A program made the translations under genes and the position numbers. Source: an uncultured virus (IMG/VR IMGVR_UViG_2875882051_000003) (Duplodnaviria; Heunggongvirae; Uroviricota; Caudoviricetes). From it: DNA of 64,000 bases. Shown here piece by piece: positions 1 through 64,000 of the stretch. Position 1 is the first letter of the stretch. Each line of letters starts with the position of its first letter. The stretch lies in the IMG/VR virus record IMGVR_UViG_2875882051_000003; one strand, 5' to 3'. The notes under the pieces are model-generated. The model ran no database searches. It was not told where the DNA came from and saw only the letters and a program-made list of their open reading frames with translations.

Positions 1-197
1 ATTTATCACTCCTAAGAATATATGTTTGTATTTTATTAGCAATATTATAACATTATTTAATAGGATGTGCGAATGTATGTTTGTAAATATAAATGTATCT
101 TAAAATAATAATAAAAAATTGTTTGAAGAGCATAATAGGGTGTATAAAGTAAAGTGACTATTGATTTAAAAATTATATTAATAAAATAAATATCGAG

Positions 198-1217
198 GTG
201 TTTAAGATGGACTATAACTTTAAAAATCTTGTATTCGAGGGTGGAGGTGTAAAAGGAATTGCATATTTAGGTGCTTTAGAAATACTAGAACAGAAGGGGA
301 TACTTCAGAATATTAAAAGGGTCGGCGGAACTTCCGCAGGAGCTATTATAGCGCTTATGGTTGGATTAGGTTATTCAAAAGAAGAGCTTTATGATACTTT
401 TAATGAGATGAACCTAAGAAGCTTTATGGATGATGATATAGGCTCAATAAGAGATTTGTATAGATTGCTTATTAAAGGGTATGGTTGGTTTAAAGGAGAG
501 GCTTTTACTAGATGGTTAGAAAATATTATTGAAAAGAAAACAGGAAATAAAGATTCTACATTTAAGGAAATTAAAGATAGTGGCAAATTTAAAGAAATGT
601 TTTTTCAAGGCACAAATTTAACGAAGCATGAAGTTGAAACTTTTTCTGCTGAAAATGAAAAATATGAAGATATGTCAATTAAGGATGCAGTTCGTATTTC
701 CATGTCAATTCCATTATTTTTTGAATCTGTCAAAATGAATAATTGTTGTTATGTTGACGGCGGTATCCTATCAAATTATCCAGTGAGACTATTTGATAGA
801 AAGATATATGTAGAAGAAGATGAAAATTATTTTATACCAGAAGAATATGAGAAAATGTTACATGATAAAGTTGGTAATACTTATGTATATAATAAAGAAA
901 CACTTGGGTTCCGTTTAGATAGTAAAAATAAAATAGATCTATTCAATGGTAGGACTCAGCCGAATGATCACACAATTAATTCTTTCTTTAGCTACTCATG
1001 GAATCTTATTAGTACGCTTATGGAAAATCAAGATATTACACACTTAACTGGAGATGACTTCGACCGTACGATTTATATAGATTCAATGGATGTTTCTACT
1101 ACTGACTTTGAGATTGATTATGAAACTAAGATGAAGCTTATAGATTCGGGAAGAATAGGCACCATAGAATATTTTGAGGAATATGATAAGGGCGAACTTA
1201 AAAATTATACGAATTAG
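198..1217 (+). CDS. Patatin-like phospholipase
   Basis: Motifs GGGVKG, GTSAG (nucleophile Ser) and DGG. Confidence 0.9.
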   Translation: MFKMDYNFKNLVFEGGGVKGIAYLGALEILEQKGILQNIKRVGGTSAGAIIALMVGLGYSKEELYDTFNEMNLRSFMDDDIGSIRDLYRLLIKGYGWFKGEAFTRWLENIIEKKTGNKDSTFKEIKDSGKFKEMFFQGTNLTKHEVETFSAENEKYEDMSIKDAVRISMSIPLFFESVKMNNCCYVDGGILSNYPVRLFDRKIYVEEDENYFIPEEYEKMLHDKVGNTYVYNKETLGFRLDSKNKIDLFNGRTQPNDHTINSFFSYSWNLISTLMENQDITHLTGDDFDRTIYIDSMDVSTTDFEIDYETKMKLIDSGRIGTIEYFEEYDKGELKNYTN

Positions 1218-1265
1218 CTTTAGTTTTTAAGCAATTATCTTTGGACAAAATAAATACATAAAAAT

Positions 1266-1312
1266 AAAGAGTAACATATCATACGGGGAATATGAATGTT
1301 ACTCTTTGCTTT
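1266..1312 (+). terminator. Hairpin terminator after patatin
   Basis: AAAGAGTAACAT...ATGTTACTCTTT inverted repeat followed by T-rich tract. Confidence 0.55.
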
Positions 1313-1480
1313 ATATATTTATTGGGGAAATATATATGAAAAAAAGTTTTTATCGACTTTCTAATACTATTATAATAGGCTAATATGTCAGAATGGTGGC
1401 AAATTTAGTTATATTATTCGGTTGACAAAACAACACGAAAATCCTACAATATTAACAAGGATATTTTGATGTGAGGTGAT

Positions 1481-2176
1481 ATGTCAATGGTTAATTACGA
1501 AAATGAATTATATAAAACTCTAGATGAGGAGATAGATAAAGAACTAAATAGTAAGATAACAAGACCTATTTATTTAATAGTTAATGATGCAATAAAAGTA
1601 TATAACGAACTAATAAAGAATGAAAGTCATGTATTTTCAGGAGATTACTTTGAAGAAATAAGGGGTAGATTAATAGGGTATGCGGTTAAAAGAGCATTTG
1701 ATCCTAAATTAATAACAGGAAATTTTCCGTTTAATGTTACTTGTGCAAAAATGAACTTTAAACAGAAGAGACCTGAATTAAGAAAAAATAATATTTTATT
1801 AACCATTTCTCAAGTAAGTGATTTAAGCAAGTTACCAACTAAATCTAAATATAAGGAGAAATATTCAGAGGGAAATTCTTTAATAGCTAAACAGTTAATG
1901 ATTAGGGAAGCGGATGAATTAAAGGTAAAGGATATACCGTATTATGGAATAATAAGATATAAATATGCTGAAGGTGAATTGGAACACCTTGACATTGTTA
2001 TTCCAGATGTTAAATATAGAAGTATAATAAAAACAATACCGATACCAATAATTTCAGAAATGAGAAGATTTGACGAAGGAATCAAAGAGGATTTAGAAGA
2101 ATCAAGTCCTTTGCTCCAAATGGAAAATTTGAAAGAACAATTGGAGAAAGATATAAAAGATAAAAAAATTAAATAA
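1481..2176 (+). CDS. Hypothetical protein, candidate toxin partner of the downstream HTH-peptidase (RmrT-like position)
   Basis: 231 aa ORF with RBS GAGGTG, ending 18 bp before the HTH-M78 gene; TTGACA and TACAAT boxes upstream. Confidence 0.6.
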   Translation: MSMVNYENELYKTLDEEIDKELNSKITRPIYLIVNDAIKVYNELIKNESHVFSGDYFEEIRGRLIGYAVKRAFDPKLITGNFPFNVTCAKMNFKQKRPELRKNNILLTISQVSDLSKLPTKSKYKEKYSEGNSLIAKQLMIREADELKVKDIPYYGIIRYKYAEGELEHLDIVIPDVKYRSIIKTIPIPIISEMRRFDEGIKEDLEESSPLLQMENLKEQLEKDIKDKKIK

Positions 2177-2194
2177 AATAAAAGAGGTAATTTT

Positions 2195-3331
2195 ATGGAT
2201 TATCAAAGTAATGACATATTAGGATACAGGATAAAAGAAGCAAGAACTGCTAGGGGATATTCATTGGAGGAATTAGCGAAAAAAATAGGGCTTTCAAGAC
2301 AATCTTTATCAAAGTATGAGAATGAAGAAATGAAAATTCCGGGTGAAACACTCATACATATAGCTGATATTTTGGAATTTCCCATAGGGTTCTTTAGAAA
2401 AATTAAGAAAAACGACGGAATTGGTGATAGTCCAGTATTTTTCAGGAGTTTAAGAAAAGCAGGAACAAAAGTTAAAGATTCATTAGGTCAAAATGTTGAA
2501 TTTTTAGAAGAGATATATTCATATTTTACCCAATATATAGATTTTCCTAAACTAGATATTGATTCTGACATAAATAGTAACTATAAAATAGGAATTTCTG
2601 ATTTGTATATTGAAGAAGTAACATTAAAATTAAGAGAACAGTGGGGTCTTGGGGAAAGACCAATAAATAATTTAGTAGATTTGCTTCAGCGAAAAGGAAT
2701 TGTTATAGCAAGAATAGAATTAGATACACATAATGTTGATGCCTTTTCTAATGTAACCGCAAAAGGTATACCATTTATGATTTTGGGAAGTGATAAACAG
2801 TCAGCAGTAAGATCTAGAATGGATTGTGCGCATGAATTAGGGCATATTATATTGCACTCACATCTAACAAAACAAGAAGTTAAAGAAAATCATAATATTA
2901 TAGAAGAAGAGGCAAAAAAGTTTGCTAGCGCATTTTTATTGCCAGAAAATTCTTTTTCAAATGACCTATATAGTGTGAACTTAGACTCATTTATATATTT
3001 AAAAGAAAAGTGGAAAGTTTCAATTGCAGGAATGATAGTTAGGGCACATAATCTAAAATTAATAACAGATGACCAGTATACGTATTTATTCAAGAGAATT
3101 AGTGCAAAAAAGTGGAGAATTAAAGAACCACTTGATGATGTACTTAAATTTGAAGAGCCTGCGTTATTAAAAGAAGCAATTAATTTGCTATTTGATAATA
3201 GCATGTTAGATAATGAGAGATTGTTGGAGGATTTAGCTTTATCAAGAAAAGATATTGAAAGTTTATGTTGCTTAGAAAAAGGCTTTTTAGGTGAGGATGA
3301 AGTAAAACCTTTATTAAGAATAATTAAATAA
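2195..3331 (+). CDS. XRE HTH fused to ImmA/IrrE (M78) Zn metallopeptidase (RmrA-like)
   Basis: N-terminal HTH (RIKEARTARGYSLEELAKKIGLSRQSLSKYE); HELGH and EEEAKKFASAFLLP motifs. Confidence 0.9.
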   Translation: MDYQSNDILGYRIKEARTARGYSLEELAKKIGLSRQSLSKYENEEMKIPGETLIHIADILEFPIGFFRKIKKNDGIGDSPVFFRSLRKAGTKVKDSLGQNVEFLEEIYSYFTQYIDFPKLDIDSDINSNYKIGISDLYIEEVTLKLREQWGLGERPINNLVDLLQRKGIVIARIELDTHNVDAFSNVTAKGIPFMILGSDKQSAVRSRMDCAHELGHIILHSHLTKQEVKENHNIIEEEAKKFASAFLLPENSFSNDLYSVNLDSFIYLKEKWKVSIAGMIVRAHNLKLITDDQYTYLFKRISAKKWRIKEPLDDVLKFEEPALLKEAINLLFDNSMLDNERLLEDLALSRKDIESLCCLEKGFLGEDEVKPLLRIIK

Positions 3332-3635
3332 ATTAACAGAATTAATTTATTGTAATTCTAAAATATAGATATATAGCTAAAAAATATTAATATAAGAGAA
3401 CTAAGAGACAACATCTATAGAAATATAGGTGTTTTATTATATCTGTAACTTGAGATTCCTTTATGATTAGATGCATAAAAAGTAGATGAAAATGTATAAA
3501 AAAGTAAATCATTATTTTAATTATAATACAATAATGTTATAATAATCCTATATTCCGTAAAGATGGGTTACGGTGGTTGTGCGTTTTCCGCCTTGGGCTA
3601 TTAGAAATAATGGTCTAAGGGGGTGGTATTAGATT

Positions 3636-3800
3636 GTGATAATTGGAATGTTAATATTATCAATAACACTAATTCTAGTGATAATGATTAATAGAGCTTT
3701 AAAAAGCAATTCAAAAAGTTGTGAATTCAACTTAGAGATTAACATAAAGGGTTTTAAAGTAAACTTTAAGACAAAAGAAAAGGACCCTCCCATCAAGTAA
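3636..3800 (+). CDS. 54 aa hydrophobic peptide, putative type I toxin (not in ORF track)
   Basis: GTG start after RBS AAGGGGGTGG; MIIGMLILSITLILVIMINRALKSNSKSCEFNLEINIKGFKVNFKTKEKDPPIK has one TM segment and a basic tail; TGtTATAAT at 3535-3543. Confidence 0.7.
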   Translation: MIIGMLILSITLILVIMINRALKSNSKSCEFNLEINIKGFKVNFKTKEKDPPIK

Positions 3801-3890
3801 AGTCCTTTTCTAACCCAAAATAACATCTAATAGCCCTAAAATTAAAAACGTTCTAGGGAAAGTTAGTGTTACAGCACTAACTTTTCTTAT
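3776..3890 (-). ncRNA. Putative antisense antitoxin RNA
   Basis: Minus-strand extended -10 TGaTATAAT at 3903-3895; hairpin AGAAAAGGAC/GTCCTTTTCT (3776-3811) overlapping the toxin stop codon. Confidence 0.5.
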
Positions 3891-3951
3891 TTATATTATA
3901 TCAAATATTTAAAGAAAATAAACATCAATTTTTATAAGTTAATTATAGTTA

Positions 3952-4710
3952 TTATTTATTACAACAAGTCAATGCCCATTGTGTCTTAGAGAAATCTTTT
4001 GGTACGAGTAAATCTTTACTGGAAAGAAAATCTTTCAATTTAAAATATTGTTGACTTGCAATATTTTCATCAGTTGCTTTAAAAGAAATTTCCGCTATTA
4101 TATCTGTGTTATCGTTTGTTTTTCTTGACCAGATGTCTATGTCTATATCTATGTCATTCCATATTCCAGTATATTCTATAGAATGAATTGGACAATAAGC
4201 TTTAGAATTAGAGATTTGTCCTATTCCCCAATTTTTGTTTTCTTTCCAATTTATGAATTGTTCAGGAGCATTTTCAATAAACATTTTTTGTAATTCTTCG
4301 ATAGAAGGAGGGTATGTGGGTAAATCATTAAGTATATCCTTGTTTCTTTCCAATGACATACTTAATGATTTATTTGTATATCCCCATTCAAGTTCTATCT
4401 TATATTCGCTGTCAATTTCTTTGAAGTCGTTTTGAAGTTCGCTTAATGCAGAATTAATATCATTGTCATTTATTTTATATCTTTTTTTATACGTTAGCTC
4501 ATATTTATTTGTTTTTTTACGATTGCGTAGAATCCAGCCAGCTTTATACATATCTTGATCGGCTGTATCAATGAATAGAATTTCTCTTAATTTAGGCTTA
4601 TCAGATATTTGAAAAAGATTAAATATGTCTCCTTTGAGTTCGTAAGCCTCACTCAAAACTTTTGATGGGTCAATAAAAAATTTAATTTCATGTTGTTCTA
4701 TTAATTTCAT
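3952..4710 (-). CDS. CYTH/triphosphate-tunnel-like protein
   Basis: N-terminal ExK (HEIKFF), ILRNRK..YELTYKKR, C-terminal AEISFK. Confidence 0.6.
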   Translation of the reverse strand: MKLIEQHEIKFFIDPSKVLSEAYELKGDIFNLFQISDKPKLREILFIDTADQDMYKAGWILRNRKKTNKYELTYKKRYKINDNDINSALSELQNDFKEIDSEYKIELEWGYTNKSLSMSLERNKDILNDLPTYPPSIEELQKMFIENAPEQFINWKENKNWGIGQISNSKAYCPIHSIEYTGIWNDIDIDIDIWSRKTNDNTDIIAEISFKATDENIASQQYFKLKDFLSSKDLLVPKDFSKTQWALTCCNK

Positions 4711-4948
4711 ATCATTTGCCTCCTTAGTATATCCAAAGTTAAAATATAAAAAATTTATTTTTAATGTGCCCTTAAGGTTTACACATTATTCGATAAAGCT
4801 AAAAATGAAGTGACTAATTTAAATACTACATTAGTTAAAAATGGGTATGAAAGCATAAAAATTTGAATTTTAATTTCTAATGAATAAAAACAAATATTAT
4901 GGGAAGCGTATAACAGGAAATATATATTTAATGAAGGAGGTAGTAAAA

Positions 4949-6817
4949 TTGGAAAATAAAGTAATGAAACTAGTTAATTACACAATTAGAAAAAGTACTA
5001 ATACGATTGATGAGATTCCTTGGAATATTAAGATGATTAAAGCGACTGATTTTTGGAAGAAAGGCGATAATGGTAGAGGGAGAACAATAGCAATTATAGA
5101 TACGGGATGTGATAAGAATCATCCTGATTTAAAAAATAGAATTATCAAGGGTAGTAAAAATTTTACATCTGAAGACAATTGGGATGAAAATAATTTTAAG
5201 GATTATGATGGACATGGAACTCATGTTGCAGGAATTATAGCAGGAAGCTTGAATGAAAATGGAGTAGGTGTCGGAGTAGCTCCAGAGGCAAACTTATTGA
5301 TTCTAAAAGCTGTGAGGAAAGGCGAGGTTATAACTCCTGAATGGAAGCCGATATGTATAATCGAAGCAATTAATTATGCTATAGAATTTGGGAATGTAGA
5401 TATTATATCAATATCACTTGGATGGTATAAGAACTTTCCGGAATTACATGCTGCAATTAAAAGAGCAGTAGAAAAAGATATATTGGTAGTATGTGCCGCT
5501 TCTAATGAGGGAGATGGTAATGGTGATACCGCTGAAATAACCTATCCAGGAGCTTATAATGAAGTAATTTCAGTAGGAGCAATTGATTCAAATAAAAAAG
5601 TGGCCAATTTTAGCAATTCAAATCAGGAAGTAGATTTAGTGGCTCCTGGTGTAAAGATACAATCAACATTCCCTAATAATGATTATGTTACATTAGATGG
5701 TACTTCAATGTCAGCACCGCATGTTTCAGGGGCATTGGCTCTTATTATAAATTGGGCAAAAAAATCTTTCGGTAGAGAATTATCAGAACCTGAATTATAT
5801 GCTCAATTAATTAGAAGAACCATATCTTTGGGAAATAAGAAAACTCTTGAAGGAAATGGTATGCTATATTTAACTGCAGTAGATTTATTGGAAGATTTTC
5901 TTCATAGTGGAAATAATCTATTAAAAGATGAACATATAAAAATGTTAAAAGATTTTTCAGTAGGCTCTGGTTTTAATACTAAATTTTTAGGTGAAGAATT
6001 TGAAATACCATTCCCTAAAGTAATAGGAAAAACTAAAGAAGATGCACTAAATGATGGAGAAATATTTAATTTTAATAATTTTTCTATAGTTATGAATGAA
6101 AAAACAAAATTTGCTATTTATAGTGTGTGTAATATAGATGAAAATAAATATGTAAAGATATCAAGAACCGATGATTGGCATTTTGACCAAAGAATAAAGG
6201 AAGAAAATCAGGTTGGAAATGAGTTCTATAGGAATAATTATTTGGATAGAGGACATTTAACCAGAAGAAAAGATGTATGTTGGGGAACTGAATCTCAGGC
6301 AAGAAAAGCAAATTATGATTCGTTTTGCTTTGCTAATATTTGCTTTCAAGATCATGATTTCAATACTGGTACATGGAATGATTTTGAAGATTGGATTCTT
6401 GATGAATTAGAAGGAAAAGATATGAAGATGAAAATGTCCATATTTACAGGTCCTATTAATAGAGATAGTGATAGAATTTATTGTGGAGCAGGAAGAGGTC
6501 AAGATTGTGGAGTTAGAATTCCAGCAGGTTTTTGGAAAGTAGTAATTTATGTAGATAGTAATAAAGAATTACGTTGCTTAGCCTTTATGGGAAAACAAGA
6601 TGAGTTTTGGTATGATGAAACTGGTAAAAAGCTTGAAAAGCACAAAGTATATCAAGTACCTTTAAATCTTATAAGTGAACTTACAGAAATAGAATTCGAT
6701 AGTAGTCTATATAATGCTAATCCTTTATATTATTGGCCAAATAAAATTACTGCAAGAAATAATATTGCAACTCCACAAATTCATCTAATAAGTGAAAGGG
6801 ATGATATTATTTTTTAG
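4949..6817 (+). CDS. S8 subtilisin fused to a DNA/RNA non-specific (NucA/EndoG-type) endonuclease
   Basis: Triad IIDTG, HGTHVAG, GTSMSAPH; C-terminal DRGHL..N..Q..FN..W motif; probable TTG start at 4949 after AAGGAGG. Confidence 0.85.
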   Translation: MENKVMKLVNYTIRKSTNTIDEIPWNIKMIKATDFWKKGDNGRGRTIAIIDTGCDKNHPDLKNRIIKGSKNFTSEDNWDENNFKDYDGHGTHVAGIIAGSLNENGVGVGVAPEANLLILKAVRKGEVITPEWKPICIIEAINYAIEFGNVDIISISLGWYKNFPELHAAIKRAVEKDILVVCAASNEGDGNGDTAEITYPGAYNEVISVGAIDSNKKVANFSNSNQEVDLVAPGVKIQSTFPNNDYVTLDGTSMSAPHVSGALALIINWAKKSFGRELSEPELYAQLIRRTISLGNKKTLEGNGMLYLTAVDLLEDFLHSGNNLLKDEHIKMLKDFSVGSGFNTKFLGEEFEIPFPKVIGKTKEDALNDGEIFNFNNFSIVMNEKTKFAIYSVCNIDENKYVKISRTDDWHFDQRIKEENQVGNEFYRNNYLDRGHLTRRKDVCWGTESQARKANYDSFCFANICFQDHDFNTGTWNDFEDWILDELEGKDMKMKMSIFTGPINRDSDRIYCGAGRGQDCGVRIPAGFWKVVIYVDSNKELRCLAFMGKQDEFWYDETGKKLEKHKVYQVPLNLISELTEIEFDSSLYNANPLYYWPNKITARNNIATPQIHLISERDDIIF

Positions 6818-6855
6818 AAAAATAATATCATTTATATAAATTTAAGATAACAAAG

Positions 6856-6892
6856 ATGCCACAACATTCAGAAATGAATTTGTGGTATTTTT
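6856..6892 (+). repeat. Cassette-boundary hairpin, copy 1
   Basis: ATGCCACAACATTCAGAAATGAATTTGTGGTATTTTT. Confidence 0.9.
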
Positions 6893-6994
6893 GTTATTTT
6901 ATAGAATCTAATTAACAAATCATGTTACAATTATATTACATAAATATGCTAACTTTTGATAGAAAATTAGAAGTAAATTAAAGATAGGGGATAA

Positions 6995-7273
6995 GTGATG
7001 GAGAAAAAATTCATTAATGGACAAGTTTATAAAGAAATTGATTTTGAAGAAGTTGTAAGTAGTCATAATGACAAAGGGGATATCCTTTATCACATTTTTT
7101 ATGGGGATGTAGATTGGCATCGAGATGGAAATTTACAGAAGGCTCTATGTATTTTTATGAAATATAATAATAAAATAAGTTTTCAAACTCCAGCTAATGT
7201 ATTATTGACTGATCTACTTATAGTTGAAGAAGCTATAAGTAGACTTAAAGCTCGTAATATGGAATTTAAGTAG
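6995..7273 (+). CDS. Hypothetical protein
   Basis: 92 aa ORF with RBS AGGGG. Confidence 0.7.
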   Translation: MMEKKFINGQVYKEIDFEEVVSSHNDKGDILYHIFYGDVDWHRDGNLQKALCIFMKYNNKISFQTPANVLLTDLLIVEEAISRLKARNMEFK

Positions 7274-7413
7274 TTAGTATATCAGAAGATACAAAAATAA
7301 ATTTGAGCTATTATAGATCAGTGTTATATATTCAGGAGCAGAAATGAATAATTTATTGACAAAATAAGAGTTGTTTTATGATAGAAATATCTAAATATAG
7401 GAGTGGATAAGAC

Positions 7414-8079
7414 ATGCCAAACCATTTTGAATTAAAAGTACTCGAAGGAAAGTTGGGATTAAAACTAACACGAGAGAAATATGCAAGAATAAATAATAAA
7501 AGTTCATTTCAAGGAACCATGATTGGTTGTGATTATGTTAATGAGAAAATGAGAATATATACAGATGAATGGTGTAAAAATCATTTTGAAGAATGTATGA
7601 AAAATTATGACCTAAATATGGAGTATTTTTCTTTATTAGATAATAATGAATTTAACTTAGAAATTGATAAATTTCTAAAACAAAATGAGGGGTTTGTTGA
7701 AGTATCAGATCTAAACCTATATCATATGAAACCAGGATATTATTTAATGGTTCTTGATGAATATTGCCAAGTATATATTGGTACCACCAATGACATTAAA
7801 AAACGCATACGGCAACATTGGAGTGGTAATAAGCATTTTGACAGGCTTTTATTACCAATGGGGGCGGTTGATTCTTCGATACTTTCAATTGATAGTTTTA
7901 GAGCTTTTGATACCACAAGAATTTTTGCATATATAACAGAGAAAATATTTGATAACGAAGATAAATTTATAAATGAATTTTCATCTAAATTTGTATGTAA
8001 TAGGCTTTCTGGTGGTAAGTTTAAAGGCATTGGATTGCTTTCGAGTATAATGATGATGAAAAGTCGTAAATTAAAGTAA
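7414..8079 (+). CDS. GIY-YIG nuclease family protein
   Basis: GYY..VYIGTTNDIKKRIRQH, with later conserved E and N. Confidence 0.8.
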   Translation: MPNHFELKVLEGKLGLKLTREKYARINNKSSFQGTMIGCDYVNEKMRIYTDEWCKNHFEECMKNYDLNMEYFSLLDNNEFNLEIDKFLKQNEGFVEVSDLNLYHMKPGYYLMVLDEYCQVYIGTTNDIKKRIRQHWSGNKHFDRLLLPMGAVDSSILSIDSFRAFDTTRIFAYITEKIFDNEDKFINEFSSKFVCNRLSGGKFKGIGLLSSIMMMKSRKLK

Positions 8080-8112
8080 TATATAATGATCGGGGAACAA
8101 TAACTGAGTAAA

Positions 8113-8149
8113 ATGCCGCAATATTCAGAAATGAATTTGTGGTATTTTT
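8113..8149 (+). repeat. Cassette-boundary hairpin, copy 2
   Basis: ATGCCGCAATATTCAGAAATGAATTTGTGGTATTTTT. Confidence 0.9.
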
Positions 8150-8257
8150 ATTATTTTATAGAATTATTTTGAAGACATATATTATAATAATTATATGCTA
8201 CTATATGATAATAGATTATAGAAATAGTAACAAGAGTACATTTAAGGGGGATTTATT

Positions 8258-9352
8258 TTGGGATTTAGAATGAGAAAGTCATTTAAAATAGCACCAGGGG
8301 TTAGGTTAAATGTAGGAACAAAAAGTGCAGGAATTAGTGTGGGTGGTAAAGGTCTAAGATATAGTGTAAATAGTAAAACAGGATCACGTGTAACTGTTGG
8401 AGTTCCAGGTACAGGAATTAGCTATACAACATCCGGAAGAAGTTATAATTCGGCTGCATACTCAAGAAGTCAAGAACTAAGAAGATTAGAAAGGGAACAG
8501 GCCAAACTTGAAGAATTAGAAAGAAATAAGTTAATAGTAGAGATATATGAAAATAAAATTGAGATGATAAAATCTATACATAAAGAATGTGATAATAAAA
8601 TTGATTGGATTAAAATGGAGAAATCAAAGCCGCCATATTATCCTGAAAAGGGTGAAAAAGGAGTCAATGAAGCTAATGCGATAGAGAAACTTCAAGCCTA
8701 TAGACCATCATTTATAGATAAATTATTTAGAAGACAGGATAAAAAAATAGAAGGGTTTAGGTATCTCATCGAAGTAGCAAAGAAAGAGGACGAAAAAGAA
8801 TATAACTCTTGGAAGGAGTTAGTTGATATAGCTAAAAAAATTAACAATGGTGATATACAAGCATATTTAGATGTGATAGATGAATTTAAACCACTAGATG
8901 ATTTGGTTGAGTTTGGAAGTGGTTTTGAATTTTTTTTGGAAGATCCTGATCTGATAGAAGTAGATTTCGATGTGAATACAGAAAGTATTGTTCCAAAGGA
9001 ATGTAAATCATTAACTAAAACAGGAAAAGTATCAACTAAACAAATGACTAAAACTAAATATTTTGATTTACAACAAGATTATGTGTGTTCTTGCACTTTA
9101 AGAATAGCGCGAGATATGTTTGCCTTATTACCGCTTAATTATGTAGTGGTAAATGCGTTAGAAAAAAGGTTAGATACATCAATAGGAAAAAGGGAAAATG
9201 AAGTAATATTATCAGTAAAGATAGATAGAGAAACGTTAGAAGGCTTAAATATGAATTTAATAGACCCATCAGATAGTATGGAGAATTTTGAGTGTAATAT
9301 GAACTTTAAGAAAACTGGTGGATTAGTTAAAGTAGATAGAATAATGGACTAA
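8258..9352 (+). CDS. DUF4236-domain protein
   Basis: N-terminus GFRMRKSFKIAPGVRLNVG...GVPGTGISY is typical of DUF4236. Confidence 0.8.
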   Translation: MGFRMRKSFKIAPGVRLNVGTKSAGISVGGKGLRYSVNSKTGSRVTVGVPGTGISYTTSGRSYNSAAYSRSQELRRLEREQAKLEELERNKLIVEIYENKIEMIKSIHKECDNKIDWIKMEKSKPPYYPEKGEKGVNEANAIEKLQAYRPSFIDKLFRRQDKKIEGFRYLIEVAKKEDEKEYNSWKELVDIAKKINNGDIQAYLDVIDEFKPLDDLVEFGSGFEFFLEDPDLIEVDFDVNTESIVPKECKSLTKTGKVSTKQMTKTKYFDLQQDYVCSCTLRIARDMFALLPLNYVVVNALEKRLDTSIGKRENEVILSVKIDRETLEGLNMNLIDPSDSMENFECNMNFKKTGGLVKVDRIMD

Positions 9353-9412
9353 ATGCATCGTAGTGTAATTAGCTTGAAATCAATATAGTAATATTAAAAT
9401 TAGTTTAGGAGG

Positions 9413-9802
9413 ATGTTTATGACTGATTATGCTAATTTAGCAAATACAGAAGTTGATAAATTGCTAAAAGGTGAAATCAAAGATATGTATGGAAAATACA
9501 TCGAAGAAATTATATGTGAATTGTTGATTTGGGCTTTACATTCAAATAAGAAAGCAAATGAATTTTTTATTAATATCCTAGATGACAGTGAATTATTAGA
9601 ACTGTTATTTTATATTTTGTTAGATGAAAGTGAAGACTATTCGAATGATGCCAGAATCGCAGCAGCTCATTACATTGGAAAATTTGATGAAGATCTTTTA
9701 AAAAAGCATAAAGATGAAATTCTATACGCACTTACTTATGAAATTCATGCATTACATCCTTTTGTAAATCAAAAAAGGCCTAGTTGGTTAAATGAAAAAT
9801 AA
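9413..9802 (+). CDS. Hypothetical helical protein
   Basis: 129 aa ORF with RBS AGGAGG. Confidence 0.7.
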   Translation: MFMTDYANLANTEVDKLLKGEIKDMYGKYIEEIICELLIWALHSNKKANEFFINILDDSELLELLFYILLDESEDYSNDARIAAAHYIGKFDEDLLKKHKDEILYALTYEIHALHPFVNQKRPSWLNEK

Positions 9803-9850
9803 TAATTAATAAAACTGAATATAGAAAATAGATAATAGGAGAATCTTATT

Positions 9851-9877
9851 ATTCAGAAATGAATTTGTGGTATTTTT
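9851..9877 (+). repeat. Cassette-boundary hairpin, copy 3 (left arm truncated)
   Basis: ATTCAGAAATGAATTTGTGGTATTTTT. Confidence 0.85.
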
Positions 9878-9951
9878 CTGCTATTTATGCAAAAATAAAA
9901 AGTAAAAATGATATAATTTACTTACATGTTTTTATTATGGGAGGGATAATA

Positions 9952-10674
9952 ATGTTCAAAATTGAAAGAACCGAAGAAGGCGAATTACGTTTTGTAGGAC
10001 AATTTGATTTAGGTTCGCTTGGTAAATTTCCAAGTGAAAAAATTGAATTTGATATGAACGAGTTTGCACCATTAGACAATGATGTAGATTCTGATTGCGA
10101 AGATAAAGAAAGTAAGTATTATCAAAATAGATTTTCTAGATTATCAAAAATTATTAGAACAGATATGAGTGAAAATGAAAAACTAGAAAAGCTTGGAGCT
10201 TTTTATGAAGAAAAGCAAAAAGAAGTTATTGAAAATTTAGATGTAATTGAAGATAGATTTTTAAAATTCATTATTATGGACTTTGTTGATTGTGATTTCC
10301 CATTTTGGGAAGAAGCTGATGGGAGCTTAACATCATTTATAATTCCAGAAAAAATGCCTAATCATTTATCAAATAATGAAGAGGAATTAATAGATTTAAT
10401 TTATGGTGATCTACCAGATAATATTTATGAGCTGATTGATACAGAATATGAGCCAGGCAAAAATGTAATGTCGGCGAGGGAAATTTGTTTGAAGTATTTT
10501 CCTATGATAGATATAGATAATCTTATTTCAACAATATATCCAGATATATTAGTATTAAATGGTGATATCTTAATATTTCAGTGTTCAAGTAATGTTGGAG
10601 ATGGGATGATTATATGTTCGGCTTATGCAGAGATATTACCAAATTATAAATTCGATGATTGGCATAATCACTAA
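9952..10674 (+). CDS. Hypothetical acidic protein
   Basis: Probable start ATG 9952 after GGAGGG; the track start at 9859 lies inside the repeat. Confidence 0.7.
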   Translation: MFKIERTEEGELRFVGQFDLGSLGKFPSEKIEFDMNEFAPLDNDVDSDCEDKESKYYQNRFSRLSKIIRTDMSENEKLEKLGAFYEEKQKEVIENLDVIEDRFLKFIIMDFVDCDFPFWEEADGSLTSFIIPEKMPNHLSNNEEELIDLIYGDLPDNIYELIDTEYEPGKNVMSAREICLKYFPMIDIDNLISTIYPDILVLNGDILIFQCSSNVGDGMIICSAYAEILPNYKFDDWHNH

Positions 10675-10859
10675 GTTAGAATATTAATTTTATATAACAA
10701 ACAAAAGGAGAACAAAATATAGAATATTCAAATCATGATGAAGTAACAATTTATGTGAATGATGAGCTGTATAAAAGGATAGAGATCGAAGAATGGAATG
10801 ATACATTTACAGTATAGTAATTTAGATTTTTATTGTTTTGAAATTATAAAGGAATCTAT

Positions 10860-10899
10860 ATACCACAAAATTCAGAGAAATGAATTTGTGGTATTTTTT
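10860..10899 (+). repeat. Cassette-boundary hairpin, copy 4
   Basis: ATACCACAAAATTCAGAGAAATGAATTTGTGGTATTTTTT. Confidence 0.9.
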
Positions 10900-10993
10900 G
10901 TTGTTTTATAGATACAAATGGAAGATGATGCTACAATAAAAGTATATTGATAGTAGAATGAAATAATCTAAATTTATGAGGGGGATGTAAACA

Positions 10994-11803
10994 ATGAATA
11001 TTGTTGCATTAAAATCAAATAGAAAAGAATATTATTCAATTTTTCATTTCATTAATATGACAGAAGTTGAACGAGATAATTATAGAGATAATATTGTCTG
11101 CATGGAGTGTGGTGTAGATGCTTATTATAGGAAGCCTACAAAAGATGGTAAAATTGCATGTTTTGGTGCAAAACATATAGACGGGTGTGGTATGTCCAGC
11201 GGTAATAAAAATAAAAGTTTAGATGGCGATAAAGAAACTAATGAGATTGATATACAAACTTCTGAGTTTGATATTAGATGGAATTACATAAACTCGAGTG
11301 ATGTAACAAAAAAAGCAGAAGTTGAAAATCAGGATGAAGCTGTCATAAAAAATACAAGAAAATACACAAAAAAGCCATCGATAGAAAAGAATATAAAAAT
11401 CAGTTTGAATCAAATTTTGGAATTTGCAGAATTAGATATTATTAAAGATCAAGAATTTTCAGTAAATATAAATAATAAGAATTTATTACTGAAAGATATC
11501 GTTATGAATATTGAGGAAATTAATGATAACAGCATAGATAAAGATATGTTTTTCTGGGGAAATATATCAAGTTTTAATGGTGATTATATAAATACAGTAT
11601 ATAGAAATAAAGTAAGTATAATAATTGATAAATCTATAAGTTTAAAATTCTGGAAAACATATAGGAATAGAATTTTAAAGATAATAAAAAATAATTCAGT
11701 CATAATCTTTGGGAAAGCCAAGAAATCCCAAAAAGGTAACTATTACATATTGCTTAATGATATTAAGACGTTTTATATCAAGAATGCTAGGAAAAATAAT
11801 TAA
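10994..11803 (+). CDS. Hypothetical protein with N-terminal Zn-ribbon-like motif
   Basis: CMEC..CF..H...C motif. Confidence 0.65.
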   Translation: MNIVALKSNRKEYYSIFHFINMTEVERDNYRDNIVCMECGVDAYYRKPTKDGKIACFGAKHIDGCGMSSGNKNKSLDGDKETNEIDIQTSEFDIRWNYINSSDVTKKAEVENQDEAVIKNTRKYTKKPSIEKNIKISLNQILEFAELDIIKDQEFSVNINNKNLLLKDIVMNIEEINDNSIDKDMFFWGNISSFNGDYINTVYRNKVSIIIDKSISLKFWKTYRNRILKIIKNNSVIIFGKAKKSQKGNYYILLNDIKTFYIKNARKNN

Positions 11804-11817
11804 AGGAGTTTGAAAAA

Positions 11818-13014
11818 ATGAATATATTAGTCATAGGAAATGGGTTTGATTTAGAACATGGATTACCAACAATGTATAAGGATTTTTTGAAATATATTAG
11901 AATAGTAGGAGCTATATCAGATCTTGGAAAAGATGAGAATATTGAAGTTGTGATAGATAGGTTAACTGCAAATGATGCTTATTTTAATAAATATTTTAAA
12001 GAGATTTTTACTAATGGAATGCTAGATGAAAATAATATAATTAATGAATTAATAGAATTAAGTAAAAATAATATTTGGATAAAGTATTTCAGAGATTTAA
12101 ATTTTAATGGAAATAAAGGGTGGATTGATTTTGAATATGAAATTTCACATGTAATTAGAAGCTTAGATTATATGAAAAAATATAGATATAGAACAAGAAT
12201 CCAAAAAGAAATTGATGTTAGTAAGAACAGGGATGCTAACAATATAGAAAATCATATTGAAAAAATTATTGGAGAATTATCTAAAAGAATAGAATATCTC
12301 AATGAAGATGAATATAACAAGGAAATAACTAAAAGACTTCAGCAACACTTAGAGAATTTAATTAGATGCTTAGAAATATATTTAGAAGATTGTGTTGGTA
12401 AAATAGATACAGCATATTTAGCGCCAGATATAAAAGATATTAAATTTGATAAAGTATTAAGTTTTAATTATACCAATACTTACGAAAGAATATACGATTT
12501 TAATAATAAAGAGATAGAATATCATTATATTCATGGAAAAGCTGATATTACTCGTGCTGTTGACGATAATAATATGGTTCTGGGGATAGATGAGTATCTT
12601 GATGATGAATCTAAAGACAAAGAGTTAGAATTTATTGCTTTTAAAAAATATTTTCAAAGAATTTATAAAAAGACAGGAAACGAATATAGAAAATGGATTT
12701 TGAGAATGAAAGATATTGAATATGAAACTATAGGTGAATGCGATGAAATAGGTCAATACCAAACACAAAAAATTAAAAATGAAGTATATATATTTGGTCA
12801 TTCACTTGACATAACAGATAAAGATATTATAAAGGAATTAATTGAATGCCCAAATACAGAAACAACAATTTTTTATTACGATAAAGGTGTATATGCTCAA
12901 CAGATTGCTAACTTAGTAAAAGTAATTGGACAAGATGAGCTAATAAAAAGAGTTTCGGGAGCAAATCCAACTATTGTTTTTAAACAGCAGCAAAAGAAAA
13001 TTGAGAGAAATTAG
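11818..13014 (+). CDS. abiH: AbiH-family abortive-infection protein (SIR2-like)
   Basis: ILVIGNGFDL.HGLPT.Y.DF, SFNYT, YIHG, IFGHSL..D motifs. Confidence 0.8.
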   Translation: MNILVIGNGFDLEHGLPTMYKDFLKYIRIVGAISDLGKDENIEVVIDRLTANDAYFNKYFKEIFTNGMLDENNIINELIELSKNNIWIKYFRDLNFNGNKGWIDFEYEISHVIRSLDYMKKYRYRTRIQKEIDVSKNRDANNIENHIEKIIGELSKRIEYLNEDEYNKEITKRLQQHLENLIRCLEIYLEDCVGKIDTAYLAPDIKDIKFDKVLSFNYTNTYERIYDFNNKEIEYHYIHGKADITRAVDDNNMVLGIDEYLDDESKDKELEFIAFKKYFQRIYKKTGNEYRKWILRMKDIEYETIGECDEIGQYQTQKIKNEVYIFGHSLDITDKDIIKELIECPNTETTIFYYDKGVYAQQIANLVKVIGQDELIKRVSGANPTIVFKQQQKKIERN

Positions 13015-13046
13015 TTTTTATTTATATAGCTATAAGGAGTGAGTTC

Positions 13047-14456
13047 ATGTATAGATTTAGGTCAACTAAGTATCTTTTAGATGAAGAGTTCAAGGAACTT
13101 GAAAATCAGGAAATTTATTTTGCTCCACCAGAACAACTTAATGATCCGATGGAAGGTTTTAAAGATATATTTTGGCAAGGTGATGAAATTCTTTGGAAAA
13201 ACTTTTTGAAACATTATCTTTTGTGTTTTGAACATATTGTTTCCATCTGGAGTGTAATTGGAGAAAGCGAGAGAATAGAGGGAAATTATATTCCAGTATT
13301 CAAAACGGAAACAGAATTGTTAACAGAAGAACATAAGCAAAGATTTAGTGATATAAAGGAAAAATTCTTTTCAAATAAGTGTATTTCAAATCTGCCTAAG
13401 TTACTATCTAGCAGAAAAGTACCTATAAGAATAAATGAGCTAACAATGTATCTAGAATTTGTACATAAATTTGCATTTGATTCTATAAACTTAGTGTACT
13501 CGCAAAAAGGTCTTATGGATAGAATTGAAATTTTAGGAGATAAGGCTGATGACGTTACCACTTTTCAAAAAATTATCGAAGGCGCAAATAGGTTCTGTGA
13601 AGATATTAATTATAAAGATAATGGCGAAGAAATATTTGAAGTACTAAAGAATACGAGCGATGAACTTAAATTGATATCTTATTATAATAAAGATATTGAT
13701 TTTAATCATCATAATATGAAGTTTATAATTGAAACATTTCCAAGTTCTTATTTATCAATATTAGATAAACTAATATATCAAAAATGGTATACAGCTTGTT
13801 TTATGGATAATTATCATAATTCATCAGTTTGGGGAAGTTATGGAGATAATCATAAAGGAATTTGTTTAGAATTTAAAACTAAGAAAAAGGAAGGGGATGA
13901 GTATTTAACATTAAAGAGTATTAAAAGCTGTGGTACTACAGGTGATATAGTTGAAAAACGTGATTATGAATTGAAAAAAGTTACATATCAAAAAAAATTT
14001 ATAGAAATAGATTTTTTTAAATCTTTAGGACGTTTATCAATAACAAAACTTAAGTCGCAATGGTATGTGGATGAGAATGGGAATAGTAGCAAATATATCG
14101 ATTTGGGAAAATTTGATGACGATTGGAGAAACTTATATTGGGATGATTTTTATAAGAGTGTTACGACTAAAACTGAAGATTGGAAATATGAATGCGAGTA
14201 TAGAATGGTTATAGATGAATACTTTACAGACTATGGAGAAATAGAAAAGAGAAAGCTTATATACGATTTTAATGATTTAGATGGGATTATATTTGGAATT
14301 AAAACATCAGATTCAGATAAAATTAAAATTATGAGAATAATTGAAAAAAAGTGTAGAGAAACTGGGCGTGATAAGTTTAATTTCTATCAAGCTAAATATT
14401 CTCATGAAACAGGACAAATTGAACGCAAAAGGCTTAATTTACTGAAATTCAAATAA
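13047..14456 (+). CDS. DUF2971-domain protein
   Basis: YRFR..LNDPMEG, ACF..WGSYGDNHKGICLEF, K..DWKYECEYR, IIFG motifs. Confidence 0.8.
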   Translation: MYRFRSTKYLLDEEFKELENQEIYFAPPEQLNDPMEGFKDIFWQGDEILWKNFLKHYLLCFEHIVSIWSVIGESERIEGNYIPVFKTETELLTEEHKQRFSDIKEKFFSNKCISNLPKLLSSRKVPIRINELTMYLEFVHKFAFDSINLVYSQKGLMDRIEILGDKADDVTTFQKIIEGANRFCEDINYKDNGEEIFEVLKNTSDELKLISYYNKDIDFNHHNMKFIIETFPSSYLSILDKLIYQKWYTACFMDNYHNSSVWGSYGDNHKGICLEFKTKKKEGDEYLTLKSIKSCGTTGDIVEKRDYELKKVTYQKKFIEIDFFKSLGRLSITKLKSQWYVDENGNSSKYIDLGKFDDDWRNLYWDDFYKSVTTKTEDWKYECEYRMVIDEYFTDYGEIEKRKLIYDFNDLDGIIFGIKTSDSDKIKIMRIIEKKCRETGRDKFNFYQAKYSHETGQIERKRLNLLKFK

Positions 14457-14530
14457 ATTAAACTTAAATATTAATAAATAAGTTGTAAAGTCAGTATAAA
14501 TGTTCATTTTATTAAAAATATCTAATTTAT

Positions 14531-14568
14531 ATACCACAACATTCAGAAATGAATTTGTGGTGTTTTTT
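14531..14568 (+). repeat. Cassette-boundary hairpin, copy 5
   Basis: ATACCACAACATTCAGAAATGAATTTGTGGTGTTTTTT. Confidence 0.9.
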
Positions 14569-14724
14569 GTGTTACTTAATAATGCCATATTGGGAAAATG
14601 TGCTATAATAATAGCAGACTCATAGAAGCTTATATAATGATATTTTGAATTATAAAAATATGTTTGTAAAAATAATTTATAATGTGTAGATAGTGATTAG
14701 TGACTAAGTAAGGAGGATGTAAAT

Positions 14725-15483
14725 ATGGCGGTACAAAAGGGTAAGAATGAGAAATTAAGACAAATAATAAAGATGTTATATGAATATGAATTAAGACATA
14801 ATAACAGAAATTATAGTGATATTTATGAAAAAGTAATTTGCGAGTACTTGGAATTTTTTCCAAGTGAAGATATTGATCTTAACAGCGATAATTTTAAAAA
14901 TTGTTATCCTGATCCAGATAACTCTTTAACAGGATTAAGTTTTGAATTAGCAGGAAGAGGGTTAGTAACTCCTAAAATTATTTCAAGGGCAGGAATATCA
15001 AACTTTGCTTTTAAATTAACTAGCAATGGTAAGGCTTTGTTTGAAAATAAAGAGGAGTTAGAAAAACAATTTCCAAGTGTTGAAGATAACTTCGCATTTG
15101 TAGTTATGTCATTTTCTGAAAATAAAGTTTTAAAAGATGCATATGAATTAGGCATAAAAGCTACAATTAAAAAATGTGGGTATAACTGTATAAGAGTAGA
15201 TGAAATTGAGCACAATCGCAGAATTACTGATAAGGTTATTGAATGTATCAAATCAGCAAAATTTATTATAGCCGATCTAACAGAGCAAAGGCCAAATTGT
15301 TATTATGAACTTGGATTTGCCCATGCATTAGAAAAAGAGGTTATTCATTTAGTTAAAGAGGGAGAAGTAATCCATTTTGATATAAAAGACTACAATTTTA
15401 TAGTTTACTCGAGTATAACGGAACTGGCAGAAAGATTAGAGGAAAGAATAATTAATACTATAGGAAAAATGGATAAGGAATAA
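14725..15483 (+). CDS. Nucleoside 2-deoxyribosyltransferase-like (TIR-like fold) protein
   Basis: FVVMSF, IADLTEQRPNCYYELGFAHAL, HFDI motifs. Confidence 0.75.
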   Translation: MAVQKGKNEKLRQIIKMLYEYELRHNNRNYSDIYEKVICEYLEFFPSEDIDLNSDNFKNCYPDPDNSLTGLSFELAGRGLVTPKIISRAGISNFAFKLTSNGKALFENKEELEKQFPSVEDNFAFVVMSFSENKVLKDAYELGIKATIKKCGYNCIRVDEIEHNRRITDKVIECIKSAKFIIADLTEQRPNCYYELGFAHALEKEVIHLVKEGEVIHFDIKDYNFIVYSSITELAERLEERIINTIGKMDKE

Positions 15484-15917
15484 AAAACTTGATATATGAT
15501 AAAACAATAATAACTATATGAAAAACAAATTAAAAAGCATATATATAATTTGAAAAAATGTTTTTGAAAATGGAATAAAGCAATTTATGGTTTTATGAAT
15601 TTGCTATTCAACTGCTTTCAATGGATAATATGAAAGATATTAATATGAATATGAGGGTGAGAAATTGGTTGGATTCTAAGACTTTTCTAGGGAATGGTAA
15701 TCATATTTGGATCTCAATAATTAGTTAAAGAGAAATTGATAAGGAAAGTACTTTCATTATAGGAGTTATTGAACTATGGATGATACTACAAAATAAAGAA
15801 TAATGTACTTTTTTACATTCTTGAAGAGAAGTTTAAATGTTATTTTACTAATAGAAGATACAGTATTTTTACTTATATCTTCTATTAATTATATATAAAA
15901 ATACCTCTATAAAATAA

Positions 15918-16340
15918 TTATTTTACAAGTCGTCTAATCGCAGAAACTATTGAATCTGTTGACCAATTAACAATCTCATTTGCATTATTAGAAACATAAG
16001 TAGGTGTTATGACGTTTCCATATGGTTTGATACCTAATATAGGTTTTCCCATACGTTTTGATTCATCGATTTCATATTGAATCCAATCTTTATATTGTAC
16101 ATACATTCCAGCAATAACAATTGTTATCTGAGATGGTGATATTTTATCTGTTATTTTTTTAGCTATATCAGAATTTGTTAAAGGAGTTCCAACAGGAAAC
16201 AAGGGTTTTTCTTTTGGCGCAGAGTAATTATAGTAACTAAAATTTTTGGCATTATCTAAAAGGTTAACTAATCTTGTATAATCGTCACCATATTTCCAAG
16301 CGTGACTTATAAAAAGTCTGTAATCATATAAACTAGGCAT
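15918..16340 (-). CDS. TIR-domain protein (MTH538/DUF1863, ThsB-like)
   Basis: LFISHAW, WIQYEI, KPILGI motifs. Confidence 0.85.
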   Translation of the reverse strand: MPSLYDYRLFISHAWKYGDDYTRLVNLLDNAKNFSYYNYSAPKEKPLFPVGTPLTNSDIAKKITDKISPSQITIVIAGMYVQYKDWIQYEIDESKRMGKPILGIKPYGNVITPTYVSNNANEIVNWSTDSIVSAIRRLVK

Positions 16341-16410
16341 AATTGTATATCATCCTTTCTTTATTGTAGTATAATAGTTATAATAATTATTTTATTATGG
16401 AGGTACTTTC

Positions 16411-16605
16411 ATGCAGATAAAGAAATATAGAAAGAAACCAATAATAATAACAGCTTATCAAACCGATAGAGAACTTCTAATTAATACTTTAGAAGGGACA
16501 CTAAAAGCAAATGTTGGAGATTATATTATAACTGGAGTGAATGGAGAGCAATATCCTTGCAAACCAGATATATTTGAAAAAACTTATGAACTAGTAGAAG
16601 AATAA
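16411..16605 (+). CDS. Small PGDYG-like protein
   Basis: [43 protein letters not shown]. Confidence 0.7.
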
Positions 16606-17111
16606 TTACTTGCGGACTGGTTTTGAGAAGAACGATTTTTAGAATTGATATTTAGCCAATCCTTCCTTTCATTACTCATTAGATTTTCACAGGTTATTAT
16701 TAATAGTTCTTCTGGATCAGTACAATTTTTGTAATCTCCACATTTTGTTTCAAAGAAAATTTTTTCTCTAATTAAATTTTCACAGATAGTCCTATATTTA
16801 AGCCAATTTTCTTGATACTTATTTAATTGAATTAAGCTTGAGAATATGCATATAATTGAAGACAAAGATGTAGTAACAATTTTAACTTCAAACGATAAAG
16901 TATCAGAAAATATCACTATAATAGGAATAAGAGAATTGAAGATAAGGGTGCAGATGGTGAAAAATTTAAAACCTTTTTGCGCCTTTTTACTTTTATTGTC
17001 ATACCATTGTATTTGTTCAGTAAGCCTTTTTTCTATATAACTTGATCTGTCAATAGCTGATGTTCTATTATCTTCATTAATAATATTTTTAAAAAATTTA
17101 CAAATTTTCAT
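16584..17111 (-). CDS. DUF4231/SLATT two-TM protein
   Basis: RL..QI.WYD.KS, two hydrophobic helices, W..YR...E.L..E. Confidence 0.8.
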
Positions 17112-17131
17112 AATTACCTCTATTTTATAGT

Positions 17132-17596
17132 TTATTTATTATTTAATGAATTAAATTTCATTTTAATAATCTCAACTGGAACATAATAGCTGCTAGCTAC
17201 TTGTTCTAATGAAAATCCATTTAGCTCAAGCTGATTCACAGCTAAATCATCAATTAAAAATTCAGCAGCAAAAACGTTAGCCTCGTATTCAGATTTAATC
17301 TTGCTTATATAATTATTTTCATTTATAAAAAAACATGAAGATTTAGGATGTAGAACTGCATGTCCAATTTCGTGAGCCAAAACAAAGCGTCTTTCAATTT
17401 CAGATAAAATTGAATTAATAAAGATGACTTTGTTTTTTCTTATGTATTTGTACATACCCCACACGCTACCCAAAGGTTGAATGATTACAGTAATATCTAG
17501 GCATTCTGCTAATTCATAAGGGGATGAAGTATTGTATTTCTTCTTTAGTTTATTAATAATTTTCCTAATGTAATCCCCAGTCAAATTAACCACCAC
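17132..17596 (-). CDS. ImmA/IrrE-like anti-repressor metallopeptidase
   Basis: RFVLAHEIGH and E.EAN.FAAEFL; directly downstream of the repressor. Confidence 0.88.
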   Translation of the reverse strand: MVVNLTGDYIRKIINKLKKKYNTSSPYELAECLDITVIIQPLGSVWGMYKYIRKNKVIFINSILSEIERRFVLAHEIGHAVLHPKSSCFFINENNYISKIKSEYEANVFAAEFLIDDLAVNQLELNGFSLEQVASSYYVPVEIIKMKFNSLNNK

Positions 17597-18031
17597 CTAT
17601 TTCTTAAATTTATCTGGTGTATATTTCTTCTTATTCTTTATTTTAATTTGTTCTAGGGCCACATTCATTGCAGTTTCAATAAGATCAAAGTCTTCATCTC
17701 TAAGTTCTATGCCATTATAATATTTAGTTCCGTCAGTTTGTTCTTTAAAGTCATCCATTATGTTTTTGAGATCCTTTTGAATATCTTTTTTATCTTTCTC
17801 AGTTAAGTTAATAGCTGTATTAGGTTCTGATGAATCAGATTTTCCAAGCAAGTAATCAAGAGAAACATTATAATATTCAGCAAATTTTAGTTTCATTTCA
17901 TCACTTGGAGTTCTAGTATTTGATTCATATTGAGAAAGTGTACTTCTAGCAATATTGAAGCGCTTTGCCAGTTCGGTTTGTGAAATCTCTTTTTGAAGCC
18001 TTAGTAATTTTAATCGTTCACCTAAATTCAC
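17597..18031 (-). CDS. CI/ImmR-like XRE repressor
   Basis: XRE HTH; divergent from cro-like gene. Confidence 0.9.
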   Translation of the reverse strand: MNLGERLKLLRLQKEISQTELAKRFNIARSTLSQYESNTRTPSDEMKLKFAEYYNVSLDYLLGKSDSSEPNTAINLTEKDKKDIQKDLKNIMDDFKEQTDGTKYYNGIELRDEDFDLIETAMNVALEQIKIKNKKKYTPDKFKK

Positions 18032-18047
18032 AGTTAATTCACTCCTT

Positions 18048-18184
18048 TTTCACTATTTGTGAAATTATTATAATTGTACCCCAAATGTACTGGAAAACAA
18101 TACATTTTCACTAAATGTGAAATAAATATTGACTTTCACAATATGTGACACTATAATAAAGATAGAAGTTCACAAAATGAGAAA
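18048..18184. promoter_or_regulatory. Lysis/lysogeny switch: operators TTTCAC-N5-GTGAAA and rightward sigmaA promoter
   Basis: Palindromes at 18048-64, 18106-22, 18134-50, 18168-84; TTGACT (18129)-N17-TATAAT (18152). Confidence 0.85.
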
Positions 18185-18197
18185 AAGAGGTGGTTTA

Positions 18198-18401
18198 ATG
18201 AATAATGCAATGAAACAATATAGAGAAAGGATTGGGGTAACTCAGTCACAAATGGCAGAACAATTAGGGATTGCAGTGAGCACCTATAATATGATTGAAA
18301 ATGGTAAAAGAGGTGTTTCTGTAATATTTGCAAAAAAAATCTCATTATTGCTGAATACTTCAATAGATAATCTTTTTTTTAAGGATGTTGTTCACATATA
18401 G
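18198..18401 (+). CDS. Cro-like HTH protein
   Basis: ATG 18198 after GAGGTGG; XRE HTH. Confidence 0.85.
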   Translation: MNNAMKQYRERIGVTQSQMAEQLGIAVSTYNMIENGKRGVSVIFAKKISLLLNTSIDNLFFKDVVHI

Positions 18402-18515
18402 AGAACAATATAACTCACTAATTATTATAAATTTGAAAGAAGGTGAAATAAATCGATATTCATTCACTAAAGAAAAGTAAAATAAGCAATTTCAATACTG
18501 GAAGGGAGAGAAATT

Positions 18516-18809
18516 ATGGAAGGAAATACAAAAATAATTAAGCTCAATGAAGAAGAAATTAAAGATTTATTTTGTGCTGCTTGGCATTTAACAAATCTTA
18601 TAGAGGATTGTAAGGAAGCTAAAGTTGCAAGCTTCATTACGCCATGTGAAACTTGCAAATATCAAGTAGAGTGCAATAAAAATGATAATTTCGATGCGTA
18701 TGGTCATTTTGAAACATTAACAAAGTTAACTGGCGTAATATGTACTCCACTTAAAGGAGCCAGAGAACTAGCAGAGATAGGTAAATTTAATTTCATTGTA
18801 AAACAATAA
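18516..18809 (+). CDS. Hypothetical phage protein (CxxC)
   Basis: 97 aa ORF with RBS. Confidence 0.65.
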   Translation: MEGNTKIIKLNEEEIKDLFCAAWHLTNLIEDCKEAKVASFITPCETCKYQVECNKNDNFDAYGHFETLTKLTGVICTPLKGARELAEIGKFNFIVKQ

Positions 18810-18810
18810 A

Positions 18811-19011
18811 TTATGGAGTATTTGGCGCATTTTTATATACTGGACACCGACCATACTTATCTTTAAATGTGCATTCAGGACCTTGGTCACAAGAATAAGT
18901 CATTTTTTTATATTGATTATTAAAAAGTTCTGCATAATTTATTGATATTGAATGTTCTTCATTTAAATATGGACACTCATCAGTATGTATAGACGTAACA
19001 GTTCTTTGCAT
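18811..19011 (-). CDS. Small Cys-rich hypothetical protein on the opposite strand
   Basis: RBS AAAGGGGG on minus strand; four Cys. Confidence 0.55.
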   Translation of the reverse strand: MQRTVTSIHTDECPYLNEEHSISINYAELFNNQYKKMTYSCDQGPECTFKDKYGRCPVYKNAPNTP

Positions 19012-19067
19012 AGTAGCTACCCCCTTTCATAATAATTTTACCATATTAAGGGGAGAAAGGAGAATAA

Positions 19068-19577
19068 ATGAATAGCAAAGCAATAAACAAGAATGACACG
19101 ATTTACAGAAAGGCAAGAAAAAGAGCATCAGAGTTCAATGAAAAATTTAAAAGCATTGAGGGTGCTAGTGAAGCTATAGGAGTTAGCAAAGATCAACTTT
19201 CTAACTATGAATTAGGTTTATATAAGCAATTACCAGTAGATTCAGTTGTAAGAATGGCGGATGCGTATAATGCACCAGAATTAATGAATTATTATTGCTG
19301 CAATGAATGTGTGATAGGGAAACTTACGATGTCACCAGTTGAGATTTGTAGTATTGAAAGGCTAACTATTCAGATACTAGCAGTTTTAAATCGTACAAGC
19401 ATAAACAAAATAAAAGAATCACTAATTGATATAACTGCAGATGGAAAGATTACAAAAGATGAGCTTCCAAGGTTGCAAGAAATAATAAATACATTAGATG
19501 AAATTTCAGCTAAATCACAGTCTTTAAAATTGTGGGCTGAGAAATACTTAATAAATTGTTGTAGGAGTGATGTTTGA
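19068..19577 (+). CDS. Phage XRE-type regulatory protein
   Basis: HTH, YCCNEC motif, DGKIT..E C-terminal region. Confidence 0.7.
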   Translation: MNSKAINKNDTIYRKARKRASEFNEKFKSIEGASEAIGVSKDQLSNYELGLYKQLPVDSVVRMADAYNAPELMNYYCCNECVIGKLTMSPVEICSIERLTIQILAVLNRTSINKIKESLIDITADGKITKDELPRLQEIINTLDEISAKSQSLKLWAEKYLINCCRSDV

Positions 19578-19735
19578 TGAAAGCAATTTGGCATTTTAAT
19601 AATGAAGAACATGAGAAAGAAATTAAGGGGAAATTATTGGACATGCTTGTTGAGGATGCAATAAATATTTATCCTATCGAGCAAATTGATGCAATGATCA
19701 GATTTGGAAAGGAAGGAAAATTAAATTTAAAGTGA
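19577..19735 (+). CDS. 52 aa hypothetical protein (not in track)
   Basis: TGATG coupling and RBS AGGAG; MKAIWHFNNEEHEKEIK... Confidence 0.6.
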   Translation: MKAIWHFNNEEHEKEIKGKLLDMLVEDAINIYPIEQIDAMIRFGKEGKLNLK

Positions 19736-19749
19736 TGGGGAGTGAAAGA

Positions 19750-20091
19750 ATGTTTTATTTATTCTTAGATGTACTAAGATCACAAACTACAAAAGAAGAA
19801 TTTACTGAAATAGTTACTATGACAGATGATGATATTAAGTTTAATAGAGTTCATTTTGGAAAGACAACTAACTTAAAACAATATATTAGAATTTGTACTT
19901 CATGTACTAAGGCGTTTTCAAGAACAGCAACAAAGAGTATGAAGGAAATCTTAGATTCACTAGATAGAATAGTTGACGCAACTTTTGAAAGAAGTGATAA
20001 AGGAACATATAAATCATTGGGAGAGATATTATCAGAAGAAGTTAAAAAGGCAAGAAATCAGGAGGGGAATTATGCAAAGCATATTAATTAA
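19750..20091 (+). CDS. Hypothetical phage protein
   Basis: ORF with RBS GGGGAG before ATG 19750. Confidence 0.6.
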   Translation: MFYLFLDVLRSQTTKEEFTEIVTMTDDDIKFNRVHFGKTTNLKQYIRICTSCTKAFSRTATKSMKEILDSLDRIVDATFERSDKGTYKSLGEILSEEVKKARNQEGNYAKHIN

Positions 20092-22063
20092 AAAGCTAAT
20101 AATTAGGAACTTTAAAGGCATAAAAGCGTTGGAAGTTGATTTTGGAAATGTAACTAATATTTTAGGAGGAAATGCAACAGGAAAGACAACAATATTTGAT
20201 AGCTTTTGTTGGTTGTTATTTGGAAAGGATAGTAAAGATAGAAAAGACTTTGAGATAAAAACATTAGATTCTAATGGACAAGCAATACATGGATTAGAAC
20301 ATAGTGTGACTGGAATCTTAGAAGTAAATGGAGAAGAAATAGAACTTCAAAGAATACTAATGGAAAAATGGACAAAGAAAAAAGGACTTGCAGATAAAGT
20401 TTTCTCAGGTCACGAAACAACCTACTATATCAATCAAGTCCCTGCCAAACAAAAAGAATATAACGAAAAGGTAGATTATATCTTGCCGGATACAACCTTT
20501 AAGTTAATTTCTAATCCACTTTATTTTAACAGCATAGAGTGGAAAAAGCAAAGGGAAATATTATTAGAAATCATTGGAGATATCGAGCAAAGTAACGTAA
20601 TTAACTACAAAAAAGAATTAAAACCATTAAAGCAGTTATTATCAAATAATACACCGCTTGAGGACTTCAGGAAGAAAGTAAAAGCTCAAATATCTAAATA
20701 TAACAAGGATAAAGAATCAATTCCTTTTAGAATTGATGAATGTAATAACTCAATAGTAGAAGATGATTTTAAAATTTTAGAATCTAGAAGAACAACAATT
20801 CAAGGAGGAATAAATGCTTTAGCTAAACAAATAGCAGCAGGTGATAATAGCTCTGAAAGAATGAAATTAGAAAAGGAATTAGGGGACTTGAAGCTTGAAT
20901 ATAGCACTAAGTATACAAAGGCTAAAGAAAGCGTAAATGAACCACTAGATGAATTAAATATAAAGATATCAGATAAAAAGTATGAAATAAGTGATCTGGA
21001 ACATAAAATTCAAATTTTAAATAGAGATAAGGCAGATGTTGAGGAAGCAATAAAAAATTCTGATTCAGCTATTATAAAACATAAAGAGAAACAGCAGTTA
21101 TTAAGAGAAGAGTGGAAACAGGAGTTTAGCACAATATTTGAATTTGATGAAGATGAGAAGTTTTGTCCAACTTGCCATAGAGAATATGAAAGTGAACAGA
21201 TAGAAGATATTAGAGATAATGCAGAGAGATACTTTGATGAGGTAAAGACAAAAAAGCTTAATTCAATAAACAAACAAGGTAAAGAGCTCGGAGAAAAGAT
21301 AAAAGAACTTGAAGCTTTAATTGAAGATAATAATTTAAAAATAGCAAATTATACAGAAAAGCTAGATGAATATAGCTTAAAGATAACTCAACTTAAAACT
21401 GAGCTGGAACAGCTAGAGATCCAGAAACAAAGTCTAAATACTCATAAGACAATAACATTTGAAGGTGAACAAGAATTGGTCCAAGCCATAAATGAATTAA
21501 AAAGTAGGATTGAAGAATTTAAATTAACTGATACTACAGAACTTACAAACAGAAAATTAAACCTAGAAAAAGAACTGGAGAATATCAATAAAAGGCTTGG
21601 ACAGATAGAGATTAATGAAACTCTTAGGAATAGAATTCAAGAGCTCCAGGAGGAAGAAAGAAATATAGCAAATGAAATTGCAAAACTAGAAGGATATGAC
21701 TTCCTATGTGAAGAGTTCATAAGAACAAAGGTTGAACTACTGGAGGAGAGAATAAATTCTAAATTTAAAACAGTAAGATTTAAATTATTTGAACAACAAA
21801 TAAATGGAGGACTCAATGAATGCTGTGAAGCTTTAATCGATGGAGTACCATTTTCAAATGCAAATACAGCAAGTCAGATAAATGCAGGAATAGAGATTAT
21901 AAATACACTATCAGAATTTTATGGAGTAACTGCTCCAATATTTATTGACAATAGAGAAAGTGTTAATGAGATAGTTCCAACAGAGAGCCAATTAATTAAC
22001 TTAACAGTAAGCAAAGATAAGAAATTAAAAATAGAGAGTGAGAAAGAGCAGGAAGTTGCTTAA
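20072..22063 (+). CDS. SbcC/Rad50-like SMC ATPase
   Basis: Walker A GNATGKTT, coiled coil with CPTC hook, IFIDNRE Walker B. Confidence 0.85.
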   Translation: MQSILIKKLIIRNFKGIKALEVDFGNVTNILGGNATGKTTIFDSFCWLLFGKDSKDRKDFEIKTLDSNGQAIHGLEHSVTGILEVNGEEIELQRILMEKWTKKKGLADKVFSGHETTYYINQVPAKQKEYNEKVDYILPDTTFKLISNPLYFNSIEWKKQREILLEIIGDIEQSNVINYKKELKPLKQLLSNNTPLEDFRKKVKAQISKYNKDKESIPFRIDECNNSIVEDDFKILESRRTTIQGGINALAKQIAAGDNSSERMKLEKELGDLKLEYSTKYTKAKESVNEPLDELNIKISDKKYEISDLEHKIQILNRDKADVEEAIKNSDSAIIKHKEKQQLLREEWKQEFSTIFEFDEDEKFCPTCHREYESEQIEDIRDNAERYFDEVKTKKLNSINKQGKELGEKIKELEALIEDNNLKIANYTEKLDEYSLKITQLKTELEQLEIQKQSLNTHKTITFEGEQELVQAINELKSRIEEFKLTDTTELTNRKLNLEKELENINKRLGQIEINETLRNRIQELQEEERNIANEIAKLEGYDFLCEEFIRTKVELLEERINSKFKTVRFKLFEQQINGGLNECCEALIDGVPFSNANTASQINAGIEIINTLSEFYGVTAPIFIDNRESVNEIVPTESQLINLTVSKDKKLKIESEKEQEVA

Positions 22064-22116
22064 TGAACTCGATTGGATAATTAAAAATCTTTATTAAATA
22101 TGGAGCGTGAATAAAA

Positions 22117-22533
22117 ATGAATGATAGATTATTAGCAATATTAGATTATTTATCTGACTTTAATACAGAAAAGTCTAAGTGTATGACCACACCTGAGGAA
22201 AGAAAAAAGCAGAAAGAAAAAGCTGCAGAGATTTACAAGATTCTAGTGAATGAAATAGTAGATTTGTTCGTAGATTCAAGAGTTATAGAGGAAACTACAA
22301 AAGCCAATGAGGATAACAAAATTAAGGAAAATAACTTTGAAGAATTTTTCAAAGTATTTTCTGAGAATTCAGATACAAAAGTGACAGTTGTACATAAGCT
22401 CATAGAACCTAGATGGGCGCTTCAAGAAGGTACTATGCGTGATGTTATGTATGCACTAGGGTATAACCTTGATCACCAAGAGATAAATAAAGTATTGAAA
22501 GAAGCAAGATTTTATATAAAGGAGGAAAAGTAG
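22117..22533 (+). CDS. Hypothetical phage protein
   Basis: 138 aa ORF within the early operon. Confidence 0.65.
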   Translation: MNDRLLAILDYLSDFNTEKSKCMTTPEERKKQKEKAAEIYKILVNEIVDLFVDSRVIEETTKANEDNKIKENNFEEFFKVFSENSDTKVTVVHKLIEPRWALQEGTMRDVMYALGYNLDHQEINKVLKEARFYIKEEK

Positions 22534-23454
22534 ATGGCTGAAACAGGATTGGTTTTGAGTAAAGAGGATGCATTTAATAATGTTATGGCTAAGATAGCAG
22601 CACTAGAAAAAAATAATGGTATTAAGTTACCTAAGAATTATTCAGCAGAAAATGCAATTAATTCAGCTTGGTTGATGCTTCAGGAAGTAGTAGATAAAGA
22701 GAAAAAGCCGGCACTTGAAGTATGTACAAAAACTTCGATAGTTGAAGCTTTATACAACATGGTATTGCAAGGATTAAGCCCTTCCAAAAGACAATGTTAT
22801 TTTATAGTACACGGAAGCAAATTAACTCTTATGAAAAGCTATATGGGAAGTATTGTTGCAACAAAAAGATTAAGTGGAATAAAAGATGTAAAAGCCTTTG
22901 TGATATATGAAGGTGATGTATTTGAAACAGTATTCAATAATGAAACATATACCATTGAATTTAACTATAATCCAAAGTTTGAAAATATAAATTCAAATAA
23001 GATAAAAGGTGCATTTGCATTAATAATAGGTGATGATAATAAGTTACTTCATACTGAGATAATGACAATAGATCAAATAAGAAAGTCATGGGGTATGGGT
23101 ATAGCTTATAAAAGCGGAAAATCAAATACACATAGTGACTTTGGAGAAGAGATGGCGAAGAAGAGCGTTATAAATAGGGCTTGCAAGAGGTTCTATAATA
23201 CCTCAGATGATAGTGATGTATTAATAGACAGTTTAAACAATACAGACGAAGATTATGATGAAGCAGATATTATTGAAAATACTAAAGAGCAGGTACATGA
23301 AGAAATTAAAGCTAATGCAAACCAAGAAGTAATAGATGTAGATCCAAAGCAAGTAACAGAGATTGATAACAACAATAATGAAAATCCAATTCAAAAAGAT
23401 TTAAATAATAAGAAAACTGAAAAAGCAGAACAGCAAATGATGTGTGAATTTTAA
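22534..23454 (+). CDS. recT: RecT-family single-strand annealing recombinase
   Basis: GLSP..QCYFI, SYMG, EMAKKSVINRACK motifs. Confidence 0.85.
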   Translation: MAETGLVLSKEDAFNNVMAKIAALEKNNGIKLPKNYSAENAINSAWLMLQEVVDKEKKPALEVCTKTSIVEALYNMVLQGLSPSKRQCYFIVHGSKLTLMKSYMGSIVATKRLSGIKDVKAFVIYEGDVFETVFNNETYTIEFNYNPKFENINSNKIKGAFALIIGDDNKLLHTEIMTIDQIRKSWGMGIAYKSGKSNTHSDFGEEMAKKSVINRACKRFYNTSDDSDVLIDSLNNTDEDYDEADIIENTKEQVHEEIKANANQEVIDVDPKQVTEIDNNNNENPIQKDLNNKKTEKAEQQMMCEF

Positions 23455-24161
23455 TGATTAAGGTATTAGCATCAGGAAGCACAGGAAACTCTTATATCAT
23501 TCAGGCAGAAGAAGAAATTCTTTTGCTTGAATGCGGAATAAATTTCAAAGAAATTAAACAAGGATTGGATTTTGATTTAAGTAAAGTAAAAGGTTGCTTG
23601 ATTACACATGAGCATAAAGATCACTCAAAAGCTATAAAGGATGTGCTGGCTGCTGGAATAGATATTTATATGAGTAAAGGTACAGCAGCAGGTATTAACT
23701 TAGAGGATGAGAGATATAGCTATAGGTTCAATTATTTAAGGCATAAAATACCTAAACATATAGGAGGTTTTACTATAATTCCATTTAGTGTAGAGCATGA
23801 TGTAAATGAGCCGCTAGGATTTTTAATATATCATCCTAAAATAGGTAAGATTGTTTTTGCAACAGACACGTATTATTTAAAACCAGTATTTAAGAATGTA
23901 AATCATATTTTAATAGAATGTAATTATTCAGAAGATATATTGCCTCAATTGCCTGCGTGGAGGGCTAGAACTATTAAAAGCCATATGAGCTTGGAGACGT
24001 TGAAAGAAACGCTAAAATCGTGGGAATTAGGCAATACAAAAGATATAACACTAATTCATATAAGCAATGATAATGGAGATCCTGAAAGGTTTAAAGAAGA
24101 AATAGAGAACCTTATAGGCATTAAAACATATATAGCGGAACCGGGCTTAATAATTAATTAA
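23454..24161 (+). CDS. Metallo-beta-lactamase-fold hydrolase (phage nuclease-like)
   Basis: LASGSTGN, THEHKDH, ECNY, SHMS motifs. Confidence 0.85.
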   Translation: MIKVLASGSTGNSYIIQAEEEILLLECGINFKEIKQGLDFDLSKVKGCLITHEHKDHSKAIKDVLAAGIDIYMSKGTAAGINLEDERYSYRFNYLRHKIPKHIGGFTIIPFSVEHDVNEPLGFLIYHPKIGKIVFATDTYYLKPVFKNVNHILIECNYSEDILPQLPAWRARTIKSHMSLETLKETLKSWELGNTKDITLIHISNDNGDPERFKEEIENLIGIKTYIAEPGLIIN

Positions 24162-24188
24162 AAGGAATAAATAAAGGCGGGTGGGCTT

Positions 24189-25049
24189 ATGGCAAGACCA
24201 GTAAAAGAAGGCTTATCTTACTTTCCTTTTGATGTAGATTTTTTCTCAGATAGAAAAATTAAAATATTAAAATCAAGATACGGAGCAGATGGGATTACAT
24301 TATATATGTATCTCTTATGCGAAGTATATAAAAGTAACGGATACTATTTAGAAACTGATGATGATTTTTTATATATCATATCAGACGATCTTAACATGAG
24401 TTATGAGAAGATTAGGCAGATTATGAACTTCTTACTTGAACGGTCACTGTTTGACGATACACTTTTCAAGTCGGACAAGGTCTTAACCTCCATCGGAATA
24501 CAACGCAGATTTCAAGAAGCTATTAAATCTAGAGCTTCTAAAAGGACTGTGGAAATCACAAAGTTTTGGCTTTTAGAAAAAAATGAGACTCAAAGCTTTA
24601 TTAAAGTGAACCTAAATCCAAATAAATCTGAGAATAACTCGAATAAATCCGAGAATAACTCAAGTAAATCTGAGATTAATGACACAAAGAAAAGTAAAGT
24701 AAATAAAAATAAAGTAAAAGAAAGTAAAGTAGATAATAATATATTCTTCGTTTATGAGAATTGTGGTTTTGGTACGATTAATAATTTTACAAAAGAACAA
24801 CTAGAAGTATTGGTAAATGATTTTAGTTTTGAGTGGACTAAAGAAGCTCTTGAAATAGCAACTACTAATGGAGCTAGAAATTTAAAATATGTTCAACGTG
24901 TTTTAGAGAACTGGAGAGATAAAGGAAAAAACTATATTCCTACTTACAGTAAAGATAACGTCAAGGTTTTAAAGTTTAACAACTTTGAGCCTAGGGAATA
25001 TGACTATGACAAATTAGAGAAAAGGTTATTGGGGTGGGATGATGATTGA
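24189..25049 (+). CDS. Replication initiator (DUF4373-like N-terminus, DnaD-like C-terminus)
   Basis: YFPFDVDFF.D.KI, LTS.GIQRRF, KYV..VL.NW motifs. Confidence 0.85.
   Translation: MARPVKEGLSYFPFDVDFFSDRKIKILKSRYGADGITLYMYLLCEVYKSNGYYLETDDDFLYIISDDLNMSYEKIRQIMNFLLERSLFDDTLFKSDKVLTSIGIQRRFQEAIKSRASKRTVEITKFWLLEKNETQSFIKVNLNPNKSENNSNKSENNSSKSEINDTKKSKVNKNKVKESKVDNNIFFVYENCGFGTINNFTKEQLEVLVNDFSFEWTKEALEIATTNGARNLKYVQRVLENWRDKGKNYIPTYSKDNVKVLKFNNFEPREYDYDKLEKRLLGWDDD
24621..24683 (+). repeat. Three 21-bp tandem repeats, putative origin iterons
   Basis: AATAAATCTGAGAATAACTCG / AATAAATCCGAGAATAACTCA / AGTAAATCTGAGATTAATGAC, followed by an A-rich tract. Confidence 0.7.
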
Positions 25050-25809
25050 TAAAAATAATATTATTCCAGGTCAAGTAAGTATATTCGATCTAGAATTCGT
25101 AAAGCAAAAAGAACCTAGGGAAAAGTTAAAGCCAGTATCTATAACTAAATCTAAGGGAAATGAAAATAAGCTTGCTGAGATTATTAACTTATACAGTTCT
25201 GCTGCAGCAAGAATAGTTAAACAAGTATGTGGAGCCTTGCTAGTAGAACTTGAGGATAAGACATTATATTTTAATCCAGATGGAGTACAGGAACTAGAGC
25301 TGAAGAAAGATATGGAGTTAATGCCGGCAGATGAAATTTTAGTTGTAAATCAGGATAGAGAGCTTAATAGTCTACAGCTTAAAAAGTTAGAGGACATGCA
25401 TGTAAATCAATATATTAAGCGTAAAGGTGATGCCAACATAATAATAACATTTCCTGGGAAAACAATTATTATAAATCAACGTGGTTGGGTATTGGAATAC
25501 CAGCAGAAACCTAGATATCACAATGATGAACTATTTATCACAGAAATGGCTAAGAAAAGCACGGATTTGGCTAACAATGTTACGGAAATAGATAAAAATA
25601 TTACAAAAAGTGTGAACGAAGATACTGAATTTAAGAACGATGGAAATGAATCAGGAGATCTACAGGTTGGTGATAAGGTTAAATTTAATTACGATGGTCC
25701 TCAGGTAGGAAATATAACTAGCATTTACAACAATGGAGAAACGGTAAATGTAGTTTGGAACCACAAACATACGGCTTTTTATTACAAGTGTGTTAAGAAA
25801 ATATCTTAG
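25039..25809 (+). CDS. Hypothetical phage protein
   Basis: 256 aa ORF overlapping the initiator stop. Confidence 0.7.
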   Translation: MMIDKNNIIPGQVSIFDLEFVKQKEPREKLKPVSITKSKGNENKLAEIINLYSSAAARIVKQVCGALLVELEDKTLYFNPDGVQELELKKDMELMPADEILVVNQDRELNSLQLKKLEDMHVNQYIKRKGDANIIITFPGKTIIINQRGWVLEYQQKPRYHNDELFITEMAKKSTDLANNVTEIDKNITKSVNEDTEFKNDGNESGDLQVGDKVKFNYDGPQVGNITSIYNNGETVNVVWNHKHTAFYYKCVKKIS

Positions 25810-25829
25810 AAATGGGAGTGTGATATATT

Positions 25830-25967
25830 ATGACACCAAAAGAATGGAGAGACAAGACAGTAAGGGATATTGAGTTAAAAAGAAAAAAGAAATTAGAAGG
25901 ACAAAAACAAGCTAAAAACTTTAGTTTTGAAAGTATGATGAGAGTCCAAAGGAGGTTGAATAAATAA
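25830..25967 (+). CDS. 45 aa basic hypothetical protein (not in track)
   Basis: RBS GGGAG; TAATG coupling to the next gene. Confidence 0.5.
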   Translation: MTPKEWRDKTVRDIELKRKKKLEGQKQAKNFSFESMMRVQRRLNK

Positions 25968-26179
25968 TGAATAACGCATTAGAAATGCATAAGATTTTTG
26001 AGAAGTATTATGAATTATCAAGTATTGAGTGGAGAAAAACGATTGTTGGATATGAGCCACTTGATAAAAGTATAGAGCTTCCTAATGGAGCGGATAGGAA
26101 AACTGCTATTAAAATTTCTTTTAAGAATAAAGATTGGATAAGAGTTTATAGGATTGGAAATAAAGTTGAGTGGTACTAA
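25967..26179 (+). CDS. Hypothetical phage protein
   Basis: 70 aa ORF with RBS AGGAGG. Confidence 0.65.
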   Translation: MNNALEMHKIFEKYYELSSIEWRKTIVGYEPLDKSIELPNGADRKTAIKISFKNKDWIRVYRIGNKVEWY

Positions 26180-26194
26180 GCAAAGGAGAATTTT

Positions 26195-26623
26195 ATGGCT
26201 ATTACAAAGTATAAATCAAGGAAAGTAACAGTGGATGGATATACATTTGACTCAATAGATGAGAGTAAATATTATCAGGCATTACTAATGAGAAGAGCTA
26301 AAGATGAGATTCTAAATTTTGAGATGCAACCTAAGTTTGTATTGATACCTGGTTTTAAGAAACAAGGAAAGACTTTTAAGGCTATGACTTATACACCAGA
26401 TTTTTTAATATACCACATCGATGGATCAGAAGAGTTAATAGATATTAAGGGATTTTCAACGCAGCAAGGAGAACTAAGGTACAAGCTATTTAATTATTTC
26501 TATAAAGACAAGAAATTAACCTGGCTAGCAAGAAATCTAAAGCACGGTGATAAATATGGATTCATTGATTACTTTGAATTAAAAAAGATTAGAGCAAAAA
26601 ATAAGAAATCTAAGGAGGCTTAG
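26195..26623 (+). CDS. DUF1064 PD-(D/E)XK nuclease-like protein
   Basis: KY..RK..VDG..FDS..E, QPKF.L, YTPDF, DIKG motifs. Confidence 0.8.
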   Translation: MAITKYKSRKVTVDGYTFDSIDESKYYQALLMRRAKDEILNFEMQPKFVLIPGFKKQGKTFKAMTYTPDFLIYHIDGSEELIDIKGFSTQQGELRYKLFNYFYKDKKLTWLARNLKHGDKYGFIDYFELKKIRAKNKKSKEA

Positions 26624-26626
26624 AAA

Positions 26627-27271
26627 ATGTTTAAAATATCGATAATTGATCAAGAGTCAGGAGAATTAGTAGAAGATATTAATGCATCAGAATATAACGT
26701 TCAATGGACACATCACGAGGATGCAGGTAGAATACATCATTCAATAGCATTAAACAACGCAAAGTATGGAGAGAAATGCTGGATAAAGAATTATGCTTAT
26801 GCACCCATAGCAAGACGGTTGGTTTCTAAATTTGAAGAGTTAGAAGGAGTAATAGTTGATGAAATACTTTTCATTGAAGATATGGAATGGGAACCAGGAG
26901 GAGCTAAATATAACTGGAAAGCAAGGATTAAAAGAGCAAATAAAGATCTTACTGAATACTTGGGATATAAGTATATTATAGAGACCAGAAACTACTATAC
27001 ATCTCATATGGATATAGAAAGATTGATACTCTTAATTTATCATGAGTTACTTCATATCGATATTTCAGATGATAGTATAAGAAAACATAACATTGAAGAT
27101 TGGAGCAATATAGTTGCAACTTTTGGTAAAGAGTGGTCTGATACAAAATCAACATTAAAAAACATATTGGACGATGATTTTGAAGAATGGGAGAAGTTAT
27201 TAAGAACTGAGAAACAAATTAGCTTATTTGATAACTTGGGAGTAATTGATTTTAAGTCCATAGCAAGATAG
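26627..27271 (+). CDS. Putative phage metallopeptidase
   Basis: YHELLHI..H.IED motif. Confidence 0.7.
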   Translation: MFKISIIDQESGELVEDINASEYNVQWTHHEDAGRIHHSIALNNAKYGEKCWIKNYAYAPIARRLVSKFEELEGVIVDEILFIEDMEWEPGGAKYNWKARIKRANKDLTEYLGYKYIIETRNYYTSHMDIERLILLIYHELLHIDISDDSIRKHNIEDWSNIVATFGKEWSDTKSTLKNILDDDFEEWEKLLRTEKQISLFDNLGVIDFKSIAR

Positions 27272-27347
27272 ATTTTATGAGTTGATTGTATAGTTATCTA
27301 AATAGCTGTACAAGTCAACTCAGTATGACATAGAAAGGAGAAATAAT

Positions 27348-27515
27348 ATGGGGAATTATGAAGCTATAGCTTATGCGGTAATGGCACTTGATGAGCTAAT
27401 TAAAAAAGGTAACGATATAACTACACAAAAACTTAAGGATAGAATGCTCTATCTTATGGATATGAATTCGGAGTCAGGGATTTATAAGAAGGCACAGGAA
27501 AAAGGATTAATATAG
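27348..27515 (+). CDS. 55 aa hypothetical protein (not in track)
   Basis: RBS AAAGGAG; MGNYEAIAYAVMALDEL... Confidence 0.6.
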   Translation: MGNYEAIAYAVMALDELIKKGNDITTQKLKDRMLYLMDMNSESGIYKKAQEKGLI

Positions 27516-27628
27516 GATTTGCAAATACTTAGAGATAAATAAAAAAGAGAGCTTTCGCTCCCACAACCTACACTCATTATATTAGATTTTGAAGATAATA
27601 TCAATAATATTCAAGGAGGGCGAAAGCT

Positions 27629-28216
27629 ATGGGTAAAGTAAATAACAGTTTGAAAAAGGAGAAAAATACTCCTATGAATGTAAATAAGACTATTGAGAAA
27701 ACTGCGATGGAAACAGCTAAAGCTATAGTTGCAGAATTAAGAGTTCAAAATATGATTAAGAAAGAATTAAGTTATTATAAGAAAGTTGAATTATTATTAT
27801 ACAATTATGAAAATTTAAAGGATGCAATAAAACAAAAGGATGAGGAAATTAGACATATAGAAAGATATGGATTACCACAAGCAAGTGGATCTATTGTGGT
27901 TTATCAAACTTCAGGAGGAGGAATAAGTCCAGAAGACAGGTATCTACAATTGATAGACAAGTATAAAGTTGAGAAGATAGAAACTCAAAGAGATTTGACA
28001 AGGATAGAAAATGCTTTGGATAAGATTAGAGAAGATAAATACTTTGATATTATACAATTTAAATATTTAAATCTACAAAAAGACAAGCTTGAAACAGATG
28101 AGAGGATTGCTGAGAAGTTAGATAAGGATCAGAGTACTGTGACTAGGAATAGGAAGAGATTGATGAACAAGTTGATTACTATATTGTTCCCAGAATCAAT
28201 TAGGGAATTTGCATAA
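27629..28216 (+). CDS. ArpU/RinA-like late transcription activator
   Basis: E.LLYNY, II..KY and C-terminal HTH; last gene before the packaging region. Confidence 0.75.
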   Translation: MGKVNNSLKKEKNTPMNVNKTIEKTAMETAKAIVAELRVQNMIKKELSYYKKVELLLYNYENLKDAIKQKDEEIRHIERYGLPQASGSIVVYQTSGGGISPEDRYLQLIDKYKVEKIETQRDLTRIENALDKIREDKYFDIIQFKYLNLQKDKLETDERIAEKLDKDQSTVTRNRKRLMNKLITILFPESIREFA

Positions 28217-28299
28217 TTTGACAGCATTTGATACATAAATTAAAATTAATTAATAAGAAAATTGTAGGAGGTACAAAATAAAACACAAGGAGTTTATAT

Positions 28300-29568
28300 A
28301 TGAATAAAATTAAAAGGTTAAAAATACTAATTTTTGTACTAATAATTGCAATAATTATTAGTATTTGCACTGGAAATTTTTTAAATTCTTTACCATTGGT
28401 AATTCTGGTATTAATACTATTTAGGCTATCAAAAAAAAGAATAAGTGTATTTTTTATAATCACTAGATTTGGCAAAAAAATAGAACAATCCATCAAGTTG
28501 ACTGTATTATTAAGACTGCAGATTATCGATAATTTTAATAATGGAAGAAGAAGTGATTATTTTAGACAGTTAAAAAAACAATCCGAAAAAGAAATAGAGG
28601 AATTTTTTAAAAAAACAAATTATAAGGAAATCAGAACTTTTACTAATCAATCAATGTATAGTAAACTTAAGAAACTTAAGAATAAAGGTTATATTAAAAT
28701 AGAATCGTTAGGTAAGGAAGTTAAGGAAGAACAAATTCTTGAAAAAATACTTATCTATGGACTAAAAACCTTTATAAAAAACAGAAAAAGTGAGAAGTAT
28801 TGGGATTTTATAAATCAAAAAGAAATTCTTAATAATTATAAAATAACCATACAAAATGAAGATAAATTAGAAGAATATAAATTTACTAATATAATTTTAC
28901 AGTTTGTATCTACTTTAAGTGGAATAGCACTATTAATTGTCGGTGGATTTAAATTTAGTCCGTATGGACAAGACTTAAAAGTATCAGATTATTTAAATTT
29001 TATAGGGAGTTTTGGAGGAGCTATACTTGGTGCTATGATGTCACTGTTAATTCTGGTAATAACTATAAACAATCAGAAAAAAAACATGGATGATCAACGA
29101 AGAATTGATAATAATGCAAGAAAGGAAGAAAAGGAAAGATTCGAGAAAGAATATAAAATTAAAATTATCAATGATAAATTAAATATTTATAAAGATACAT
29201 ATTACATAGTGAAAAAAATGAATATGCAATTAGTGAAGATTGGAGACAATCTAAATGAAAAATATTTAAACGACATAAGTAGTTTGCGTGATGATATATT
29301 AATTTACAGGGAGCTTGATAGTCAATTCACATTTGTAGTAAACTTGATCGATGAGCAAGCAATTTTAGATGAAATTGAAAAAGTCGAATCTATACGGATG
29401 TATTTGGTTAAGTTAGAAGCTAGCCAAGAGCATATAGCAAAGTTGCTCAATAATAATGAGAAAGATGGAATAATAGGTAAAATAAATGAACATTGCGCGT
29501 TTTTAAAGAAATATGGAAATCTTTTGATTGATAATAGTAAAAAATTAAATGAACAAAAGGCAATATAA
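28300..29568 (+). CDS. Membrane protein (moron)
   Basis: Several hydrophobic segments; FIGSFGGAILG TM followed by coiled region. Confidence 0.65.
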   Translation: MNKIKRLKILIFVLIIAIIISICTGNFLNSLPLVILVLILFRLSKKRISVFFIITRFGKKIEQSIKLTVLLRLQIIDNFNNGRRSDYFRQLKKQSEKEIEEFFKKTNYKEIRTFTNQSMYSKLKKLKNKGYIKIESLGKEVKEEQILEKILIYGLKTFIKNRKSEKYWDFINQKEILNNYKITIQNEDKLEEYKFTNIILQFVSTLSGIALLIVGGFKFSPYGQDLKVSDYLNFIGSFGGAILGAMMSLLILVITINNQKKNMDDQRRIDNNARKEEKERFEKEYKIKIINDKLNIYKDTYYIVKKMNMQLVKIGDNLNEKYLNDISSLRDDILIYRELDSQFTFVVNLIDEQAILDEIEKVESIRMYLVKLEASQEHIAKLLNNNEKDGIIGKINEHCAFLKKYGNLLIDNSKKLNEQKAI

Positions 29569-30074
29569 AACTTAAATTTTTGGGAGACGTTTGCTATTTA
29601 AAATTATAAATATTAATAGTTTGCATAATTAGCGCATATTGTGTGCAATTGAATGTGTTAAATATATATATTAGTATGATATTAGCAACTTTTATAAAAA
29701 CAATGCCAAATAGATAAATAGAAAAAAATTCATAGAAATATGAGTTTTTTTATTTTATTATAATTTTTATGTCAGATAATTAATTGTATTAACGAATATT
29801 ATATTGAGTGTATTAAAACCAATTACTTTATACTCCTTATAGGGGTGTATAACATTCATATTTACTATACTTATTATACGCTAAGTATCCTGCATTAGTT
29901 GAAGCTTTAAGTTTGCACTTGAGGAAATAGAGGCAATGCAGGATATTTTATAATAATAGTTTTCCATAATTTGTGCATTGAATATGTTATATATATGTAT
30001 TAATATAATAAAAGTGGTTTTATGGGAATATATTCATAATGTTTCAGTGATTTATAATTGTATGGAGAAAAGGT

Positions 30075-30245
30075 GTGGGTACTATAGAAAAATATGAATT
30101 AATAATTTACGAAATGAGACAAGCATTGTATACACTTATAGATAAGAAAGAAAATTTGTTAGATATGGAAGTAATAGCTGCAAGTCAAGAACTTGATAAA
30201 GCTTTGAATGAATATAATATTATTCAAAGTAGGCTATTGAAATAA
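30075..30245 (+). CDS. Spo0E-family aspartyl-phosphate phosphatase-like protein (not in track)
   Basis: GTG start after GGAG; MGTIEKYELIIYEMRQALYTLIDKKENLLDMEVIAASQELDKALNEYNIIQSRLLK contains SQELD. Confidence 0.8.
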   Translation: MGTIEKYELIIYEMRQALYTLIDKKENLLDMEVIAASQELDKALNEYNIIQSRLLK

Positions 30246-30275
30246 AAAAGATAAATAGATTATGAGGTAAGACTA

Positions 30276-30500
30276 GTGAGTAATGACGTAAATATTATAT
30301 TAGAAAAAATAAAAATGTCACCTAAAGTACGTTCTGGTAATGATTTAATAGTAGTATTATCTAGTAACGCCGTGAAATTAAGCACTGAGAGATTTAATGA
30401 AGCTGTTGAGTACATTTGGGAATGTAAATTAGTTAAGATATTAAAAGTGGAACGTAGAGGTATCTATATAGCAAAGATATATGTAGATGTAACAACGTAA
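30276..30500 (+). CDS. Hypothetical protein
   Basis: 74 aa ORF, RBS GAGGT, terminator-like hairpin at ~30507-30534. Confidence 0.6.
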   Translation: MSNDVNIILEKIKMSPKVRSGNDLIVVLSSNAVKLSTERFNEAVEYIWECKLVKILKVERRGIYIAKIYVDVTT

Positions 30501-30564
30501 TTTTTGAGAACTCTAAAAATAGGGTTCTTTTTTTATGTATTGAATATAGAAAGGAGACTTACAC

Positions 30565-30756
30565 ATGAGTAATAAAAAGAAACTAATCATAAATTTAAAA
30601 TTCAATAACCAAGAAAGAGTGGAGTGTGCTAGGTCTCCTGATTTATGTAAGGAATGTGAGGATAGACAACGATGCGAAGAATTAGAACTATTTTATTATT
30701 CTTATAGTAAGAAAGATATACTAAAATGCATAACAAACGATGAAAGGAGAAGATAA
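30565..30756 (+). CDS. Small Cys-rich hypothetical protein
   Basis: RBS AAAGGAG; CxxC. Confidence 0.6.
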   Translation: MSNKKKLIINLKFNNQERVECARSPDLCKECEDRQRCEELELFYYSYSKKDILKCITNDERRR

Positions 30757-30759
30757 TAT

Positions 30760-31992
30760 ATGACAGCAGTAGTTAATATGAATATAAGCGAAATTATTCA
30801 ATATGAAAATAATCCAAGAAATAATGATGCTGCAGTAGATAAGGTTGCAGAAAGCATTAAAGAATTTGGATTTAAAGTTCCAATAATAGTGGACAAGGAT
30901 AATATTATTATTGCAGGCCATACAAGATATAAAGCAGCTGTAAAGTTAGGATTAGAAATTGTTCCAGTAATAAAAGCTGATGATCTTACTGAACAGCAAG
31001 TTAAAGCTTTCAGGATAATGGATAATAAATCTTCAGAGTTTGCAACATGGAATTATGAAGCACTTTTAAAAGAAATGGAATCATTAAAACTTGATGACTA
31101 CAACTTAGATCTTACAGGATTTGATTTAAGTGAAATGGAACAATTAGAAGATAAATATAATCCTAAAGAGATTCAGGAAGATGAGGATTTTGATATTGAA
31201 GAGCAGCTGGAGAATATAGAAGAGCCTAAAAGCAAAAAAGGTGATATATGGCTGCTAGGTAAGAATAGATTAATGTGTGGAGATAGTACTGTAAAAGAAG
31301 ATATAGAAAAATTAATGAATGGACAAAAAGCAAAGCTTGTATTTACGGATCCGCCTTACAATGTAAACTATGAAGGTGCAACAGCCGATAAACTTACTAT
31401 AGAAAATGATAATATGTCACAAGATGAATTTTATGAGTTCCTTTCTAAAGTATTCAATAATTATTATGAGAATATGGAAGAAGGAGCTCCTATTTATGTT
31501 TGCCATGCTGATAGTGAAGGAGAAAACTTCAGGAGAACATTTAGAGAGGCTGGCCTTAAATTAGCTCAATGTATTATTTGGGTTAAAAATGCTTTTGTTA
31601 TGGGAAGGCAAGATTATCAATGGAGGCATGAACCTATTCTTTATGGATGGAAGGAAGGCAAAGCCCACTACTTTGTTGATGATAGAACACAAGATACAGT
31701 TTGGGAAATACCTAAACCAAACAGAAATGCTGAACATCCTACAATGAAACCTTTAGCATTATGTGCTAGGGCAATAAAGAATAGCAGTAAGCAAAATGAT
31801 TTAGTTATAGATTTCTTTGGTGGAAGTGGATCTACTTTAATGGCTGCAACTGAACTTAATAGAATTTGCTATACCATAGAACTTGATGAAAAATATGCCG
31901 ATGTTATTGCTTTAAGGTATATAAACAAATATGGATCAGATGAAGTTTATTTATTAAGAGATGGCAAGAAAATACCTTATTTAGAAGTTTGA
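30760..31992 (+). CDS. ParB-N-domain DNA amino-methyltransferase (beta class)
   Basis: IIAGHTR ParB-like N-terminus; DPPY, HPTMKP, DFFGGSGST. Confidence 0.9.
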   Translation: MTAVVNMNISEIIQYENNPRNNDAAVDKVAESIKEFGFKVPIIVDKDNIIIAGHTRYKAAVKLGLEIVPVIKADDLTEQQVKAFRIMDNKSSEFATWNYEALLKEMESLKLDDYNLDLTGFDLSEMEQLEDKYNPKEIQEDEDFDIEEQLENIEEPKSKKGDIWLLGKNRLMCGDSTVKEDIEKLMNGQKAKLVFTDPPYNVNYEGATADKLTIENDNMSQDEFYEFLSKVFNNYYENMEEGAPIYVCHADSEGENFRRTFREAGLKLAQCIIWVKNAFVMGRQDYQWRHEPILYGWKEGKAHYFVDDRTQDTVWEIPKPNRNAEHPTMKPLALCARAIKNSSKQNDLVIDFFGGSGSTLMAATELNRICYTIELDEKYADVIALRYINKYGSDEVYLLRDGKKIPYLEV

Positions 31993-32072
31993 TTAGTTTA
32001 ATAAAAATGACTTGCAATTAATGTGTTTCAGAGTGATTAATGTACTAACGAAAGAACACGGAGGTATTGAAT

Positions 32073-32384
32073 ATGAAAGCATTATTTGGAAATAAGGTAT
32101 TAAATTTAAATGAACTAAAAGGACTAAAGAAAAAAGCGAATGAAGAGGAAATAAAAAATATAGAGTATCAAGTAACAAAAGAAATTGAATTAACTGATAA
32201 AGAATATAAAGAATTTATAGAAAACTTCAGCAAGGATCAACCTTGGATAACAGAAGATGATGGAGGTATAAATGAAAAAGGAGAATTTTTATGTATAAGA
32301 ATTAGAAAGGCTAAAAATAAGAAAGGAGTATTAGTAAATTCAGAAGGATATACATACCCAAGATATGTTGCAATAGAGAGTTAA
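32073..32384 (+). CDS. Hypothetical protein
   Basis: RBS GGAGGT; terminator-like hairpin at 32388-32410. Confidence 0.65.
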   Translation: MKALFGNKVLNLNELKGLKKKANEEEIKNIEYQVTKEIELTDKEYKEFIENFSKDQPWITEDDGGINEKGEFLCIRIRKAKNKKGVLVNSEGYTYPRYVAIES

Positions 32385-32444
32385 GATAAGCCCAATTAAA
32401 GGGCTTTTTTGTGTTTCTAAGAAAACTCCTAAGGGAGTGAAAAT

Positions 32445-32828
32445 GTGAAAGGAAAAGATATATTTGATGAAAAGAAGTTAGATGAAGCCAAAGAATTATC
32501 TAAACAAGGATATACTGAGGCTGAATTAGCTAAAAAGTTAAATATAAGTGTTGGAACTCTAAATGAATGGAAAAACACTTATCCAGAGCTTATGAAAATT
32601 ATAAAAGAGGATAATGAGTATTATGAGGATAAGGTCGAGCAGGCGCTGATTAAAAGAGCTTTAGGATATGAATATGAAGAGACTGAGATAGTGGCTAGTA
32701 AAGACGGAAAGACTTCCAGAGTAAAGAAGATTAAAAGAGAAGTTCCGCCAGATACTAATGCCATTATTTTTTGGTTAAAAAGCAGGAATCCAAAGAAATG
32801 GCGCAATTACAAAACGAACTTTAATTAG
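32445..32828 (+). CDS. HTH protein of the packaging region
   Basis: HTH; VE.AL.KRALGY..PDT.AIIFWLK.R motif. Confidence 0.7.
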   Translation: MKGKDIFDEKKLDEAKELSKQGYTEAELAKKLNISVGTLNEWKNTYPELMKIIKEDNEYYEDKVEQALIKRALGYEYEETEIVASKDGKTSRVKKIKREVPPDTNAIIFWLKSRNPKKWRNYKTNFN

Positions 32829-32850
32829 TGTCAGGTGGTGAAAATAGAAT

Positions 32851-33633
32851 ATGCCAAGGCAAAGAAGTCCGGATAGAGATAAGGCTTATGAGATTTTTAA
32901 GGAGCATGGTGGAAATATTCAAAATAGAAAGATCGCTAATATTTTAGACATTCCTGAAAAAACTATCTCCGGTTGGAAAGTTAAAGATAAATGGAATGAG
33001 AAACTGAATGGAGTACTCCAAACAAAAATACGGAGTACTCCAAAAGAAAAGAAGAAACGAGGTGCCCCGAGTGGGAGTAAAAATGCACTTGGAAATAAAG
33101 GCGGTCCTGGAGGAGCACCAGGAAATAAGAATGCAGAGAAGTTTGGTTTCTTTTCAAAGATACTTCCTGAAAGTACTTTAGAGATAATCAAGGCCATTGA
33201 TGAAAAAGATCCACTAGATATTCTATGGGAGAATATTCAGATTCAATATGCGGCAATACTAAGAGCTCAAAATATTATGTATGTTGAGAACAAGGATGAA
33301 ATTATTAAGGAAATTAAAAAGAAGAAAGAACTTTATTCAGAAAATAGTGAGTGTAATGAAATAGAGTATGAATTTCAATTTGCTTGGGATAGACAAGCCG
33401 CTTTTCTTAATGCTCAAAGTAGAGCTATGGCTGAACTTAGAGGTCAGATTAAACAGTATGATGAAATGCTACATAAGAATTGGGATATGGCTACTGAAGA
33501 ACAGAAGCTTAGAATTAATAAGCTAAAAGCCGATATAGAAAACTCTGGGGGGAATAATAAAACTGATGAAGCTAAGTTATGGGCAAATACAATACAAGAA
33601 ATAGCAGCAAAGAGACGTGATAATAATGGATAA
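32851..33633 (+). CDS. terS: Terminase small subunit
   Basis: MPRQRSPDRD.., GAP.GNKNA repeats; directly upstream of terL. Confidence 0.85.
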   Translation: MPRQRSPDRDKAYEIFKEHGGNIQNRKIANILDIPEKTISGWKVKDKWNEKLNGVLQTKIRSTPKEKKKRGAPSGSKNALGNKGGPGGAPGNKNAEKFGFFSKILPESTLEIIKAIDEKDPLDILWENIQIQYAAILRAQNIMYVENKDEIIKEIKKKKELYSENSECNEIEYEFQFAWDRQAAFLNAQSRAMAELRGQIKQYDEMLHKNWDMATEEQKLRINKLKADIENSGGNNKTDEAKLWANTIQEIAAKRRDNNG

Positions 33634-35038
33634 ATCATTAATAACTTTACTAGATACATATTGGGATAATCCGGTGTGGTTTGCAGAGGATATGATGAAT
33701 TTTCATGCTGACAAATGGCAAAGTGAGGTACTAATGGCTTTAGCTCAAAGTCCTAAAGTAAGTGTGCGTTCTGGCCAAGGTGTAGGGAAAACTGGATTAG
33801 AGAGTATAGTTGTTACCTGGTATTTATGTACTAGGCCATTTCCTAAAGTTATTGCAACAGCTCCAACTAGACAGCAGCTTTATGATGTACTATGGGCTGA
33901 AATATCTAAGTGGTTAGCCAGTAGTAAAATAGAGAATTTATTAGAATGGACTAAAACTAAAATCTATATGAAAGGCTATAGTGAACGTTGGTGGGCAACT
34001 GCTAAGACTGCTACTAGACCTGAGAATATGCAAGGTTTCCATGAAGATTATATGTTGTTTGTAGTTGATGAAGCATCTGGTGTAGCTGATCCTATTATGG
34101 AGGCTATATTAGGAACATTAACAGGATATGAAAATAAGCTGCTTATGTGTGGTAACCCAACAAGAACATCTGGAACTTTTTACGATAGCCATAATAGAGA
34201 TAGAGATTTATATAAAACATTTAAAGTATCATCGCTGGAGAGCCCAAGAACTAGTAAAGACAATATAGAAATGCTAAAAAGAAAATATCATGAAGGTTCT
34301 GATGTGTGGAGAGTCAGAGTTGAGGGAGAGTTTCCTAAGGGAGAAAGTGATTCTCTTATTAGTCTTGAGTATGCAGAAACAGCTACAATAACAAAGATTA
34401 ATAATATCCATAATAACTTTACTCTACATATAGGCGCCGATATAGCTAGATTTGGTAATGATGAATCAGTTATAGCCCCTAGAATAGGCAATAAGGTATT
34501 TGATTTATTGACATACACTAAAAAAGATACTATGGAGACTACAGGTAATATATTAAGGGCTACAGATAAATTCAAGAATGAGTATAAGCATATTAACAAA
34601 GTAAAAATAAGAGTTGATGATGATGGTCTTGGTGGAGGTGTAACTGATAGGCTAAGGGAAGTTATAAGGCAAGAAGGATTGGGATATGAAGTAATGCCAA
34701 TTAAGAATGGTTCTAAAGCTAATGACGAAGAACACTATTCTGATAAGTCAGCCGAAATGTGGGGTAATATGAGAGATATCCTTGAAGAGAATTTTACTAA
34801 CTTTGTACAAGGTAAAGAATCCACAATAGAACTACCGAATAATGATAAGCTCATTAAACAGCTATCTAACAGAAAGTTCAGAATAGATTCTAAGGGCAGG
34901 ATAGATCTTGAGAAGAAAGAGGAAATGAAAAAGAGAATAGGAGAATCACCAGACTTAGCGGATGCTGTTATATATTCATTTGCTGAGAATGGAATTAGTG
35001 ATTTATCTTTACTGAAAGGAGGACGAATATGGGGTTAA
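33626..35038 (+). CDS. terL: Terminase large subunit
   Basis: SGQGVGKT, VVDEASG, GNP, DIARFGND, SPDLADA motifs. Confidence 0.93.
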   Translation: MDKSLITLLDTYWDNPVWFAEDMMNFHADKWQSEVLMALAQSPKVSVRSGQGVGKTGLESIVVTWYLCTRPFPKVIATAPTRQQLYDVLWAEISKWLASSKIENLLEWTKTKIYMKGYSERWWATAKTATRPENMQGFHEDYMLFVVDEASGVADPIMEAILGTLTGYENKLLMCGNPTRTSGTFYDSHNRDRDLYKTFKVSSLESPRTSKDNIEMLKRKYHEGSDVWRVRVEGEFPKGESDSLISLEYAETATITKINNIHNNFTLHIGADIARFGNDESVIAPRIGNKVFDLLTYTKKDTMETTGNILRATDKFKNEYKHINKVKIRVDDDGLGGGVTDRLREVIRQEGLGYEVMPIKNGSKANDEEHYSDKSAEMWGNMRDILEENFTNFVQGKESTIELPNNDKLIKQLSNRKFRIDSKGRIDLEKKEEMKKRIGESPDLADAVIYSFAENGISDLSLLKGGRIWG

Positions 35039-36528
35039 AATCATTTATTAGTAGTTTATTTAAGAAGAAACCTAGTGGAGAAATGATGAGATCAGAAGGC
35101 GGTTCTTATGGTGGCGTTTATTCTTTAAATTCAAGCAAAGTTAACTATGAAGTGGCTAGGCAGCTCTACAATAATACAAAAGACGATTATAAGTTGGGAA
35201 GCTCATTTGTAAAACCTATTATAAATAGTACAGTAGGATTTATGGGAGTACCACATTTTATTACAGAAGATGAAAATGCACAGCCAATATTAGATGATTT
35301 TATACTAGATAATACTTCAAAAATGTTAAGGACCCATAGTAATGCTTTAAAATTAGGAGATTGTTATATATGGATTACTAGAGAAGAAAAAGAAAATCCT
35401 TTGTATCCAGATAAACCAGTAATGCTAATGTACAATATAATTCCTCCTGAAGAAGTAGATGATATAATTTTAGATTCAACGACAAAAGAACCTATAGCAT
35501 ATATCTTAAAAAGTGAACAGGAATGGACAGATTTAGAAGGTAATAAAAAGAAAGCTAAGATTAGACAAGTTATAACGGCAGAAAAGAGGATCATTGAGGT
35601 TGATGGGGATATTCCAGAAGGGATGGAACCAGGTGAAATACAAAATCCATGGGGATTTGTTCCCATAGTACATTTTAAGAATGAACCAGATGAAACAATG
35701 AAGTTTGGACAGTCAGATATTGAACCTATAGAGCCACTTTTAAAAGCTTACCATGATGTTATGATGCATGCTCTCAAGGGAAGTAAAATGCATAGCACAC
35801 CTAAGCTTAAAATAAAGCTCAAAGATGTAGCAGGATTTTTAAGAAATAACTTTGGAGTAGAGGATCCAGTAAAATTTGCGAAAGATGGAGGTAAAGTAAA
35901 TCTTGATGGCCATGAAATATTATTTTTAACGGAAGGAGAGGACGCTTCATTTGTAGAGGTTAATAGCGCTACAGGAGATGCTCAGATATTATTAAAACTT
36001 TTATTCTATTGCATAGTAGACGTATCAGAAACACCAGAATTTATATTTGGAGTCCATACCCCAAGTGCGTTAGCTAGTGTGAAAGAACAAATGCCAATAA
36101 TGGTTAATAAAATAAGGCGTAAGAGAGAGCAGTTTACAGAACAGTGGCAAACATTAGCCAGAATGATTTTAATTATGTCAGCTAAATCTGTAGGAGCTAA
36201 TTTTACTTCTTATAGCGTTACCTTGGGATGGGATGAGGTTAATTCTAAAGATGATAAAGAACTTGCTGAGACTCTTGAAAAAGTATGTAATTCTCTAGAT
36301 AAAGCTTTATCAGGTAACTTTATTAGCGAAGAAGCAGCTGTGAACTTTCTATCTAAGTATATTGATACAATGAGTGACTACATAAGCGATGATCCAGAGA
36401 TAGTAGGAGAAAGAGAAAAGATAATAAAGACTAAGATGCTTAGATATAGGCTTGATGATGCTGGAGGATTGGAGAATGAGAAGGAGGAGATAGAAAATGA
36501 AATAGGTAAGGTTGATAAAGATGAGTAA
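35029..36528 (+). CDS. Portal protein
   Basis: 499 aa, follows terL; PIVHFKN..GQSD motif. Confidence 0.85.
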   Translation: MGLKSFISSLFKKKPSGEMMRSEGGSYGGVYSLNSSKVNYEVARQLYNNTKDDYKLGSSFVKPIINSTVGFMGVPHFITEDENAQPILDDFILDNTSKMLRTHSNALKLGDCYIWITREEKENPLYPDKPVMLMYNIIPPEEVDDIILDSTTKEPIAYILKSEQEWTDLEGNKKKAKIRQVITAEKRIIEVDGDIPEGMEPGEIQNPWGFVPIVHFKNEPDETMKFGQSDIEPIEPLLKAYHDVMMHALKGSKMHSTPKLKIKLKDVAGFLRNNFGVEDPVKFAKDGGKVNLDGHEILFLTEGEDASFVEVNSATGDAQILLKLLFYCIVDVSETPEFIFGVHTPSALASVKEQMPIMVNKIRRKREQFTEQWQTLARMILIMSAKSVGANFTSYSVTLGWDEVNSKDDKELAETLEKVCNSLDKALSGNFISEEAAVNFLSKYIDTMSDYISDDPEIVGEREKIIKTKMLRYRLDDAGGLENEKEEIENEIGKVDKDE

Positions 36529-37531
36529 AGAAATTGATGAATTAAAATCAATAGCTGGAGATTATAAAACGTGGGCACTACAAGCTAGAAAAAAGTTTAT
36601 AGATTTAAGACTAAGGCAAGATATAGAAATTAGAGATCTATATATAAAGCTTACTAGAAATATATCTAAAGAATTAAAAAAGGGAGGACTTTCTCCTATA
36701 AGTAAGAAAAAGTTACAACAGATATATAGTGCTTTAAAAAAAGCTGAAGACAATTTAAATGGTCAACTCACCATTAATTTTGAAAAGTACACTAGAGAAA
36801 ATATAGAAGCTGCTACAGGATACTCAAAAGCAATTACAATAGATGTTATAGGAAAGTCCGGCTTAAATAAAATAACTGCATCTAATATAAATAAAGTATA
36901 TTTTAAAGTAAATGAAAGAGCAGTAGAAGCTATATGGAGCAGAACACAAAATGGTTTATATCTTTCAGATAGAATATGGTCCAAAGCTCAAAAGTATAGA
37001 AAGAATATGGCTGATGTGATTCAAGCAGCAGTATCAGAAGGTAAAGATTGTACTAAGACTGCAAGAGCATTAGAACAGTATGTGCTAAAAGGAAAGAAAA
37101 CACTAGCATCAGAATATCCAAATATGATGGCTAGAATGGGAAATAGAGTACCAAGTGATGTGAGTTATGAAGCTTTGAGACTTGCGAGAACTGAAATGAC
37201 ATCAGCTTTCGGCGAAGCTACTTTATCAGCAGCCAAAGTTAGTCCAAGTTGTAGAGGAGTTAAATATATACTTTCAGCTTCGCATCCAAAACCAGATATA
37301 TGTGATGACATTACTGGAACTGATAAGCATGGATTAGGTATAGGTGTTTATCCTATAGATGAAGCACCAGTGTATCCATTTCATCCTAATTGCTTATGTA
37401 TAACAACTACAGTGAATGAAAGACCAGAAGATTTTGTTCAAAGGTTAAAGAGATGGGATAGGGATCCAACAAGTGAACCTAGTATTGAAAACTGGTACCA
37501 AGATGTTTATAAAAAAATGAATAATATCTAA
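36521..37531 (+). CDS. Minor capsid / head morphogenesis protein
   Basis: RLARTE and C-terminal CD..P.HPNC.C. Confidence 0.85.
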   Translation: MSKEIDELKSIAGDYKTWALQARKKFIDLRLRQDIEIRDLYIKLTRNISKELKKGGLSPISKKKLQQIYSALKKAEDNLNGQLTINFEKYTRENIEAATGYSKAITIDVIGKSGLNKITASNINKVYFKVNERAVEAIWSRTQNGLYLSDRIWSKAQKYRKNMADVIQAAVSEGKDCTKTARALEQYVLKGKKTLASEYPNMMARMGNRVPSDVSYEALRLARTEMTSAFGEATLSAAKVSPSCRGVKYILSASHPKPDICDDITGTDKHGLGIGVYPIDEAPVYPFHPNCLCITTTVNERPEDFVQRLKRWDRDPTSEPSIENWYQDVYKKMNNI

Positions 37532-37656
37532 TAAGTTAGGTTGCTTAGTATAAAGTCTTATAAATGAATTAAGGCTTTTTTTATTTTCTGAAAGTAAGTG
37601 AAATTACTCTTAATTATGCTTTCAGATTTAATTATATGAAAGGTGGTGAAGTAAAA

Positions 37657-39051
37657 ATGTATATTAATAACGCAGTAGGTGAAATGTCTGAAACTTACGG
37701 AGAAATGGATTCTGTAAATGCTGTTATATCTCAAATAAAACCAGGTGATATTCCATTGGCACAAGGAGTAGATTTAGATTCTATGAAATCAATGGATAGT
37801 GATCCGTTAGAGATAGTTGTAGAAATACCAGCTACTAAAAGTAAACGAGGTTGGAATTATACTCCTAAAAGTTTAAAAGATATTGTAGATTACACTAATG
37901 AAAATACTCTTAATGGCTTTTTGGGGCATCAAAAGGCAGAGAATATAAGTACAGAGTTTGTTCCTCCAGCTACACATTGGATAGGCGCTGAAATGAAAGA
38001 TAATAAGGCTTATTTTAGAGGTCTAGTTGATGCTGATGCTACAAACTTAAAAAGGTGGATAAGAACAGGTAGGATAAAGGAAGTAAGCATATTTGGCTAT
38101 CCTAAACTAAAAAAAGGAGCTAAAGGAGAGATGGATGTAGTAGGATACAATCCATTATCTATAGACTGGACTCCTTTGCATAGACCAGGTATGCCCACAA
38201 AAATAGTAAGTATGGAAATGTCTGATGTGAAAGATCAGATAGGTGGAGAACAACTAGATGGTACATTCGAAAAGCTAAGAGAAGACTTAATGGATGCTGC
38301 TAAAGTCTACTTTAATGCTAACAATAATGGAAGTTATGTTTGGGTAAGAAGTATTAGATACGATGATAGCACAGTTATAGTTGAGTATGAACAGCAAAAC
38401 TTACCTAGCAAGCTATATAGTATTCCATTTACTATAAACAATGATCAAGTTGTTCTAGGAGATAAGACAGAAGTTTCAGAGAAAAGAATATATGAACCTG
38501 TAACTACAGGGGAAATGAGTCAAGGAGGAAGTGAAAGTATGAATTTTGCAGAGATAATGAAGAATCTTAAAGGGTTACTACAAACTGGTGAAGTAACATA
38601 TTCACAAGTATTAGGAGAAATGGGACTTACAACAGATAAAATTGCAGGAGAAATGGAGGATATTAAAGTAGCGGTAGAAGCGCAAGACACTTTAAACAAG
38701 GTAAAAGAAGCTTTAAATGTAAGTGGTGAAATGGATGTAGTAGAGTTTGCTAAAAAAGCAGGTGAAGCTATAGAGCATAGTAAGAAAGATGATCTTGCTA
38801 AAACAATTGATGAGGTTATTAATGAAAAAGTAGTTGGAGAAATGGCTCAAGGCTTAGTTAAGAAGATGCTTAAGGTAGAAGAAGGAGCAACTAAAGAAAT
38901 CATAGCTGGAGAAATAGATTCTATATTAGCAGATGATTTTATAAAGAATTTAATTTCTAGTAATCATGTTGATATGCCAGCTGGAACTGCGACTCCAAGT
39001 AGCGGAGATAAAACAACATCAACATTAAAAGTAAAAAGAGCAAGTATTTAA
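37657..39051 (+). CDS. Putative prohead protease/scaffold protein
   Basis: Position between portal and capsid genes; GFLGH and EVSIFG; helical C-terminus with internal RBS. Confidence 0.65.
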   Translation: MYINNAVGEMSETYGEMDSVNAVISQIKPGDIPLAQGVDLDSMKSMDSDPLEIVVEIPATKSKRGWNYTPKSLKDIVDYTNENTLNGFLGHQKAENISTEFVPPATHWIGAEMKDNKAYFRGLVDADATNLKRWIRTGRIKEVSIFGYPKLKKGAKGEMDVVGYNPLSIDWTPLHRPGMPTKIVSMEMSDVKDQIGGEQLDGTFEKLREDLMDAAKVYFNANNNGSYVWVRSIRYDDSTVIVEYEQQNLPSKLYSIPFTINNDQVVLGDKTEVSEKRIYEPVTTGEMSQGGSESMNFAEIMKNLKGLLQTGEVTYSQVLGEMGLTTDKIAGEMEDIKVAVEAQDTLNKVKEALNVSGEMDVVEFAKKAGEAIEHSKKDDLAKTIDEVINEKVVGEMAQGLVKKMLKVEEGATKEIIAGEIDSILADDFIKNLISSNHVDMPAGTATPSSGDKTTSTLKVKRASI

Positions 39052-39069
39052 TAAGAGGAGGAATGGATA

Positions 39070-39447
39070 ATGGCATTTAAAGGACAACCAGTACCAACAA
39101 CATTAGAAACTATTGCAGGTTGCAAAATAAGTGATGGTAAATCAGTAAGAGTTGTATCAAGTGAAGCGGTGGAAGATGGCCATTTTTATTTAATAAATAA
39201 TTTTTTTGGAATGGCAGTTCAATCAGCAGAAGCTGGTGAAGAGGTAATTTTAAGCATTGAGCAGGCTGAATATGAAACTGAACAAATAAATACTGAAGAA
39301 GCTTTTGCAGTAGGTGCAACCATTTATTATGATGATGAACACAAAAGATTAACTGAAACAGAGGGGATAAACAGAAAGGTAGGAAGAGTTACTGCAGCTA
39401 AAGATACCAATAATGTAATCTGGTTCATATTAGGACCACAAGTATAG
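39070..39447 (+). CDS. DUF2190-like capsid cement/decoration protein
   Basis: Position; FGMA, FAVG..IYYD, VGRV pattern. Confidence 0.65.
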   Translation: MAFKGQPVPTTLETIAGCKISDGKSVRVVSSEAVEDGHFYLINNFFGMAVQSAEAGEEVILSIEQAEYETEQINTEEAFAVGATIYYDDEHKRLTETEGINRKVGRVTAAKDTNNVIWFILGPQV

Positions 39448-39472
39448 AAAATCTAAAGGAGTGATTTAAAGT

Positions 39473-40510
39473 ATGTCAGTAAAAATTTATAGTGTAGAAA
39501 CGTTAAAAAGTGCAAGACGTAATCAAAGCATCGAAACTAAGGTTCCATTTATATTAAATGGACAAGAAATTGAAGTAGATAAGAAAATAGTTAATGGAGA
39601 GATGGAAACATTTGAACTCACTAGGCCTATAGGAGAAATGCTCAGAAGTGGAAGTTTAGCTCAATATAAAGATTTAGTAAGAAAGGTTGTTCTTGATGTT
39701 GAACTTGGAAGAGAACAGGTACCTTTACTTTACAAGCCTATATATGAATTACTATCTGATCCTAACATGCCTAAAGTCATTGATGCTAAATGGGCATTAT
39801 ATGGGACAGTTATATTTTCTGAGCATATGGAAGGTCAAGAAATTAAATTCGGTTCACTTCAAGCAGAACATGGACCAGTTGCTAGAATTATGACTTATAC
39901 AGCAGGATTTGAATATACAAAAGAGATGAAGGACTTTAATGATAGTTTTTCAGTTGAACTCTTAAATAAGGCTATGGGTGAAGCATACAATGCATTACTT
40001 AATCATATGTATTTATCTCCAATTATAAAGGCTAATTATAAAGCTGATAATAAAACATCTTATCAGGGAACAGCAGAGGAAGATGTTTGGGTAAGATATT
40101 ATAAAACTTTCAACAAAGCATTGAGTGATAGTAGAACTAAGAAGAGACCAGGAACAATATTATTAGCTTCAAGTATGGATAAAGACAACATAGAGATGGC
40201 TCTTAAAGGTGGATATCAAATTAATGGAACCACTTATCCAGCAGTTAGTGGTATTGATTCAATAATTTATTATGATGGTTGGGAAATAACAGTTGGAAAG
40301 AAAGATTATTCATATCCAGGAGTAGAACAAGGAAAAGCTTATTTAATAAGACCTAGAAGAGGATTTAAGGAATTATTGAAGAAAGATCTTGAAATTGAAG
40401 CTGCGTCTGGAGATCTTTCTAGGTTAGTTGAAGAGCAAATAGTTGGATATGCATACAGAGGACTTTACGCAGCGATAGATGAAAATGTTCAAGAAATAAC
40501 TTTTAAATAA
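39473..40510 (+). CDS. Major capsid protein
   Basis: 345 aa; position in head module. Confidence 0.7.
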   Translation: MSVKIYSVETLKSARRNQSIETKVPFILNGQEIEVDKKIVNGEMETFELTRPIGEMLRSGSLAQYKDLVRKVVLDVELGREQVPLLYKPIYELLSDPNMPKVIDAKWALYGTVIFSEHMEGQEIKFGSLQAEHGPVARIMTYTAGFEYTKEMKDFNDSFSVELLNKAMGEAYNALLNHMYLSPIIKANYKADNKTSYQGTAEEDVWVRYYKTFNKALSDSRTKKRPGTILLASSMDKDNIEMALKGGYQINGTTYPAVSGIDSIIYYDGWEITVGKKDYSYPGVEQGKAYLIRPRRGFKELLKKDLEIEAASGDLSRLVEEQIVGYAYRGLYAAIDENVQEITFK

Positions 40511-40537
40511 TAATTATTTATATAAGGTGGTGGGAAT

Positions 40538-40870
40538 ATGACACCTACAGAAGCTACGAGAATTAAATTAAGATTGTTATTAAATGATAAAGATAAAAAA
40601 TCATTTACAGATGATGAAATAGACATGCTATTGAATGAAGAGGACTGTGTTTTTTGTGCTGCAAGCCAAGGATGGATATTAAAAGCTACTATGTATGAAA
40701 ATTCAGTAGGAGAAATAACAGAGTATAAAACAGGTGAAGAAAGCTATACAAGTGCTAATATAAAAGACTTAGTAACAGTTGCATATAAAAATGCAGATAG
40801 ATATAAGTCCATGTGTGTAAATCAGTGTGGAAGTATTATATTAGGACTTGATACTGAGGTAAACATATAA
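40538..40870 (+). CDS. Head-tail connector
   Basis: LRLLL.D..FTDDEI..LL motif; position. Confidence 0.65.
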   Translation: MTPTEATRIKLRLLLNDKDKKSFTDDEIDMLLNEEDCVFCAASQGWILKATMYENSVGEITEYKTGEESYTSANIKDLVTVAYKNADRYKSMCVNQCGSIILGLDTEVNI

Positions 40871-41244
40871 TTACACCTGAAAGAAGAAAGGCCGATATTT
40901 TAAAAAGTATTAGCCTTAATCCTACTGAAATTAAAATTAAGCAGATAGTTAAAGTTTTAAAGGATGGGTATTTCGATGAAGAAGAAAAAGAATATAATCT
41001 TACAGTTAGAATATATCAACAACGAAAAAGTAATATAGAGATATCTTCAGGTACTATAGGAACAGCTTATAAATCTAAAAGTTATGGTATGTTGGCAGAT
41101 TATGAAGCCAATTTAGAAGTTGATCCGCAAAATGCTATTGAATTCAATAGTATATATGGTCATATGAAAATGATAGCAGTATATCCGCAGATAATTAAAG
41201 ATGAATTATGTGGTTATCAAGTAGACCTCGAAAGAATAAGGTAA
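40867..41244 (+). CDS. Head-closure-like protein with ATA start (not in track)
   Basis: 125-codon open frame (I/M)ITPERRKADILKSI...ERIR exactly fills the gap; RBS GAGGT at 40856-60. Confidence 0.7.
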   Translation: MITPERRKADILKSISLNPTEIKIKQIVKVLKDGYFDEEEKEYNLTVRIYQQRKSNIEISSGTIGTAYKSKSYGMLADYEANLEVDPQNAIEFNSIYGHMKMIAVYPQIIKDELCGYQVDLERIR

Positions 41245-41257
41245 GGAGGTTTTTTAT

Positions 41258-41662
41258 ATGGGTTTTAGAGCTATAGATTATATTCAAAGAAAAGCAGCAG
41301 GAATGTACGCTCTTTGTGATAACTGGGCTAACACTTTAAGAGATGAAGTTAAAATAAATGCAAAATGGAAAGATAGAACATCTCATGCAAGGCAAGCTAT
41401 TCATAGCGATGTAGAACCAGGTAATAATGAGTATACGATATATGTTTCCCATGGAGTTCAATATGGAGGGTATCTTGAGGAAGGAACACCACCACATATC
41501 ATAAGACCTAAAAATAAAAAAGCTCTATATTGGAAAGGCGCAGCGCATCCAGTAAAGCAGGTTAATCATCCGGGAACCAAAGGGTTCAAAACTATAGAAA
41601 ATACAATGCTAGCTAATAAAGAAAGAATAAAAAATACTATTATAGATTATTGGAGTGATTAA
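41258..41662 (+). CDS. HK97 gp10-like neck / tail completion protein
   Basis: W.DRT..AR, YG.YLE.GT.PH.I, V.HPGT motifs. Confidence 0.75.
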   Translation: MGFRAIDYIQRKAAGMYALCDNWANTLRDEVKINAKWKDRTSHARQAIHSDVEPGNNEYTIYVSHGVQYGGYLEEGTPPHIIRPKNKKALYWKGAAHPVKQVNHPGTKGFKTIENTMLANKERIKNTIIDYWSD

Positions 41663-41669
41663 GTATTAA

Positions 41670-42500
41670 ATGAGAGCAGGAATTAGACAGCATTTAATAG
41701 ATTCAGTTGCAGATCTTAAAGATTGTTATGAACCTACAGTACCAACTATGGATACATTAAAACCTTATGCAGTAATACTTCAAGGTTCAGATAATGACAA
41801 TGGAGAAGTTATTGGATTTAAAAGAACTATAGAAATATGGCTATATGAAAAGAAAACTACTTTTAAGAATTTAGATGCATTATCTGAAAAGGTCATTAAA
41901 GCATTGCATATGCAAGTGATATCTGATGTAGAAGTAAATGAAACTTTCACATGTAAGTTTGAAGAAGCAATAGGACAAGATATTATAGATGAAGAATGGA
42001 ACGCTATAGCTAGAGGATTAAAATTTACTGTAATAGCATTACATGAAGAGGATCAAGTTAATACGGATCCTTGGCTTGATGCTTTAAGTGAGTACACTAA
42101 GAAAATCATAGATTATAAAGTGTATTTAAATACATGGAAAAAGGATTTTGAAGTTCCAAGTATTCTATGGAGAGTAAAAGATTCAAGCAAAGAAAGGGAA
42201 ACTAATGCTGTTATTAAAGAAAATAAAACTCTTATATGTCATGTTGCTAGTAATAATAAGAATGAAATTAATAAGTTACTGGAAGACATAGAGGATAAAC
42301 TTATTTCTGATTTGAAAATACCTTTAGATTTGGAAGAAAGGCGTTATTTAACTATAGAAAGCATAAATGAGGATAGAGAAGCTGATATGTTATCTAAAGG
42401 TCAATTAATAGTCAAGTTTTTTAGAAGAAAGATGATACAAATTAATCAAAAGCCTACTATCGATAAGATTCATAGTAGAGGTAATTTAAATAAGGAGTGA
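41670..42500 (+). CDS. Tail terminator-like structural protein
   Basis: Position upstream of the sheath gene. Confidence 0.55.
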   Translation: MRAGIRQHLIDSVADLKDCYEPTVPTMDTLKPYAVILQGSDNDNGEVIGFKRTIEIWLYEKKTTFKNLDALSEKVIKALHMQVISDVEVNETFTCKFEEAIGQDIIDEEWNAIARGLKFTVIALHEEDQVNTDPWLDALSEYTKKIIDYKVYLNTWKKDFEVPSILWRVKDSSKERETNAVIKENKTLICHVASNNKNEINKLLEDIEDKLISDLKIPLDLEERRYLTIESINEDREADMLSKGQLIVKFFRRKMIQINQKPTIDKIHSRGNLNKE

Positions 42501-42829
42501 TATTTGTGGATGATGTTGAAGCGAATGTTTCAGAGGTTGTTGATGAAAGCAATAATATAAACTCAGAATCATATGACGCCGCAGAGAATAATGAACAAAA
42601 TCAATCTAAAAAAGAATCTGATAATAAGGAGGAAACTATAGTGGCGAGTCAAACGATAGTAACTGATGAACCAACACACTCAATACAAGAATTCATAGAT
42701 AATAGTGAAGCACTTGGCTACAAGAAAGAAGTAGTTGCAGGTGCTTTATTTAGTTGCAAAAAATCTGAACTTACAAAAACAGAATTTGAAGCTATGGTTA
42801 AAGAATTTTTAGGAAAGAAGGTTGAATAA
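42497..42829 (+). CDS. Small acidic phage protein
   Basis: TAATG coupling to the sheath gene. Confidence 0.6.
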   Translation: MIFVDDVEANVSEVVDESNNINSESYDAAENNEQNQSKKESDNKEETIVASQTIVTDEPTHSIQEFIDNSEALGYKKEVVAGALFSCKKSELTKTEFEAMVKEFLGKKVE

Positions 42830-44271
42830 TGGCAACAGGTAACTGGGATGAAAAAAACAAGCCAACTATACCAGGGTGGTATAACAGATTTAAGAATAAA
42901 GCACAAGAAAGAATTGGCACAGGTATTCATGGTATTTTAGCTATGCCAATTAAAGCTAACTGGGGACCAGTTAATACTGTTACAGCTATAACTGTAACAT
43001 CAACGGCAGAAAATACATTAAAGAAAACCTTTGGAGAAGATCCTAATTATACGGCATATAGATTGGGAAAATTAGCTTTACTTGGGCAACCTAAAGCAGT
43101 TTTATTTTATAGACTTGTAGATGGATCACAAAAAACTGCTACTTTAACTCTTAAGAATAATGCATCAACACCTGTAGATGTAATTAAACTTGAGACTAAG
43201 TATCCAACTACAAGAAAGTTCAATGTTACTATTCGAAATAATATAGCTGATTCATCTAAAGTAGATTTTATATTGTATGAAGGAGCAACTCAATTATTTT
43301 CTATGAGTGCTATAAGCGGAGATATAGATGATATAATTTCAGCTATTAATTCAAATGTAGAAAATGAATATCTTATTGCAACTAAGATTTCAGGAGCCAC
43401 AGGAACAATAGGTAATGTAGCAAATCAGGCTTTAACAGGTGGAAATGATGGTACAGCAGGAATAACAAACGAACATTATTTAGATGCAATGAACGCATTT
43501 GAAGGATATGGCATGGATGGATTCACATTAGATGGAATTTCAGATCAATCACTTCAAGCAAGTGTAAAGGCTTGGGTAATTAAAAATAAAGAAGAGGGAA
43601 CAAATATAATTGCTTTTGTTGGTGGACCACAAAGCAATTATTCATTAGAACAGGCTAATAGCAGGTCAAAAGAATTTAATCATGAAGATATAGTTAATGT
43701 ATTTGCTACAAGTGCTACTTATGATGGTGATACATATACAAGTTCAGAGGTGGCAGTTTATATAGCAGCATTAGCAACAGCAGGAGGACTAAAAGATAGC
43801 ATTTGCAACGCAGTTACTATCTTTGACGACATACAACCTAGACTGAATAAAACGGATACTGCAGCAGCACTAGCAGCAGGAACGTTAGTACTATCAAAAG
43901 ATGCTGATGATGTTATTGTAGTTGACGATGTTAATACCTTTAAGAATTATACAGATGATAAGACAGAGGTATTTGGAAGTATAAGGGCAATAAAGTTTAT
44001 GAATGCTGTAGATGGTGATACATCACTTAAGAGAAAAGATTTCGTAGGAAAAGTTACTAATGATGATACAGGTAGAACATTAATAATCATAGCTTTAAAG
44101 CAATACTTTGAGACTTTAGTTGCAGCAGGTGTAATTAAAGATGATTTTACGGTTGAGATTGATACGGAATTACAAGCAAATGCCAAGTCAGATGAATTCT
44201 TTTGGAAATGGGATGCTACTTATCTTGATGTTATTAAAAGAGTTTATGGTACTGGAAATGTTACGAAATAG
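42829..44271 (+). CDS. Tail sheath protein (XkdK-like)
   Basis: PGWYNRF, ANWGP, LTGGNDG, GKVTND..GR motifs. Confidence 0.9.
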   Translation: MATGNWDEKNKPTIPGWYNRFKNKAQERIGTGIHGILAMPIKANWGPVNTVTAITVTSTAENTLKKTFGEDPNYTAYRLGKLALLGQPKAVLFYRLVDGSQKTATLTLKNNASTPVDVIKLETKYPTTRKFNVTIRNNIADSSKVDFILYEGATQLFSMSAISGDIDDIISAINSNVENEYLIATKISGATGTIGNVANQALTGGNDGTAGITNEHYLDAMNAFEGYGMDGFTLDGISDQSLQASVKAWVIKNKEEGTNIIAFVGGPQSNYSLEQANSRSKEFNHEDIVNVFATSATYDGDTYTSSEVAVYIAALATAGGLKDSICNAVTIFDDIQPRLNKTDTAAALAAGTLVLSKDADDVIVVDDVNTFKNYTDDKTEVFGSIRAIKFMNAVDGDTSLKRKDFVGKVTNDDTGRTLIIIALKQYFETLVAAGVIKDDFTVEIDTELQANAKSDEFFWKWDATYLDVIKRVYGTGNVTK

Positions 44272-44290
44272 GAAAGGCGAGGTGATATAA

Positions 44291-44707
44291 ATGAATGATG
44301 TATTAGATGCGAGCAGAGTTTGCTCTGGAACTTATGGCAAAATTTATCTTGATGGTAAATGGCATAACAACGTTAGTGAATGTACTGCTGATGTTGAAAC
44401 AGATATGAAATCAATTATTACATGTGGAAGTGAATGGGAGGATAATAAAGCTGGAGCTAAAAAAGGTTCAGGAACTATAAAAGGTTATAAAGTTACATCA
44501 GACATGATTAAGCAGGGCTTTAAGAAGTTTGAATTACTTGCAGAGTTAGATGATCCAGAAGCTTACGGAGCTGAAAGAATTAGATTAAAAAATTGTAAAG
44601 CTAGTAAAGTTAGTTTAGTTAACTTTAAAGCTGGTGATATCTGTGAAACAGAAACACCATTTGTATTTAGTGGATATGAGCTTGTAGATCCAATAGAAGC
44701 TGAATAA
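44291..44707 (+). CDS. Tail tube protein (XkdM-like)
   Basis: GTYG, GSGTI..YKVTS, LDDPEA.G.ERI motifs. Confidence 0.88.
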   Translation: MNDVLDASRVCSGTYGKIYLDGKWHNNVSECTADVETDMKSIITCGSEWEDNKAGAKKGSGTIKGYKVTSDMIKQGFKKFELLAELDDPEAYGAERIRLKNCKASKVSLVNFKAGDICETETPFVFSGYELVDPIEAE

Positions 44708-44778
44708 AATATAAGGCCAAGCAAGGGGCATTGTACCTTGCAATTATTATATATTTAATTTTTAGGAGGAATTTTATT

Positions 44779-45210
44779 ATGAAGAAGAATGAAAAAGACG
44801 AAGTATTAGCAATGAAGGAAGAGGATATATTAGCAAAGTTGCTTGAGACACATGACGTTCCTACAGCTAATATCCAAGTGCCAAGATTAGGAATAGCAAT
44901 TGACTTAAAAGGACTAACTGAAAAAGAAATTAGCGGAATAAGAGAAGAATGTACAACTAGAAGAAAAATAAATGGGAAAATTGAAACAAAATTAAATAAT
45001 GCTGATTTTGATGCTGCACTTATTATAGGGGCTACAACTAACTTCAATTGGAATAATCCAAAGTTAATAGAGCCACTTAAGCTTAGTGATGGTAAAGCAT
45101 ATATAAGAAAAAAACTTTTAGCAGGTGAAATATCATTCTTGGCCAATAAAGTGTTGGAGCTAAGCGGATTTAATGATGAACTAGAGGAAAAAGAAGATAT
45201 AAAAAACTAA
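44779..45210 (+). CDS. Tail assembly chaperone (XkdN-like)
   Basis: LLAGEI..L...V.ELSGF; ends in slippery A AAA AAC TAA. Confidence 0.8.
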   Translation: MKKNEKDEVLAMKEEDILAKLLETHDVPTANIQVPRLGIAIDLKGLTEKEISGIREECTTRRKINGKIETKLNNADFDAALIIGATTNFNWNNPKLIEPLKLSDGKAYIRKKLLAGEISFLANKVLELSGFNDELEEKEDIKN

Positions 45211-45386
45211 TAAGTTGGGGCGGAGATATAACTGCACTGTATAATTTATTCTCAATGCATAATATCTGCCCTGACGAGTTTTATGGTGTGGAAAGAAATG
45301 ATATGGCTAGGAGGTTAATCTTAGCCTTTTCTTCATATGAGGTAGAGCAAAATAATAAAAGAACTACCCAAAAAGCTGGGAGGTGA
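45201..45386 (+). CDS. -1 frameshift extension of the tail chaperone
   Basis: The -1 frame (LISWGGDITALYNLF...KAGR) is open to TGA 45386. Confidence 0.7.
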   Translation, partial: KKLISWGGDITALYNLFSMHNICPDEFYGVERNDMARRLILAFSSYEVEQNNKRTTQKAGR

Positions 45387-48300
45387 TAATTCTGGCTAAT
45401 AAAGAAGTATACAGGCTTGATATAAAAGTTGGAGTTTCAGGAGACTCAGAATCAAAAAACAAACTTACTGCAGTTGAAAAAATGACTCAACAAATAGAGA
45501 AGAAAACAAAGGCGTTAAGTAAAATAACCGCTAATGCTACTGCAAAGCTTAAAGACGAGGCATCAAGTAAAATAGAAAGGTTAGAGTCTAAGGTTAACAA
45601 ATTAAAAAGCACTAGTATGACTTTAACAGCAAAAATCAAGGATGAAGCTTCATCAACAGTAGATAAAATACAAAGCAAAACAAAAAAGATAAAGCAGGCA
45701 AATGTAGTAGTTAAAGCTAAAGATGAAGCTAGTAAAGTTATAACCGGAATTGAAAATAAAATAAATGGATGGATTAAGACAGGGGCTAAAAAGGTAATAT
45801 CTATTGGAACTGCAGGTGTAATAGCCGCAGGGGGAATAGGTCTTGGCACATCGATAAAAACTTACTCAGAATATGAAAAGGGATTATCGAACGTTAAGGC
45901 AGTAACCAATGCAACTAATTCACAGATGGAGCAGTTAGATGCTGCAGCTAAGAAGTTTGGTTCTACAACTGCATGGAGTGCTAGACATGTTACACAAGCT
46001 GAAGAATTATTAGGGCAGGCAGGATTCAGTGTTAATGAAACAATAAGTGCATTACCAGGCTTATTAAATCTTGCAAGTGCAGGAGATCTTGATTTAGCAT
46101 CAGCTACAGATATAGCATCAGGAACGTTGAGAGCTTTTAATATAAATGCTAGTCAATCAGGTCATGTAGCAGATGTATTAGCTTTATCAGCCAGTGCTAC
46201 AAACTCAGATGTATCAGATCTTGGCGAGACGATGAAATATGTAGCTCCAGTTTCACAGGCGCTAGGAATAAGCCTTGAAGATACTGCTGCAGCTGCAGGT
46301 TTATTGAGTAACGCAAACATTAAAGGAAGTCAAGCTGGAACTGTTTTAAGGCAAACAATGGCTAGGCTTGCGAGTCCGACTAAAGATGCAGCAGATATGA
46401 TGTCAATGTATGGAATTAATGCCTTTGATGCACATGGTAATATGAAACCTTTAAGCGATGTTGTAGATAACTTAAATGGTTCATTAGGAAAGCTAACAAG
46501 TCAAAAGAGAGCAGATGTAATAAGTACAATATTTGGTACAGAATCTATGTCTGGAGTACTTGCATTAATGAATCAAGGCGGTAAGAGCGTTAGTGAATTA
46601 AGTAGGCAACTTAAAGATGCTAATGGAGCTGCACAAAAAATGTCCGATACAAAACTTGATAATTTGCAAGGACAATGGATTAAGCTTAAAGCAGCAGTTG
46701 AACATATGCAAATTACTTTAGGTGAGAAGTTGGCACCATATGCTAAGCAATTTGTAACATGGTTAACTGGTAAAATGCCAACAATTACAGATAAGATTGT
46801 TGAAATGGTTGATTACGTAAGTAAACATACTGAAGAAATTAAATCACTAGCAGAAATAGTAATAGGGTTAGGTGCTGCATTTACAGCTTTGAGTGTAGCT
46901 GGGAAAATAGGTAATACAATTTCAGGAATTAGTAGTTTAGTAGGAATATTTAAAGGCGCTAAGATATCTACAGAAATAGCTGAAGCAGCAGGAGAAATTT
47001 CAAAATTAGGTGTAGTAGGCAAGTTATTACCTGCAATATTTACTCCAGCAGGTCTTGCAATAGCTGCATCGGTTGCACTTATTGGGACAGCAACAGTTGC
47101 GCAAAGCAATCTCATGAAGAAGAGTGTTACAACCACTACAGAAGAATTAGGGCCTATGGAAAAAGTAATGAATGCATTAAACGGCCATATAAACAAGTCA
47201 AAGAAAGAGATGGTTGAAGCAGGTCTTATTTATGATGATTTTGGAGAAGGCATTTCAGATAGTTTTAAAAAAGGTGCTCAAGATGCATCAAAGAGTTTAT
47301 TAGGAATTGAAATAGATATAAATAGGTTAACTAATAGCGGGAATATGGATGAATCTAGCCTTAATAAGTTAAAGAACTATGTAAATGATTATGCATATGA
47401 AAGTATTAATGCAATGAAAGATCAGAAATCTAAAATTCAGGGTGAATTCCAGAAAACTTTCAGTATAGATGGAGTTACAAGTGATACTGAACAAAAAGTG
47501 ATGGATTCTTTAAATACTTATTTTGAGACAGGTATAAATAAAGAACTTGATATAAGAGATGGCATTTATCAATTTGCAAGTGATAAAATAAAAGAACATG
47601 GAACGCTTTTGGATGAAGATCTTAAAGAAATACAAGACAGATTAGCTAAAGCGAAAGCTCTTGAGTTAGAATACACTAAAGCACAAAATGCTTATGATGC
47701 GGAATATTCGAAGAATCAATTTACAAATGATGCAAGCAGGGTAACTGGCATAGATGGTGCGAGTGAATTATTGCAGAATAGAGCGAAAGACCACCAAGAT
47801 TCCTTAGATAAAATAGAAAATAATTATCAAGGTACATTAGCTTATTATGATTCGTTGTTATCAAATACAGATTTATCAGATCAGCAAAGAGAAGATTTTC
47901 AAAAAGGCAAAGATGAGGCAGGCAAAGCAAGAGACGAAGCACTAAAGAAAGCACAACTTGATTGGAAATCAGATCTTGAAACATTGTATAAAGCATATCC
48001 ACAGGCACAAGGAATGTTTAATGAAAAAACTGGAGCTAAGTTTAGTGATGAAGATATAGTCGCACATAAGGGTACAGATTACTTAAAAAGCCATTTCCAA
48101 AACTTGGACCAAGTTACTCAAGAAGGTTGGTATAGGATTAAGAATACTACAAGTGGGGAAATGGAAGATATTTATGCTACAGTTGATAAAGATACTGGAG
48201 AAATCAATGGAGCATGGAGTAAAACTGCTGGATGGTCTGGTGGATATACTGATGAGCTGAAGCAAAAAGTAAAAGAGCTTGGGGAAACACATGAGTCAGA

Positions 48301-49189
48301 GAGAGTAAGAATACAAAATTCGTTAAGCACACTTACTGGTAGTACATTAGATTCTAATAATCAAGTAATTAGCTCAACGGGAGATGTGATTGGCCAATTA
48401 AAAGGTGTTCAAGGCGCTACAGATGGAGCAATAACAGGAATAATAGATATAAATGGAACACCTATGCAGATAACTTCCAATGCTTCAGGACAAATAACAA
48501 CAATGCAACAATACAAAGGATCAATAGATGATATTCCTGATAATGCGGATGTTCATATTAATAGTAATGCTAGTGAAGCTACAAGTGAAGTAAGTGGATT
48601 AATTAGTGAAGCAGATAAAGCAGATGGAAAAACTATAACTATTACAACTATATTTAAAAGGATTACTCAATGGTTTGATGAAAAATTTGAGAATGCTGCA
48701 AAAGCAATAAATAATCCTAGTGCGAGTAAAACTTTTGGAATTGAAAAAGTTGATGGAGAAGCATCAGGAACAAATAGTTTTTCGGGTGGTTTATCCACCG
48801 CAGATGAAAAAGGATGGGAATTATCAGATAAGAAGCGTGTAAGCATTTTGGGAACCTTAAATAATAATCCGTTAACATACATGCCAAGAGGAACAAAAAT
48901 ACTTAATCACATGCAGTCCGTTAAGGATATGAAATCAGAAGTATCTAGACAAATTAATGGAAGATTATCAAATTTATTAAGTCAGAGAGAAGAAACTCCA
49001 TATCAAGCGAAACAAGGACAATATCAACTTGTTATGCCTCAGGTTGCCGCCTCAAGTGGTGGAAATAGTATTCAAGTTGATGTACAAAATAATTTTGATG
49101 GTAGTCAGAATATTGATGATATAATATCACAAGCAACACAAGAATTTGCTTATAAATTGAAAGAAGCCCTTACTACTATTAAAAAATAA
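45383..49189 (+). CDS. Tape measure protein
   Basis: 1268 aa, Ala-rich, TP901-type core (GETMKYVAP, IKGSQAGT.LR). Confidence 0.92.
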   Translation: MIILANKEVYRLDIKVGVSGDSESKNKLTAVEKMTQQIEKKTKALSKITANATAKLKDEASSKIERLESKVNKLKSTSMTLTAKIKDEASSTVDKIQSKTKKIKQANVVVKAKDEASKVITGIENKINGWIKTGAKKVISIGTAGVIAAGGIGLGTSIKTYSEYEKGLSNVKAVTNATNSQMEQLDAAAKKFGSTTAWSARHVTQAEELLGQAGFSVNETISALPGLLNLASAGDLDLASATDIASGTLRAFNINASQSGHVADVLALSASATNSDVSDLGETMKYVAPVSQALGISLEDTAAAAGLLSNANIKGSQAGTVLRQTMARLASPTKDAADMMSMYGINAFDAHGNMKPLSDVVDNLNGSLGKLTSQKRADVISTIFGTESMSGVLALMNQGGKSVSELSRQLKDANGAAQKMSDTKLDNLQGQWIKLKAAVEHMQITLGEKLAPYAKQFVTWLTGKMPTITDKIVEMVDYVSKHTEEIKSLAEIVIGLGAAFTALSVAGKIGNTISGISSLVGIFKGAKISTEIAEAAGEISKLGVVGKLLPAIFTPAGLAIAASVALIGTATVAQSNLMKKSVTTTTEELGPMEKVMNALNGHINKSKKEMVEAGLIYDDFGEGISDSFKKGAQDASKSLLGIEIDINRLTNSGNMDESSLNKLKNYVNDYAYESINAMKDQKSKIQGEFQKTFSIDGVTSDTEQKVMDSLNTYFETGINKELDIRDGIYQFASDKIKEHGTLLDEDLKEIQDRLAKAKALELEYTKAQNAYDAEYSKNQFTNDASRVTGIDGASELLQNRAKDHQDSLDKIENNYQGTLAYYDSLLSNTDLSDQQREDFQKGKDEAGKARDEALKKAQLDWKSDLETLYKAYPQAQGMFNEKTGAKFSDEDIVAHKGTDYLKSHFQNLDQVTQEGWYRIKNTTSGEMEDIYATVDKDTGEINGAWSKTAGWSGGYTDELKQKVKELGETHESERVRIQNSLSTLTGSTLDSNNQVISSTGDVIGQLKGVQGATDGAITGIIDINGTPMQITSNASGQITTMQQYKGSIDDIPDNADVHINSNASEATSEVSGLISEADKADGKTITITTIFKRITQWFDEKFENAAKAINNPSASKTFGIEKVDGEASGTNSFSGGLSTADEKGWELSDKKRVSILGTLNNNPLTYMPRGTKILNHMQSVKDMKSEVSRQINGRLSNLLSQREETPYQAKQGQYQLVMPQVAASSGGNSIQVDVQNNFDGSQNIDDIISQATQEFAYKLKEALTTIKK

Positions 49190-49228
49190 ACAGATTTGTG
49201 GTATGATTTGGTATAAGGGGGAGTTAAT

Positions 49229-50071
49229 TTGAAAAATATTATAAAATTTACATTATGCTTTAGCTTATTGATATTTTTAGGAGTAGGAGGAATTGGGTGT
49301 TCAACTAAGCCTAAAGGAGATCCTTTAGAAGTTATAAAAAATTATTATGAAAATGTAAAAAATAATAAATCTGATGAATCTTATGAGCTTTTGGTTAATG
49401 AAAATAAAGCTCAATTTGAGAAAGATGATTTTATTAAATTACATAATTTAAAAATGCAGTCGGCTCCATTAAAAGAAACTAAAATAGAAAAAATAAATGA
49501 GTATAAAGATAAAGATATAAACGGTACTAAATACAAAAATGTTGTAGAATTTAATGTAACTGAAACTTTACATGATGCTTATGACGATAAAGATGTGAAC
49601 AATCAATATAAACGATATGTTGTTAGTGAAGATGGAAATTGGAAATTATGTAGTTCAGATGAAAAAACAGATATTAAAGAAGATATAGCTAAAGAAATGG
49701 CTAGAGTTTCAGGAATGTATATAGATGGAAGAGGACAAACAAAGGATTTAAATAAAGCAGCATCAATATTAACAGAAACGGTTAGTATTAAACCTGAGTA
49801 TGCTCAAACTTATTATATACTAGGTACTACTTTATCAAAGCTGGGAAGATATGATGAATCTATAAATAATATACAGGAGTTTCTAAATAAAACTAACGAT
49901 GATAAGGGAAAATCTGATGCATATAATGTTTTGGGAGTAGATTATGAAGTAAAGAAAGACTATTCTAAAGCTAAAGAGAATTATAATAAAGCTATCGAAT
50001 TAGATAATAATAATCAATATGCAAAAACTAATTTAGAGAGGGTAAATAATTTAAGTAAGTTAGGATTTTAA
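49229..50071 (+). CDS. TPR-containing lipoprotein (moron)
   Basis: Signal peptide ending GGIG-C; C-terminal TPRs; hairpin at ~50087-50120. Confidence 0.75.
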   Translation: MKNIIKFTLCFSLLIFLGVGGIGCSTKPKGDPLEVIKNYYENVKNNKSDESYELLVNENKAQFEKDDFIKLHNLKMQSAPLKETKIEKINEYKDKDINGTKYKNVVEFNVTETLHDAYDDKDVNNQYKRYVVSEDGNWKLCSSDEKTDIKEDIAKEMARVSGMYIDGRGQTKDLNKAASILTETVSIKPEYAQTYYILGTTLSKLGRYDESINNIQEFLNKTNDDKGKSDAYNVLGVDYEVKKDYSKAKENYNKAIELDNNNQYAKTNLERVNNLSKLGF

Positions 50072-50134
50072 AACTAAAATAATAGAAGCATCTATAATAA
50101 ATTTATTGTAGGTGCTTTTATTATTACTCAATAT

Positions 50135-50839
50135 TTGAATGGAGCTGAGATATTGGACGTATATTTAAAAGATGAATCAAAGAGTTATACTCTGCAGTTT
50201 CCTGTTAATCCACTAGATAAGATATCTAATCCTAAAGAGAAAAAATATATAACTGCAGATATTATAAATTTTGGAGAAGTTGATATTTCTCAAAAGGGAA
50301 GCAAAATAAGAGAAATAAGTTTTAATTCATTATTCCCAAAAGAATATGATTCCTATTGTAGATATGTTCCGAATATGCTGCCTATTGATTATGTTAATAC
50401 AATTCAGTTTTGGATAGATGCAGATATACCAGTTAGGCTTATAATAACGGATTTAAATATAAATGAATTAGTTAATATAAGTAAGTTTGAAACAGAAGTA
50501 CGAGGCGGAGAAGTAGATGATATTTACTTTAGTATTACTTTTAGGACTTATAGGGAATTGAAAATTGAAACAGTAAACAATTCTTCGAGTTCTTATTCAG
50601 GTGGGCTTCAGGATAATAGGGCAGATAATAATTCAAATCAATATATAGATGGCGATGTGGTTAAAGTAACTGCAAGTGCATTGAATGTAAGAGATGGACC
50701 AGGAACTGATAACAATGTTTTAGGCGTAGTTTATAATGGTGAACAATTAACGATATTCAGGCAGTATGGTAATTGGGCCGACACATATTTTGGTGATCAT
50801 GGAGGTTATGTATGCTTAGACTATGTAATAAAGGTGTGA
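50135..50839 (+). CDS. XkdP-like tail initiator with C-terminal SH3b domain
   Basis: FPVNP N-terminus; ALNVRDGPGT..W..GYV. Confidence 0.75.
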   Translation: MNGAEILDVYLKDESKSYTLQFPVNPLDKISNPKEKKYITADIINFGEVDISQKGSKIREISFNSLFPKEYDSYCRYVPNMLPIDYVNTIQFWIDADIPVRLIITDLNINELVNISKFETEVRGGEVDDIYFSITFRTYRELKIETVNNSSSSYSGGLQDNRADNNSNQYIDGDVVKVTASALNVRDGPGTDNNVLGVVYNGEQLTIFRQYGNWADTYFGDHGGYVCLDYVIKV

Positions 50840-50843
50840 TTGT

Positions 50844-51860
50844 ATGGAACTTGTTTTAAAAAATAAATATAAGATACAAATATTAAGCGAGTCTGTAACA
50901 CTTAAAGAAGCGATAGATGGAATAGCTTATACATTAAATATATCTCTCATAGAAACTCAAGAATTAGAAAGTATAGGTATTAATAAAGGGGATTCTATAG
51001 AGCTTTTTGATAATGAGTTTGGTAGTGGATCTTATACTCAAGTTTTTAACGGAATTATATGGGAGATAAATAAAAATAAAAAATCTAAGAAAATCACAAT
51101 AACAGGAAAAGAAAGAACGGTTGTTATTGAAGAGTCTGAGGATGAATACTTGTGGAGTGATGGACAGACAGCGTCACAAAGGACTAAGATAATTTGTGAT
51201 GATTGGGGAATACCTATAGGTAATCTTATAGAAACTGGAACTGGGTTAGCTAAAGATAAAAGAAAAGAGTCTTTATATGGAATGATAAAGAAAGACTTAA
51301 AAGAGACTGCTCAAAAAGGTGGAGATCTTTATAAACTAAGAATGAATACAAGTTTAGATATAATTAAGCTTGGATCAAATGAAACTATTTATAAATTAGA
51401 TAATATCATTGAAGAGTTAGAAGAAAAAGACAGCTTAGATGGTGCAGTAACTCAAGTTAAGGTACTTGGAAAAGAAGATACAAAGAAAAGAGGTAGAAAA
51501 AGTAAGTCTGATAGTTCTGGGAGTTCAGATGAGAAGGAGCTTGTATTGTCTCCGATTATAGGCGTATTTAAAAAAGATACCGAAACCTATGGAACATTAC
51601 AAAAAATAGTGGATGATGATAAAGTAGACGATTATGCTAAAGCACAAGCTAAAGCTAATTGTCTTTTTTCGTCTGGTGAATCAAGCAAAACAGTTAATTG
51701 TTGTAAAGATATAAATATTCTAAGAAGTGGAGACAAAGTCAGTATTTATGATGAAGAAGTTATTATAACTGATATCACTCATAATTTAGGTTCTGGTGGG
51801 AAAATGACTTTAACTGTTATGAAAATTGATGATGTAAGGAGGAAATTCTATAGTGAGTAA
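50844..51860 (+). CDS. Baseplate hub (XkdQ-like)
   Basis: Position; TQVKVLG and YGTLQKI motifs. Confidence 0.7.
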   Translation: MELVLKNKYKIQILSESVTLKEAIDGIAYTLNISLIETQELESIGINKGDSIELFDNEFGSGSYTQVFNGIIWEINKNKKSKKITITGKERTVVIEESEDEYLWSDGQTASQRTKIICDDWGIPIGNLIETGTGLAKDKRKESLYGMIKKDLKETAQKGGDLYKLRMNTSLDIIKLGSNETIYKLDNIIEELEEKDSLDGAVTQVKVLGKEDTKKRGRKSKSDSSGSSDEKELVLSPIIGVFKKDTETYGTLQKIVDDDKVDDYAKAQAKANCLFSSGESSKTVNCCKDINILRSGDKVSIYDEEVIITDITHNLGSGGKMTLTVMKIDDVRRKFYSE

Positions 51861-52200
51861 TAATGATGGAGATGTATTTAATGAAATTAAAAGATTAATG
51901 GATAGCAATACACATGGAGCTATTAAAGGAGTTATAGAAGGAACTGGACTTACGTTAGGAAGTATAACGGAAACTGGCCTTAAGCTAGACAATTTTAAAC
52001 ATGAATTTACGGATTACATGGTCTTAGATTATTTAAAGATGGAAGACAACTATACAACAGAATTAGCAGGTGATCCAAGTCATTCTCATGAAATTAAAAC
52101 ACCTAGTAATCTTACAAGATTAAATATAGGAGATAAAGTTTTAGTTGCTCAGTTTGGAGCTGATAATGTGGTTATAGGAAGGGTGGTTTCAAATGGCTGA
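51853..52200 (+). CDS. Baseplate spike-like protein (XkdR-like)
   Basis: HSH motif, L..GDKVLV..VVIGRV. Confidence 0.65.
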   Translation: MSNNDGDVFNEIKRLMDSNTHGAIKGVIEGTGLTLGSITETGLKLDNFKHEFTDYMVLDYLKMEDNYTTELAGDPSHSHEIKTPSNLTRLNIGDKVLVAQFGADNVVIGRVVSNG

Positions 52201-52633
52201 TTTATTTCCAAGTGGAAGTTTAGAGTCAACTAATTTAGAGAATAATTCATTAGCTAATGAATTTAAAGGATCATATGCGGTTAATTTTGATACTATGGAA
52301 TTTGTTAAAAATTCTGATGGAACAATAAAAATACTTAATGTCTATGAAACTTATATTCAATGGTGCCAGTTGGCTATGATGACCGCCAGATATAAGTATA
52401 GAGCATATACCAGTAGGTTTGGTAGAGATATTATAGGTAAAATGATAGATCAAAAAGCCATGGAATTAGAAATTAAAAGAGTTACAATAGAGGCACTAAT
52501 GGTTCATCCAATGACTTCAAGTGTAGATAATTTTGTATTTGCATGGGAAAATGGCGAAGTTTATTACACCTATGAAGTCACAGCTACAAGTGGGCAGAGC
52601 ACAGTTATTTCAAATACAGAAAAAGTGGGGTGA
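52193..52633 (+). CDS. DUF2634 baseplate wedge protein (XkdS-like)
   Basis: QW....T.RY...AY...G, EIKR...EAL motifs. Confidence 0.75.
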   Translation: MADLFPSGSLESTNLENNSLANEFKGSYAVNFDTMEFVKNSDGTIKILNVYETYIQWCQLAMMTARYKYRAYTSRFGRDIIGKMIDQKAMELEIKRVTIEALMVHPMTSSVDNFVFAWENGEVYYTYEVTATSGQSTVISNTEKVG

Positions 52634-52640
52634 TTAAATT

Positions 52641-53744
52641 ATGGCGGATTTAATTCTTCCGGATTTTATAACAGAAAGTGCCAATGATATTCATGCTAGG
52701 ATGATTGCAGAAGCTCCAGAGAATATTTCAACTATTGAAGGTGATATGTTTTGGAATTCGACAAAGCCATCAGCTAAAGAGATAGCAAGAGCTAAAAATA
52801 TAGCACTTAAGAAAATTTTATATTCAAGGTTTCCACAAACAGCTAATGATAATGACTTGGATTGTTGTGGTGAAGAATCAGGGGTTAAAAGAAATGATGC
52901 TGATTATGCAATACAAAAGATGTTATTTATCGGTGCAGAGGGAACTACAATAGAAAAAGGTAGAATAGTTTGTACAGAAGCTACAGAGGAAAATTCATCA
53001 ATTGAGTTTAGTATTTTAGATACAGTTACTATAGATTCAAGCGGTGAAGCTACGGTGAATGCAAAATGTACAATAGAGGGCACGATAGGAAATGTAGCTA
53101 TAGGAGAAGTTAAAATATTAGCTAAATCTCTAAATGGAATTTCTAGTGCTTCAAATATAGAAATAATCCAAAATGGCGTTGATAAAGAAGATAACGAAAG
53201 TTATAGACAACGAATATTAGAAAAAGACAGAAAGCCAATTACAAGTGGCAATAAGTACCATTATGAAATGTGGGCTAAAGAAGTTGATGGAGTTGGAGCT
53301 GCTAAATGTATTCCAGCGCCTGGTAATGTAAAAGTAATAATTACAGATGTAAATAAACATGCAGCTACAGCTGAACTTATTAAAAAGGTTTATGATTATA
53401 TAGATTCTGTAAGACCAGTTTTAGCAGGGACATTAACAGTTGTAAGTGCAGTTGAAAAGCCTATTAATGTGACAGCTAATGTGCAGCTAGTAAAAGGATA
53501 TAATCTAGGTACTGCTCAGAAAGAATTTAGTGATTCCATTGATAAGTATTTAAAAGAAATTCATTTTGATTCTACCAATACTACGAGCAACTATGTAAGT
53601 ATAGCAAAGGCAGGGAATTTGCTTTTTAGCGTAACTGGTGTAATAGATCATGCTGATTTAAAAATTAATGGATTAACATCTAATATAAGTCTTGCAGATG
53701 AAGAAATTGCGGTTCTTGGTACTGTAAATTTAGGAGTGATGTAG
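52641..53744 (+). CDS. Baseplate J protein (XkdT-like)
   Basis: G.D.E..ESYR.R, SGN..HY..WA.EV.GVG motifs. Confidence 0.88.
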   Translation: MADLILPDFITESANDIHARMIAEAPENISTIEGDMFWNSTKPSAKEIARAKNIALKKILYSRFPQTANDNDLDCCGEESGVKRNDADYAIQKMLFIGAEGTTIEKGRIVCTEATEENSSIEFSILDTVTIDSSGEATVNAKCTIEGTIGNVAIGEVKILAKSLNGISSASNIEIIQNGVDKEDNESYRQRILEKDRKPITSGNKYHYEMWAKEVDGVGAAKCIPAPGNVKVIITDVNKHAATAELIKKVYDYIDSVRPVLAGTLTVVSAVEKPINVTANVQLVKGYNLGTAQKEFSDSIDKYLKEIHFDSTNTTSNYVSIAKAGNLLFSVTGVIDHADLKINGLTSNISLADEEIAVLGTVNLGVM

Positions 53745-55892
53745 TTGGATGTAAGCAAATTTAATGAAAAGCTTAATAGAGTAGATGGTCATACTTATGT
53801 TATAGAAGAAACTGTTTATCCTGTAAATGGAATATACGAAAAAGAGCTTATACATGATAATGTAAATATCACAACTCTTAATGTGTATACTGGAAGTAGA
53901 TTGACAGGAGATAAAATTGATTCTTACTCAACTTCAACGCCAAGTATGACTCCGTGGAAAACTATAATAAGGATATTTAGCAGCATATCACCTTTATATA
54001 TAAGTTATGAGACTACAGGAGATCAGATTGAAGCTGAAGATATAAACAATCTTCAAGATGCAGTTGTTGAAACTCAAAAAAGTCTTAATAGCGAAATTGA
54101 TAGAGCTATAGGTGCCGAAAAAGCACTAACTGACAATTTAAATACAGAAATATCAAGGGCAAAGAGTTCAGAAAATATGTTAACAAATAACTTGAATTCT
54201 GAGATTACTAGAGCAAAAGGTGCAGAAAGTACATTAACTAATAATTTGATTAATGAAGTTAATAGAGCGACAGCAGCGGAAAACAATTTAAATAATAGTA
54301 TTAATTCAGAAGTAAATAGGGCTAAATCAGCTGAAAGTACTTTGGCAGTTAATCTTAACTCTGAAGTAACAAGAGCTACTAATGCAGAGATCAACCTAAC
54401 CAATAATCTTAATTCTGAAATTACTCGTGCTAAAGCTGCAGAAAATACATTAACAAATACAATTAACACAAATAAGCCTAATTGGGATGACAAGTATACA
54501 AAAAATGAAGTTGATAATAAAATAAGCCAGGTTGTTAGTAATATGGACTGGAAAGAGTCTGTAGGGACTTATGTTGATATAGCAACAACTTATCCAACAC
54601 CTAATGATGGATGGACAGTTAATGTTAAAGATACAGATATCACTTATAGGTATAGTGGAAGTGCATGGATTCCTATTAGTGCTAACGCTATTCCTTTAGC
54701 TTCATCTAGCGTTGATGGTAAGATGTCAAAGCAAGATAAGATAGACCATGATGATATGAATAGTAAAAAACATACACATTCTAATAAAGGGATTATAGAT
54801 ATTATTACTCAAGCTTTAATTGATAACTGGAATGCTGCTTATACCCATATTTCAGATACAGTAAAACATATTACAGCAACAGAAAGGACATTGTGGAATT
54901 CAGTAAGTAATAAATCAGATGTAGGACATACTCATGTAGCTGTAAATATTACTGATTTAATATCTACAATAAGATCATGTGCACTAACTGGTTTATCTAC
55001 TACTACAAATTCAATAATTAGCGCGTCTGATACTATACTTGGAGCATTAGGGAAATTACAGTCCCAAATTACAGCAAATTTAAGTACTCTAACCAATCAT
55101 ACTAGTAATACAAATAATCCTCATTCGACTACTGCAAGCCAAATAGGATTAGGGAATGTTACAAATGATTCTCAGGTAAAAAGAAGTGAAATGGGCGCTG
55201 TTAATGGAGTGGCCACACTTGATAGTTCTGGTGTCAATAGTCAAGCTCCAAAATCTCATACTCATGATGATAGATATTATACAGAATCAGAAGCAAATGC
55301 AAAGTTTGCAACAATAGCACAAATAACACAGGCAGGATATGGCGATATGATGAAGAATGTATATGATTCTGATAATGATGGAGTTATAGATATTTCTAAG
55401 GCGATACAGAAATATATGACACCTAATAGTTCATCAAGTTATACAGGGCAATATAGTAAAATTGCTTCAATAACAATTACATCTCAATATAAAGATGCTA
55501 ATGCTATTATAGATATAACTAGCACTGGAAGTGGAAATAGCATTCAAACGAAAGGAACTCTTTATTTTAGAGTCAAGCAACAAAATGCATTGGGATCTCT
55601 TCCATATATTGATTTAAAAATAGTTAATTCTGAGGTTATAGGAAATGGTAATTTCGTTGCTGTTATAACTATCAATACATCAACTGTTACAACAGTAGAA
55701 CTTTATTATAAAGCTGTTCAATCTTATGATGCACTTGTATTTGTTCCAATATATAATAATGATTTTATTTTCTATAATAATCAAGCGTTTATATCATCTT
55801 TGCCTAGTGGAAATCAGATTGCATGTCTGAACTTAGTGTCAAATGGGACATTGAAACCAGGTTTAACATGGAATGATTTAGAGGGGGTATAG
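53745..55892 (+). CDS. Tail fibre protein with coiled-coil repeats
   Basis: Seven 18-aa repeats; HTH/HSH motifs; NPH.T...QIGLGNV. Confidence 0.75.
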   Translation: MDVSKFNEKLNRVDGHTYVIEETVYPVNGIYEKELIHDNVNITTLNVYTGSRLTGDKIDSYSTSTPSMTPWKTIIRIFSSISPLYISYETTGDQIEAEDINNLQDAVVETQKSLNSEIDRAIGAEKALTDNLNTEISRAKSSENMLTNNLNSEITRAKGAESTLTNNLINEVNRATAAENNLNNSINSEVNRAKSAESTLAVNLNSEVTRATNAEINLTNNLNSEITRAKAAENTLTNTINTNKPNWDDKYTKNEVDNKISQVVSNMDWKESVGTYVDIATTYPTPNDGWTVNVKDTDITYRYSGSAWIPISANAIPLASSSVDGKMSKQDKIDHDDMNSKKHTHSNKGIIDIITQALIDNWNAAYTHISDTVKHITATERTLWNSVSNKSDVGHTHVAVNITDLISTIRSCALTGLSTTTNSIISASDTILGALGKLQSQITANLSTLTNHTSNTNNPHSTTASQIGLGNVTNDSQVKRSEMGAVNGVATLDSSGVNSQAPKSHTHDDRYYTESEANAKFATIAQITQAGYGDMMKNVYDSDNDGVIDISKAIQKYMTPNSSSSYTGQYSKIASITITSQYKDANAIIDITSTGSGNSIQTKGTLYFRVKQQNALGSLPYIDLKIVNSEVIGNGNFVAVITINTSTVTTVELYYKAVQSYDALVFVPIYNNDFIFYNNQAFISSLPSGNQIACLNLVSNGTLKPGLTWNDLEGV
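54078..54455 (+). repeat. Seven 54-bp coding repeats (consensus NNLNSEITRAKxAExxLT)
   Basis: Seen in the translation. Confidence 0.85.
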
Positions 55893-55893
55893 C

Positions 55894-56508
55894 ATGTATG
55901 GGTCAAATCAATATGGTGTAGTAAAGTATGCAGAGAACATACCGACACCAGAAGATATAAGCAAATACAAGATTAATTTAACAAAATATGTACCTACTTT
56001 TGTAAGTGAAATTCCAGAAATGAAAGCTTCCTATGATGTGCAAGGCACCGAATTAGGAAGCTTTTTGTATTATGCGGACGACATTAAAAAACAATTACAT
56101 ATAGATACAGCTATATGGGGGTTAATCTTTTGGGAAGAAAGATATGGGATTGAAACTAACTTAGCCTTAAGCTATGAGCAAAGAAGAGAGATTGTAAAAG
56201 CTAAGAAAAAAGGTCAAGGAACTACAACAAAACAGATGATTAAAAACGTAGCTGAAACCTTCTCTGGTGGAGAAGTTGATGTGATTGAAAATACAGCACC
56301 ATATACATTTACTATTCAGTTCATGGGAGTTAAAGGAATTCCACGTAATATGCAGGCATTTATTAATATGCTAGAGGATATTAAACCAGCTCACTTGGGA
56401 TATGTATTTAAGTATACTTATACCAATTGGGACTATTTAGATAGTAAAAAACTATCTTGGAATAATGCTGAAAACAATACTTGGAATCAGCTAGAAATAT
56501 ACGATTAA
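55894..56508 (+). CDS. DUF2313/YmfQ baseplate protein (XkdU-like)
   Basis: TA.WGL..WE, RR..V.AK..G.GT.T, IKPAHL motifs. Confidence 0.85.
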   Translation: MYGSNQYGVVKYAENIPTPEDISKYKINLTKYVPTFVSEIPEMKASYDVQGTELGSFLYYADDIKKQLHIDTAIWGLIFWEERYGIETNLALSYEQRREIVKAKKKGQGTTTKQMIKNVAETFSGGEVDVIENTAPYTFTIQFMGVKGIPRNMQAFINMLEDIKPAHLGYVFKYTYTNWDYLDSKKLSWNNAENNTWNQLEIYD

Positions 56509-56521
56509 GGAGGATGATTAA

Positions 56522-57526
56522 ATGCAATTATCAACTAATTACATGTTAAAAATGCCTGAAGGAACAGACAATGTTAAAAGGCAAGATTTTGTAGATAACT
56601 TTGCAAAAATTGATTCTGTAATGAAAGAACATGATACGCACTTGTCAGATATGGTGTATCAAACAGCAGGCGGATCTGCTACAGCAATAACACTTACAAT
56701 TAAAGGAACGCTAGTAACTGGATATCCAATAACTTTTATAGCAAGTGCAAACAATGGTGGAGCCGCAACTACTATAAATGGTAAAAAATTATATAAACCA
56801 GGAACAACAACATCACCAAACTTAATAGCAGGAAAGGCATATACTGTATGGTATAACTCGATAAGTGACTGTTTTTTTATTAAAGCTAGTGCAGAAGGGG
56901 ATGCAGATGTCTCTAATGTACTAGCAACTAAAAAATTTAGTAATGATAATGATACAGGATTAGTTGGAACAATGCCTAACAATGGGGCAGTAAATCAGTC
57001 TTTGCCTATAAACGGTTCTTATACAATTCCAAAAGGATTCCATGATGGAACTGGAAAAGTAACTCAAAGTATTCCAACAAAAGCTGGAATAACAATAAAT
57101 CCTAGTACGTCACAGCAAGTAATAGCAGCAGGTCAATACTTGTCTGGTGATCAAACAATAGCAGCTATAACTGGAACAGCAACAGATGCAGATGTAGTAG
57201 CAGGTAAAACATATAATTCAGCAGCGGGTATATTACGTACTGGAAGTGCAACAATAGCAAGTTTAGGTGGAAGACAATTTAAAAGTGGTTCATTTGTTGG
57301 AAATCTTGGTGCAGTTACGGTAAACTTACCATTCAAACCTAGCATAGTGTATATGTATTGGAATTATTACGGCACTTTAATAAAGAGCGTTCTTTTTAGC
57401 GTTATTGATCCAAATACGTTCTATAACTTGAGTGGAACTGCTACTGAAGCAGGTAGTGTTGGAAATAACTTTTTCACAAGAAACGGGACGGGCGATGCTA
57501 CTTGGTATTGGTATGCTTGGGAATAA
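56522..57526 (+). CDS. Tail fibre / receptor-binding protein
   Basis: NF.KID N-terminus; GTMPNNG, IP.G.H.G.G, LPFKPS motifs. Confidence 0.75.
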   Translation: MQLSTNYMLKMPEGTDNVKRQDFVDNFAKIDSVMKEHDTHLSDMVYQTAGGSATAITLTIKGTLVTGYPITFIASANNGGAATTINGKKLYKPGTTTSPNLIAGKAYTVWYNSISDCFFIKASAEGDADVSNVLATKKFSNDNDTGLVGTMPNNGAVNQSLPINGSYTIPKGFHDGTGKVTQSIPTKAGITINPSTSQQVIAAGQYLSGDQTIAAITGTATDADVVAGKTYNSAAGILRTGSATIASLGGRQFKSGSFVGNLGAVTVNLPFKPSIVYMYWNYYGTLIKSVLFSVIDPNTFYNLSGTATEAGSVGNNFFTRNGTGDATWYWYAWE

Positions 57527-57555
57527 ATTTAATTAAAAATAGGGAGTGAACAATT

Positions 57556-57834
57556 ATGAAAACATTAGTAATATATGACAATGTAGGTTATATATATTTA
57601 CAATTAACATCAGATGACAATAGAATACCGCAAGGAGGAATTAATTATTTAGAAGTAGAAGTTCCAGGGGGGAAAATTATAAAAAGCATTGATATTTCCG
57701 TTACACCAAACGAACCAATATATGAAGATATGCCTAAATCAGAATTAGAACTTTTAAAAGAACAGGTGGATAATCTAACAGAAGCAAATGCAGAATTGAC
57801 AAGTATAGTAGCAATGGAAAAAAACAATGCTTAG
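57556..57834 (+). CDS. Tail fibre accessory protein
   Basis: KTLVIYD..G N-terminus and coiled C-terminus; position. Confidence 0.6.
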   Translation: MKTLVIYDNVGYIYLQLTSDDNRIPQGGINYLEVEVPGGKIIKSIDISVTPNEPIYEDMPKSELELLKEQVDNLTEANAELTSIVAMEKNNA

Positions 57835-57868
57835 GATAATAAATTTAAATTTAAGGAGAGTGTTTAGA

Positions 57869-58027
57869 ATGCAATTTAACAAGAACAGTGGATGTGTAAA
57901 AGTATGGATAACATTAATAGTAGGAGGTACTTACGAATATAAGGATGTTCCTAATCTCTTGAATCTACAAGAACAGGTAAAATTAGTCCTTGTAGATATG
58001 GGTGCTATGGAAGATATAACTATATAA
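57869..58027 (+). CDS. Small phage protein (XkdX-like position)
   Basis: RBS AAGGAG; VW..LI..G.Y...DVP motif. Confidence 0.55.
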   Translation: MQFNKNSGCVKVWITLIVGGTYEYKDVPNLLNLQEQVKLVLVDMGAMEDITI

Positions 58028-58378
58028 GATACCGCATCATAGGAAAAAATGACGCATCAAAACAAATAAAAAAGCAATAATTAAGGCCTTTAGGTGGTCT
58101 TTTTTATTGCTTTAAATTACCACTTATACCACTCAAAAAGATAATAATTTAGTAGGTCATGAGAAAAACTAAAAATATTCAGTAAGTAATATCCTCAACC
58201 TTTTTAGATATAAGATACCTCGACAGAGATTTAGTTTATATAAACCATATTAAAATAAATTTTTTAATTAATCATAATTTATTTTAATTCTATAACTGTA
58301 GTATGCCTAAGGTGTAATAAAATATACAGTTATTTATAATTTATTTTTATACAAAATTTGGAGTAAGGAAGTGAAAAA

Positions 58379-58663
58379 ATGGATGCGACAACAATAGGGA
58401 TTATTTGCACTATATCTGGCGCTATAATTGGTTATTTAGGTTATAAAAGGACATTCATAAAAGATGTAAAAGAAGAAAGCAACTCGCAGACAAAATTAGA
58501 AATGCAACTTAATTATATATCTAGAGGTGTTGACGATATAAAACTAGATATGAAAATGCAGGATAAAAAGATTAATGATGTTATTGAAAGAGTTGCAAAA
58601 GTTGAGGAATCAACTAAATCAGCACATCACAGATTAGATAATTTTGAGAAAGAGACAATGTAA
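58379..58663 (+). CDS. Single-TM coiled-coil lysis protein (XhlA/holin-like)
   Basis: N-terminal TM; ERV.KVE.S.KSAH.RLD motif. Confidence 0.7.
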   Translation: MDATTIGIICTISGAIIGYLGYKRTFIKDVKEESNSQTKLEMQLNYISRGVDDIKLDMKMQDKKINDVIERVAKVEESTKSAHHRLDNFEKETM

Positions 58664-58763
58664 AATTAGAATATAAATATAAGTTGCGCGTGTTACCTTT
58701 TATGTTAAAATATAGTATGGTATTAAAAATATTTTATTATATTCTTAAATAAGGGGGAAAATT

Positions 58764-59525
58764 ATGCAAATTTTAAAAAAAGCATTAATAGGAGTCTTCT
58801 GTGTAATTTCAATCTTGATAATGTATCCAATATCTATAGTACATGCTGAGTGGAAACAAGATTCTACAGGTTGGTGGTATACTGAAGGAAATTCATGGGC
58901 TACAGGTTGGAAATATATTAATAATAGTTGGTACTATTTTGGAAAAGATGGGTATATGGCACATGATACCATAATTAATAACTACTATTTGAATAGTGAT
59001 GGAGTTTATTCTAAGGGAGGAGAAGAAGTTGATGCATATTGGAACGCTTTGAATGATAATAGTTGGTTGCAAGAAAATGGAATCATATTTAAAAATGGTA
59101 AAAGTTATATAGAAAAAGCTGTTGTTTTGGATGTAAACCAAGATGGAATACTTGATATGCTTATATGGAATGGTACTTGTAGTGCGGATTATAAAGTATC
59201 AGTATTTACATATAGTAATTCTAAAGAAAAAATTATAAAGTTAAAAGATATAGAAACATTTAGTGGCGGATATTTAGGATATAGTTCTTCAAAAAAAGTC
59301 TTTCTTGTTTCAGGTGGACATATGGATAATTATTTCACCGATGGATACACAATCGAAGATGATAAATGTGTAAATTATTATGAAAGCACAGAACATGTAG
59401 ATTATCTAACTGATAATAATAGAAATGTTATTTCTGAGTCACATAAATATACTTTAAATGGAAAAGAAGTATCAGAAAAAGAATACAATGATAATTGGAT
59501 TCAACTTGGAGAAATAAAAAAGTAA
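58764..59525 (+). CDS. Secreted cell-wall-binding-repeat protein (moron)
   Basis: Signal peptide; WWY..WATGW..I...WYYF..DGYM repeats; terminator-like hairpin at 59556-59577. Confidence 0.75.
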   Translation: MQILKKALIGVFCVISILIMYPISIVHAEWKQDSTGWWYTEGNSWATGWKYINNSWYYFGKDGYMAHDTIINNYYLNSDGVYSKGGEEVDAYWNALNDNSWLQENGIIFKNGKSYIEKAVVLDVNQDGILDMLIWNGTCSADYKVSVFTYSNSKEKIIKLKDIETFSGGYLGYSSSKKVFLVSGGHMDNYFTDGYTIEDDKCVNYYESTEHVDYLTDNNRNVISESHKYTLNGKEVSEKEYNDNWIQLGEIKK

Positions 59526-59674
59526 TATAAATTAAAGAAAAAATAAACAATATTAGAGCTCTTATGGGCTCTTTTTTGGTTTCAAAAAATGAATGAAAGA
59601 GAACAGTAGTTTATGCTGTTATAGGTGTAGCTACTGTTCTTTTTTTTATGATTTTTAGAAGGGAAGAATGTAAA

Positions 59675-60115
59675 ATGATAAGAGCAGCAATAAAGTTAAT
59701 AATTAAGGTATTAGAAAGTAAATTAGTTAAAAGTGGAGTTGAAGAGCAGATTCTAAAGAATAAAAATCATATAACTGTGGGAAAGGCTGTCTGGAATATA
59801 GTAGATGAACATTTTAGAATTTCAAAGACTGTAGAAGAAAAACTTGCAAGTAAAGCAGAGATGTTCGATAAACTGTTATTAACTAAGTTTCCAGAGCTAA
59901 GTCAAGATGATGTAGCAGAAATTAGACAAAGTATTGCTGGGGAGATAAATCAAGGTAAAGCAGCAGTTGTAGATAATTCTGAGTTAATTAAGCAATTACA
60001 GAATGATAACACTAATTTAAAAGCAGAATTAGCAGCATTAACAGAACAATTTAATAAAGTTCAAGCGTTATTAGTAAAACCTGCTGATGTAAGCACACAA
60101 CAAGTAACAGCTTAG
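59675..60115 (+). CDS. Holin-like / lysis-associated protein
   Basis: Directly upstream of endolysin; AEMFD..L..KFP.L motif. Confidence 0.5.
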   Translation: MIRAAIKLIIKVLESKLVKSGVEEQILKNKNHITVGKAVWNIVDEHFRISKTVEEKLASKAEMFDKLLLTKFPELSQDDVAEIRQSIAGEINQGKAAVVDNSELIKQLQNDNTNLKAELAALTEQFNKVQALLVKPADVSTQQVTA

Positions 60116-60174
60116 TATTTAGAGTAGTCTTTATAGATTGCTCTTATTTTTTTATTATAGAAAGGATGATATAA

Positions 60175-60960
60175 ATGAAAGGTATAGATATAAGTAATCA
60201 TAACGGAAATATAAATTTTAACCAAGTAAAAACAGAAGGAGTAGAAGCCGTTTATATTAAAGCTACAGAAGGAACAACATATAAAGATAGTTATTTAGAT
60301 ACTAATTATTCAAATGCACATTACGCAGGTTTAAGAACAGGATTCTATCATTTCTTAGTTGGAACTAGTGCTCCAGAAACTCAAGCAAATAGTTTTTATA
60401 ATGCTATTAAGGATAAAGCTAATGATCTAATTCCTATGCTAGATGTAGAAACTAATTTTGATGGTCTAATGGACTATATATTAAGATTCATTGCTAAATT
60501 CAAAGAGTTGTCTAATATGCAAATAGGTATTTATACTTACACTAGTTTTATGGATAATTTAGATAATAGAATTGCGGATTATCCATTATGGGAAGCAAAT
60601 TATAACAATACACCATGGAAATTAAATTCTAATTTCTTTACTAATAGAGTTGGTCACCAATATAGTGAAACAGGATCAGTACCTGGTATAAATACTGATT
60701 GCGATATGAATGAATTTAATGAAGGAATATTAAATAAAACTACTGGATATGTTGTTACAAGCTATCTACCTAATGGTTACCAAGGAAATAATGAATTTGA
60801 AGGTGTTGATTCTGATTATGTACTCCAATATTTTAAAGGTGTTAGATGTTATTTTAGGGGAAACCAAGAGGGGGTGTGGATTGAAACACAGAATATATCC
60901 ATGAGCAAATGCCTAGAATTAAAAGAAACTTTGGGAAGTTGGTTTTATGATATAAAGTAG
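60175..60960 (+). CDS. GH25 endolysin
   Basis: KGIDIS.HNG, IKATEG, GFYHF, LDVE, LWEANY motifs. Confidence 0.92.
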   Translation: MKGIDISNHNGNINFNQVKTEGVEAVYIKATEGTTYKDSYLDTNYSNAHYAGLRTGFYHFLVGTSAPETQANSFYNAIKDKANDLIPMLDVETNFDGLMDYILRFIAKFKELSNMQIGIYTYTSFMDNLDNRIADYPLWEANYNNTPWKLNSNFFTNRVGHQYSETGSVPGINTDCDMNEFNEGILNKTTGYVVTSYLPNGYQGNNEFEGVDSDYVLQYFKGVRCYFRGNQEGVWIETQNISMSKCLELKETLGSWFYDIK

Positions 60961-61112
60961 TTTCTAGGGCATGGGAGTAATCCTGTGCCTTTTATTTTTT
61001 GATAAGAAAATAATTTAAGTAATATTTTATTTTCTGAAACGAGAATAATTTAAAGTTTGCTAGAGAAACTAACGGTAAAATAGTTAGTCTACTCAGGAGG
61101 AAAATTTTAGTT

Positions 61113-61952
61113 ATGAAGAAAATAGTTGCTTTAATTGTTATTGTAAATTTCATTTGCAGGATAATTGGGTTTACTGTAAACATTAATGAAGTTGTCAGAG
61201 TTGATAATTTAATTGAAAAAGATAGATTGCAAACTATAAAAGAAAAAGGAACTCTTGCTGTTGCAGCTGCCTCAAGTGATCCACCGTTCTATTTTTTAGA
61301 TATTAACACTCAAAAGGTAAGAGGCATTGACGCAGATATAATAAATGAAATTTCAAATAGGCTTAAAATTAATAAAGTTGATTTTAAAAGCACAGTGTTT
61401 TCAGAATTATTACAAAGATTAAAAACTGACGAAAATATAGATATAGCATCTGGTGGAATGTATATAATTCCAGAGAGAGAGAAAGAAGCATCCTTTACTC
61501 ATCCATTATATGCGGAAACAGAGGCAGTTATAGTTCGAAAGGCATCAAAAATTAATTTCAAAGATGATTTGAAAAATGCAGTAGTTGGAGTAGAAAAAGG
61601 AACTATATACTTAGAATTAGTTCAAAAATGGAAGACTGCTGGCTTAATAAAAGACATAGAAATTTTTCAAAGCATATCTGAATTGCTAGATTCAATAAAC
61701 AATGGGAAAATAGATGCTGGTATAGCAGATTCACTTGTTGTAAACAAAGATTTAAAAGATAATACGAATCTTTTTTTAAAGACGCTAGATGATTATAGCC
61801 CGGAACTAATAGGGAATGTAGGAATAGCTGTTAGAAAAAATGATAATACTCTACTAAACGTACTAAATGAAAAGATTGATGAGATGAAAGCAGATGGAAC
61901 GATGTACGCAATTCTTAAAGAAAATGGATTAGATAAGAATAATATTGTGTAA
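61113..61952 (+). CDS. Polar amino-acid ABC substrate-binding protein (orphan)
   Basis: PPF, GIDADI, VGV.KGT, GIAVRK, M..DGT...I motifs. Confidence 0.85.
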   Translation: MKKIVALIVIVNFICRIIGFTVNINEVVRVDNLIEKDRLQTIKEKGTLAVAAASSDPPFYFLDINTQKVRGIDADIINEISNRLKINKVDFKSTVFSELLQRLKTDENIDIASGGMYIIPEREKEASFTHPLYAETEAVIVRKASKINFKDDLKNAVVGVEKGTIYLELVQKWKTAGLIKDIEIFQSISELLDSINNGKIDAGIADSLVVNKDLKDNTNLFLKTLDDYSPELIGNVGIAVRKNDNTLLNVLNEKIDEMKADGTMYAILKENGLDKNNIV

Positions 61953-62906
61953 ATTAAAGAACTGATATATGTTAGCAGTAGCTAGGAGTAATCCAACTAC
62001 TGCTTTTTTAGAATATTTAATGAGGGTAGATCATGAAAACTTTTTGAGGAATAGAAAAATATACGATAATATAACTGCTTATATCACTTTAATATATTAT
62101 GGCGTTTGGAAAAATGTTACTCGAATATTTGAATATATTAGTGCTCGAAAAAGTAAAAGCAGCAAATAGAAGGAATCTAATTACCGCTTTTTGTGAATTA
62201 ATATTATGCCAGTACTGTTGAGACTACTAGTTTTTTAGGAAATACTATTATATAACTAATATATTACAAGTTAAGGAAAATGTGATAAATGTAAATGAAT
62301 ATAAATTTAAAATAAAAAAGTTTGTATTTTTGTTAAAATATGTTATGATGTAATTGAGGCAATTAATAAAAAAAGCAAGTTGAGTTCTGATTAATAATTC
62401 CAGTATAAGGGGAGTAGAGAGAAATCTTTATTCCTCTTGTTCTTGTATATGCAAATATACAAGTTTGCATATTGTTATGTAATTAATCCAATATATTATG
62501 CAAGTTATAAATATAAATTGTGTTATTTATTTCAAAAGCAGTAGTCAGGAGGTCTCTAACTACCACTCTTTATATCAAAAATAAACAGGAAAGGTGATAA
62601 TAATTTCTGTTTATTTATACAAAAAAGATAATATGGCATGGAGAAAATGCCAATTATATTAATTAATATATTGTGTAGTAAGAAGAAATGTTACAAAATG
62701 AAAATTCATAGTTTTATTAAGTAACTGTAATTTTCAATAGAGATAGGGATTATACATAAAATATGATTCATTTAGGTATATATTTAGGATAAAAGTATCC
62801 AGCCATTAATATTATATTTAAGATTTCTAGATCTAGAGAAAAGAACAGAAGTTAAAATATTTATTATTGATCAATTATAAGACAAAGCAGTAAATGGAAG
62901 AAATAA

Positions 62907-63968
62907 TTATTGCTTTTGTGTTTTATATTCATGATAAGGCATATTAATTGTAACCCCAGTTTCATCAAATTTATAATTTGTACCTTGAAGCGGGTTTAAA
63001 TTATTAGCTAAATTCATTCCTATAACATAAAGAGCTTCAGCTGTTTCATTTGGATCTTGTGATACAGTACCAGACATAATGCCTCTATTAATTAAATCTG
63101 TAGCTTCTGGTATTCCGTCAATTCCGAAAACCGGAATATATTTTGATTTATCTCCTTTATTGTAACCATATGATTGCAATGCATTAATAGCGCCTATGGC
63201 CATAGCATCATTGTTTGAAATTATCGCTTCTATATTTTTCCCATAGGTTAAAAATAGCAGTCTAATGGAATCTTCTGCACATTTCTCGTCCCAATTACAA
63301 GTTTTTGATAGAATTTCTTGAGTTTTTATTCCAGATTGATTAACGGTAGAAATAGAATATAAACTTCTTGCAGTTGTGACTGTAATATTGTTTGGACCCT
63401 TTAGCATAATATATTGCAATATATTATCATTATTTTTATCAACAACATTTTTACTTGAATTCCATTCATTTGTAACAAGATCACCTTGTAAAATACCCGA
63501 TTGAATAGCATCGGTAGATATAACTAGAGCTTTATTATAAGATTTAATAGGAGCTGTTTCAAGGGGAACAGTATTAAATAAGATTATTGGAATATTTTTT
63601 TGTTTTGCTTTGTAGATAACTGATTCAACTGTACTTTGATTTAAATCTACCAAGTTTAGTAGCAAAAGATCATAATCACTTTGAAGTACCGAATCTAGAA
63701 GAGCATTTTGTATGTCTTGATTTCTTTTGCCATCATAAAATGTAAAGTCGACACTACTGGTATTTTTATTTTGAATTTCTTCTAGTCCTTTACGAACTAA
63801 AGAAATATAAGGATCATCAAAACTAAATAGTAACACAGCTGTTTTAATCTGCTTTTGTGGAACAGCTTGCGCAGTTGCACATTTATTGCTTGTAATGCTA
63901 TTGACAAAAGTAACAGTTATAAGAATTATGGCAAGAATAGACTTTAATATTCTTTTGAAATTTTTCAT
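62907..63968 (-). CDS. Galactose/glucose-type ABC substrate-binding protein (MglB-like)
   Basis: IPIILFN, NNDAMAIGA, VFGIDG, GTV.QD motifs. Confidence 0.85.
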   Translation of the reverse strand: MKNFKRILKSILAIILITVTFVNSITSNKCATAQAVPQKQIKTAVLLFSFDDPYISLVRKGLEEIQNKNTSSVDFTFYDGKRNQDIQNALLDSVLQSDYDLLLLNLVDLNQSTVESVIYKAKQKNIPIILFNTVPLETAPIKSYNKALVISTDAIQSGILQGDLVTNEWNSSKNVVDKNNDNILQYIMLKGPNNITVTTARSLYSISTVNQSGIKTQEILSKTCNWDEKCAEDSIRLLFLTYGKNIEAIISNNDAMAIGAINALQSYGYNKGDKSKYIPVFGIDGIPEATDLINRGIMSGTVSQDPNETAEALYVIGMNLANNLNPLQGTNYKFDETGVTINMPYHEYKTQKQ

Positions 63969-64000
63969 TAGTAGTCCTCCATAAAATCATATAAATATAT

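Follow-up and report, generated by a model that had tools for sequence, protein, structure and literature searches.

A hairpin and promoter-like junction element between accessory gene cassettes of a Clostridium prophage and in chromosomal arrays of the Clostridiaceae

We analysed a 64,000-nucleotide (64-kb) stretch of DNA, referred to below as the window. It derives from a myovirus-like temperate prophage that has CI/Cro and in which five accessory gene cassettes lie between an integrase promoter at the left end and CI (Table 1). The gene calls GIY-YIG, DUF4236, AbiH and DUF2971 of a first-pass annotation of this region were upheld by Pfam and PADLOC, and the gene that it had called NDT-like is TIR/NDT-like, with a Pfam NDT match (5.7e-05) under the Pfam cut-off. 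For cassette 4, the assignments are based on Pfam AbiH (5.4e-48) and PADLOC PDC-S31 (6e-20). An RmrTA anti-phage system is also present near the cassettes. In two relatives (L014 and L081), the sequence matching the left end of the window leads into a large serine recombinase gene, and the window begins 2–3 nt before the position of its start codon. It is therefore very probable that the prophage has its serine integrase immediately to the left of this stretch. The first-pass annotation saw no recombinase gene linked to the element in the window, and we likewise found none consistently linked to it, apart from this probable integrase outside the window.

Table 1. Cassettes, junction copies, promoter-like motifs and prophage landmarks, by position in the window.
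Feature	Position	Strand	Basis or remark
Predicted promoter and ribosome-binding site of large serine recombinase gene	1..100	-	Alignment with L014 and L081
Subtilase and non-specific endonuclease fusion gene	4880..6817	+	Pfam Peptidase_S8 1.8e-57, Endonuclease_NS 1.6e-34; unit closed by copy 1
Junction copy 1	6852..6898	+	Hairpin and T-run, 39 nt past the subtilase/NS-endonuclease stop; covariance model 64.3 bits
Extended -10-like motif TGnTACAAT	6923..6931	+	31 nt past copy 1 T-run; in register with direct-repeat family D1
Cassette 1	6995..8079	+	92-aa ORF 6995-7273 and UzuA/Uzume GIY-YIG 7414-8079; PADLOC UzuA 3e-97, Pfam GIY-YIG
Junction copy 2	8109..8155	+	3' of UzuA; covariance model 68.6 bits; fold z -4.9
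Weaker extended -10-like motif TGcTACTAT	8196..8204	+	47 nt past copy 2 T-run; read by eye, outside the TGNTAYAAT pattern
Cassette 2	8258..9802	+	DUF4236 protein 8258-9352 (Pfam DUF4236 3e-19) and 129-aa ORF 9413-9802
Junction copy 3	9837..9883	+	3' of 129-aa ORF; full length; covariance model 48.8 bits, model positions 1-47
Extended -10-like motif	9909..9917	+	32 nt past copy 3 T-run
Cassette 3	9952..10674	+	240-aa acidic protein; no family match
Junction copy 4	10856..10904	+	1-nt loop insertion; 186 nt past 240-aa ORF; covariance model 52.9 bits; fold z -4.2
Extended -10-like motif	10929..10937	+	30 nt past copy 4 T-run
Cassette 4	10994..14456	+	269-aa Zn-ribbon-like ORF, AbiH 11818-13014, DUF2971/PDC-S31 13047-14456
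Junction copy 5	14527..14573	+	3' of DUF2971 gene; covariance model 61 bits; fold z -3.0
Extended -10-like motif	14601..14609	+	33 nt past copy 5 T-run; promoter scan 10 of 12 with TG
Cassette 5	14725..15483	+	TIR/nucleoside-deoxyribosyltransferase-like; PADLOC TIR effector 8e-13; no element 3' of gene
RecT-like annealing protein of prophage	22534..23454	+	PHROG 148, 3e-58

The five copies of one element reported earlier are real: a direct-repeat search of the window recovered all of them, co-oriented and on the plus strand only, and a covariance model scored them at 48.8–68.6 bits. With its filters off, the model gave no other plus-strand hit below E 0.4 and no further copy in the rest of the 64 kb, in agreement with the earlier remark that the element was not seen in the phage core. 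A 27-nt core gave four matches at three or fewer mismatches, compared with 0.00 expected from 100 shuffles; the remaining copy (copy 4), which carries the 1-nt loop insertion, falls outside the core pattern and was recovered by the direct-repeat search. The description of the unit had to be revised in several respects. Its length is not ~35 bp, as first thought; it is a hairpin and T-run of ~47 nt, extended by a promoter-like motif. The copy at 9851 had been described as truncated but is complete, with a diverged 5' arm in which substitutions leave U-G wobbles and one mismatch in the alignment, and a possible degenerate copy at 7329–7350 is not supported: it has a fold z of 0.68, with 151 of 200 shuffles folding as well, and goes unreported by the model even at E ≤ 10. 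Compared with each other, the window junctions share ~28–33 exact bases and are 62–79% identical over 82 nt, a homology that is short for RecA-type recombination.

Each copy consists of a 14-bp hairpin with a GAAA loop, followed by a run of 5–7 T, and the window copies fold at −15 to −30 kcal/mol with z-scores from −3.0 to −8.9 (copy 1: −30.1 kcal/mol, z −8.9). All five are intergenic and lie between gene blocks in one orientation, as had been noted, 34–186 nt past the stop codon of a co-oriented ORF. The same placement is seen among 150 model hits, where a co-oriented ORF ends no more than 150 nt upstream in 125 (median 54 nt) and a co-oriented ORF starts no more than 350 nt downstream in 100; an opposite-strand ORF occupies the upstream position in 3, and 2 lie inside ORFs. 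With its stable hairpin, its U-run and its short distance past the stop codon, the element has the sequence features of a predicted intrinsic (Rho-independent) terminator. A simple terminator scan of the window missed these AT-rich stems, and the RNA-seq runs considered came from a strain that lacks the island.

In an alignment of 45 copies, the outer stem of the hairpin covaries, the asymmetric internal loop is conserved, and the inner stem, which carries the GAAA loop, is near-invariant. Standard pairs were found in 92.2% of the pair cells, as opposed to at most 49.9% when the partners were slid, and double-sided (compensatory) changes numbered 36, compared with 16.8 in shuffles, a count reached by none of 500 shuffles. 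Because the outer 5' arm lies outside the search pattern, its pairing is an independent observation. Many of the pairs in these 45 copies are G-U, on the gene-sense strand only, indicating that the sense strand is the one that folds. Invariance reaches at least 90% in the apical stem-loop, and one extra base is found in the 5' arm of nearly all 45 copies. Such a near-invariant apical stem-loop and conserved bulge exceed the needs of a terminator.

An extended −10 motif follows the T-run by 30–33 nt in four of the five window copies (copies 1, 3, 4 and 5). Its pattern, TGNTAYAAT, has nine plus-strand sites in the 64 kb, four of which are at these positions. From these sequence features we infer that the junctions would have both terminator and promoter activity. 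Chromosomal junctions contain, in addition, a 27-nt box that precedes the extended −10 motif and is located at about −26 to −52 relative to it. The box had 44 matches at six or fewer substitutions in 638 kb, compared with none for the reversed control, and 21 of the 44 lie no more than 150 nt downstream of a hairpin. Prophage morons and defence hotspots are accessory genes with their own promoter and terminator beside the immunity region. The window cassettes resemble them in lying in a prophage arm, in having anti-phage genes (Uzume, AbiH, TIR-like) and in being accessory genes each with its own predicted promoter and terminator; they differ in that the signals of otherwise unrelated morons share homology, both among themselves and with chromosomal junctions of other species. 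In L016, a provirus of 98% completeness, a methylase gene and a sigma-like gene enclose one unit made up of box, gene and hairpin.

Genome-wide searches found the element pattern in 43 of 301 Clostridiaceae genomes, with the reversed control in none; 250 genomes from elsewhere in the class, scanned at two mismatches, gave 0 matches. The family is low-copy (at least 16–46 model hits in a genome when 150 candidates were scored for each) and strongly clustered. In G135, 22 of 24 matches among those listed (21 distinct sites) fall within one 72-kb region, and 29 minus-strand copies were counted within the 92 kb of sequence examined, so that co-oriented chromosomal arrays reach ~29 copies. This rare and clustered distribution is not that of a generic terminator scattered evenly behind genes, which the first-pass annotation had named as the finding that would speak against its reading. 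Chromosomal arrays consist mostly of single-gene units, and prophages have single morons or short arrays. The specific tie to anti-phage genes proposed earlier does not extend to the chromosomes, where the cargo comprises GNATs (acetyltransferases), glyoxalases, hydrolases, nitroreductases, Cass2/GyrI-like proteins and hexapeptide transferases and not defence genes.

Lone copies also occur behind ordinary chromosomal genes, namely a phosphoribosyltransferase gene (L003), a 94-aa ORF beside asnA (L011) and a membrane protein gene (L005), and on their account the element might be seen as a small, selfish MITE- or REP-type repeat, inserted 3' of genes and retained as a terminator with no role in exchange. 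Hairpin-forming intergenic families of this kind exist in Clostridium, for example Clop-1 and Clot-1, but the sequences of these two, as far as they appear in excerpts of the report (PMC2267715), differ from the element. We consider a selfish repeat very improbable, because the strict co-orientation with upstream genes and the extreme clustering are unlike dispersed transposition, because no target-site duplications or terminal inverted repeats were noted around the hairpin, and because one genome with 26 model hits (G062) has no match to Y1_Tnp (PF01797), the PF01797 matches elsewhere lying away from the arrays. A REP/BIME family mobilised by a RAYT (Y1) enzyme was rejected as a candidate on the low copy number and the same PF01797 result in G062.

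Single cassettes recur across species at 98.3%, 94.6%, 91% and 77–83% identity with unrelated neighbours, and their identity falls at or beside the hairpin or at the box. The ends of the shared segments differ by event: they may fall at the box, in the spacer, or within or past the hairpin. Overall, 39 of 156 inter-genome match ends lie within 100 nt of an element, compared with 11.2 ± 3.1 (maximum 25) in 2000 random trials, although random positions are a crude null and the enrichment overstates the case, since homology tends to end at gene ends, where the elements sit. AbiH and DUF2971 of cassette 4 are shared at ~75% DNA identity with L002, a related prophage in which the order PDC-S65, AbiH+DUF2971, two FRG genes and Avs5 is found with the same junctions beside CI, and the two genes of cassette 2 (DUF4236, 129-aa ORF) turn up separately in L014 and L081. 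In the closest relative (L078/L084), window positions 3410–3945 and 19053–20904 are kept at 97%, and between these flanks the cargo is entirely different, with three junctions present. Such replacement between conserved flanks fits homologous exchange, as with the PeSL motifs considered below, and not integron-type capture.

These comparisons support the earlier proposal that exchangeable, modular gene blocks have the element as their common boundary. The further expectation that gene gain and loss break at the repeat holds for the cassette homologies, which end in junctions, but not throughout: DUF4236 occurs both in the window and in L014 and is missing in L081 between conserved junctions, which places this gain or loss away from the element, and the Zn-ribbon gene, which in the window separates junction 4 from AbiH, does not do so in L002. 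The outer limits of the swap relative to L078 (3945; about 18424–19053) are also not at an element.

The explanation that we favour, and hold to be reasonably probable, is that the element is part of a composite terminator-promoter junction that insulates the cassettes and enables their exchange by homologous recombination; it probably marks the seams at which accessory genes are exchanged. The hairpin and U-run would end transcription of one unit and the downstream extended −10 motif would start the next, and since such a junction both terminates and initiates, each defence-gene block would be an autonomous, insulated transcription unit, or moron. In this Clostridium prophage, the blocks occupy the accessory arm, with the probable serine integrase on one side and the CI repressor on the other. 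Because unrelated cassettes share a junction of ~50–200 nt, homologous recombination could delete, duplicate, replace or import them. Recombination between junctions could be carried out by host RecA or by a phage annealing protein of the RecT type, and the RecT-like protein of the prophage is a candidate trans-acting helper of short-homology exchange. Both recombination as the cause of the cassette mosaicism and any role of RecT are presumed here. The DNA contigs of run X1, which drop rare forms, contained no joints between copies.

Alternatively, the junctions might be shared expression signals only (a terminator, a promoter and the operator of a common regulator), kept by descent and co-regulation, with the mosaicism due to ordinary illegitimate or homologous recombination independent of the element. 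The box is conserved beyond the needs of recombination and is placed where regulators bind, the box and apical loop may resemble the palindromic consensus of the CodY box, and the gains and losses away from the element described above would be expected. However, a regulon accounts for a shared operator and not for a shared terminator behind unrelated genes; the window junctions have no match to the box, yet the hairpin is kept; and shared segments end at junctions more often than at random positions. On this evidence we regard expression signals alone as a rather unlikely explanation.

In integrons, promoterless cassettes are read from one common promoter, crossover occurs at one fixed position, and the folded bottom strand of attC is recombined. 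The Clostridium arrays resemble integrons in being co-oriented and mostly single-gene, with each gene followed by an imperfect hairpin-forming repeat comparable to attC, including that of sedentary chromosomal integrons and of attC clusters without an integrase, and in their cargo (acetyltransferases, glyoxalases, Cass2-like proteins; anti-phage genes in the prophage). This likeness in architecture and cargo, in arrays of up to ~29 mostly single small genes, suggests a dedicated cassette-capture system, a Clostridiaceae analogue of the integron in which an enzyme would recognise the folded hairpin and a matching 15-nt motif of the box and move promoter-gene-terminator (P-gene-T) units site-specifically. 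The invariance of the apical stem-loop and the extra 5'-arm base are in keeping with recognition of the hairpin, and in L016 the box core and the 5' arm of that unit's own hairpin are exact reverse complements. Box 7-mers also seem to agree best with the downstream 5' arm, at 5.18 of 7 positions (n = 39), compared with 4.26 for the upstream arm (n = 19) and 4.59 for random pairs. Two arrays in G048 also lie 2–5 kb from a divergently oriented tyrosine-recombinase gene or fragment.

Other properties of the arrays argue against such an enzyme. The boundaries of shared cassettes fall at differing junction points in each event, whereas integron crossover is fixed; the sense strand is the one that folds, and its G-U pairs would be mismatches on the bottom strand through which attC acts; and every unit has its own promoter-like motif. 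The consensus has no outer core motifs of the attC type, when set against the attC consensus, and no IntI-type integrase adjoins the arrays. In five genomes searched for the tyrosine recombinase profile PF00589, the main arrays of G135, G284 and G279 have no match beside them and only G048 has the gene or fragment mentioned above, and the window encodes none; likewise, no serine or Y1 recombinase adjoins these three main arrays, and the lack of a Y1_Tnp match in G062 applies here as well. The integron-like, site-specific reading of the first-pass annotation is therefore not supported, and we judge a capture enzyme quite improbable. A broader version appears improbable too: a family-wide Clostridiaceae cassette system, integron-like without an integron integrase, in which P-gene-T units bounded by the 15-nt motif (three times per unit, once in the promoter box and once in each arm of the hairpin) would be stored in arrays of dozens and moved between chromosome and prophage by a hairpin-recognising activity, thereby stocking prophage defence islands.

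The closest known counterpart of the composite junction that we favour is the promoter-early stem-loop (PeSL) of T4-like phages, in which, according to excerpts of two reports, a stem-loop terminator and a sigma-70-type promoter occupy cassette boundaries; PeSLs concentrate in hyperplastic regions of non-essential genes, recombination is held to insert, delete and replace genes there, and mini-circles and promoter or terminator activity have been demonstrated (Arbiol et al. 2010, PMC2839356; Comeau et al. 2014, PMC4122927). As far as these excerpts allow comparison, the Clostridium element likewise combines a stem-loop terminator and a promoter motif of the sigma-70 type, both predicted by sequence only, and its copies also cluster, although only some of the gene differences between relatives coincide with them. 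It differs in being apparently unrelated in sequence to the PeSLs; in belonging to a temperate Clostridium prophage and above all to chromosomes, as opposed to lytic T4-like phages of Gram-negative bacteria; and in forming arrays of up to ~29 units with the terminator 30–110 nt upstream of the promoter. Reused or 'mobile' promoters, very similar regulatory sequences before unrelated genes within and between prokaryotic genomes, have also been surveyed (Nijveen et al. 2012, PMC3575422). That survey, in the part of it considered here, covers promoters alone, whereas in Clostridium conservation is strongest in the terminator and the units are arranged in arrays.

If the favoured explanation is correct, the junction would provide a sequence-level handle on accessory-gene shuffling in Clostridium and its phages, marking the seams of self-expressing, exchangeable units and tying chromosomal gene pools to prophage defence islands. 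To our knowledge, modular shuffling of the PeSL type has been described to date for lytic T4-like phages only, and it would thus be extended to temperate phages and to the chromosomes of Gram-positive anaerobes. Variable cargo can be sought with the covariance model as a probe, and such cargo includes unannotated defence candidates, among them the 240-aa acidic protein and the DUF4236 protein of the window and, in a relative, proteins of 754, 463 and 1101 aa. An integron-like layout and cargo without an integrase would also make these arrays a testable case for convergent cassette storage.

Five co-oriented copies of one repeat between the gene cassettes, reported in the first-pass annotation, were borne out by a repeat finder, which groups them as families D1 (82 nt) and D2, by a 27-nt core pattern, which matched the window four times at ≤3 mismatches (0.00 expected from 100 shuffles; the remaining one, copy 4, is set apart by a 1-nt loop insertion), and by a covariance model built from aligned copies, under which all five score 48.8-68.6 bits. 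Run without filters, this model gave no further plus-strand hit below E 0.4 in the whole 64 kb, so the phage core carries no copy, as the annotation had noted; weak minus-strand hits at the copy positions are echoes of the palindrome. Two of its details did not stand. The copy at 9851, called truncated, aligns to the whole model, with 5′-arm substitutions that give U-G wobbles and one mismatch. Shuffled sequences fold as well as the degenerate copy suggested at 7329-7350 (z 0.68), which the model does not pick up even at E≤10.

Every window copy is a hairpin followed by 5-7 T, with a fold of −15 to −30 kcal/mol and z of −3.0 to −8.9. When 45 copies were aligned, those of the window with others from 24 further loci, a 14-pair structure formed in 92.2% of cells, compared with at most 49.9% when partners were slid by 1-3 columns, and 36 double-sided changes were counted, compared with 16.8 in shuffles, of which 0 of 500 attained 36. 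Three outer-stem pairs alternate C-G/U-A/U-G or G-C/A-U/G-U, and the numerous G-U pairs are possible solely on the sense strand of the flanking genes. The collecting pattern spanned inner stem, loop and 3′ arm; because the outer 5′ arm was no part of it, the pairing of this arm counts as independent evidence. Among the 45 copies, inner stem and GAAA loop are ≥90% invariant and nearly all carry one extra base in the 5′ arm (a conserved bulge), features that exceed the needs of a terminator. Rfam at E≤1 over window 1-20000 returned nothing at the elements and three weak, chance-level hits elsewhere. Across all loci studied, and with crude ORF picking, 125 of 150 model hits had the end of a co-oriented ORF within 150 nt upstream (median 54 nt), an opposite-strand ORF occupied that interval in 3 of 150, 2 of 150 lay inside ORFs, and a co-oriented ORF started within 350 nt downstream of 100 of 150.

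The extended −10 motif TGNTAYAAT occurs at 15 sites on both strands of the window, about the chance number. Four of the nine plus-strand sites, however, lie 30, 31, 32 and 33 nt past the T-runs of copies 4, 1, 3 and 5, a register that simple arithmetic places far beyond chance; copy 2 is followed at 47 nt by a weaker TGcTACTAT. This register makes the element the first half of a terminator-promoter junction of ∼80 nt, in agreement with the 82-nt length of family D1, and we regard such a composite junction as a highly likely reading of the sequence.

Features of the window and of compared loci (window coordinates unless a locus is named)
Feature	Position	Strand	Remark
Patatin-like gene	198-1217		upstream of array
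RmrT/RmrA	1481-3331		upstream of array
252-aa ORF		minus	upstream of array
Extended −10 motif of the 3410-3945 unit	3535-3543
54-aa ORF	3636-3800	+	hydrophobic N-terminus
Strong terminator of the 3410-3945 unit	3854-3889
Subtilase + NS-endonuclease fusion	4880-6817		upstream of array
Element copy 1	6852-6898	+	repeat finder, covariance model
Array unit 1	between copies 1 and 2		92-aa ORF + UzuA/Uzume (PADLOC 3e-97)
Element copy 2	8109-8155	+	repeat finder, covariance model
Array unit 2	between copies 2 and 3		DUF4236 + 129-aa ORF
Element copy 3	9837-9883	+	repeat finder, covariance model
Array unit 3	between copies 3 and 4		240-aa acidic protein
Element copy 4	10856-10904	+	repeat finder, covariance model
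Array unit 4	between copies 4 and 5		Zn-ribbon-like ORF, AbiH (5e-48), DUF2971/PDC-S31
Element copy 5	14527-14573	+	repeat finder, covariance model
Array unit 5	after copy 5		TIR/NDT-like protein
RecT	22534-23454		within myovirus-type prophage
Cargo of L078, three cassettes	L078 8162-15389		754-aa, C-terminal SEC-C motif; 463-aa, weak LmuA match; 1101-aa HD-CE
27-nt box, example	L054 4552-4578
27-nt box, example	L055 6942-6968
27-nt box, example	L016 9094-9120

The gene calls of the first-pass annotation hold on family and defence-profile searches. The array converges on a minus-strand block, the immunity operon at 15918-18031, which encodes CI, an M78 peptidase, a SLATT/DUF4231 protein and a ThsB-like TIR protein; the last two, as candidate defence genes, would be co-transcribed with the CI repressor. 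Beyond CI lie a Cro-like gene and then a myovirus-type prophage from ∼18 to 62 kb. Read on the minus strand, window 1-100 is the promoter and ribosome-binding site found ahead of large serine recombinase genes in two relatives (L014 and L081), and the left edge of the window lies 2-3 nt short of the start codon that these genes have on that strand, from which we place the prophage integrase, very probably, just left of the window; the whole island would then lie between integrase and repressor. No direct repeat >15 nt links 1-16000 with 60900-64000, and the attachment-site check found no tRNA gene. Of the 277 positions in the PADLOC UzuA model the window protein covers 52-267, the first 51 being without counterpart. 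Seven single-base indels (7004, 7418, 9563, 12698, 14222, 14388 and 14761) separate the window from otherwise identical DNA contigs of the sequencing run X1, the one at 7418 being 4 nt past the called start of UzuA. Homopolymer errors, in one assembly or the other, may be present and would affect ORF calls. Three RNA-seq runs under the same species label covered 2-3 of 30 bins at 90-95% likeness and come from a strain without the island. Among their reads, some match 10719-10873, upstream of copy 4, at 90-95% likeness and run on into unrelated sequence at either end; the matched region (10700-10873), in which no ORF ≥50 aa is listed, has a transcribed relative in another context.

Two further features lie upstream of the array. 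Window 3410-3945 is a self-contained promoter-gene-terminator unit, 97% conserved in the related locus L078, with different flanking DNA on both sides; identity stops on the left precisely where a further hairpin, with GAAA loop and T-run, lies. Its 54-aa peptide could be a small toxin of a type I toxin-antitoxin pair, and Rfam gave a weak ctRNA hit at 3771-3809 (minus strand). A long near-perfect palindrome at 1249-1323 (region 1247-1417) separates the patatin-like gene from RmrT, the stretch 1235-1425 folding at −38 kcal/mol (z −2.9). The region matches two sites in L005 and one in L044 at 73-82%, which identifies a second repeated intergenic hairpin family, and recurs in loci of genome G002; for the palindrome Rfam gave just a chance-level mir-2319 hit on both strands.

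The search across Clostridium genomes that the first-pass annotation had proposed found, by pattern and by model, clustered and co-oriented arrays at the level of the bacterial family. The core at ≤3 mismatches was present in 43 of the 301 genomes in a sample of the family to which Clostridium malenominatum belongs (reversed control, 0); in a class sample of 251 genomes, searched with the commonest variant at the different threshold of ≤2 mismatches, the sole match was the centre genome itself. Genomes carry few copies, and these lie in clusters, which speaks against the even scatter behind housekeeping genes that had been named as the mark of a generic terminator; single copies behind ordinary genes do exist. 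The model found 10 copies in 9 kb (L054), 10 in 16 kb (L047), 8 in 10 kb (L050), 7 in 4.6 kb (L051) and, in genome G135, 29 minus-strand copies in 92 kb; of the 24 matches listed for this genome, 22, at 21 distinct sites, fall at 89-161 kb of contig 1, whole-genome counts being lower bounds because 150 candidates per genome were scored. Units of the chromosomal arrays are mostly single genes, with many GNAT acetyltransferases, glyoxalases, alpha/beta hydrolases and nitroreductases, as well as a Cass2/GyrI-like regulator, hexapeptide transferases, beta-lactamase-fold proteins and DUFs. Defence genes are few there, the exception being an element-flanked unit in G002 (L043 2637-5620) that encodes a caspase-family peptidase and a 701-aa protein whose match to Dynamin_N is weak and below threshold; the two may form a defence pair, and G002 also carries the L002 array.

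No copy is present in the nearest viral record (G001), megablast with 6700-15700 as query found nothing among 50,697 phage records, no element accompanies the viral relatives of UzuA (4 loci) or DUF4236 (6 loci), and no viral relative of the TIR/NDT-like protein was found. In L016, a provirus of 98% completeness, a single box-gene-hairpin unit has a methylase gene on one side and a sigma-like gene on the other. An exact 19-mer scan of the genome and viral collections returned 19 loci. Only 6 are real relatives; hairpin arm and T-run are missing from the remaining 13, which were set aside as chance.

The junction of the chromosomal arrays is longer: after the hairpin come a semi-conserved 40-60-nt spacer, a 27-nt box and, last, an extended −10 motif. 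Matches to this box at ≤6 substitutions numbered 44 in 638 kb, compared with 0 for a reversed control, and 21 of them have a hairpin ≤150 nt upstream; the same search found no box in the window. In these arrays a 15-nt core of the box is the reverse complement of the hairpin 5′ arm, and in L016 the complementarity to the 5′ arm of the unit's own closing hairpin is exact. Over 39 units, seven variable box positions agreed with the downstream 5′ arm at a mean of 5.18 of 7, compared, as means only, with 4.26 for the upstream hairpin (n = 19) and 4.59 for random pairs. In L003 (9959-10032) a box-like sequence directly abuts the hairpin, and an alternative hairpin with the 5′ arm is possible. This complementarity, together with the invariant apical loop and the conserved bulge, could point to a system behind the cassettes that recognises the hairpin, a minority reading that we consider improbable. 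Box and loop may also resemble the palindromic CodY-box consensus, a likeness that would fit a shared regulator.

As for the terminator-promoter junction as a site of cassette exchange, a related prophage fragment from another organism (L002), whose array adjoins its own CI/Cro, has the order PDC-S65, element, AbiH-DUF2971, element, two FRG genes, element, Avs5. It shares with the window only the AbiH-DUF2971 cassette, at ∼75% DNA identity, and the homology stops 11 nt (L002) or 78 nt (window) short of the next element. Single cassettes likewise recur across the chromosomal arrays of different species (PhzF-like, 98.3%; hydrolase, 94.6%; GNAT, 91%; others 77-83%) among unrelated neighbours; at their 3′ ends identity falls from ∼100% to ∼50% at or just past the hairpin, and at their 5′ ends it does so at the box or spacer. 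Among 39 inter-genome matches ≥300 nt, 39 of the 156 ends lay ≤100 nt from an element, compared with 11.2±3.1 (maximum 25 in 2000 trials) for random positions, a null that is generous to exchange because homology tends to stop at gene ends, where elements sit.

The closest relative, from a metagenome record (L078/L084), keeps window 3410-3945 and 19053-20904 at 97% and differs in all that lies between, including CI. Its array has three junctions, and its large, little-annotated proteins are candidate defence genes because of their position; a pentapeptide/ion-channel protein is also among the cargo. The outer limits of this swap lie away from the element, which counts against exchange at the element. 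In L081, junctions homologous to copies 2 and 3 enclose the 129-aa gene only, DUF4236 being absent; in L014 a gene other than that of the window follows DUF4236; and in L002 AbiH comes directly after the junction, without the Zn-ribbon gene. These differences and the L078 limits indicate that genes are also gained and lost at sites without the element. For the expectation that gene changes between relatives break at the repeat, the picture is mixed: the ends of shared cassettes fall in junctions, and the L078 outer limits and the changes in DUF4236 and the Zn-ribbon gene lie elsewhere.

The first-pass annotation had compared the array to an integron and had noted that no recombinase was linked to it. 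The latter point extends to the array genomes, where none of the three classes checked lies consistently near arrays. In G135, G284 and G279 the tyrosine recombinases lie at a great distance from the main arrays, no Y1 transposase was found in G062 despite at least 26 model hits, and no serine recombinase was found at arrays. Only in G048 do two arrays have a tyrosine-recombinase gene (234-aa frame; contig 11 129367-129861) or a fragment with an internal stop (contig 5 259-648) within 2-5 kb, upstream and in opposite orientation, an arrangement unseen at the other four genomes checked. Ends of shared segments vary by event, falling at the box start, in the spacer, inside the hairpin or ∼25 nt beyond the T-run; the strand that folds is the sense strand; and each unit has its own promoter-like motif. 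The arrays resemble integrons in layout and cargo but fail the three defining integron features that were tested, and we conclude that the integron analogy is attractive in form and unsupported in mechanism.

This overall pattern fits homologous recombination between conserved junctions, which would exchange cassettes, rather than a site-specific, integron-type reaction. Window copies share just 28-33 exact bases and 62-79% identity over 82 nt. Annealing proteins of the RecT family act on short homologies, which makes the prophage RecT, by analogy, a plausible helper.

Clop-1 and Clot-1, stem-loop families of C. perfringens and C. tetani, were rejected as the same element, since their sequences differ (PMC2267715), and searches of open-licence PMC papers and bioRxiv on Clostridium integron-like or cassette-array repeats returned no description of it. 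By analogy, the closest described system is the PeSLs of T4-like phages, presented in PMC2839356 and PMC4122927 as small composite promoter/stem-loop-terminator motifs in hyperplastic regions, between which recombination shuffles genes. The Clostridium element would work in the same way; it is unrelated in host and context and is found mainly in bacterial chromosomes. The finding is real and broader than a reading of the window by itself could reveal. Its function we infer from sequence and comparison, and the statement as a whole, that a terminator-promoter junction separates the cassettes and that these would be exchanged by homologous recombination, is one that we favour with some reserve.

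Follow-up and report, generated by a model that had tools for sequence, protein, structure and literature searches.

Closest described systems

The closest known analogues of the locus are the PeSL cassettes of T4-type phages, phage morons, and the SPRITE repeats of pneumococcus. In the accounts drawn on here, the PeSL (promoter-early stem-loop) of T4-type phages is a small unit that couples a sigma-70-type promoter with a terminator stem-loop and is present in many copies in a plastic genome region, immediately 5′ of accessory genes (Arbiol et al. 2010, PMC2839356; Comeau et al. 2014, PMC4122927). The stems contain G-T pairs, recombination between copies has been proposed for modular shuffling, and mini-circles and measured activities are known (PMC2839356; PMC4122927).

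The window, a 64,000-nucleotide stretch of DNA, contains a myovirus-like Clostridium prophage, in which a repeat array has the serine integrase, just beyond the left end of the window, on one side and cI/ImmA genes on the other. As far as the PeSL accounts go, the two systems share a repeated promoter and putative terminator composite, accessory genes, G-T stem pairs, and a proposed role in shuffling. The PeSL belongs to lytic T4-like myoviruses of Gram-negative hosts and drives early genes, whereas the present array belongs to a temperate Clostridium phage, and its cassettes are anti-phage defence genes in an integrase-repressor island. The PeSL stem-loop is described in or around the promoter, while here a predicted T-tract terminator lies ~40 nt upstream of the -10. 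Unlike the PeSL, the predicted hairpin here is dispersed in host chromosomes too. The PeSLs so described have no sequence relationship with the present unit.

Morons are accessory phage genes with their own promoter and terminator, and the slot of morons and defence hotspots is set by conserved flanking core genes. Their descriptions are not known to feature one boundary sequence that recurs from cassette to cassette. Defence hotspots of temperate phages and satellites were reportedly described by Rousset et al. in 2022. The present locus likewise has accessory and defence genes in a fixed, variable prophage slot, here between integrase and repressor.

SPRITE is described as an AT-rich interspersed repeat of a Firmicute, with a stem and then a U-rich tract, near gene 3′ ends; it is thought to be co-opted as a terminator and has no linked transposase (2011, PMC3049150). 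Its duplex measures 18 bp, convergent gene pairs are its preferred setting, and it is reported only from pneumococcus and S. mitis (PMC3049150). By that description, the present hairpin is similar in its AT-rich dispersed stem, U-rich tract, place near gene 3′ ends, and lack of a linked transposase. In contrast, its stem is 13-14 bp and interrupted, 46 of 65 copies are followed by a co-oriented gene, and in many cases the hairpin runs on into a promoter module and stands in an array between cassettes.

Integron attC sites, too, close each of a series of co-oriented cassettes at its 3′ end with an imperfect palindrome that leaves a base unpaired. The present locus differs in its T-tract and in lacking IntI, core motifs, a common Pc promoter, and a fixed crossover point.

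The prophage island and its cassettes

The genes of the island and its surroundings are as follows.

1..88, - strand: upstream region of the large serine recombinase (phage integrase), the gene itself lying just left of the window
198..6817, + strand: accessory island, left half, with patatin, RmrT/RmrA, a 252-aa gene (- strand), and a subtilase-NucA fusion (Pfam, PADLOC)
6995..8079, + strand: cassette 1, a 92-aa ORF and the UzuA (Uzume, GIY-YIG) gene at 7414-8079 (PADLOC, Pfam)
8258..9802, + strand: cassette 2, a DUF4236 gene at 8258-9352 and a 129-aa gene at 9413-9802 (Pfam)
9952..10674, + strand: cassette 3, a 240-aa gene (79% identity to an L025 gene)
10994..14456, + strand: cassette 4, a 269-aa gene, AbiH at 11818-13014, and DUF2971/PDC-S31 at 13047-14456 (Pfam, PADLOC)
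14725..15483, + strand: cassette 5, a TIR-like or nucleoside deoxyribosyltransferase-like gene (PADLOC TIR effector, 8e-13; Pfam match under the cut-off)
15918..18031, - strand: convergent block with ThsB-like TIR, SLATT/DUF4231, ImmA at 17132-17596, and a cI-like repressor at 17597-18031 (Pfam, PADLOC)
22534..23454, + strand: phage RecT-family single-strand annealing protein (Pfam RecT, 5.9e-37)

Positions 5-88, reversed, match 10157-10238 of locus L021 and 15220-15311 of L015 at 80%; in L021 the match is directly 5′ of a Resolvase/Recombinase/Zn_ribbon_recom gene (10242-11897). A covariance model search found no repeat copies in 198..6817. To the right, the array splits Uzume (UzuA, PADLOC 3e-97, Pfam GIY-YIG), DUF4236, AbiH with PDC-S31, and the TIR-like gene. 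The 240-aa gene of cassette 3 has no match in Pfam and PADLOC searches, and its L025 homologue stands behind a full repeat copy. Homology to other loci covers 8109-9346 (81% identity to L015), 9404-9909 (82% identity to a single-gene cassette in L021), and 11818-14449 (an AbiH and DUF2971 cassette in L003).

According to Pfam and PADLOC, the genes lying between repeat copies are mutually unrelated, and thus the repeats were not copied together with their genes. This speaks against the rather unlikely possibility that the units are ordinary terminators and promoters, alike through local duplication or shared ancestry, with no role in recombination or mobility. In its favour, some cassette junctions have no repeat, such as 9352-9412 between the DUF4236 and 129-aa genes.

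The five repeat copies

Five co-oriented copies, one of them decayed, start at 6856, 8113, 9850, 10860, and 14531. Each consists of an interrupted hairpin and a T-tract, followed 40-43 nt later by a -10 hexamer.

6856..6893, + strand: R1 hairpin by RNA fold, stem 6856-6888, bulge C6865, loop GAAA, T-tract 6889-6893
6894..6931, + strand: R1 promoter module, TGT-TACAAT, -10 at 6926-6931
8113..8188, + strand: R2, hairpin 8113-8145 (bulge T), T-tract 8146-8150, TATAAT 8183-8188, no TGn
9850..9917, + strand: R3, decayed, with upper stem, right arm, and T-tract intact, TGA-TATAAT 9912-9917
10815..10839, + strand: relic of an older copy, read from the sequence, with degenerate right arm, T-tract, and start of a promoter module
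10860..10937, + strand: R4, hairpin 10860-10894 (bulge A, loop GAGAAA), T-tract 10895-10900, TGC-TACAAT 10932-10937
14531..14609, + strand: R5, hairpin 14531-14563 (bulge C), T-tract from 14564, TGC-TATAAT 14604-14609

The sequence GAATTTGTGG occurs on the + strand at 6876, 8133, 9861, 10882, and 14551. This 10-mer alone is unremarkable (7 matches at up to one mismatch, where 4.4 are expected). The 21-mer ATTCAGAAATGAATTTGTGGT stands out, with 4 exact copies against 0 in 100 shuffles, and the fifth copy (10882) differs through a 2-nt loop insertion. Repeat searches gave two families, one of 28 nt (5 copies, 86-100% identity) and one of 82 nt (4 copies, 62-100% identity).

The predicted folds have energies of -16.8 kcal/mol for R1 (z -5.9; covariance-model score 63.2 bits), -16.3 for R2 (z -6.5), -14.6 for R4 (z -5.5), and -14.4 for R5 (z -4.7). 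The left arm of R3, judged decayed by alignment with the intact L021 and L025 copies, is unpaired, and its fold reaches only -7.0 kcal/mol (z -1.1). At the relic, a contig of run X4 passes from 10839 directly into a promoter module.

The original prediction agrees with the sequence on the five sites and their positions, the arm substitutions giving G·T on the + strand in the window copies, and the -10 distances, with TG in four.

Hairpin structure and covariation

In each of the four full copies, a lower stem of 9 bp and an upper stem of 5 bp are interrupted by one unpaired base (C, T, A, C, as first noticed) and capped by a GAAA loop (GAGAAA in R4). Only 3-4 of the pairs are G-C, the stems being AT-rich, and the + strand fold is stabler than the - strand fold in 3 of the 4 folding copies. 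The proposed covariance check upheld the pairing. Across 25 distinct copies, the paired fraction of cells is 93.1%, falling to 49.7% or less with the partner slid, and both sides are changed at 5 pairs. An independent set of 40 copies from whole genomes, drawn with a model built from the first set, gives 91.4% against at most 43.2%, with 43 cells at 8 pairs changed on both sides. Wobbles favour the + over the - strand by 28 to 3, and by 37 to 3 in a second count; the first sample was drawn by exact-word matching, with the loop and right arm held constant, which inflates this bias and the apparent GAAA conservation. The five T columns 3′ of the stem are invariant in 26 copies.

A single unpaired base is the form in the four full window copies. 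In the wider family, the interruption is mostly a 2x1 internal loop, with the neighbouring pair open in 15 of the 25 copies of the first set and 32 of the 40 of the second, and at least two diverged copies (L020:116, L074:2253) have no interruption. The form of the interruption varies and descent explains it; a bulge kept by selection is not supported.

A co-oriented ORF ends within 400 nt upstream in 56 of 65 copies, mostly at 5-100 nt; the others have an opposite-strand neighbour (5) or none (4). Four of these five (L021a, L020a, L064:5855, and L069:2208, the last directly 3′ of the integrase) carry the promoter module. The covariation, one-strand G·U wobbles, invariant T-tract, and post-gene position point to an intrinsic terminator.

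The comparison with attC proposed at the outset was not sustained. A view of the hairpins as attC-like folded single strands, recombined site-specifically by an integrase in an integron-like array, would suit the imperfect palindrome with an unpaired base after each co-oriented cassette, and chromosomal arrays with small accessory genes of integron-cassette kinds. It is nevertheless very unlikely. None of 45 scanned window ORFs has a tyrosine recombinase domain, the sole recombinase at hand is the phage large serine integrase, and the integron integrase model TIGR02249 exceeds its cut-off in 0 of 4 genomes with the hairpin family. The attC core motifs are RYYYAAC and GTTRRRY, and both are missing from the arms. 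The cassettes have their own predicted promoters, the T-tract and post-gene position suit a terminator, and homology end points do not fall at a single fixed base.

Putative promoter module

The -10 hexamers start at 6926, 8183, 9912, 10932, and 14604, which is 40, 40, 41, 40, and 43 nt after GTGG, and all window copies except the second have the TGn extension. The spacer had been thought to diverge, but conservation extends over its initial ~20 nt and a TTGG box, and the near-fixed distance therefore reflects common descent of an ~80-nt unit. Such descent is also what the view of the units as ordinary regulatory sequences offers for the spacing. TAYAMT lies 33-43 nt past the stem in 15 of 26 copies (exactly 40 nt in 8), 11 of the 15 with TGn. 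In 23 aligned composite copies, the hexamer is in register in 21 and TGn is present in 15. The module variant tracks the downstream gene in both comparable cases: R2 is closest to the L015 copy, likewise 5′ of a DUF4236 gene, and R3 matches L069:6739 before the 240-aa gene.

By its sequence, the block downstream of the hairpin is a conserved extended -10 promoter module. The -35 region matches TTGACA poorly. A consensus promoter scan called 133 sites against 135.7 expected, promoters in this AT-rich DNA not being separable from background, and among the five units gave a full -35/-10 ending at the proposed -10 for R5 only. The strict terminator rule of the scan skips interrupted hairpins. RNA run X9 contains only a relative's copy, at depth <1.

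The block between hairpin and -10, with its TTTTATAGAAT and TTGG boxes, could instead be an operator through which one phage or host DNA-binding protein co-regulates the cassettes, the hairpin being secondary. The boxes are kept in most of the 23 composite copies yet match no -35 consensus. This idea is highly improbable, since palindromic symmetry is not evident, the boxes are missing in 11 of 26 copies (hairpin alone), and no regulator is linked with the arrays.

Related arrays and dispersal of the hairpin

At least five further loci, in other prophages and genomes, have arrays of this kind with other defence cassettes, and where a cassette is shared its neighbours differ between loci, as the proposed portability of the unit would have it. 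L069/L025, whose ImmA is 87% identical to that of the window, has an integrase and then five copies separating a 214-aa gene, a PIN_12 gene, a 573-aa gene, and a pair of 240-aa and 154-aa genes. The order in L003 is AbiH with PDC-S31, PDC-S15 twice, Avs5, and then a cI-like HTH gene. The L020 array has an OLD/AriA-like gene and a SIR2 gene, L017 has three copies, and L021 has two close to its serine recombinase. Homology stops inside or at the hairpin in four cases: at 8109 against L015, at 9859 against L025, in the contigs of runs X3 and X4, which leave the window sequence at 14558 within the R5 right arm, and between L066 and L068. These breaks weaken the ordinary-unit explanation, as does the presence of one core both around different cassettes at five or more other loci and after unrelated host genes; it gains from the finding of no copy-to-copy joints among the reads and contigs examined (contigs only, low depth).

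Of 81 genomes sampled from the same bacterial family, 29 have matches to the hairpin family, and four genomes have at least 42, 14, 10, and 4. In many chromosomal copies, conservation reaches into additional flanking sequence that bears a short outer inverted repeat (AATTG / CAATT). The chromosomal arrays include four glyoxalase genes, GNAT, DJ-1/PfpI, and a Cass2/GyrI-like gene.

Such dispersal and flanks would also fit a selfish MITE- or REP-like repeat, moved as folded ssDNA by a Y1 (IS200/IS605, RAYT-type) or other transposase, with termination secondary or co-opted. Y1 enzymes recognise interrupted hairpins folding on one strand, as these do, and the wobble bias suits ssDNA as well as RNA. 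This origin is quite improbable given the invariant T-tract and the orientation tied to the upstream gene (56 to 5). Copy number does not track Y1_Tnp genes: all that the genome with 42 or more copies contains is a 65-aa fragment at the end of a contig, and the genome with 14 has a broken fragment. A target-site duplication and a filled/empty site pair were not found among the copies.

Meaning for the prophage and its family

The units are very probably composite terminator and promoter cassettes, as the original prediction held, on the evidence of fold, covariation, wobble bias, T-tract, position past genes, and TGn-TAYAAT. The terminator part would have a lower stem of 8-9 bp and an upper stem of 5 bp with an asymmetric interruption between them, a variable loop on top, and at least five T after the stem; as + strand RNA, it would end the transcript of the left-hand cassette. 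An A/T-rich conserved block would close with the extended -10 ~40 nt past the stem and start the transcript of the right-hand cassette. With both at the boundaries, the defence cassettes would be insulated, self-expressed, moron-like units. R1, R2, R4, and R5 fold accordingly; with the left arm of R3 lost, insulation would not hold at every boundary.

We infer termination, initiation, and recombination at these units from the repeats, their gene context, and the reshuffled cassettes. The chances that they play a real role in cassette exchange are about even. The 28-nt core, near-identical across copies and related prophages, would offer a homology patch for cassette gain, loss, and exchange, probably via phage RecT, a candidate enzyme for short-homology exchange, or host recombination. 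The reading as a whole is favoured, if not strongly: an ~80-nt terminator-promoter unit would let defence cassettes be self-expressed and supply homology for their exchange, and its hairpin half, not new here, belongs to a terminator-like repeat family dispersed in the chromosomes and prophages of this bacterial family.

The prophage and its accessory island

The window holds a myovirus-like, temperate Clostridium prophage with an integrase, cI and ImmA, and its structural genes are nearest to those of phiCD27-like phages (72%). Positions 5-88 match, in reverse, the sequence that immediately precedes the large serine recombinase genes of two other loci (L021 and L015), which indicates that the integrase gene starts at the window's left edge and runs outward. 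RecT is followed by terminase, portal, sheath, tape measure and GH25 lysin genes to about 61 kb, and then by host transport genes. The accessory island between integrase and repressor takes up about 17 kb of the roughly 61 kb of prophage in the window, and carries in its right half an array of five units, each a hairpin with a putative promoter, R1-R5, at 6856, 8113, 9850, 10860 and 14531.

Landmark genes of the prophage
17132-17596, - strand: ImmA
17597-18031, - strand: cI-like repressor
22534-23454: RecT

Genes around the five units
Array left of R1: S8-NucA
R1 to R2: 92-aa gene and UzuA
R2 to R3: DUF4236 and a 129-aa gene
R3 to R4: 240-aa gene
R4 to R5: 269-aa gene, AbiH and DUF2971/PDC-S31
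Right of R5: TIR-like gene, convergent with ThsB-like, SLATT, ImmA and cI genes

The island outside the array (198-6817 and 14725-17111) is also defence-like, with a patatin phospholipase, RmrT/RmrA and a subtilase-non-specific endonuclease fusion; the defence-like genes of 14725-17111 are TIR-like, ThsB-like TIR and SLATT/DUF4231. The stretch 3410-3945 comprises 537 nt without a long ORF and is 96.8% identical to the metagenome contig L017 (1555-2091), far above other parts of the island. Within it lie a 54-aa ORF (3636-3800), hydrophobic in its N-terminal half, and a terminator-like hairpin (3854-3889) of 16 perfect base pairs. The stretch may encode a small membrane toxin or form a module resembling type I toxin-antitoxin systems.

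Copies of the unit in the window

The word GAATTTGTGG occurs on the + strand at 6876, 8133, 9861, 10882 and 14551. This 10-mer alone is not significant, with seven matches at one mismatch or fewer against 4.4 expected. For the 21-mer ATTCAGAAATGAATTTGTGGT the excess is significant, with four exact copies in the window against none in 100 shuffles, and the fifth copy departs by a 2-nt loop insertion. A repeat search of the window returns a 28-nt family of five members (86-100% identity) and an 82-nt family of four. The five sites of the original prediction are real, and the five copies lie within 7.8 kb of the island. The -10 hexamers are also correctly positioned in that prediction, at 40, 40, 41, 40 and 43 nt past GTGG in R1-R5, with a TGn extension in four of the five. 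Between the third cassette and R4, 10700-10860 contains a short ORF remnant together with the remains of an older copy of the repeat; in the compared sequencing runs X3, X4 and X9 this stretch occurs in a variant form that bears a 26-nt insertion at 10801-10808.

Fold and folding strand of the hairpin

Four of the five window copies pair over 9 bp in a lower stem and 5 bp in an upper stem, with one unpaired base (C, T, A and C) between the two; the loop is GAAA or GAGAAA, and at least five T follow the stem. Their fold energies range from -14.4 to -16.8 kcal/mol (z -4.7 to -6.5), and in three of these four the + strand folds more strongly than the - strand. The remaining copy, R3, has lost its left arm and does not fold stably (-7.0 kcal/mol, z -1.1). 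As its flanks are homologous to intact copies in L021 and L025, R3 has decayed locally and is not a clean junction.

A covariance model built on 10 copies finds 26 non-redundant + strand copies in the window and the loci obtained by word scans. In 25 distinct rows, 93.1% of pairing cells are paired, a share that falls to 49.7% or less with the partner slid; both-side changes occur at five pairs, and wobbles favour the + strand by 28 to 3. The word scans fixed the loop and right arm exactly and so pushed variation onto the left arm, which is rich in A and C and in which transitions yield + strand wobbles in any case; this inflates the bias. A recount uses 40 copies from a covariance-model search of whole genomes, in which both arms vary. 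Here 91.4% of pairing cells are paired, against at most 43.2% when slid, eight pairs, in 43 cells, have changed on both sides (ACCACA/TGTGGT to ATCGCA/TGCGAT is one instance), and wobbles favour the + strand by 37 to 3. Because pairing, both-side changes and wobble bias hold in both sets, the helix is maintained, with one strand as the folding strand. This fits a sense RNA, and a single DNA strand would fit too.

The original prediction described one kept bulged base. An interruption does persist across the family, and its form is not a single bulge: in 15 of 25 and in 32 of 40 copies the adjoining pair is a T.T mismatch, giving a 2x1 internal loop, and a few copies have 2x2 loops or no interruption (L020:116, L074:2253). 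The interruption has no apparent sign of selection beyond descent. A selected GNRA loop is rejected for GAAA, as the word scans required this sequence and loops found by the model vary from 2 to 9 nt. In L063 (1501-1567), a copy with both arms intact has a much longer loop, forming a 67-nt element in place of about 40 nt, which shows that large loop insertions are tolerated.

Terminator reading

The best-supported reading of the hairpin is that of a putative intrinsic (Rho-independent) terminator. Five T columns past the stem are invariant in 26 copies and present in all five window copies. A co-oriented ORF ends within 400 nt upstream, mostly at 5-100 nt, in 56 of 65 copies; among the others, the upstream neighbour is on the opposite strand in five and absent in four. 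The invariant T-tract, the stronger + strand fold in three of four copies and the 56 of 65 copies that follow a co-oriented ORF argue for action in RNA, where the element would stop transcription. The RNA run X9 has reads of a relative's copy only, at a depth below 1. A read start at 10866 in this run is rejected as an RNA end, since it coincides with the point from which the relative's sequence departs. A search of the whole window against Rfam at gathering thresholds gives no matches.

Candidate promoter module

Past the stem, a TAYAMT hexamer lies at 33-43 nt in 15 of 26 copies, at exactly 40 nt in eight of them, and 11 of the 15 have TGn; the remaining 11 of the 26 copies are hairpin-only. 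When 23 composite copies are aligned, they comprise a homologous block of about 70 nt with the order T-tract, GTTATTTTATAGAAT, TTGG box and RTGn-TAYAAT. The -10 hexamer is in register in 21 of the 23 and TGn is present in 15, and all five window copies have a TATAAT-like hexamer. As the block is homologous across the composite copies, the near-fixed spacing reflects shared ancestry in which indels were few. A rival reading of the conserved block as an operator is very unlikely.

The -35 region matches its consensus poorly. A consensus promoter and terminator scan is uninformative in this AT-rich window, where its sites are no commoner than in shuffles (133 sites versus 135.7 expected); R5 is the only unit called at the proposed -10 (ATGCCA, 16 nt, TATAAT). 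The assignment of a candidate sigma-A extended -10 promoter, at which transcription would start, draws on conservation. The module is present in four of the five copies with an opposite-strand upstream neighbour (L021a, L020a, L064:5855 and L069:2208), as is expected if it supplies the promoter. L069:2208 stands directly after the integrase, first in its array. The module variant goes with the downstream gene in both comparable cases, namely DUF4236 (R2 and L015) and the 240-aa gene (R3 and L069:6739).

Arrays elsewhere and reshuffling of cassettes

Arrays of units are also found in L003, L017, L020, L021 and L069. The IMG/VR provirus L069/L025, whose ImmA is 87% identical to that of the window, has a serine integrase followed by five copies set between 214-aa, PIN_12 and 573-aa genes and a 240-aa and 154-aa pair. 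L003 contains AbiH and PDC-S31, two PDC-S15 genes and Avs5, and then a cI-like HTH gene. L020 contains OLD/AriA-like, ParA-like and SIR2 genes, L017 has three copies, and L021 has two copies 4 kb from a serine recombinase.

The same cassettes stand beside other neighbours. DUF4236 is accompanied by the 129-aa gene in the window and by a different 141-aa gene in L015, and in L021 the 129-aa gene is a single-gene cassette flanked by two copies. The AbiH and DUF2971 cassette has one extra first gene in the window. Homology stops at or inside the hairpin in four cases (8109 against L015, 9859 against L025, 14558 in contigs of X3 and X4, and L066 against L068); other cassette junctions are without the repeat. 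These comparisons lend support to the portable terminator-plus-promoter unit of the original prediction. The comparisons turned up no two close relatives that differ by a single unit, and no copy-to-copy joint, as in mini-circles, was found in four runs of low depth (contigs and one RNA run).

The composite would insulate each defence cassette and drive its expression in the lysogen. The shared 28-nt core would offer homology for cassette exchange, with the phage RecT as a plausible agent; annealing proteins work with tens of nucleotides of homology. Termination, initiation and recombination are all steps that we infer from sequence.

A hairpin family dispersed in host genomes

In four genomes that bear the loci, the covariance model matches at least 42, 14, 10 and 4 copies among the 150 candidates scored per genome, and 29 of 81 sampled genomes of the same bacterial family have matches at E <= 1e-6. 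The copies follow host genes such as rubrerythrin, glyoxalase, GNAT, phosphoribosyltransferase and ferric-reductase-like genes. The majority of the chromosomal copies belong to a longer form whose flanks are conserved (L065 2006-2300, L067 289-480, L064, L023, L004 and L072). This form has about 45-55 conserved nt upstream with stops in three frames, and a GCAATTCTAA box past the T-tract. A second common block of about 70 nt (GACGTAGTAA ... GTTCTTTGAAAATTGAATAAT), present in eight of 27 aligned copies, may be another promoter module.

In chromosomal arrays (L064, L065, L066, L067, L068 and L070), the hairpin lies between single small accessory genes of integron-cassette-like kinds, comprising glyoxalase, GNAT, DJ-1/PfpI, flavodoxin, MgtC, HAD, rubrerythrin and a Cass2/GyrI-like AraC regulator. 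A 540-nt hairpin and glyoxalase unit is duplicated at 94% identity on two contigs of one genome, and the homology stops in the next hairpin.

A 19-mer search of genome contigs gives 15 matches, of which nine without the left arm are taken as chance and dropped; L003, L004, L006, L012 and L015 are kept, and L024 is dropped as a duplicate of L017. The exact 21-mer is found in one IMG/VR contig, and the nearest virus record (G001) has no copy of the unit. Among named phages (INPHARED), blastn with the 101-nt unit gives four weak Staphylococcus phage matches (E 0.08), taken as chance.

A wider reading, which we regard as rather unlikely, makes the hairpin family a common currency of gene-cassette exchange across the bacterial family, integron-like without an integron integrase. 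Promoter-gene-terminator units would be swapped at the core of about 28 nt by RecT-type annealing or an unrecognised recombinase, stocking both prophage defence islands and chromosomal accessory-gene arrays (glyoxalase, GNAT, DJ-1, Cass2-like).

Comparison with known systems

Integron attC sites have the core motifs R'' and R', RYYYAAC ... GTTRRRY. Neither motif is present in the arms of the five units, none of the 45 window ORFs scanned contains a tyrosine recombinase domain, and the integron integrase model TIGR02249 is over its cut-off in none of four family-bearing genomes. Integron cassettes are promoterless and read from one Pc, whereas each window cassette is preceded by its own -10 module. 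The original suggestion that the bulged hairpin recalls attC therefore fails on integrase, core motifs and promoterless cassettes. A REP/RAYT or IS200/IS605-type hairpin is unlikely, as Y1 transposase genes do not track copy number. The genome with at least 42 copies has no more of PF01797 than a 65-aa fragment, and that with at least 14 has a broken one.

Among described systems, the PeSL of T4-type phages comes nearest. The window units are its analogues and not members, since they belong to a temperate prophage with integrase, cI and ImmA and phiCD27-like structural genes. The accessible text of two reports describes PeSL as a promoter and terminator stem-loop composite, repeated in hyperplastic regions upstream of ORFans, that mediates modular shuffling and mini-circles (PMC2839356, PMC4122927). 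The window units are alike in that they join a promoter module to a terminator-like stem-loop, recur within a plastic region and stand ahead of accessory ORFs. In contrast, PeSLs belong to lytic T4-type myoviruses and have early promoters, and the window units belong to a temperate Firmicute phage, with another layout and no homology. SPRITE, which the accessible text of PMC3049150 presents as a dispersed terminator-like repeat of pneumococcus, is similar by description, as an interspersed stem and U-tract near gene 3' ends. Within the accessible literature, no account was found of the Clostridium repeat or of repeated terminator-promoter boundaries in prophage defence islands. The text of PMC2267715 counts stem-loop families of C. 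tetani and C. perfringens and leaves their sequences out, and its supplements may hold the family.

Implications

If the units act as proposed, many unrelated defence genes would be independently expressed in the lysogen with no read-through into the repressor operon, and the trading of defence genes among related phages would be explained. The repeat is also a practical flag. Scans with it find defence-type cassettes in several genomes, many with genes of no known family, such as the 240-aa, 269-aa and 129-aa genes of the window and the 214-aa and 573-aa genes of L069. With this finding the PeSL idea would reach beyond the lytic T4-like phages of Gram-negatives and take in temperate Firmicute phages, and it would be linked with a terminator-like repeat dispersed in the host chromosome.
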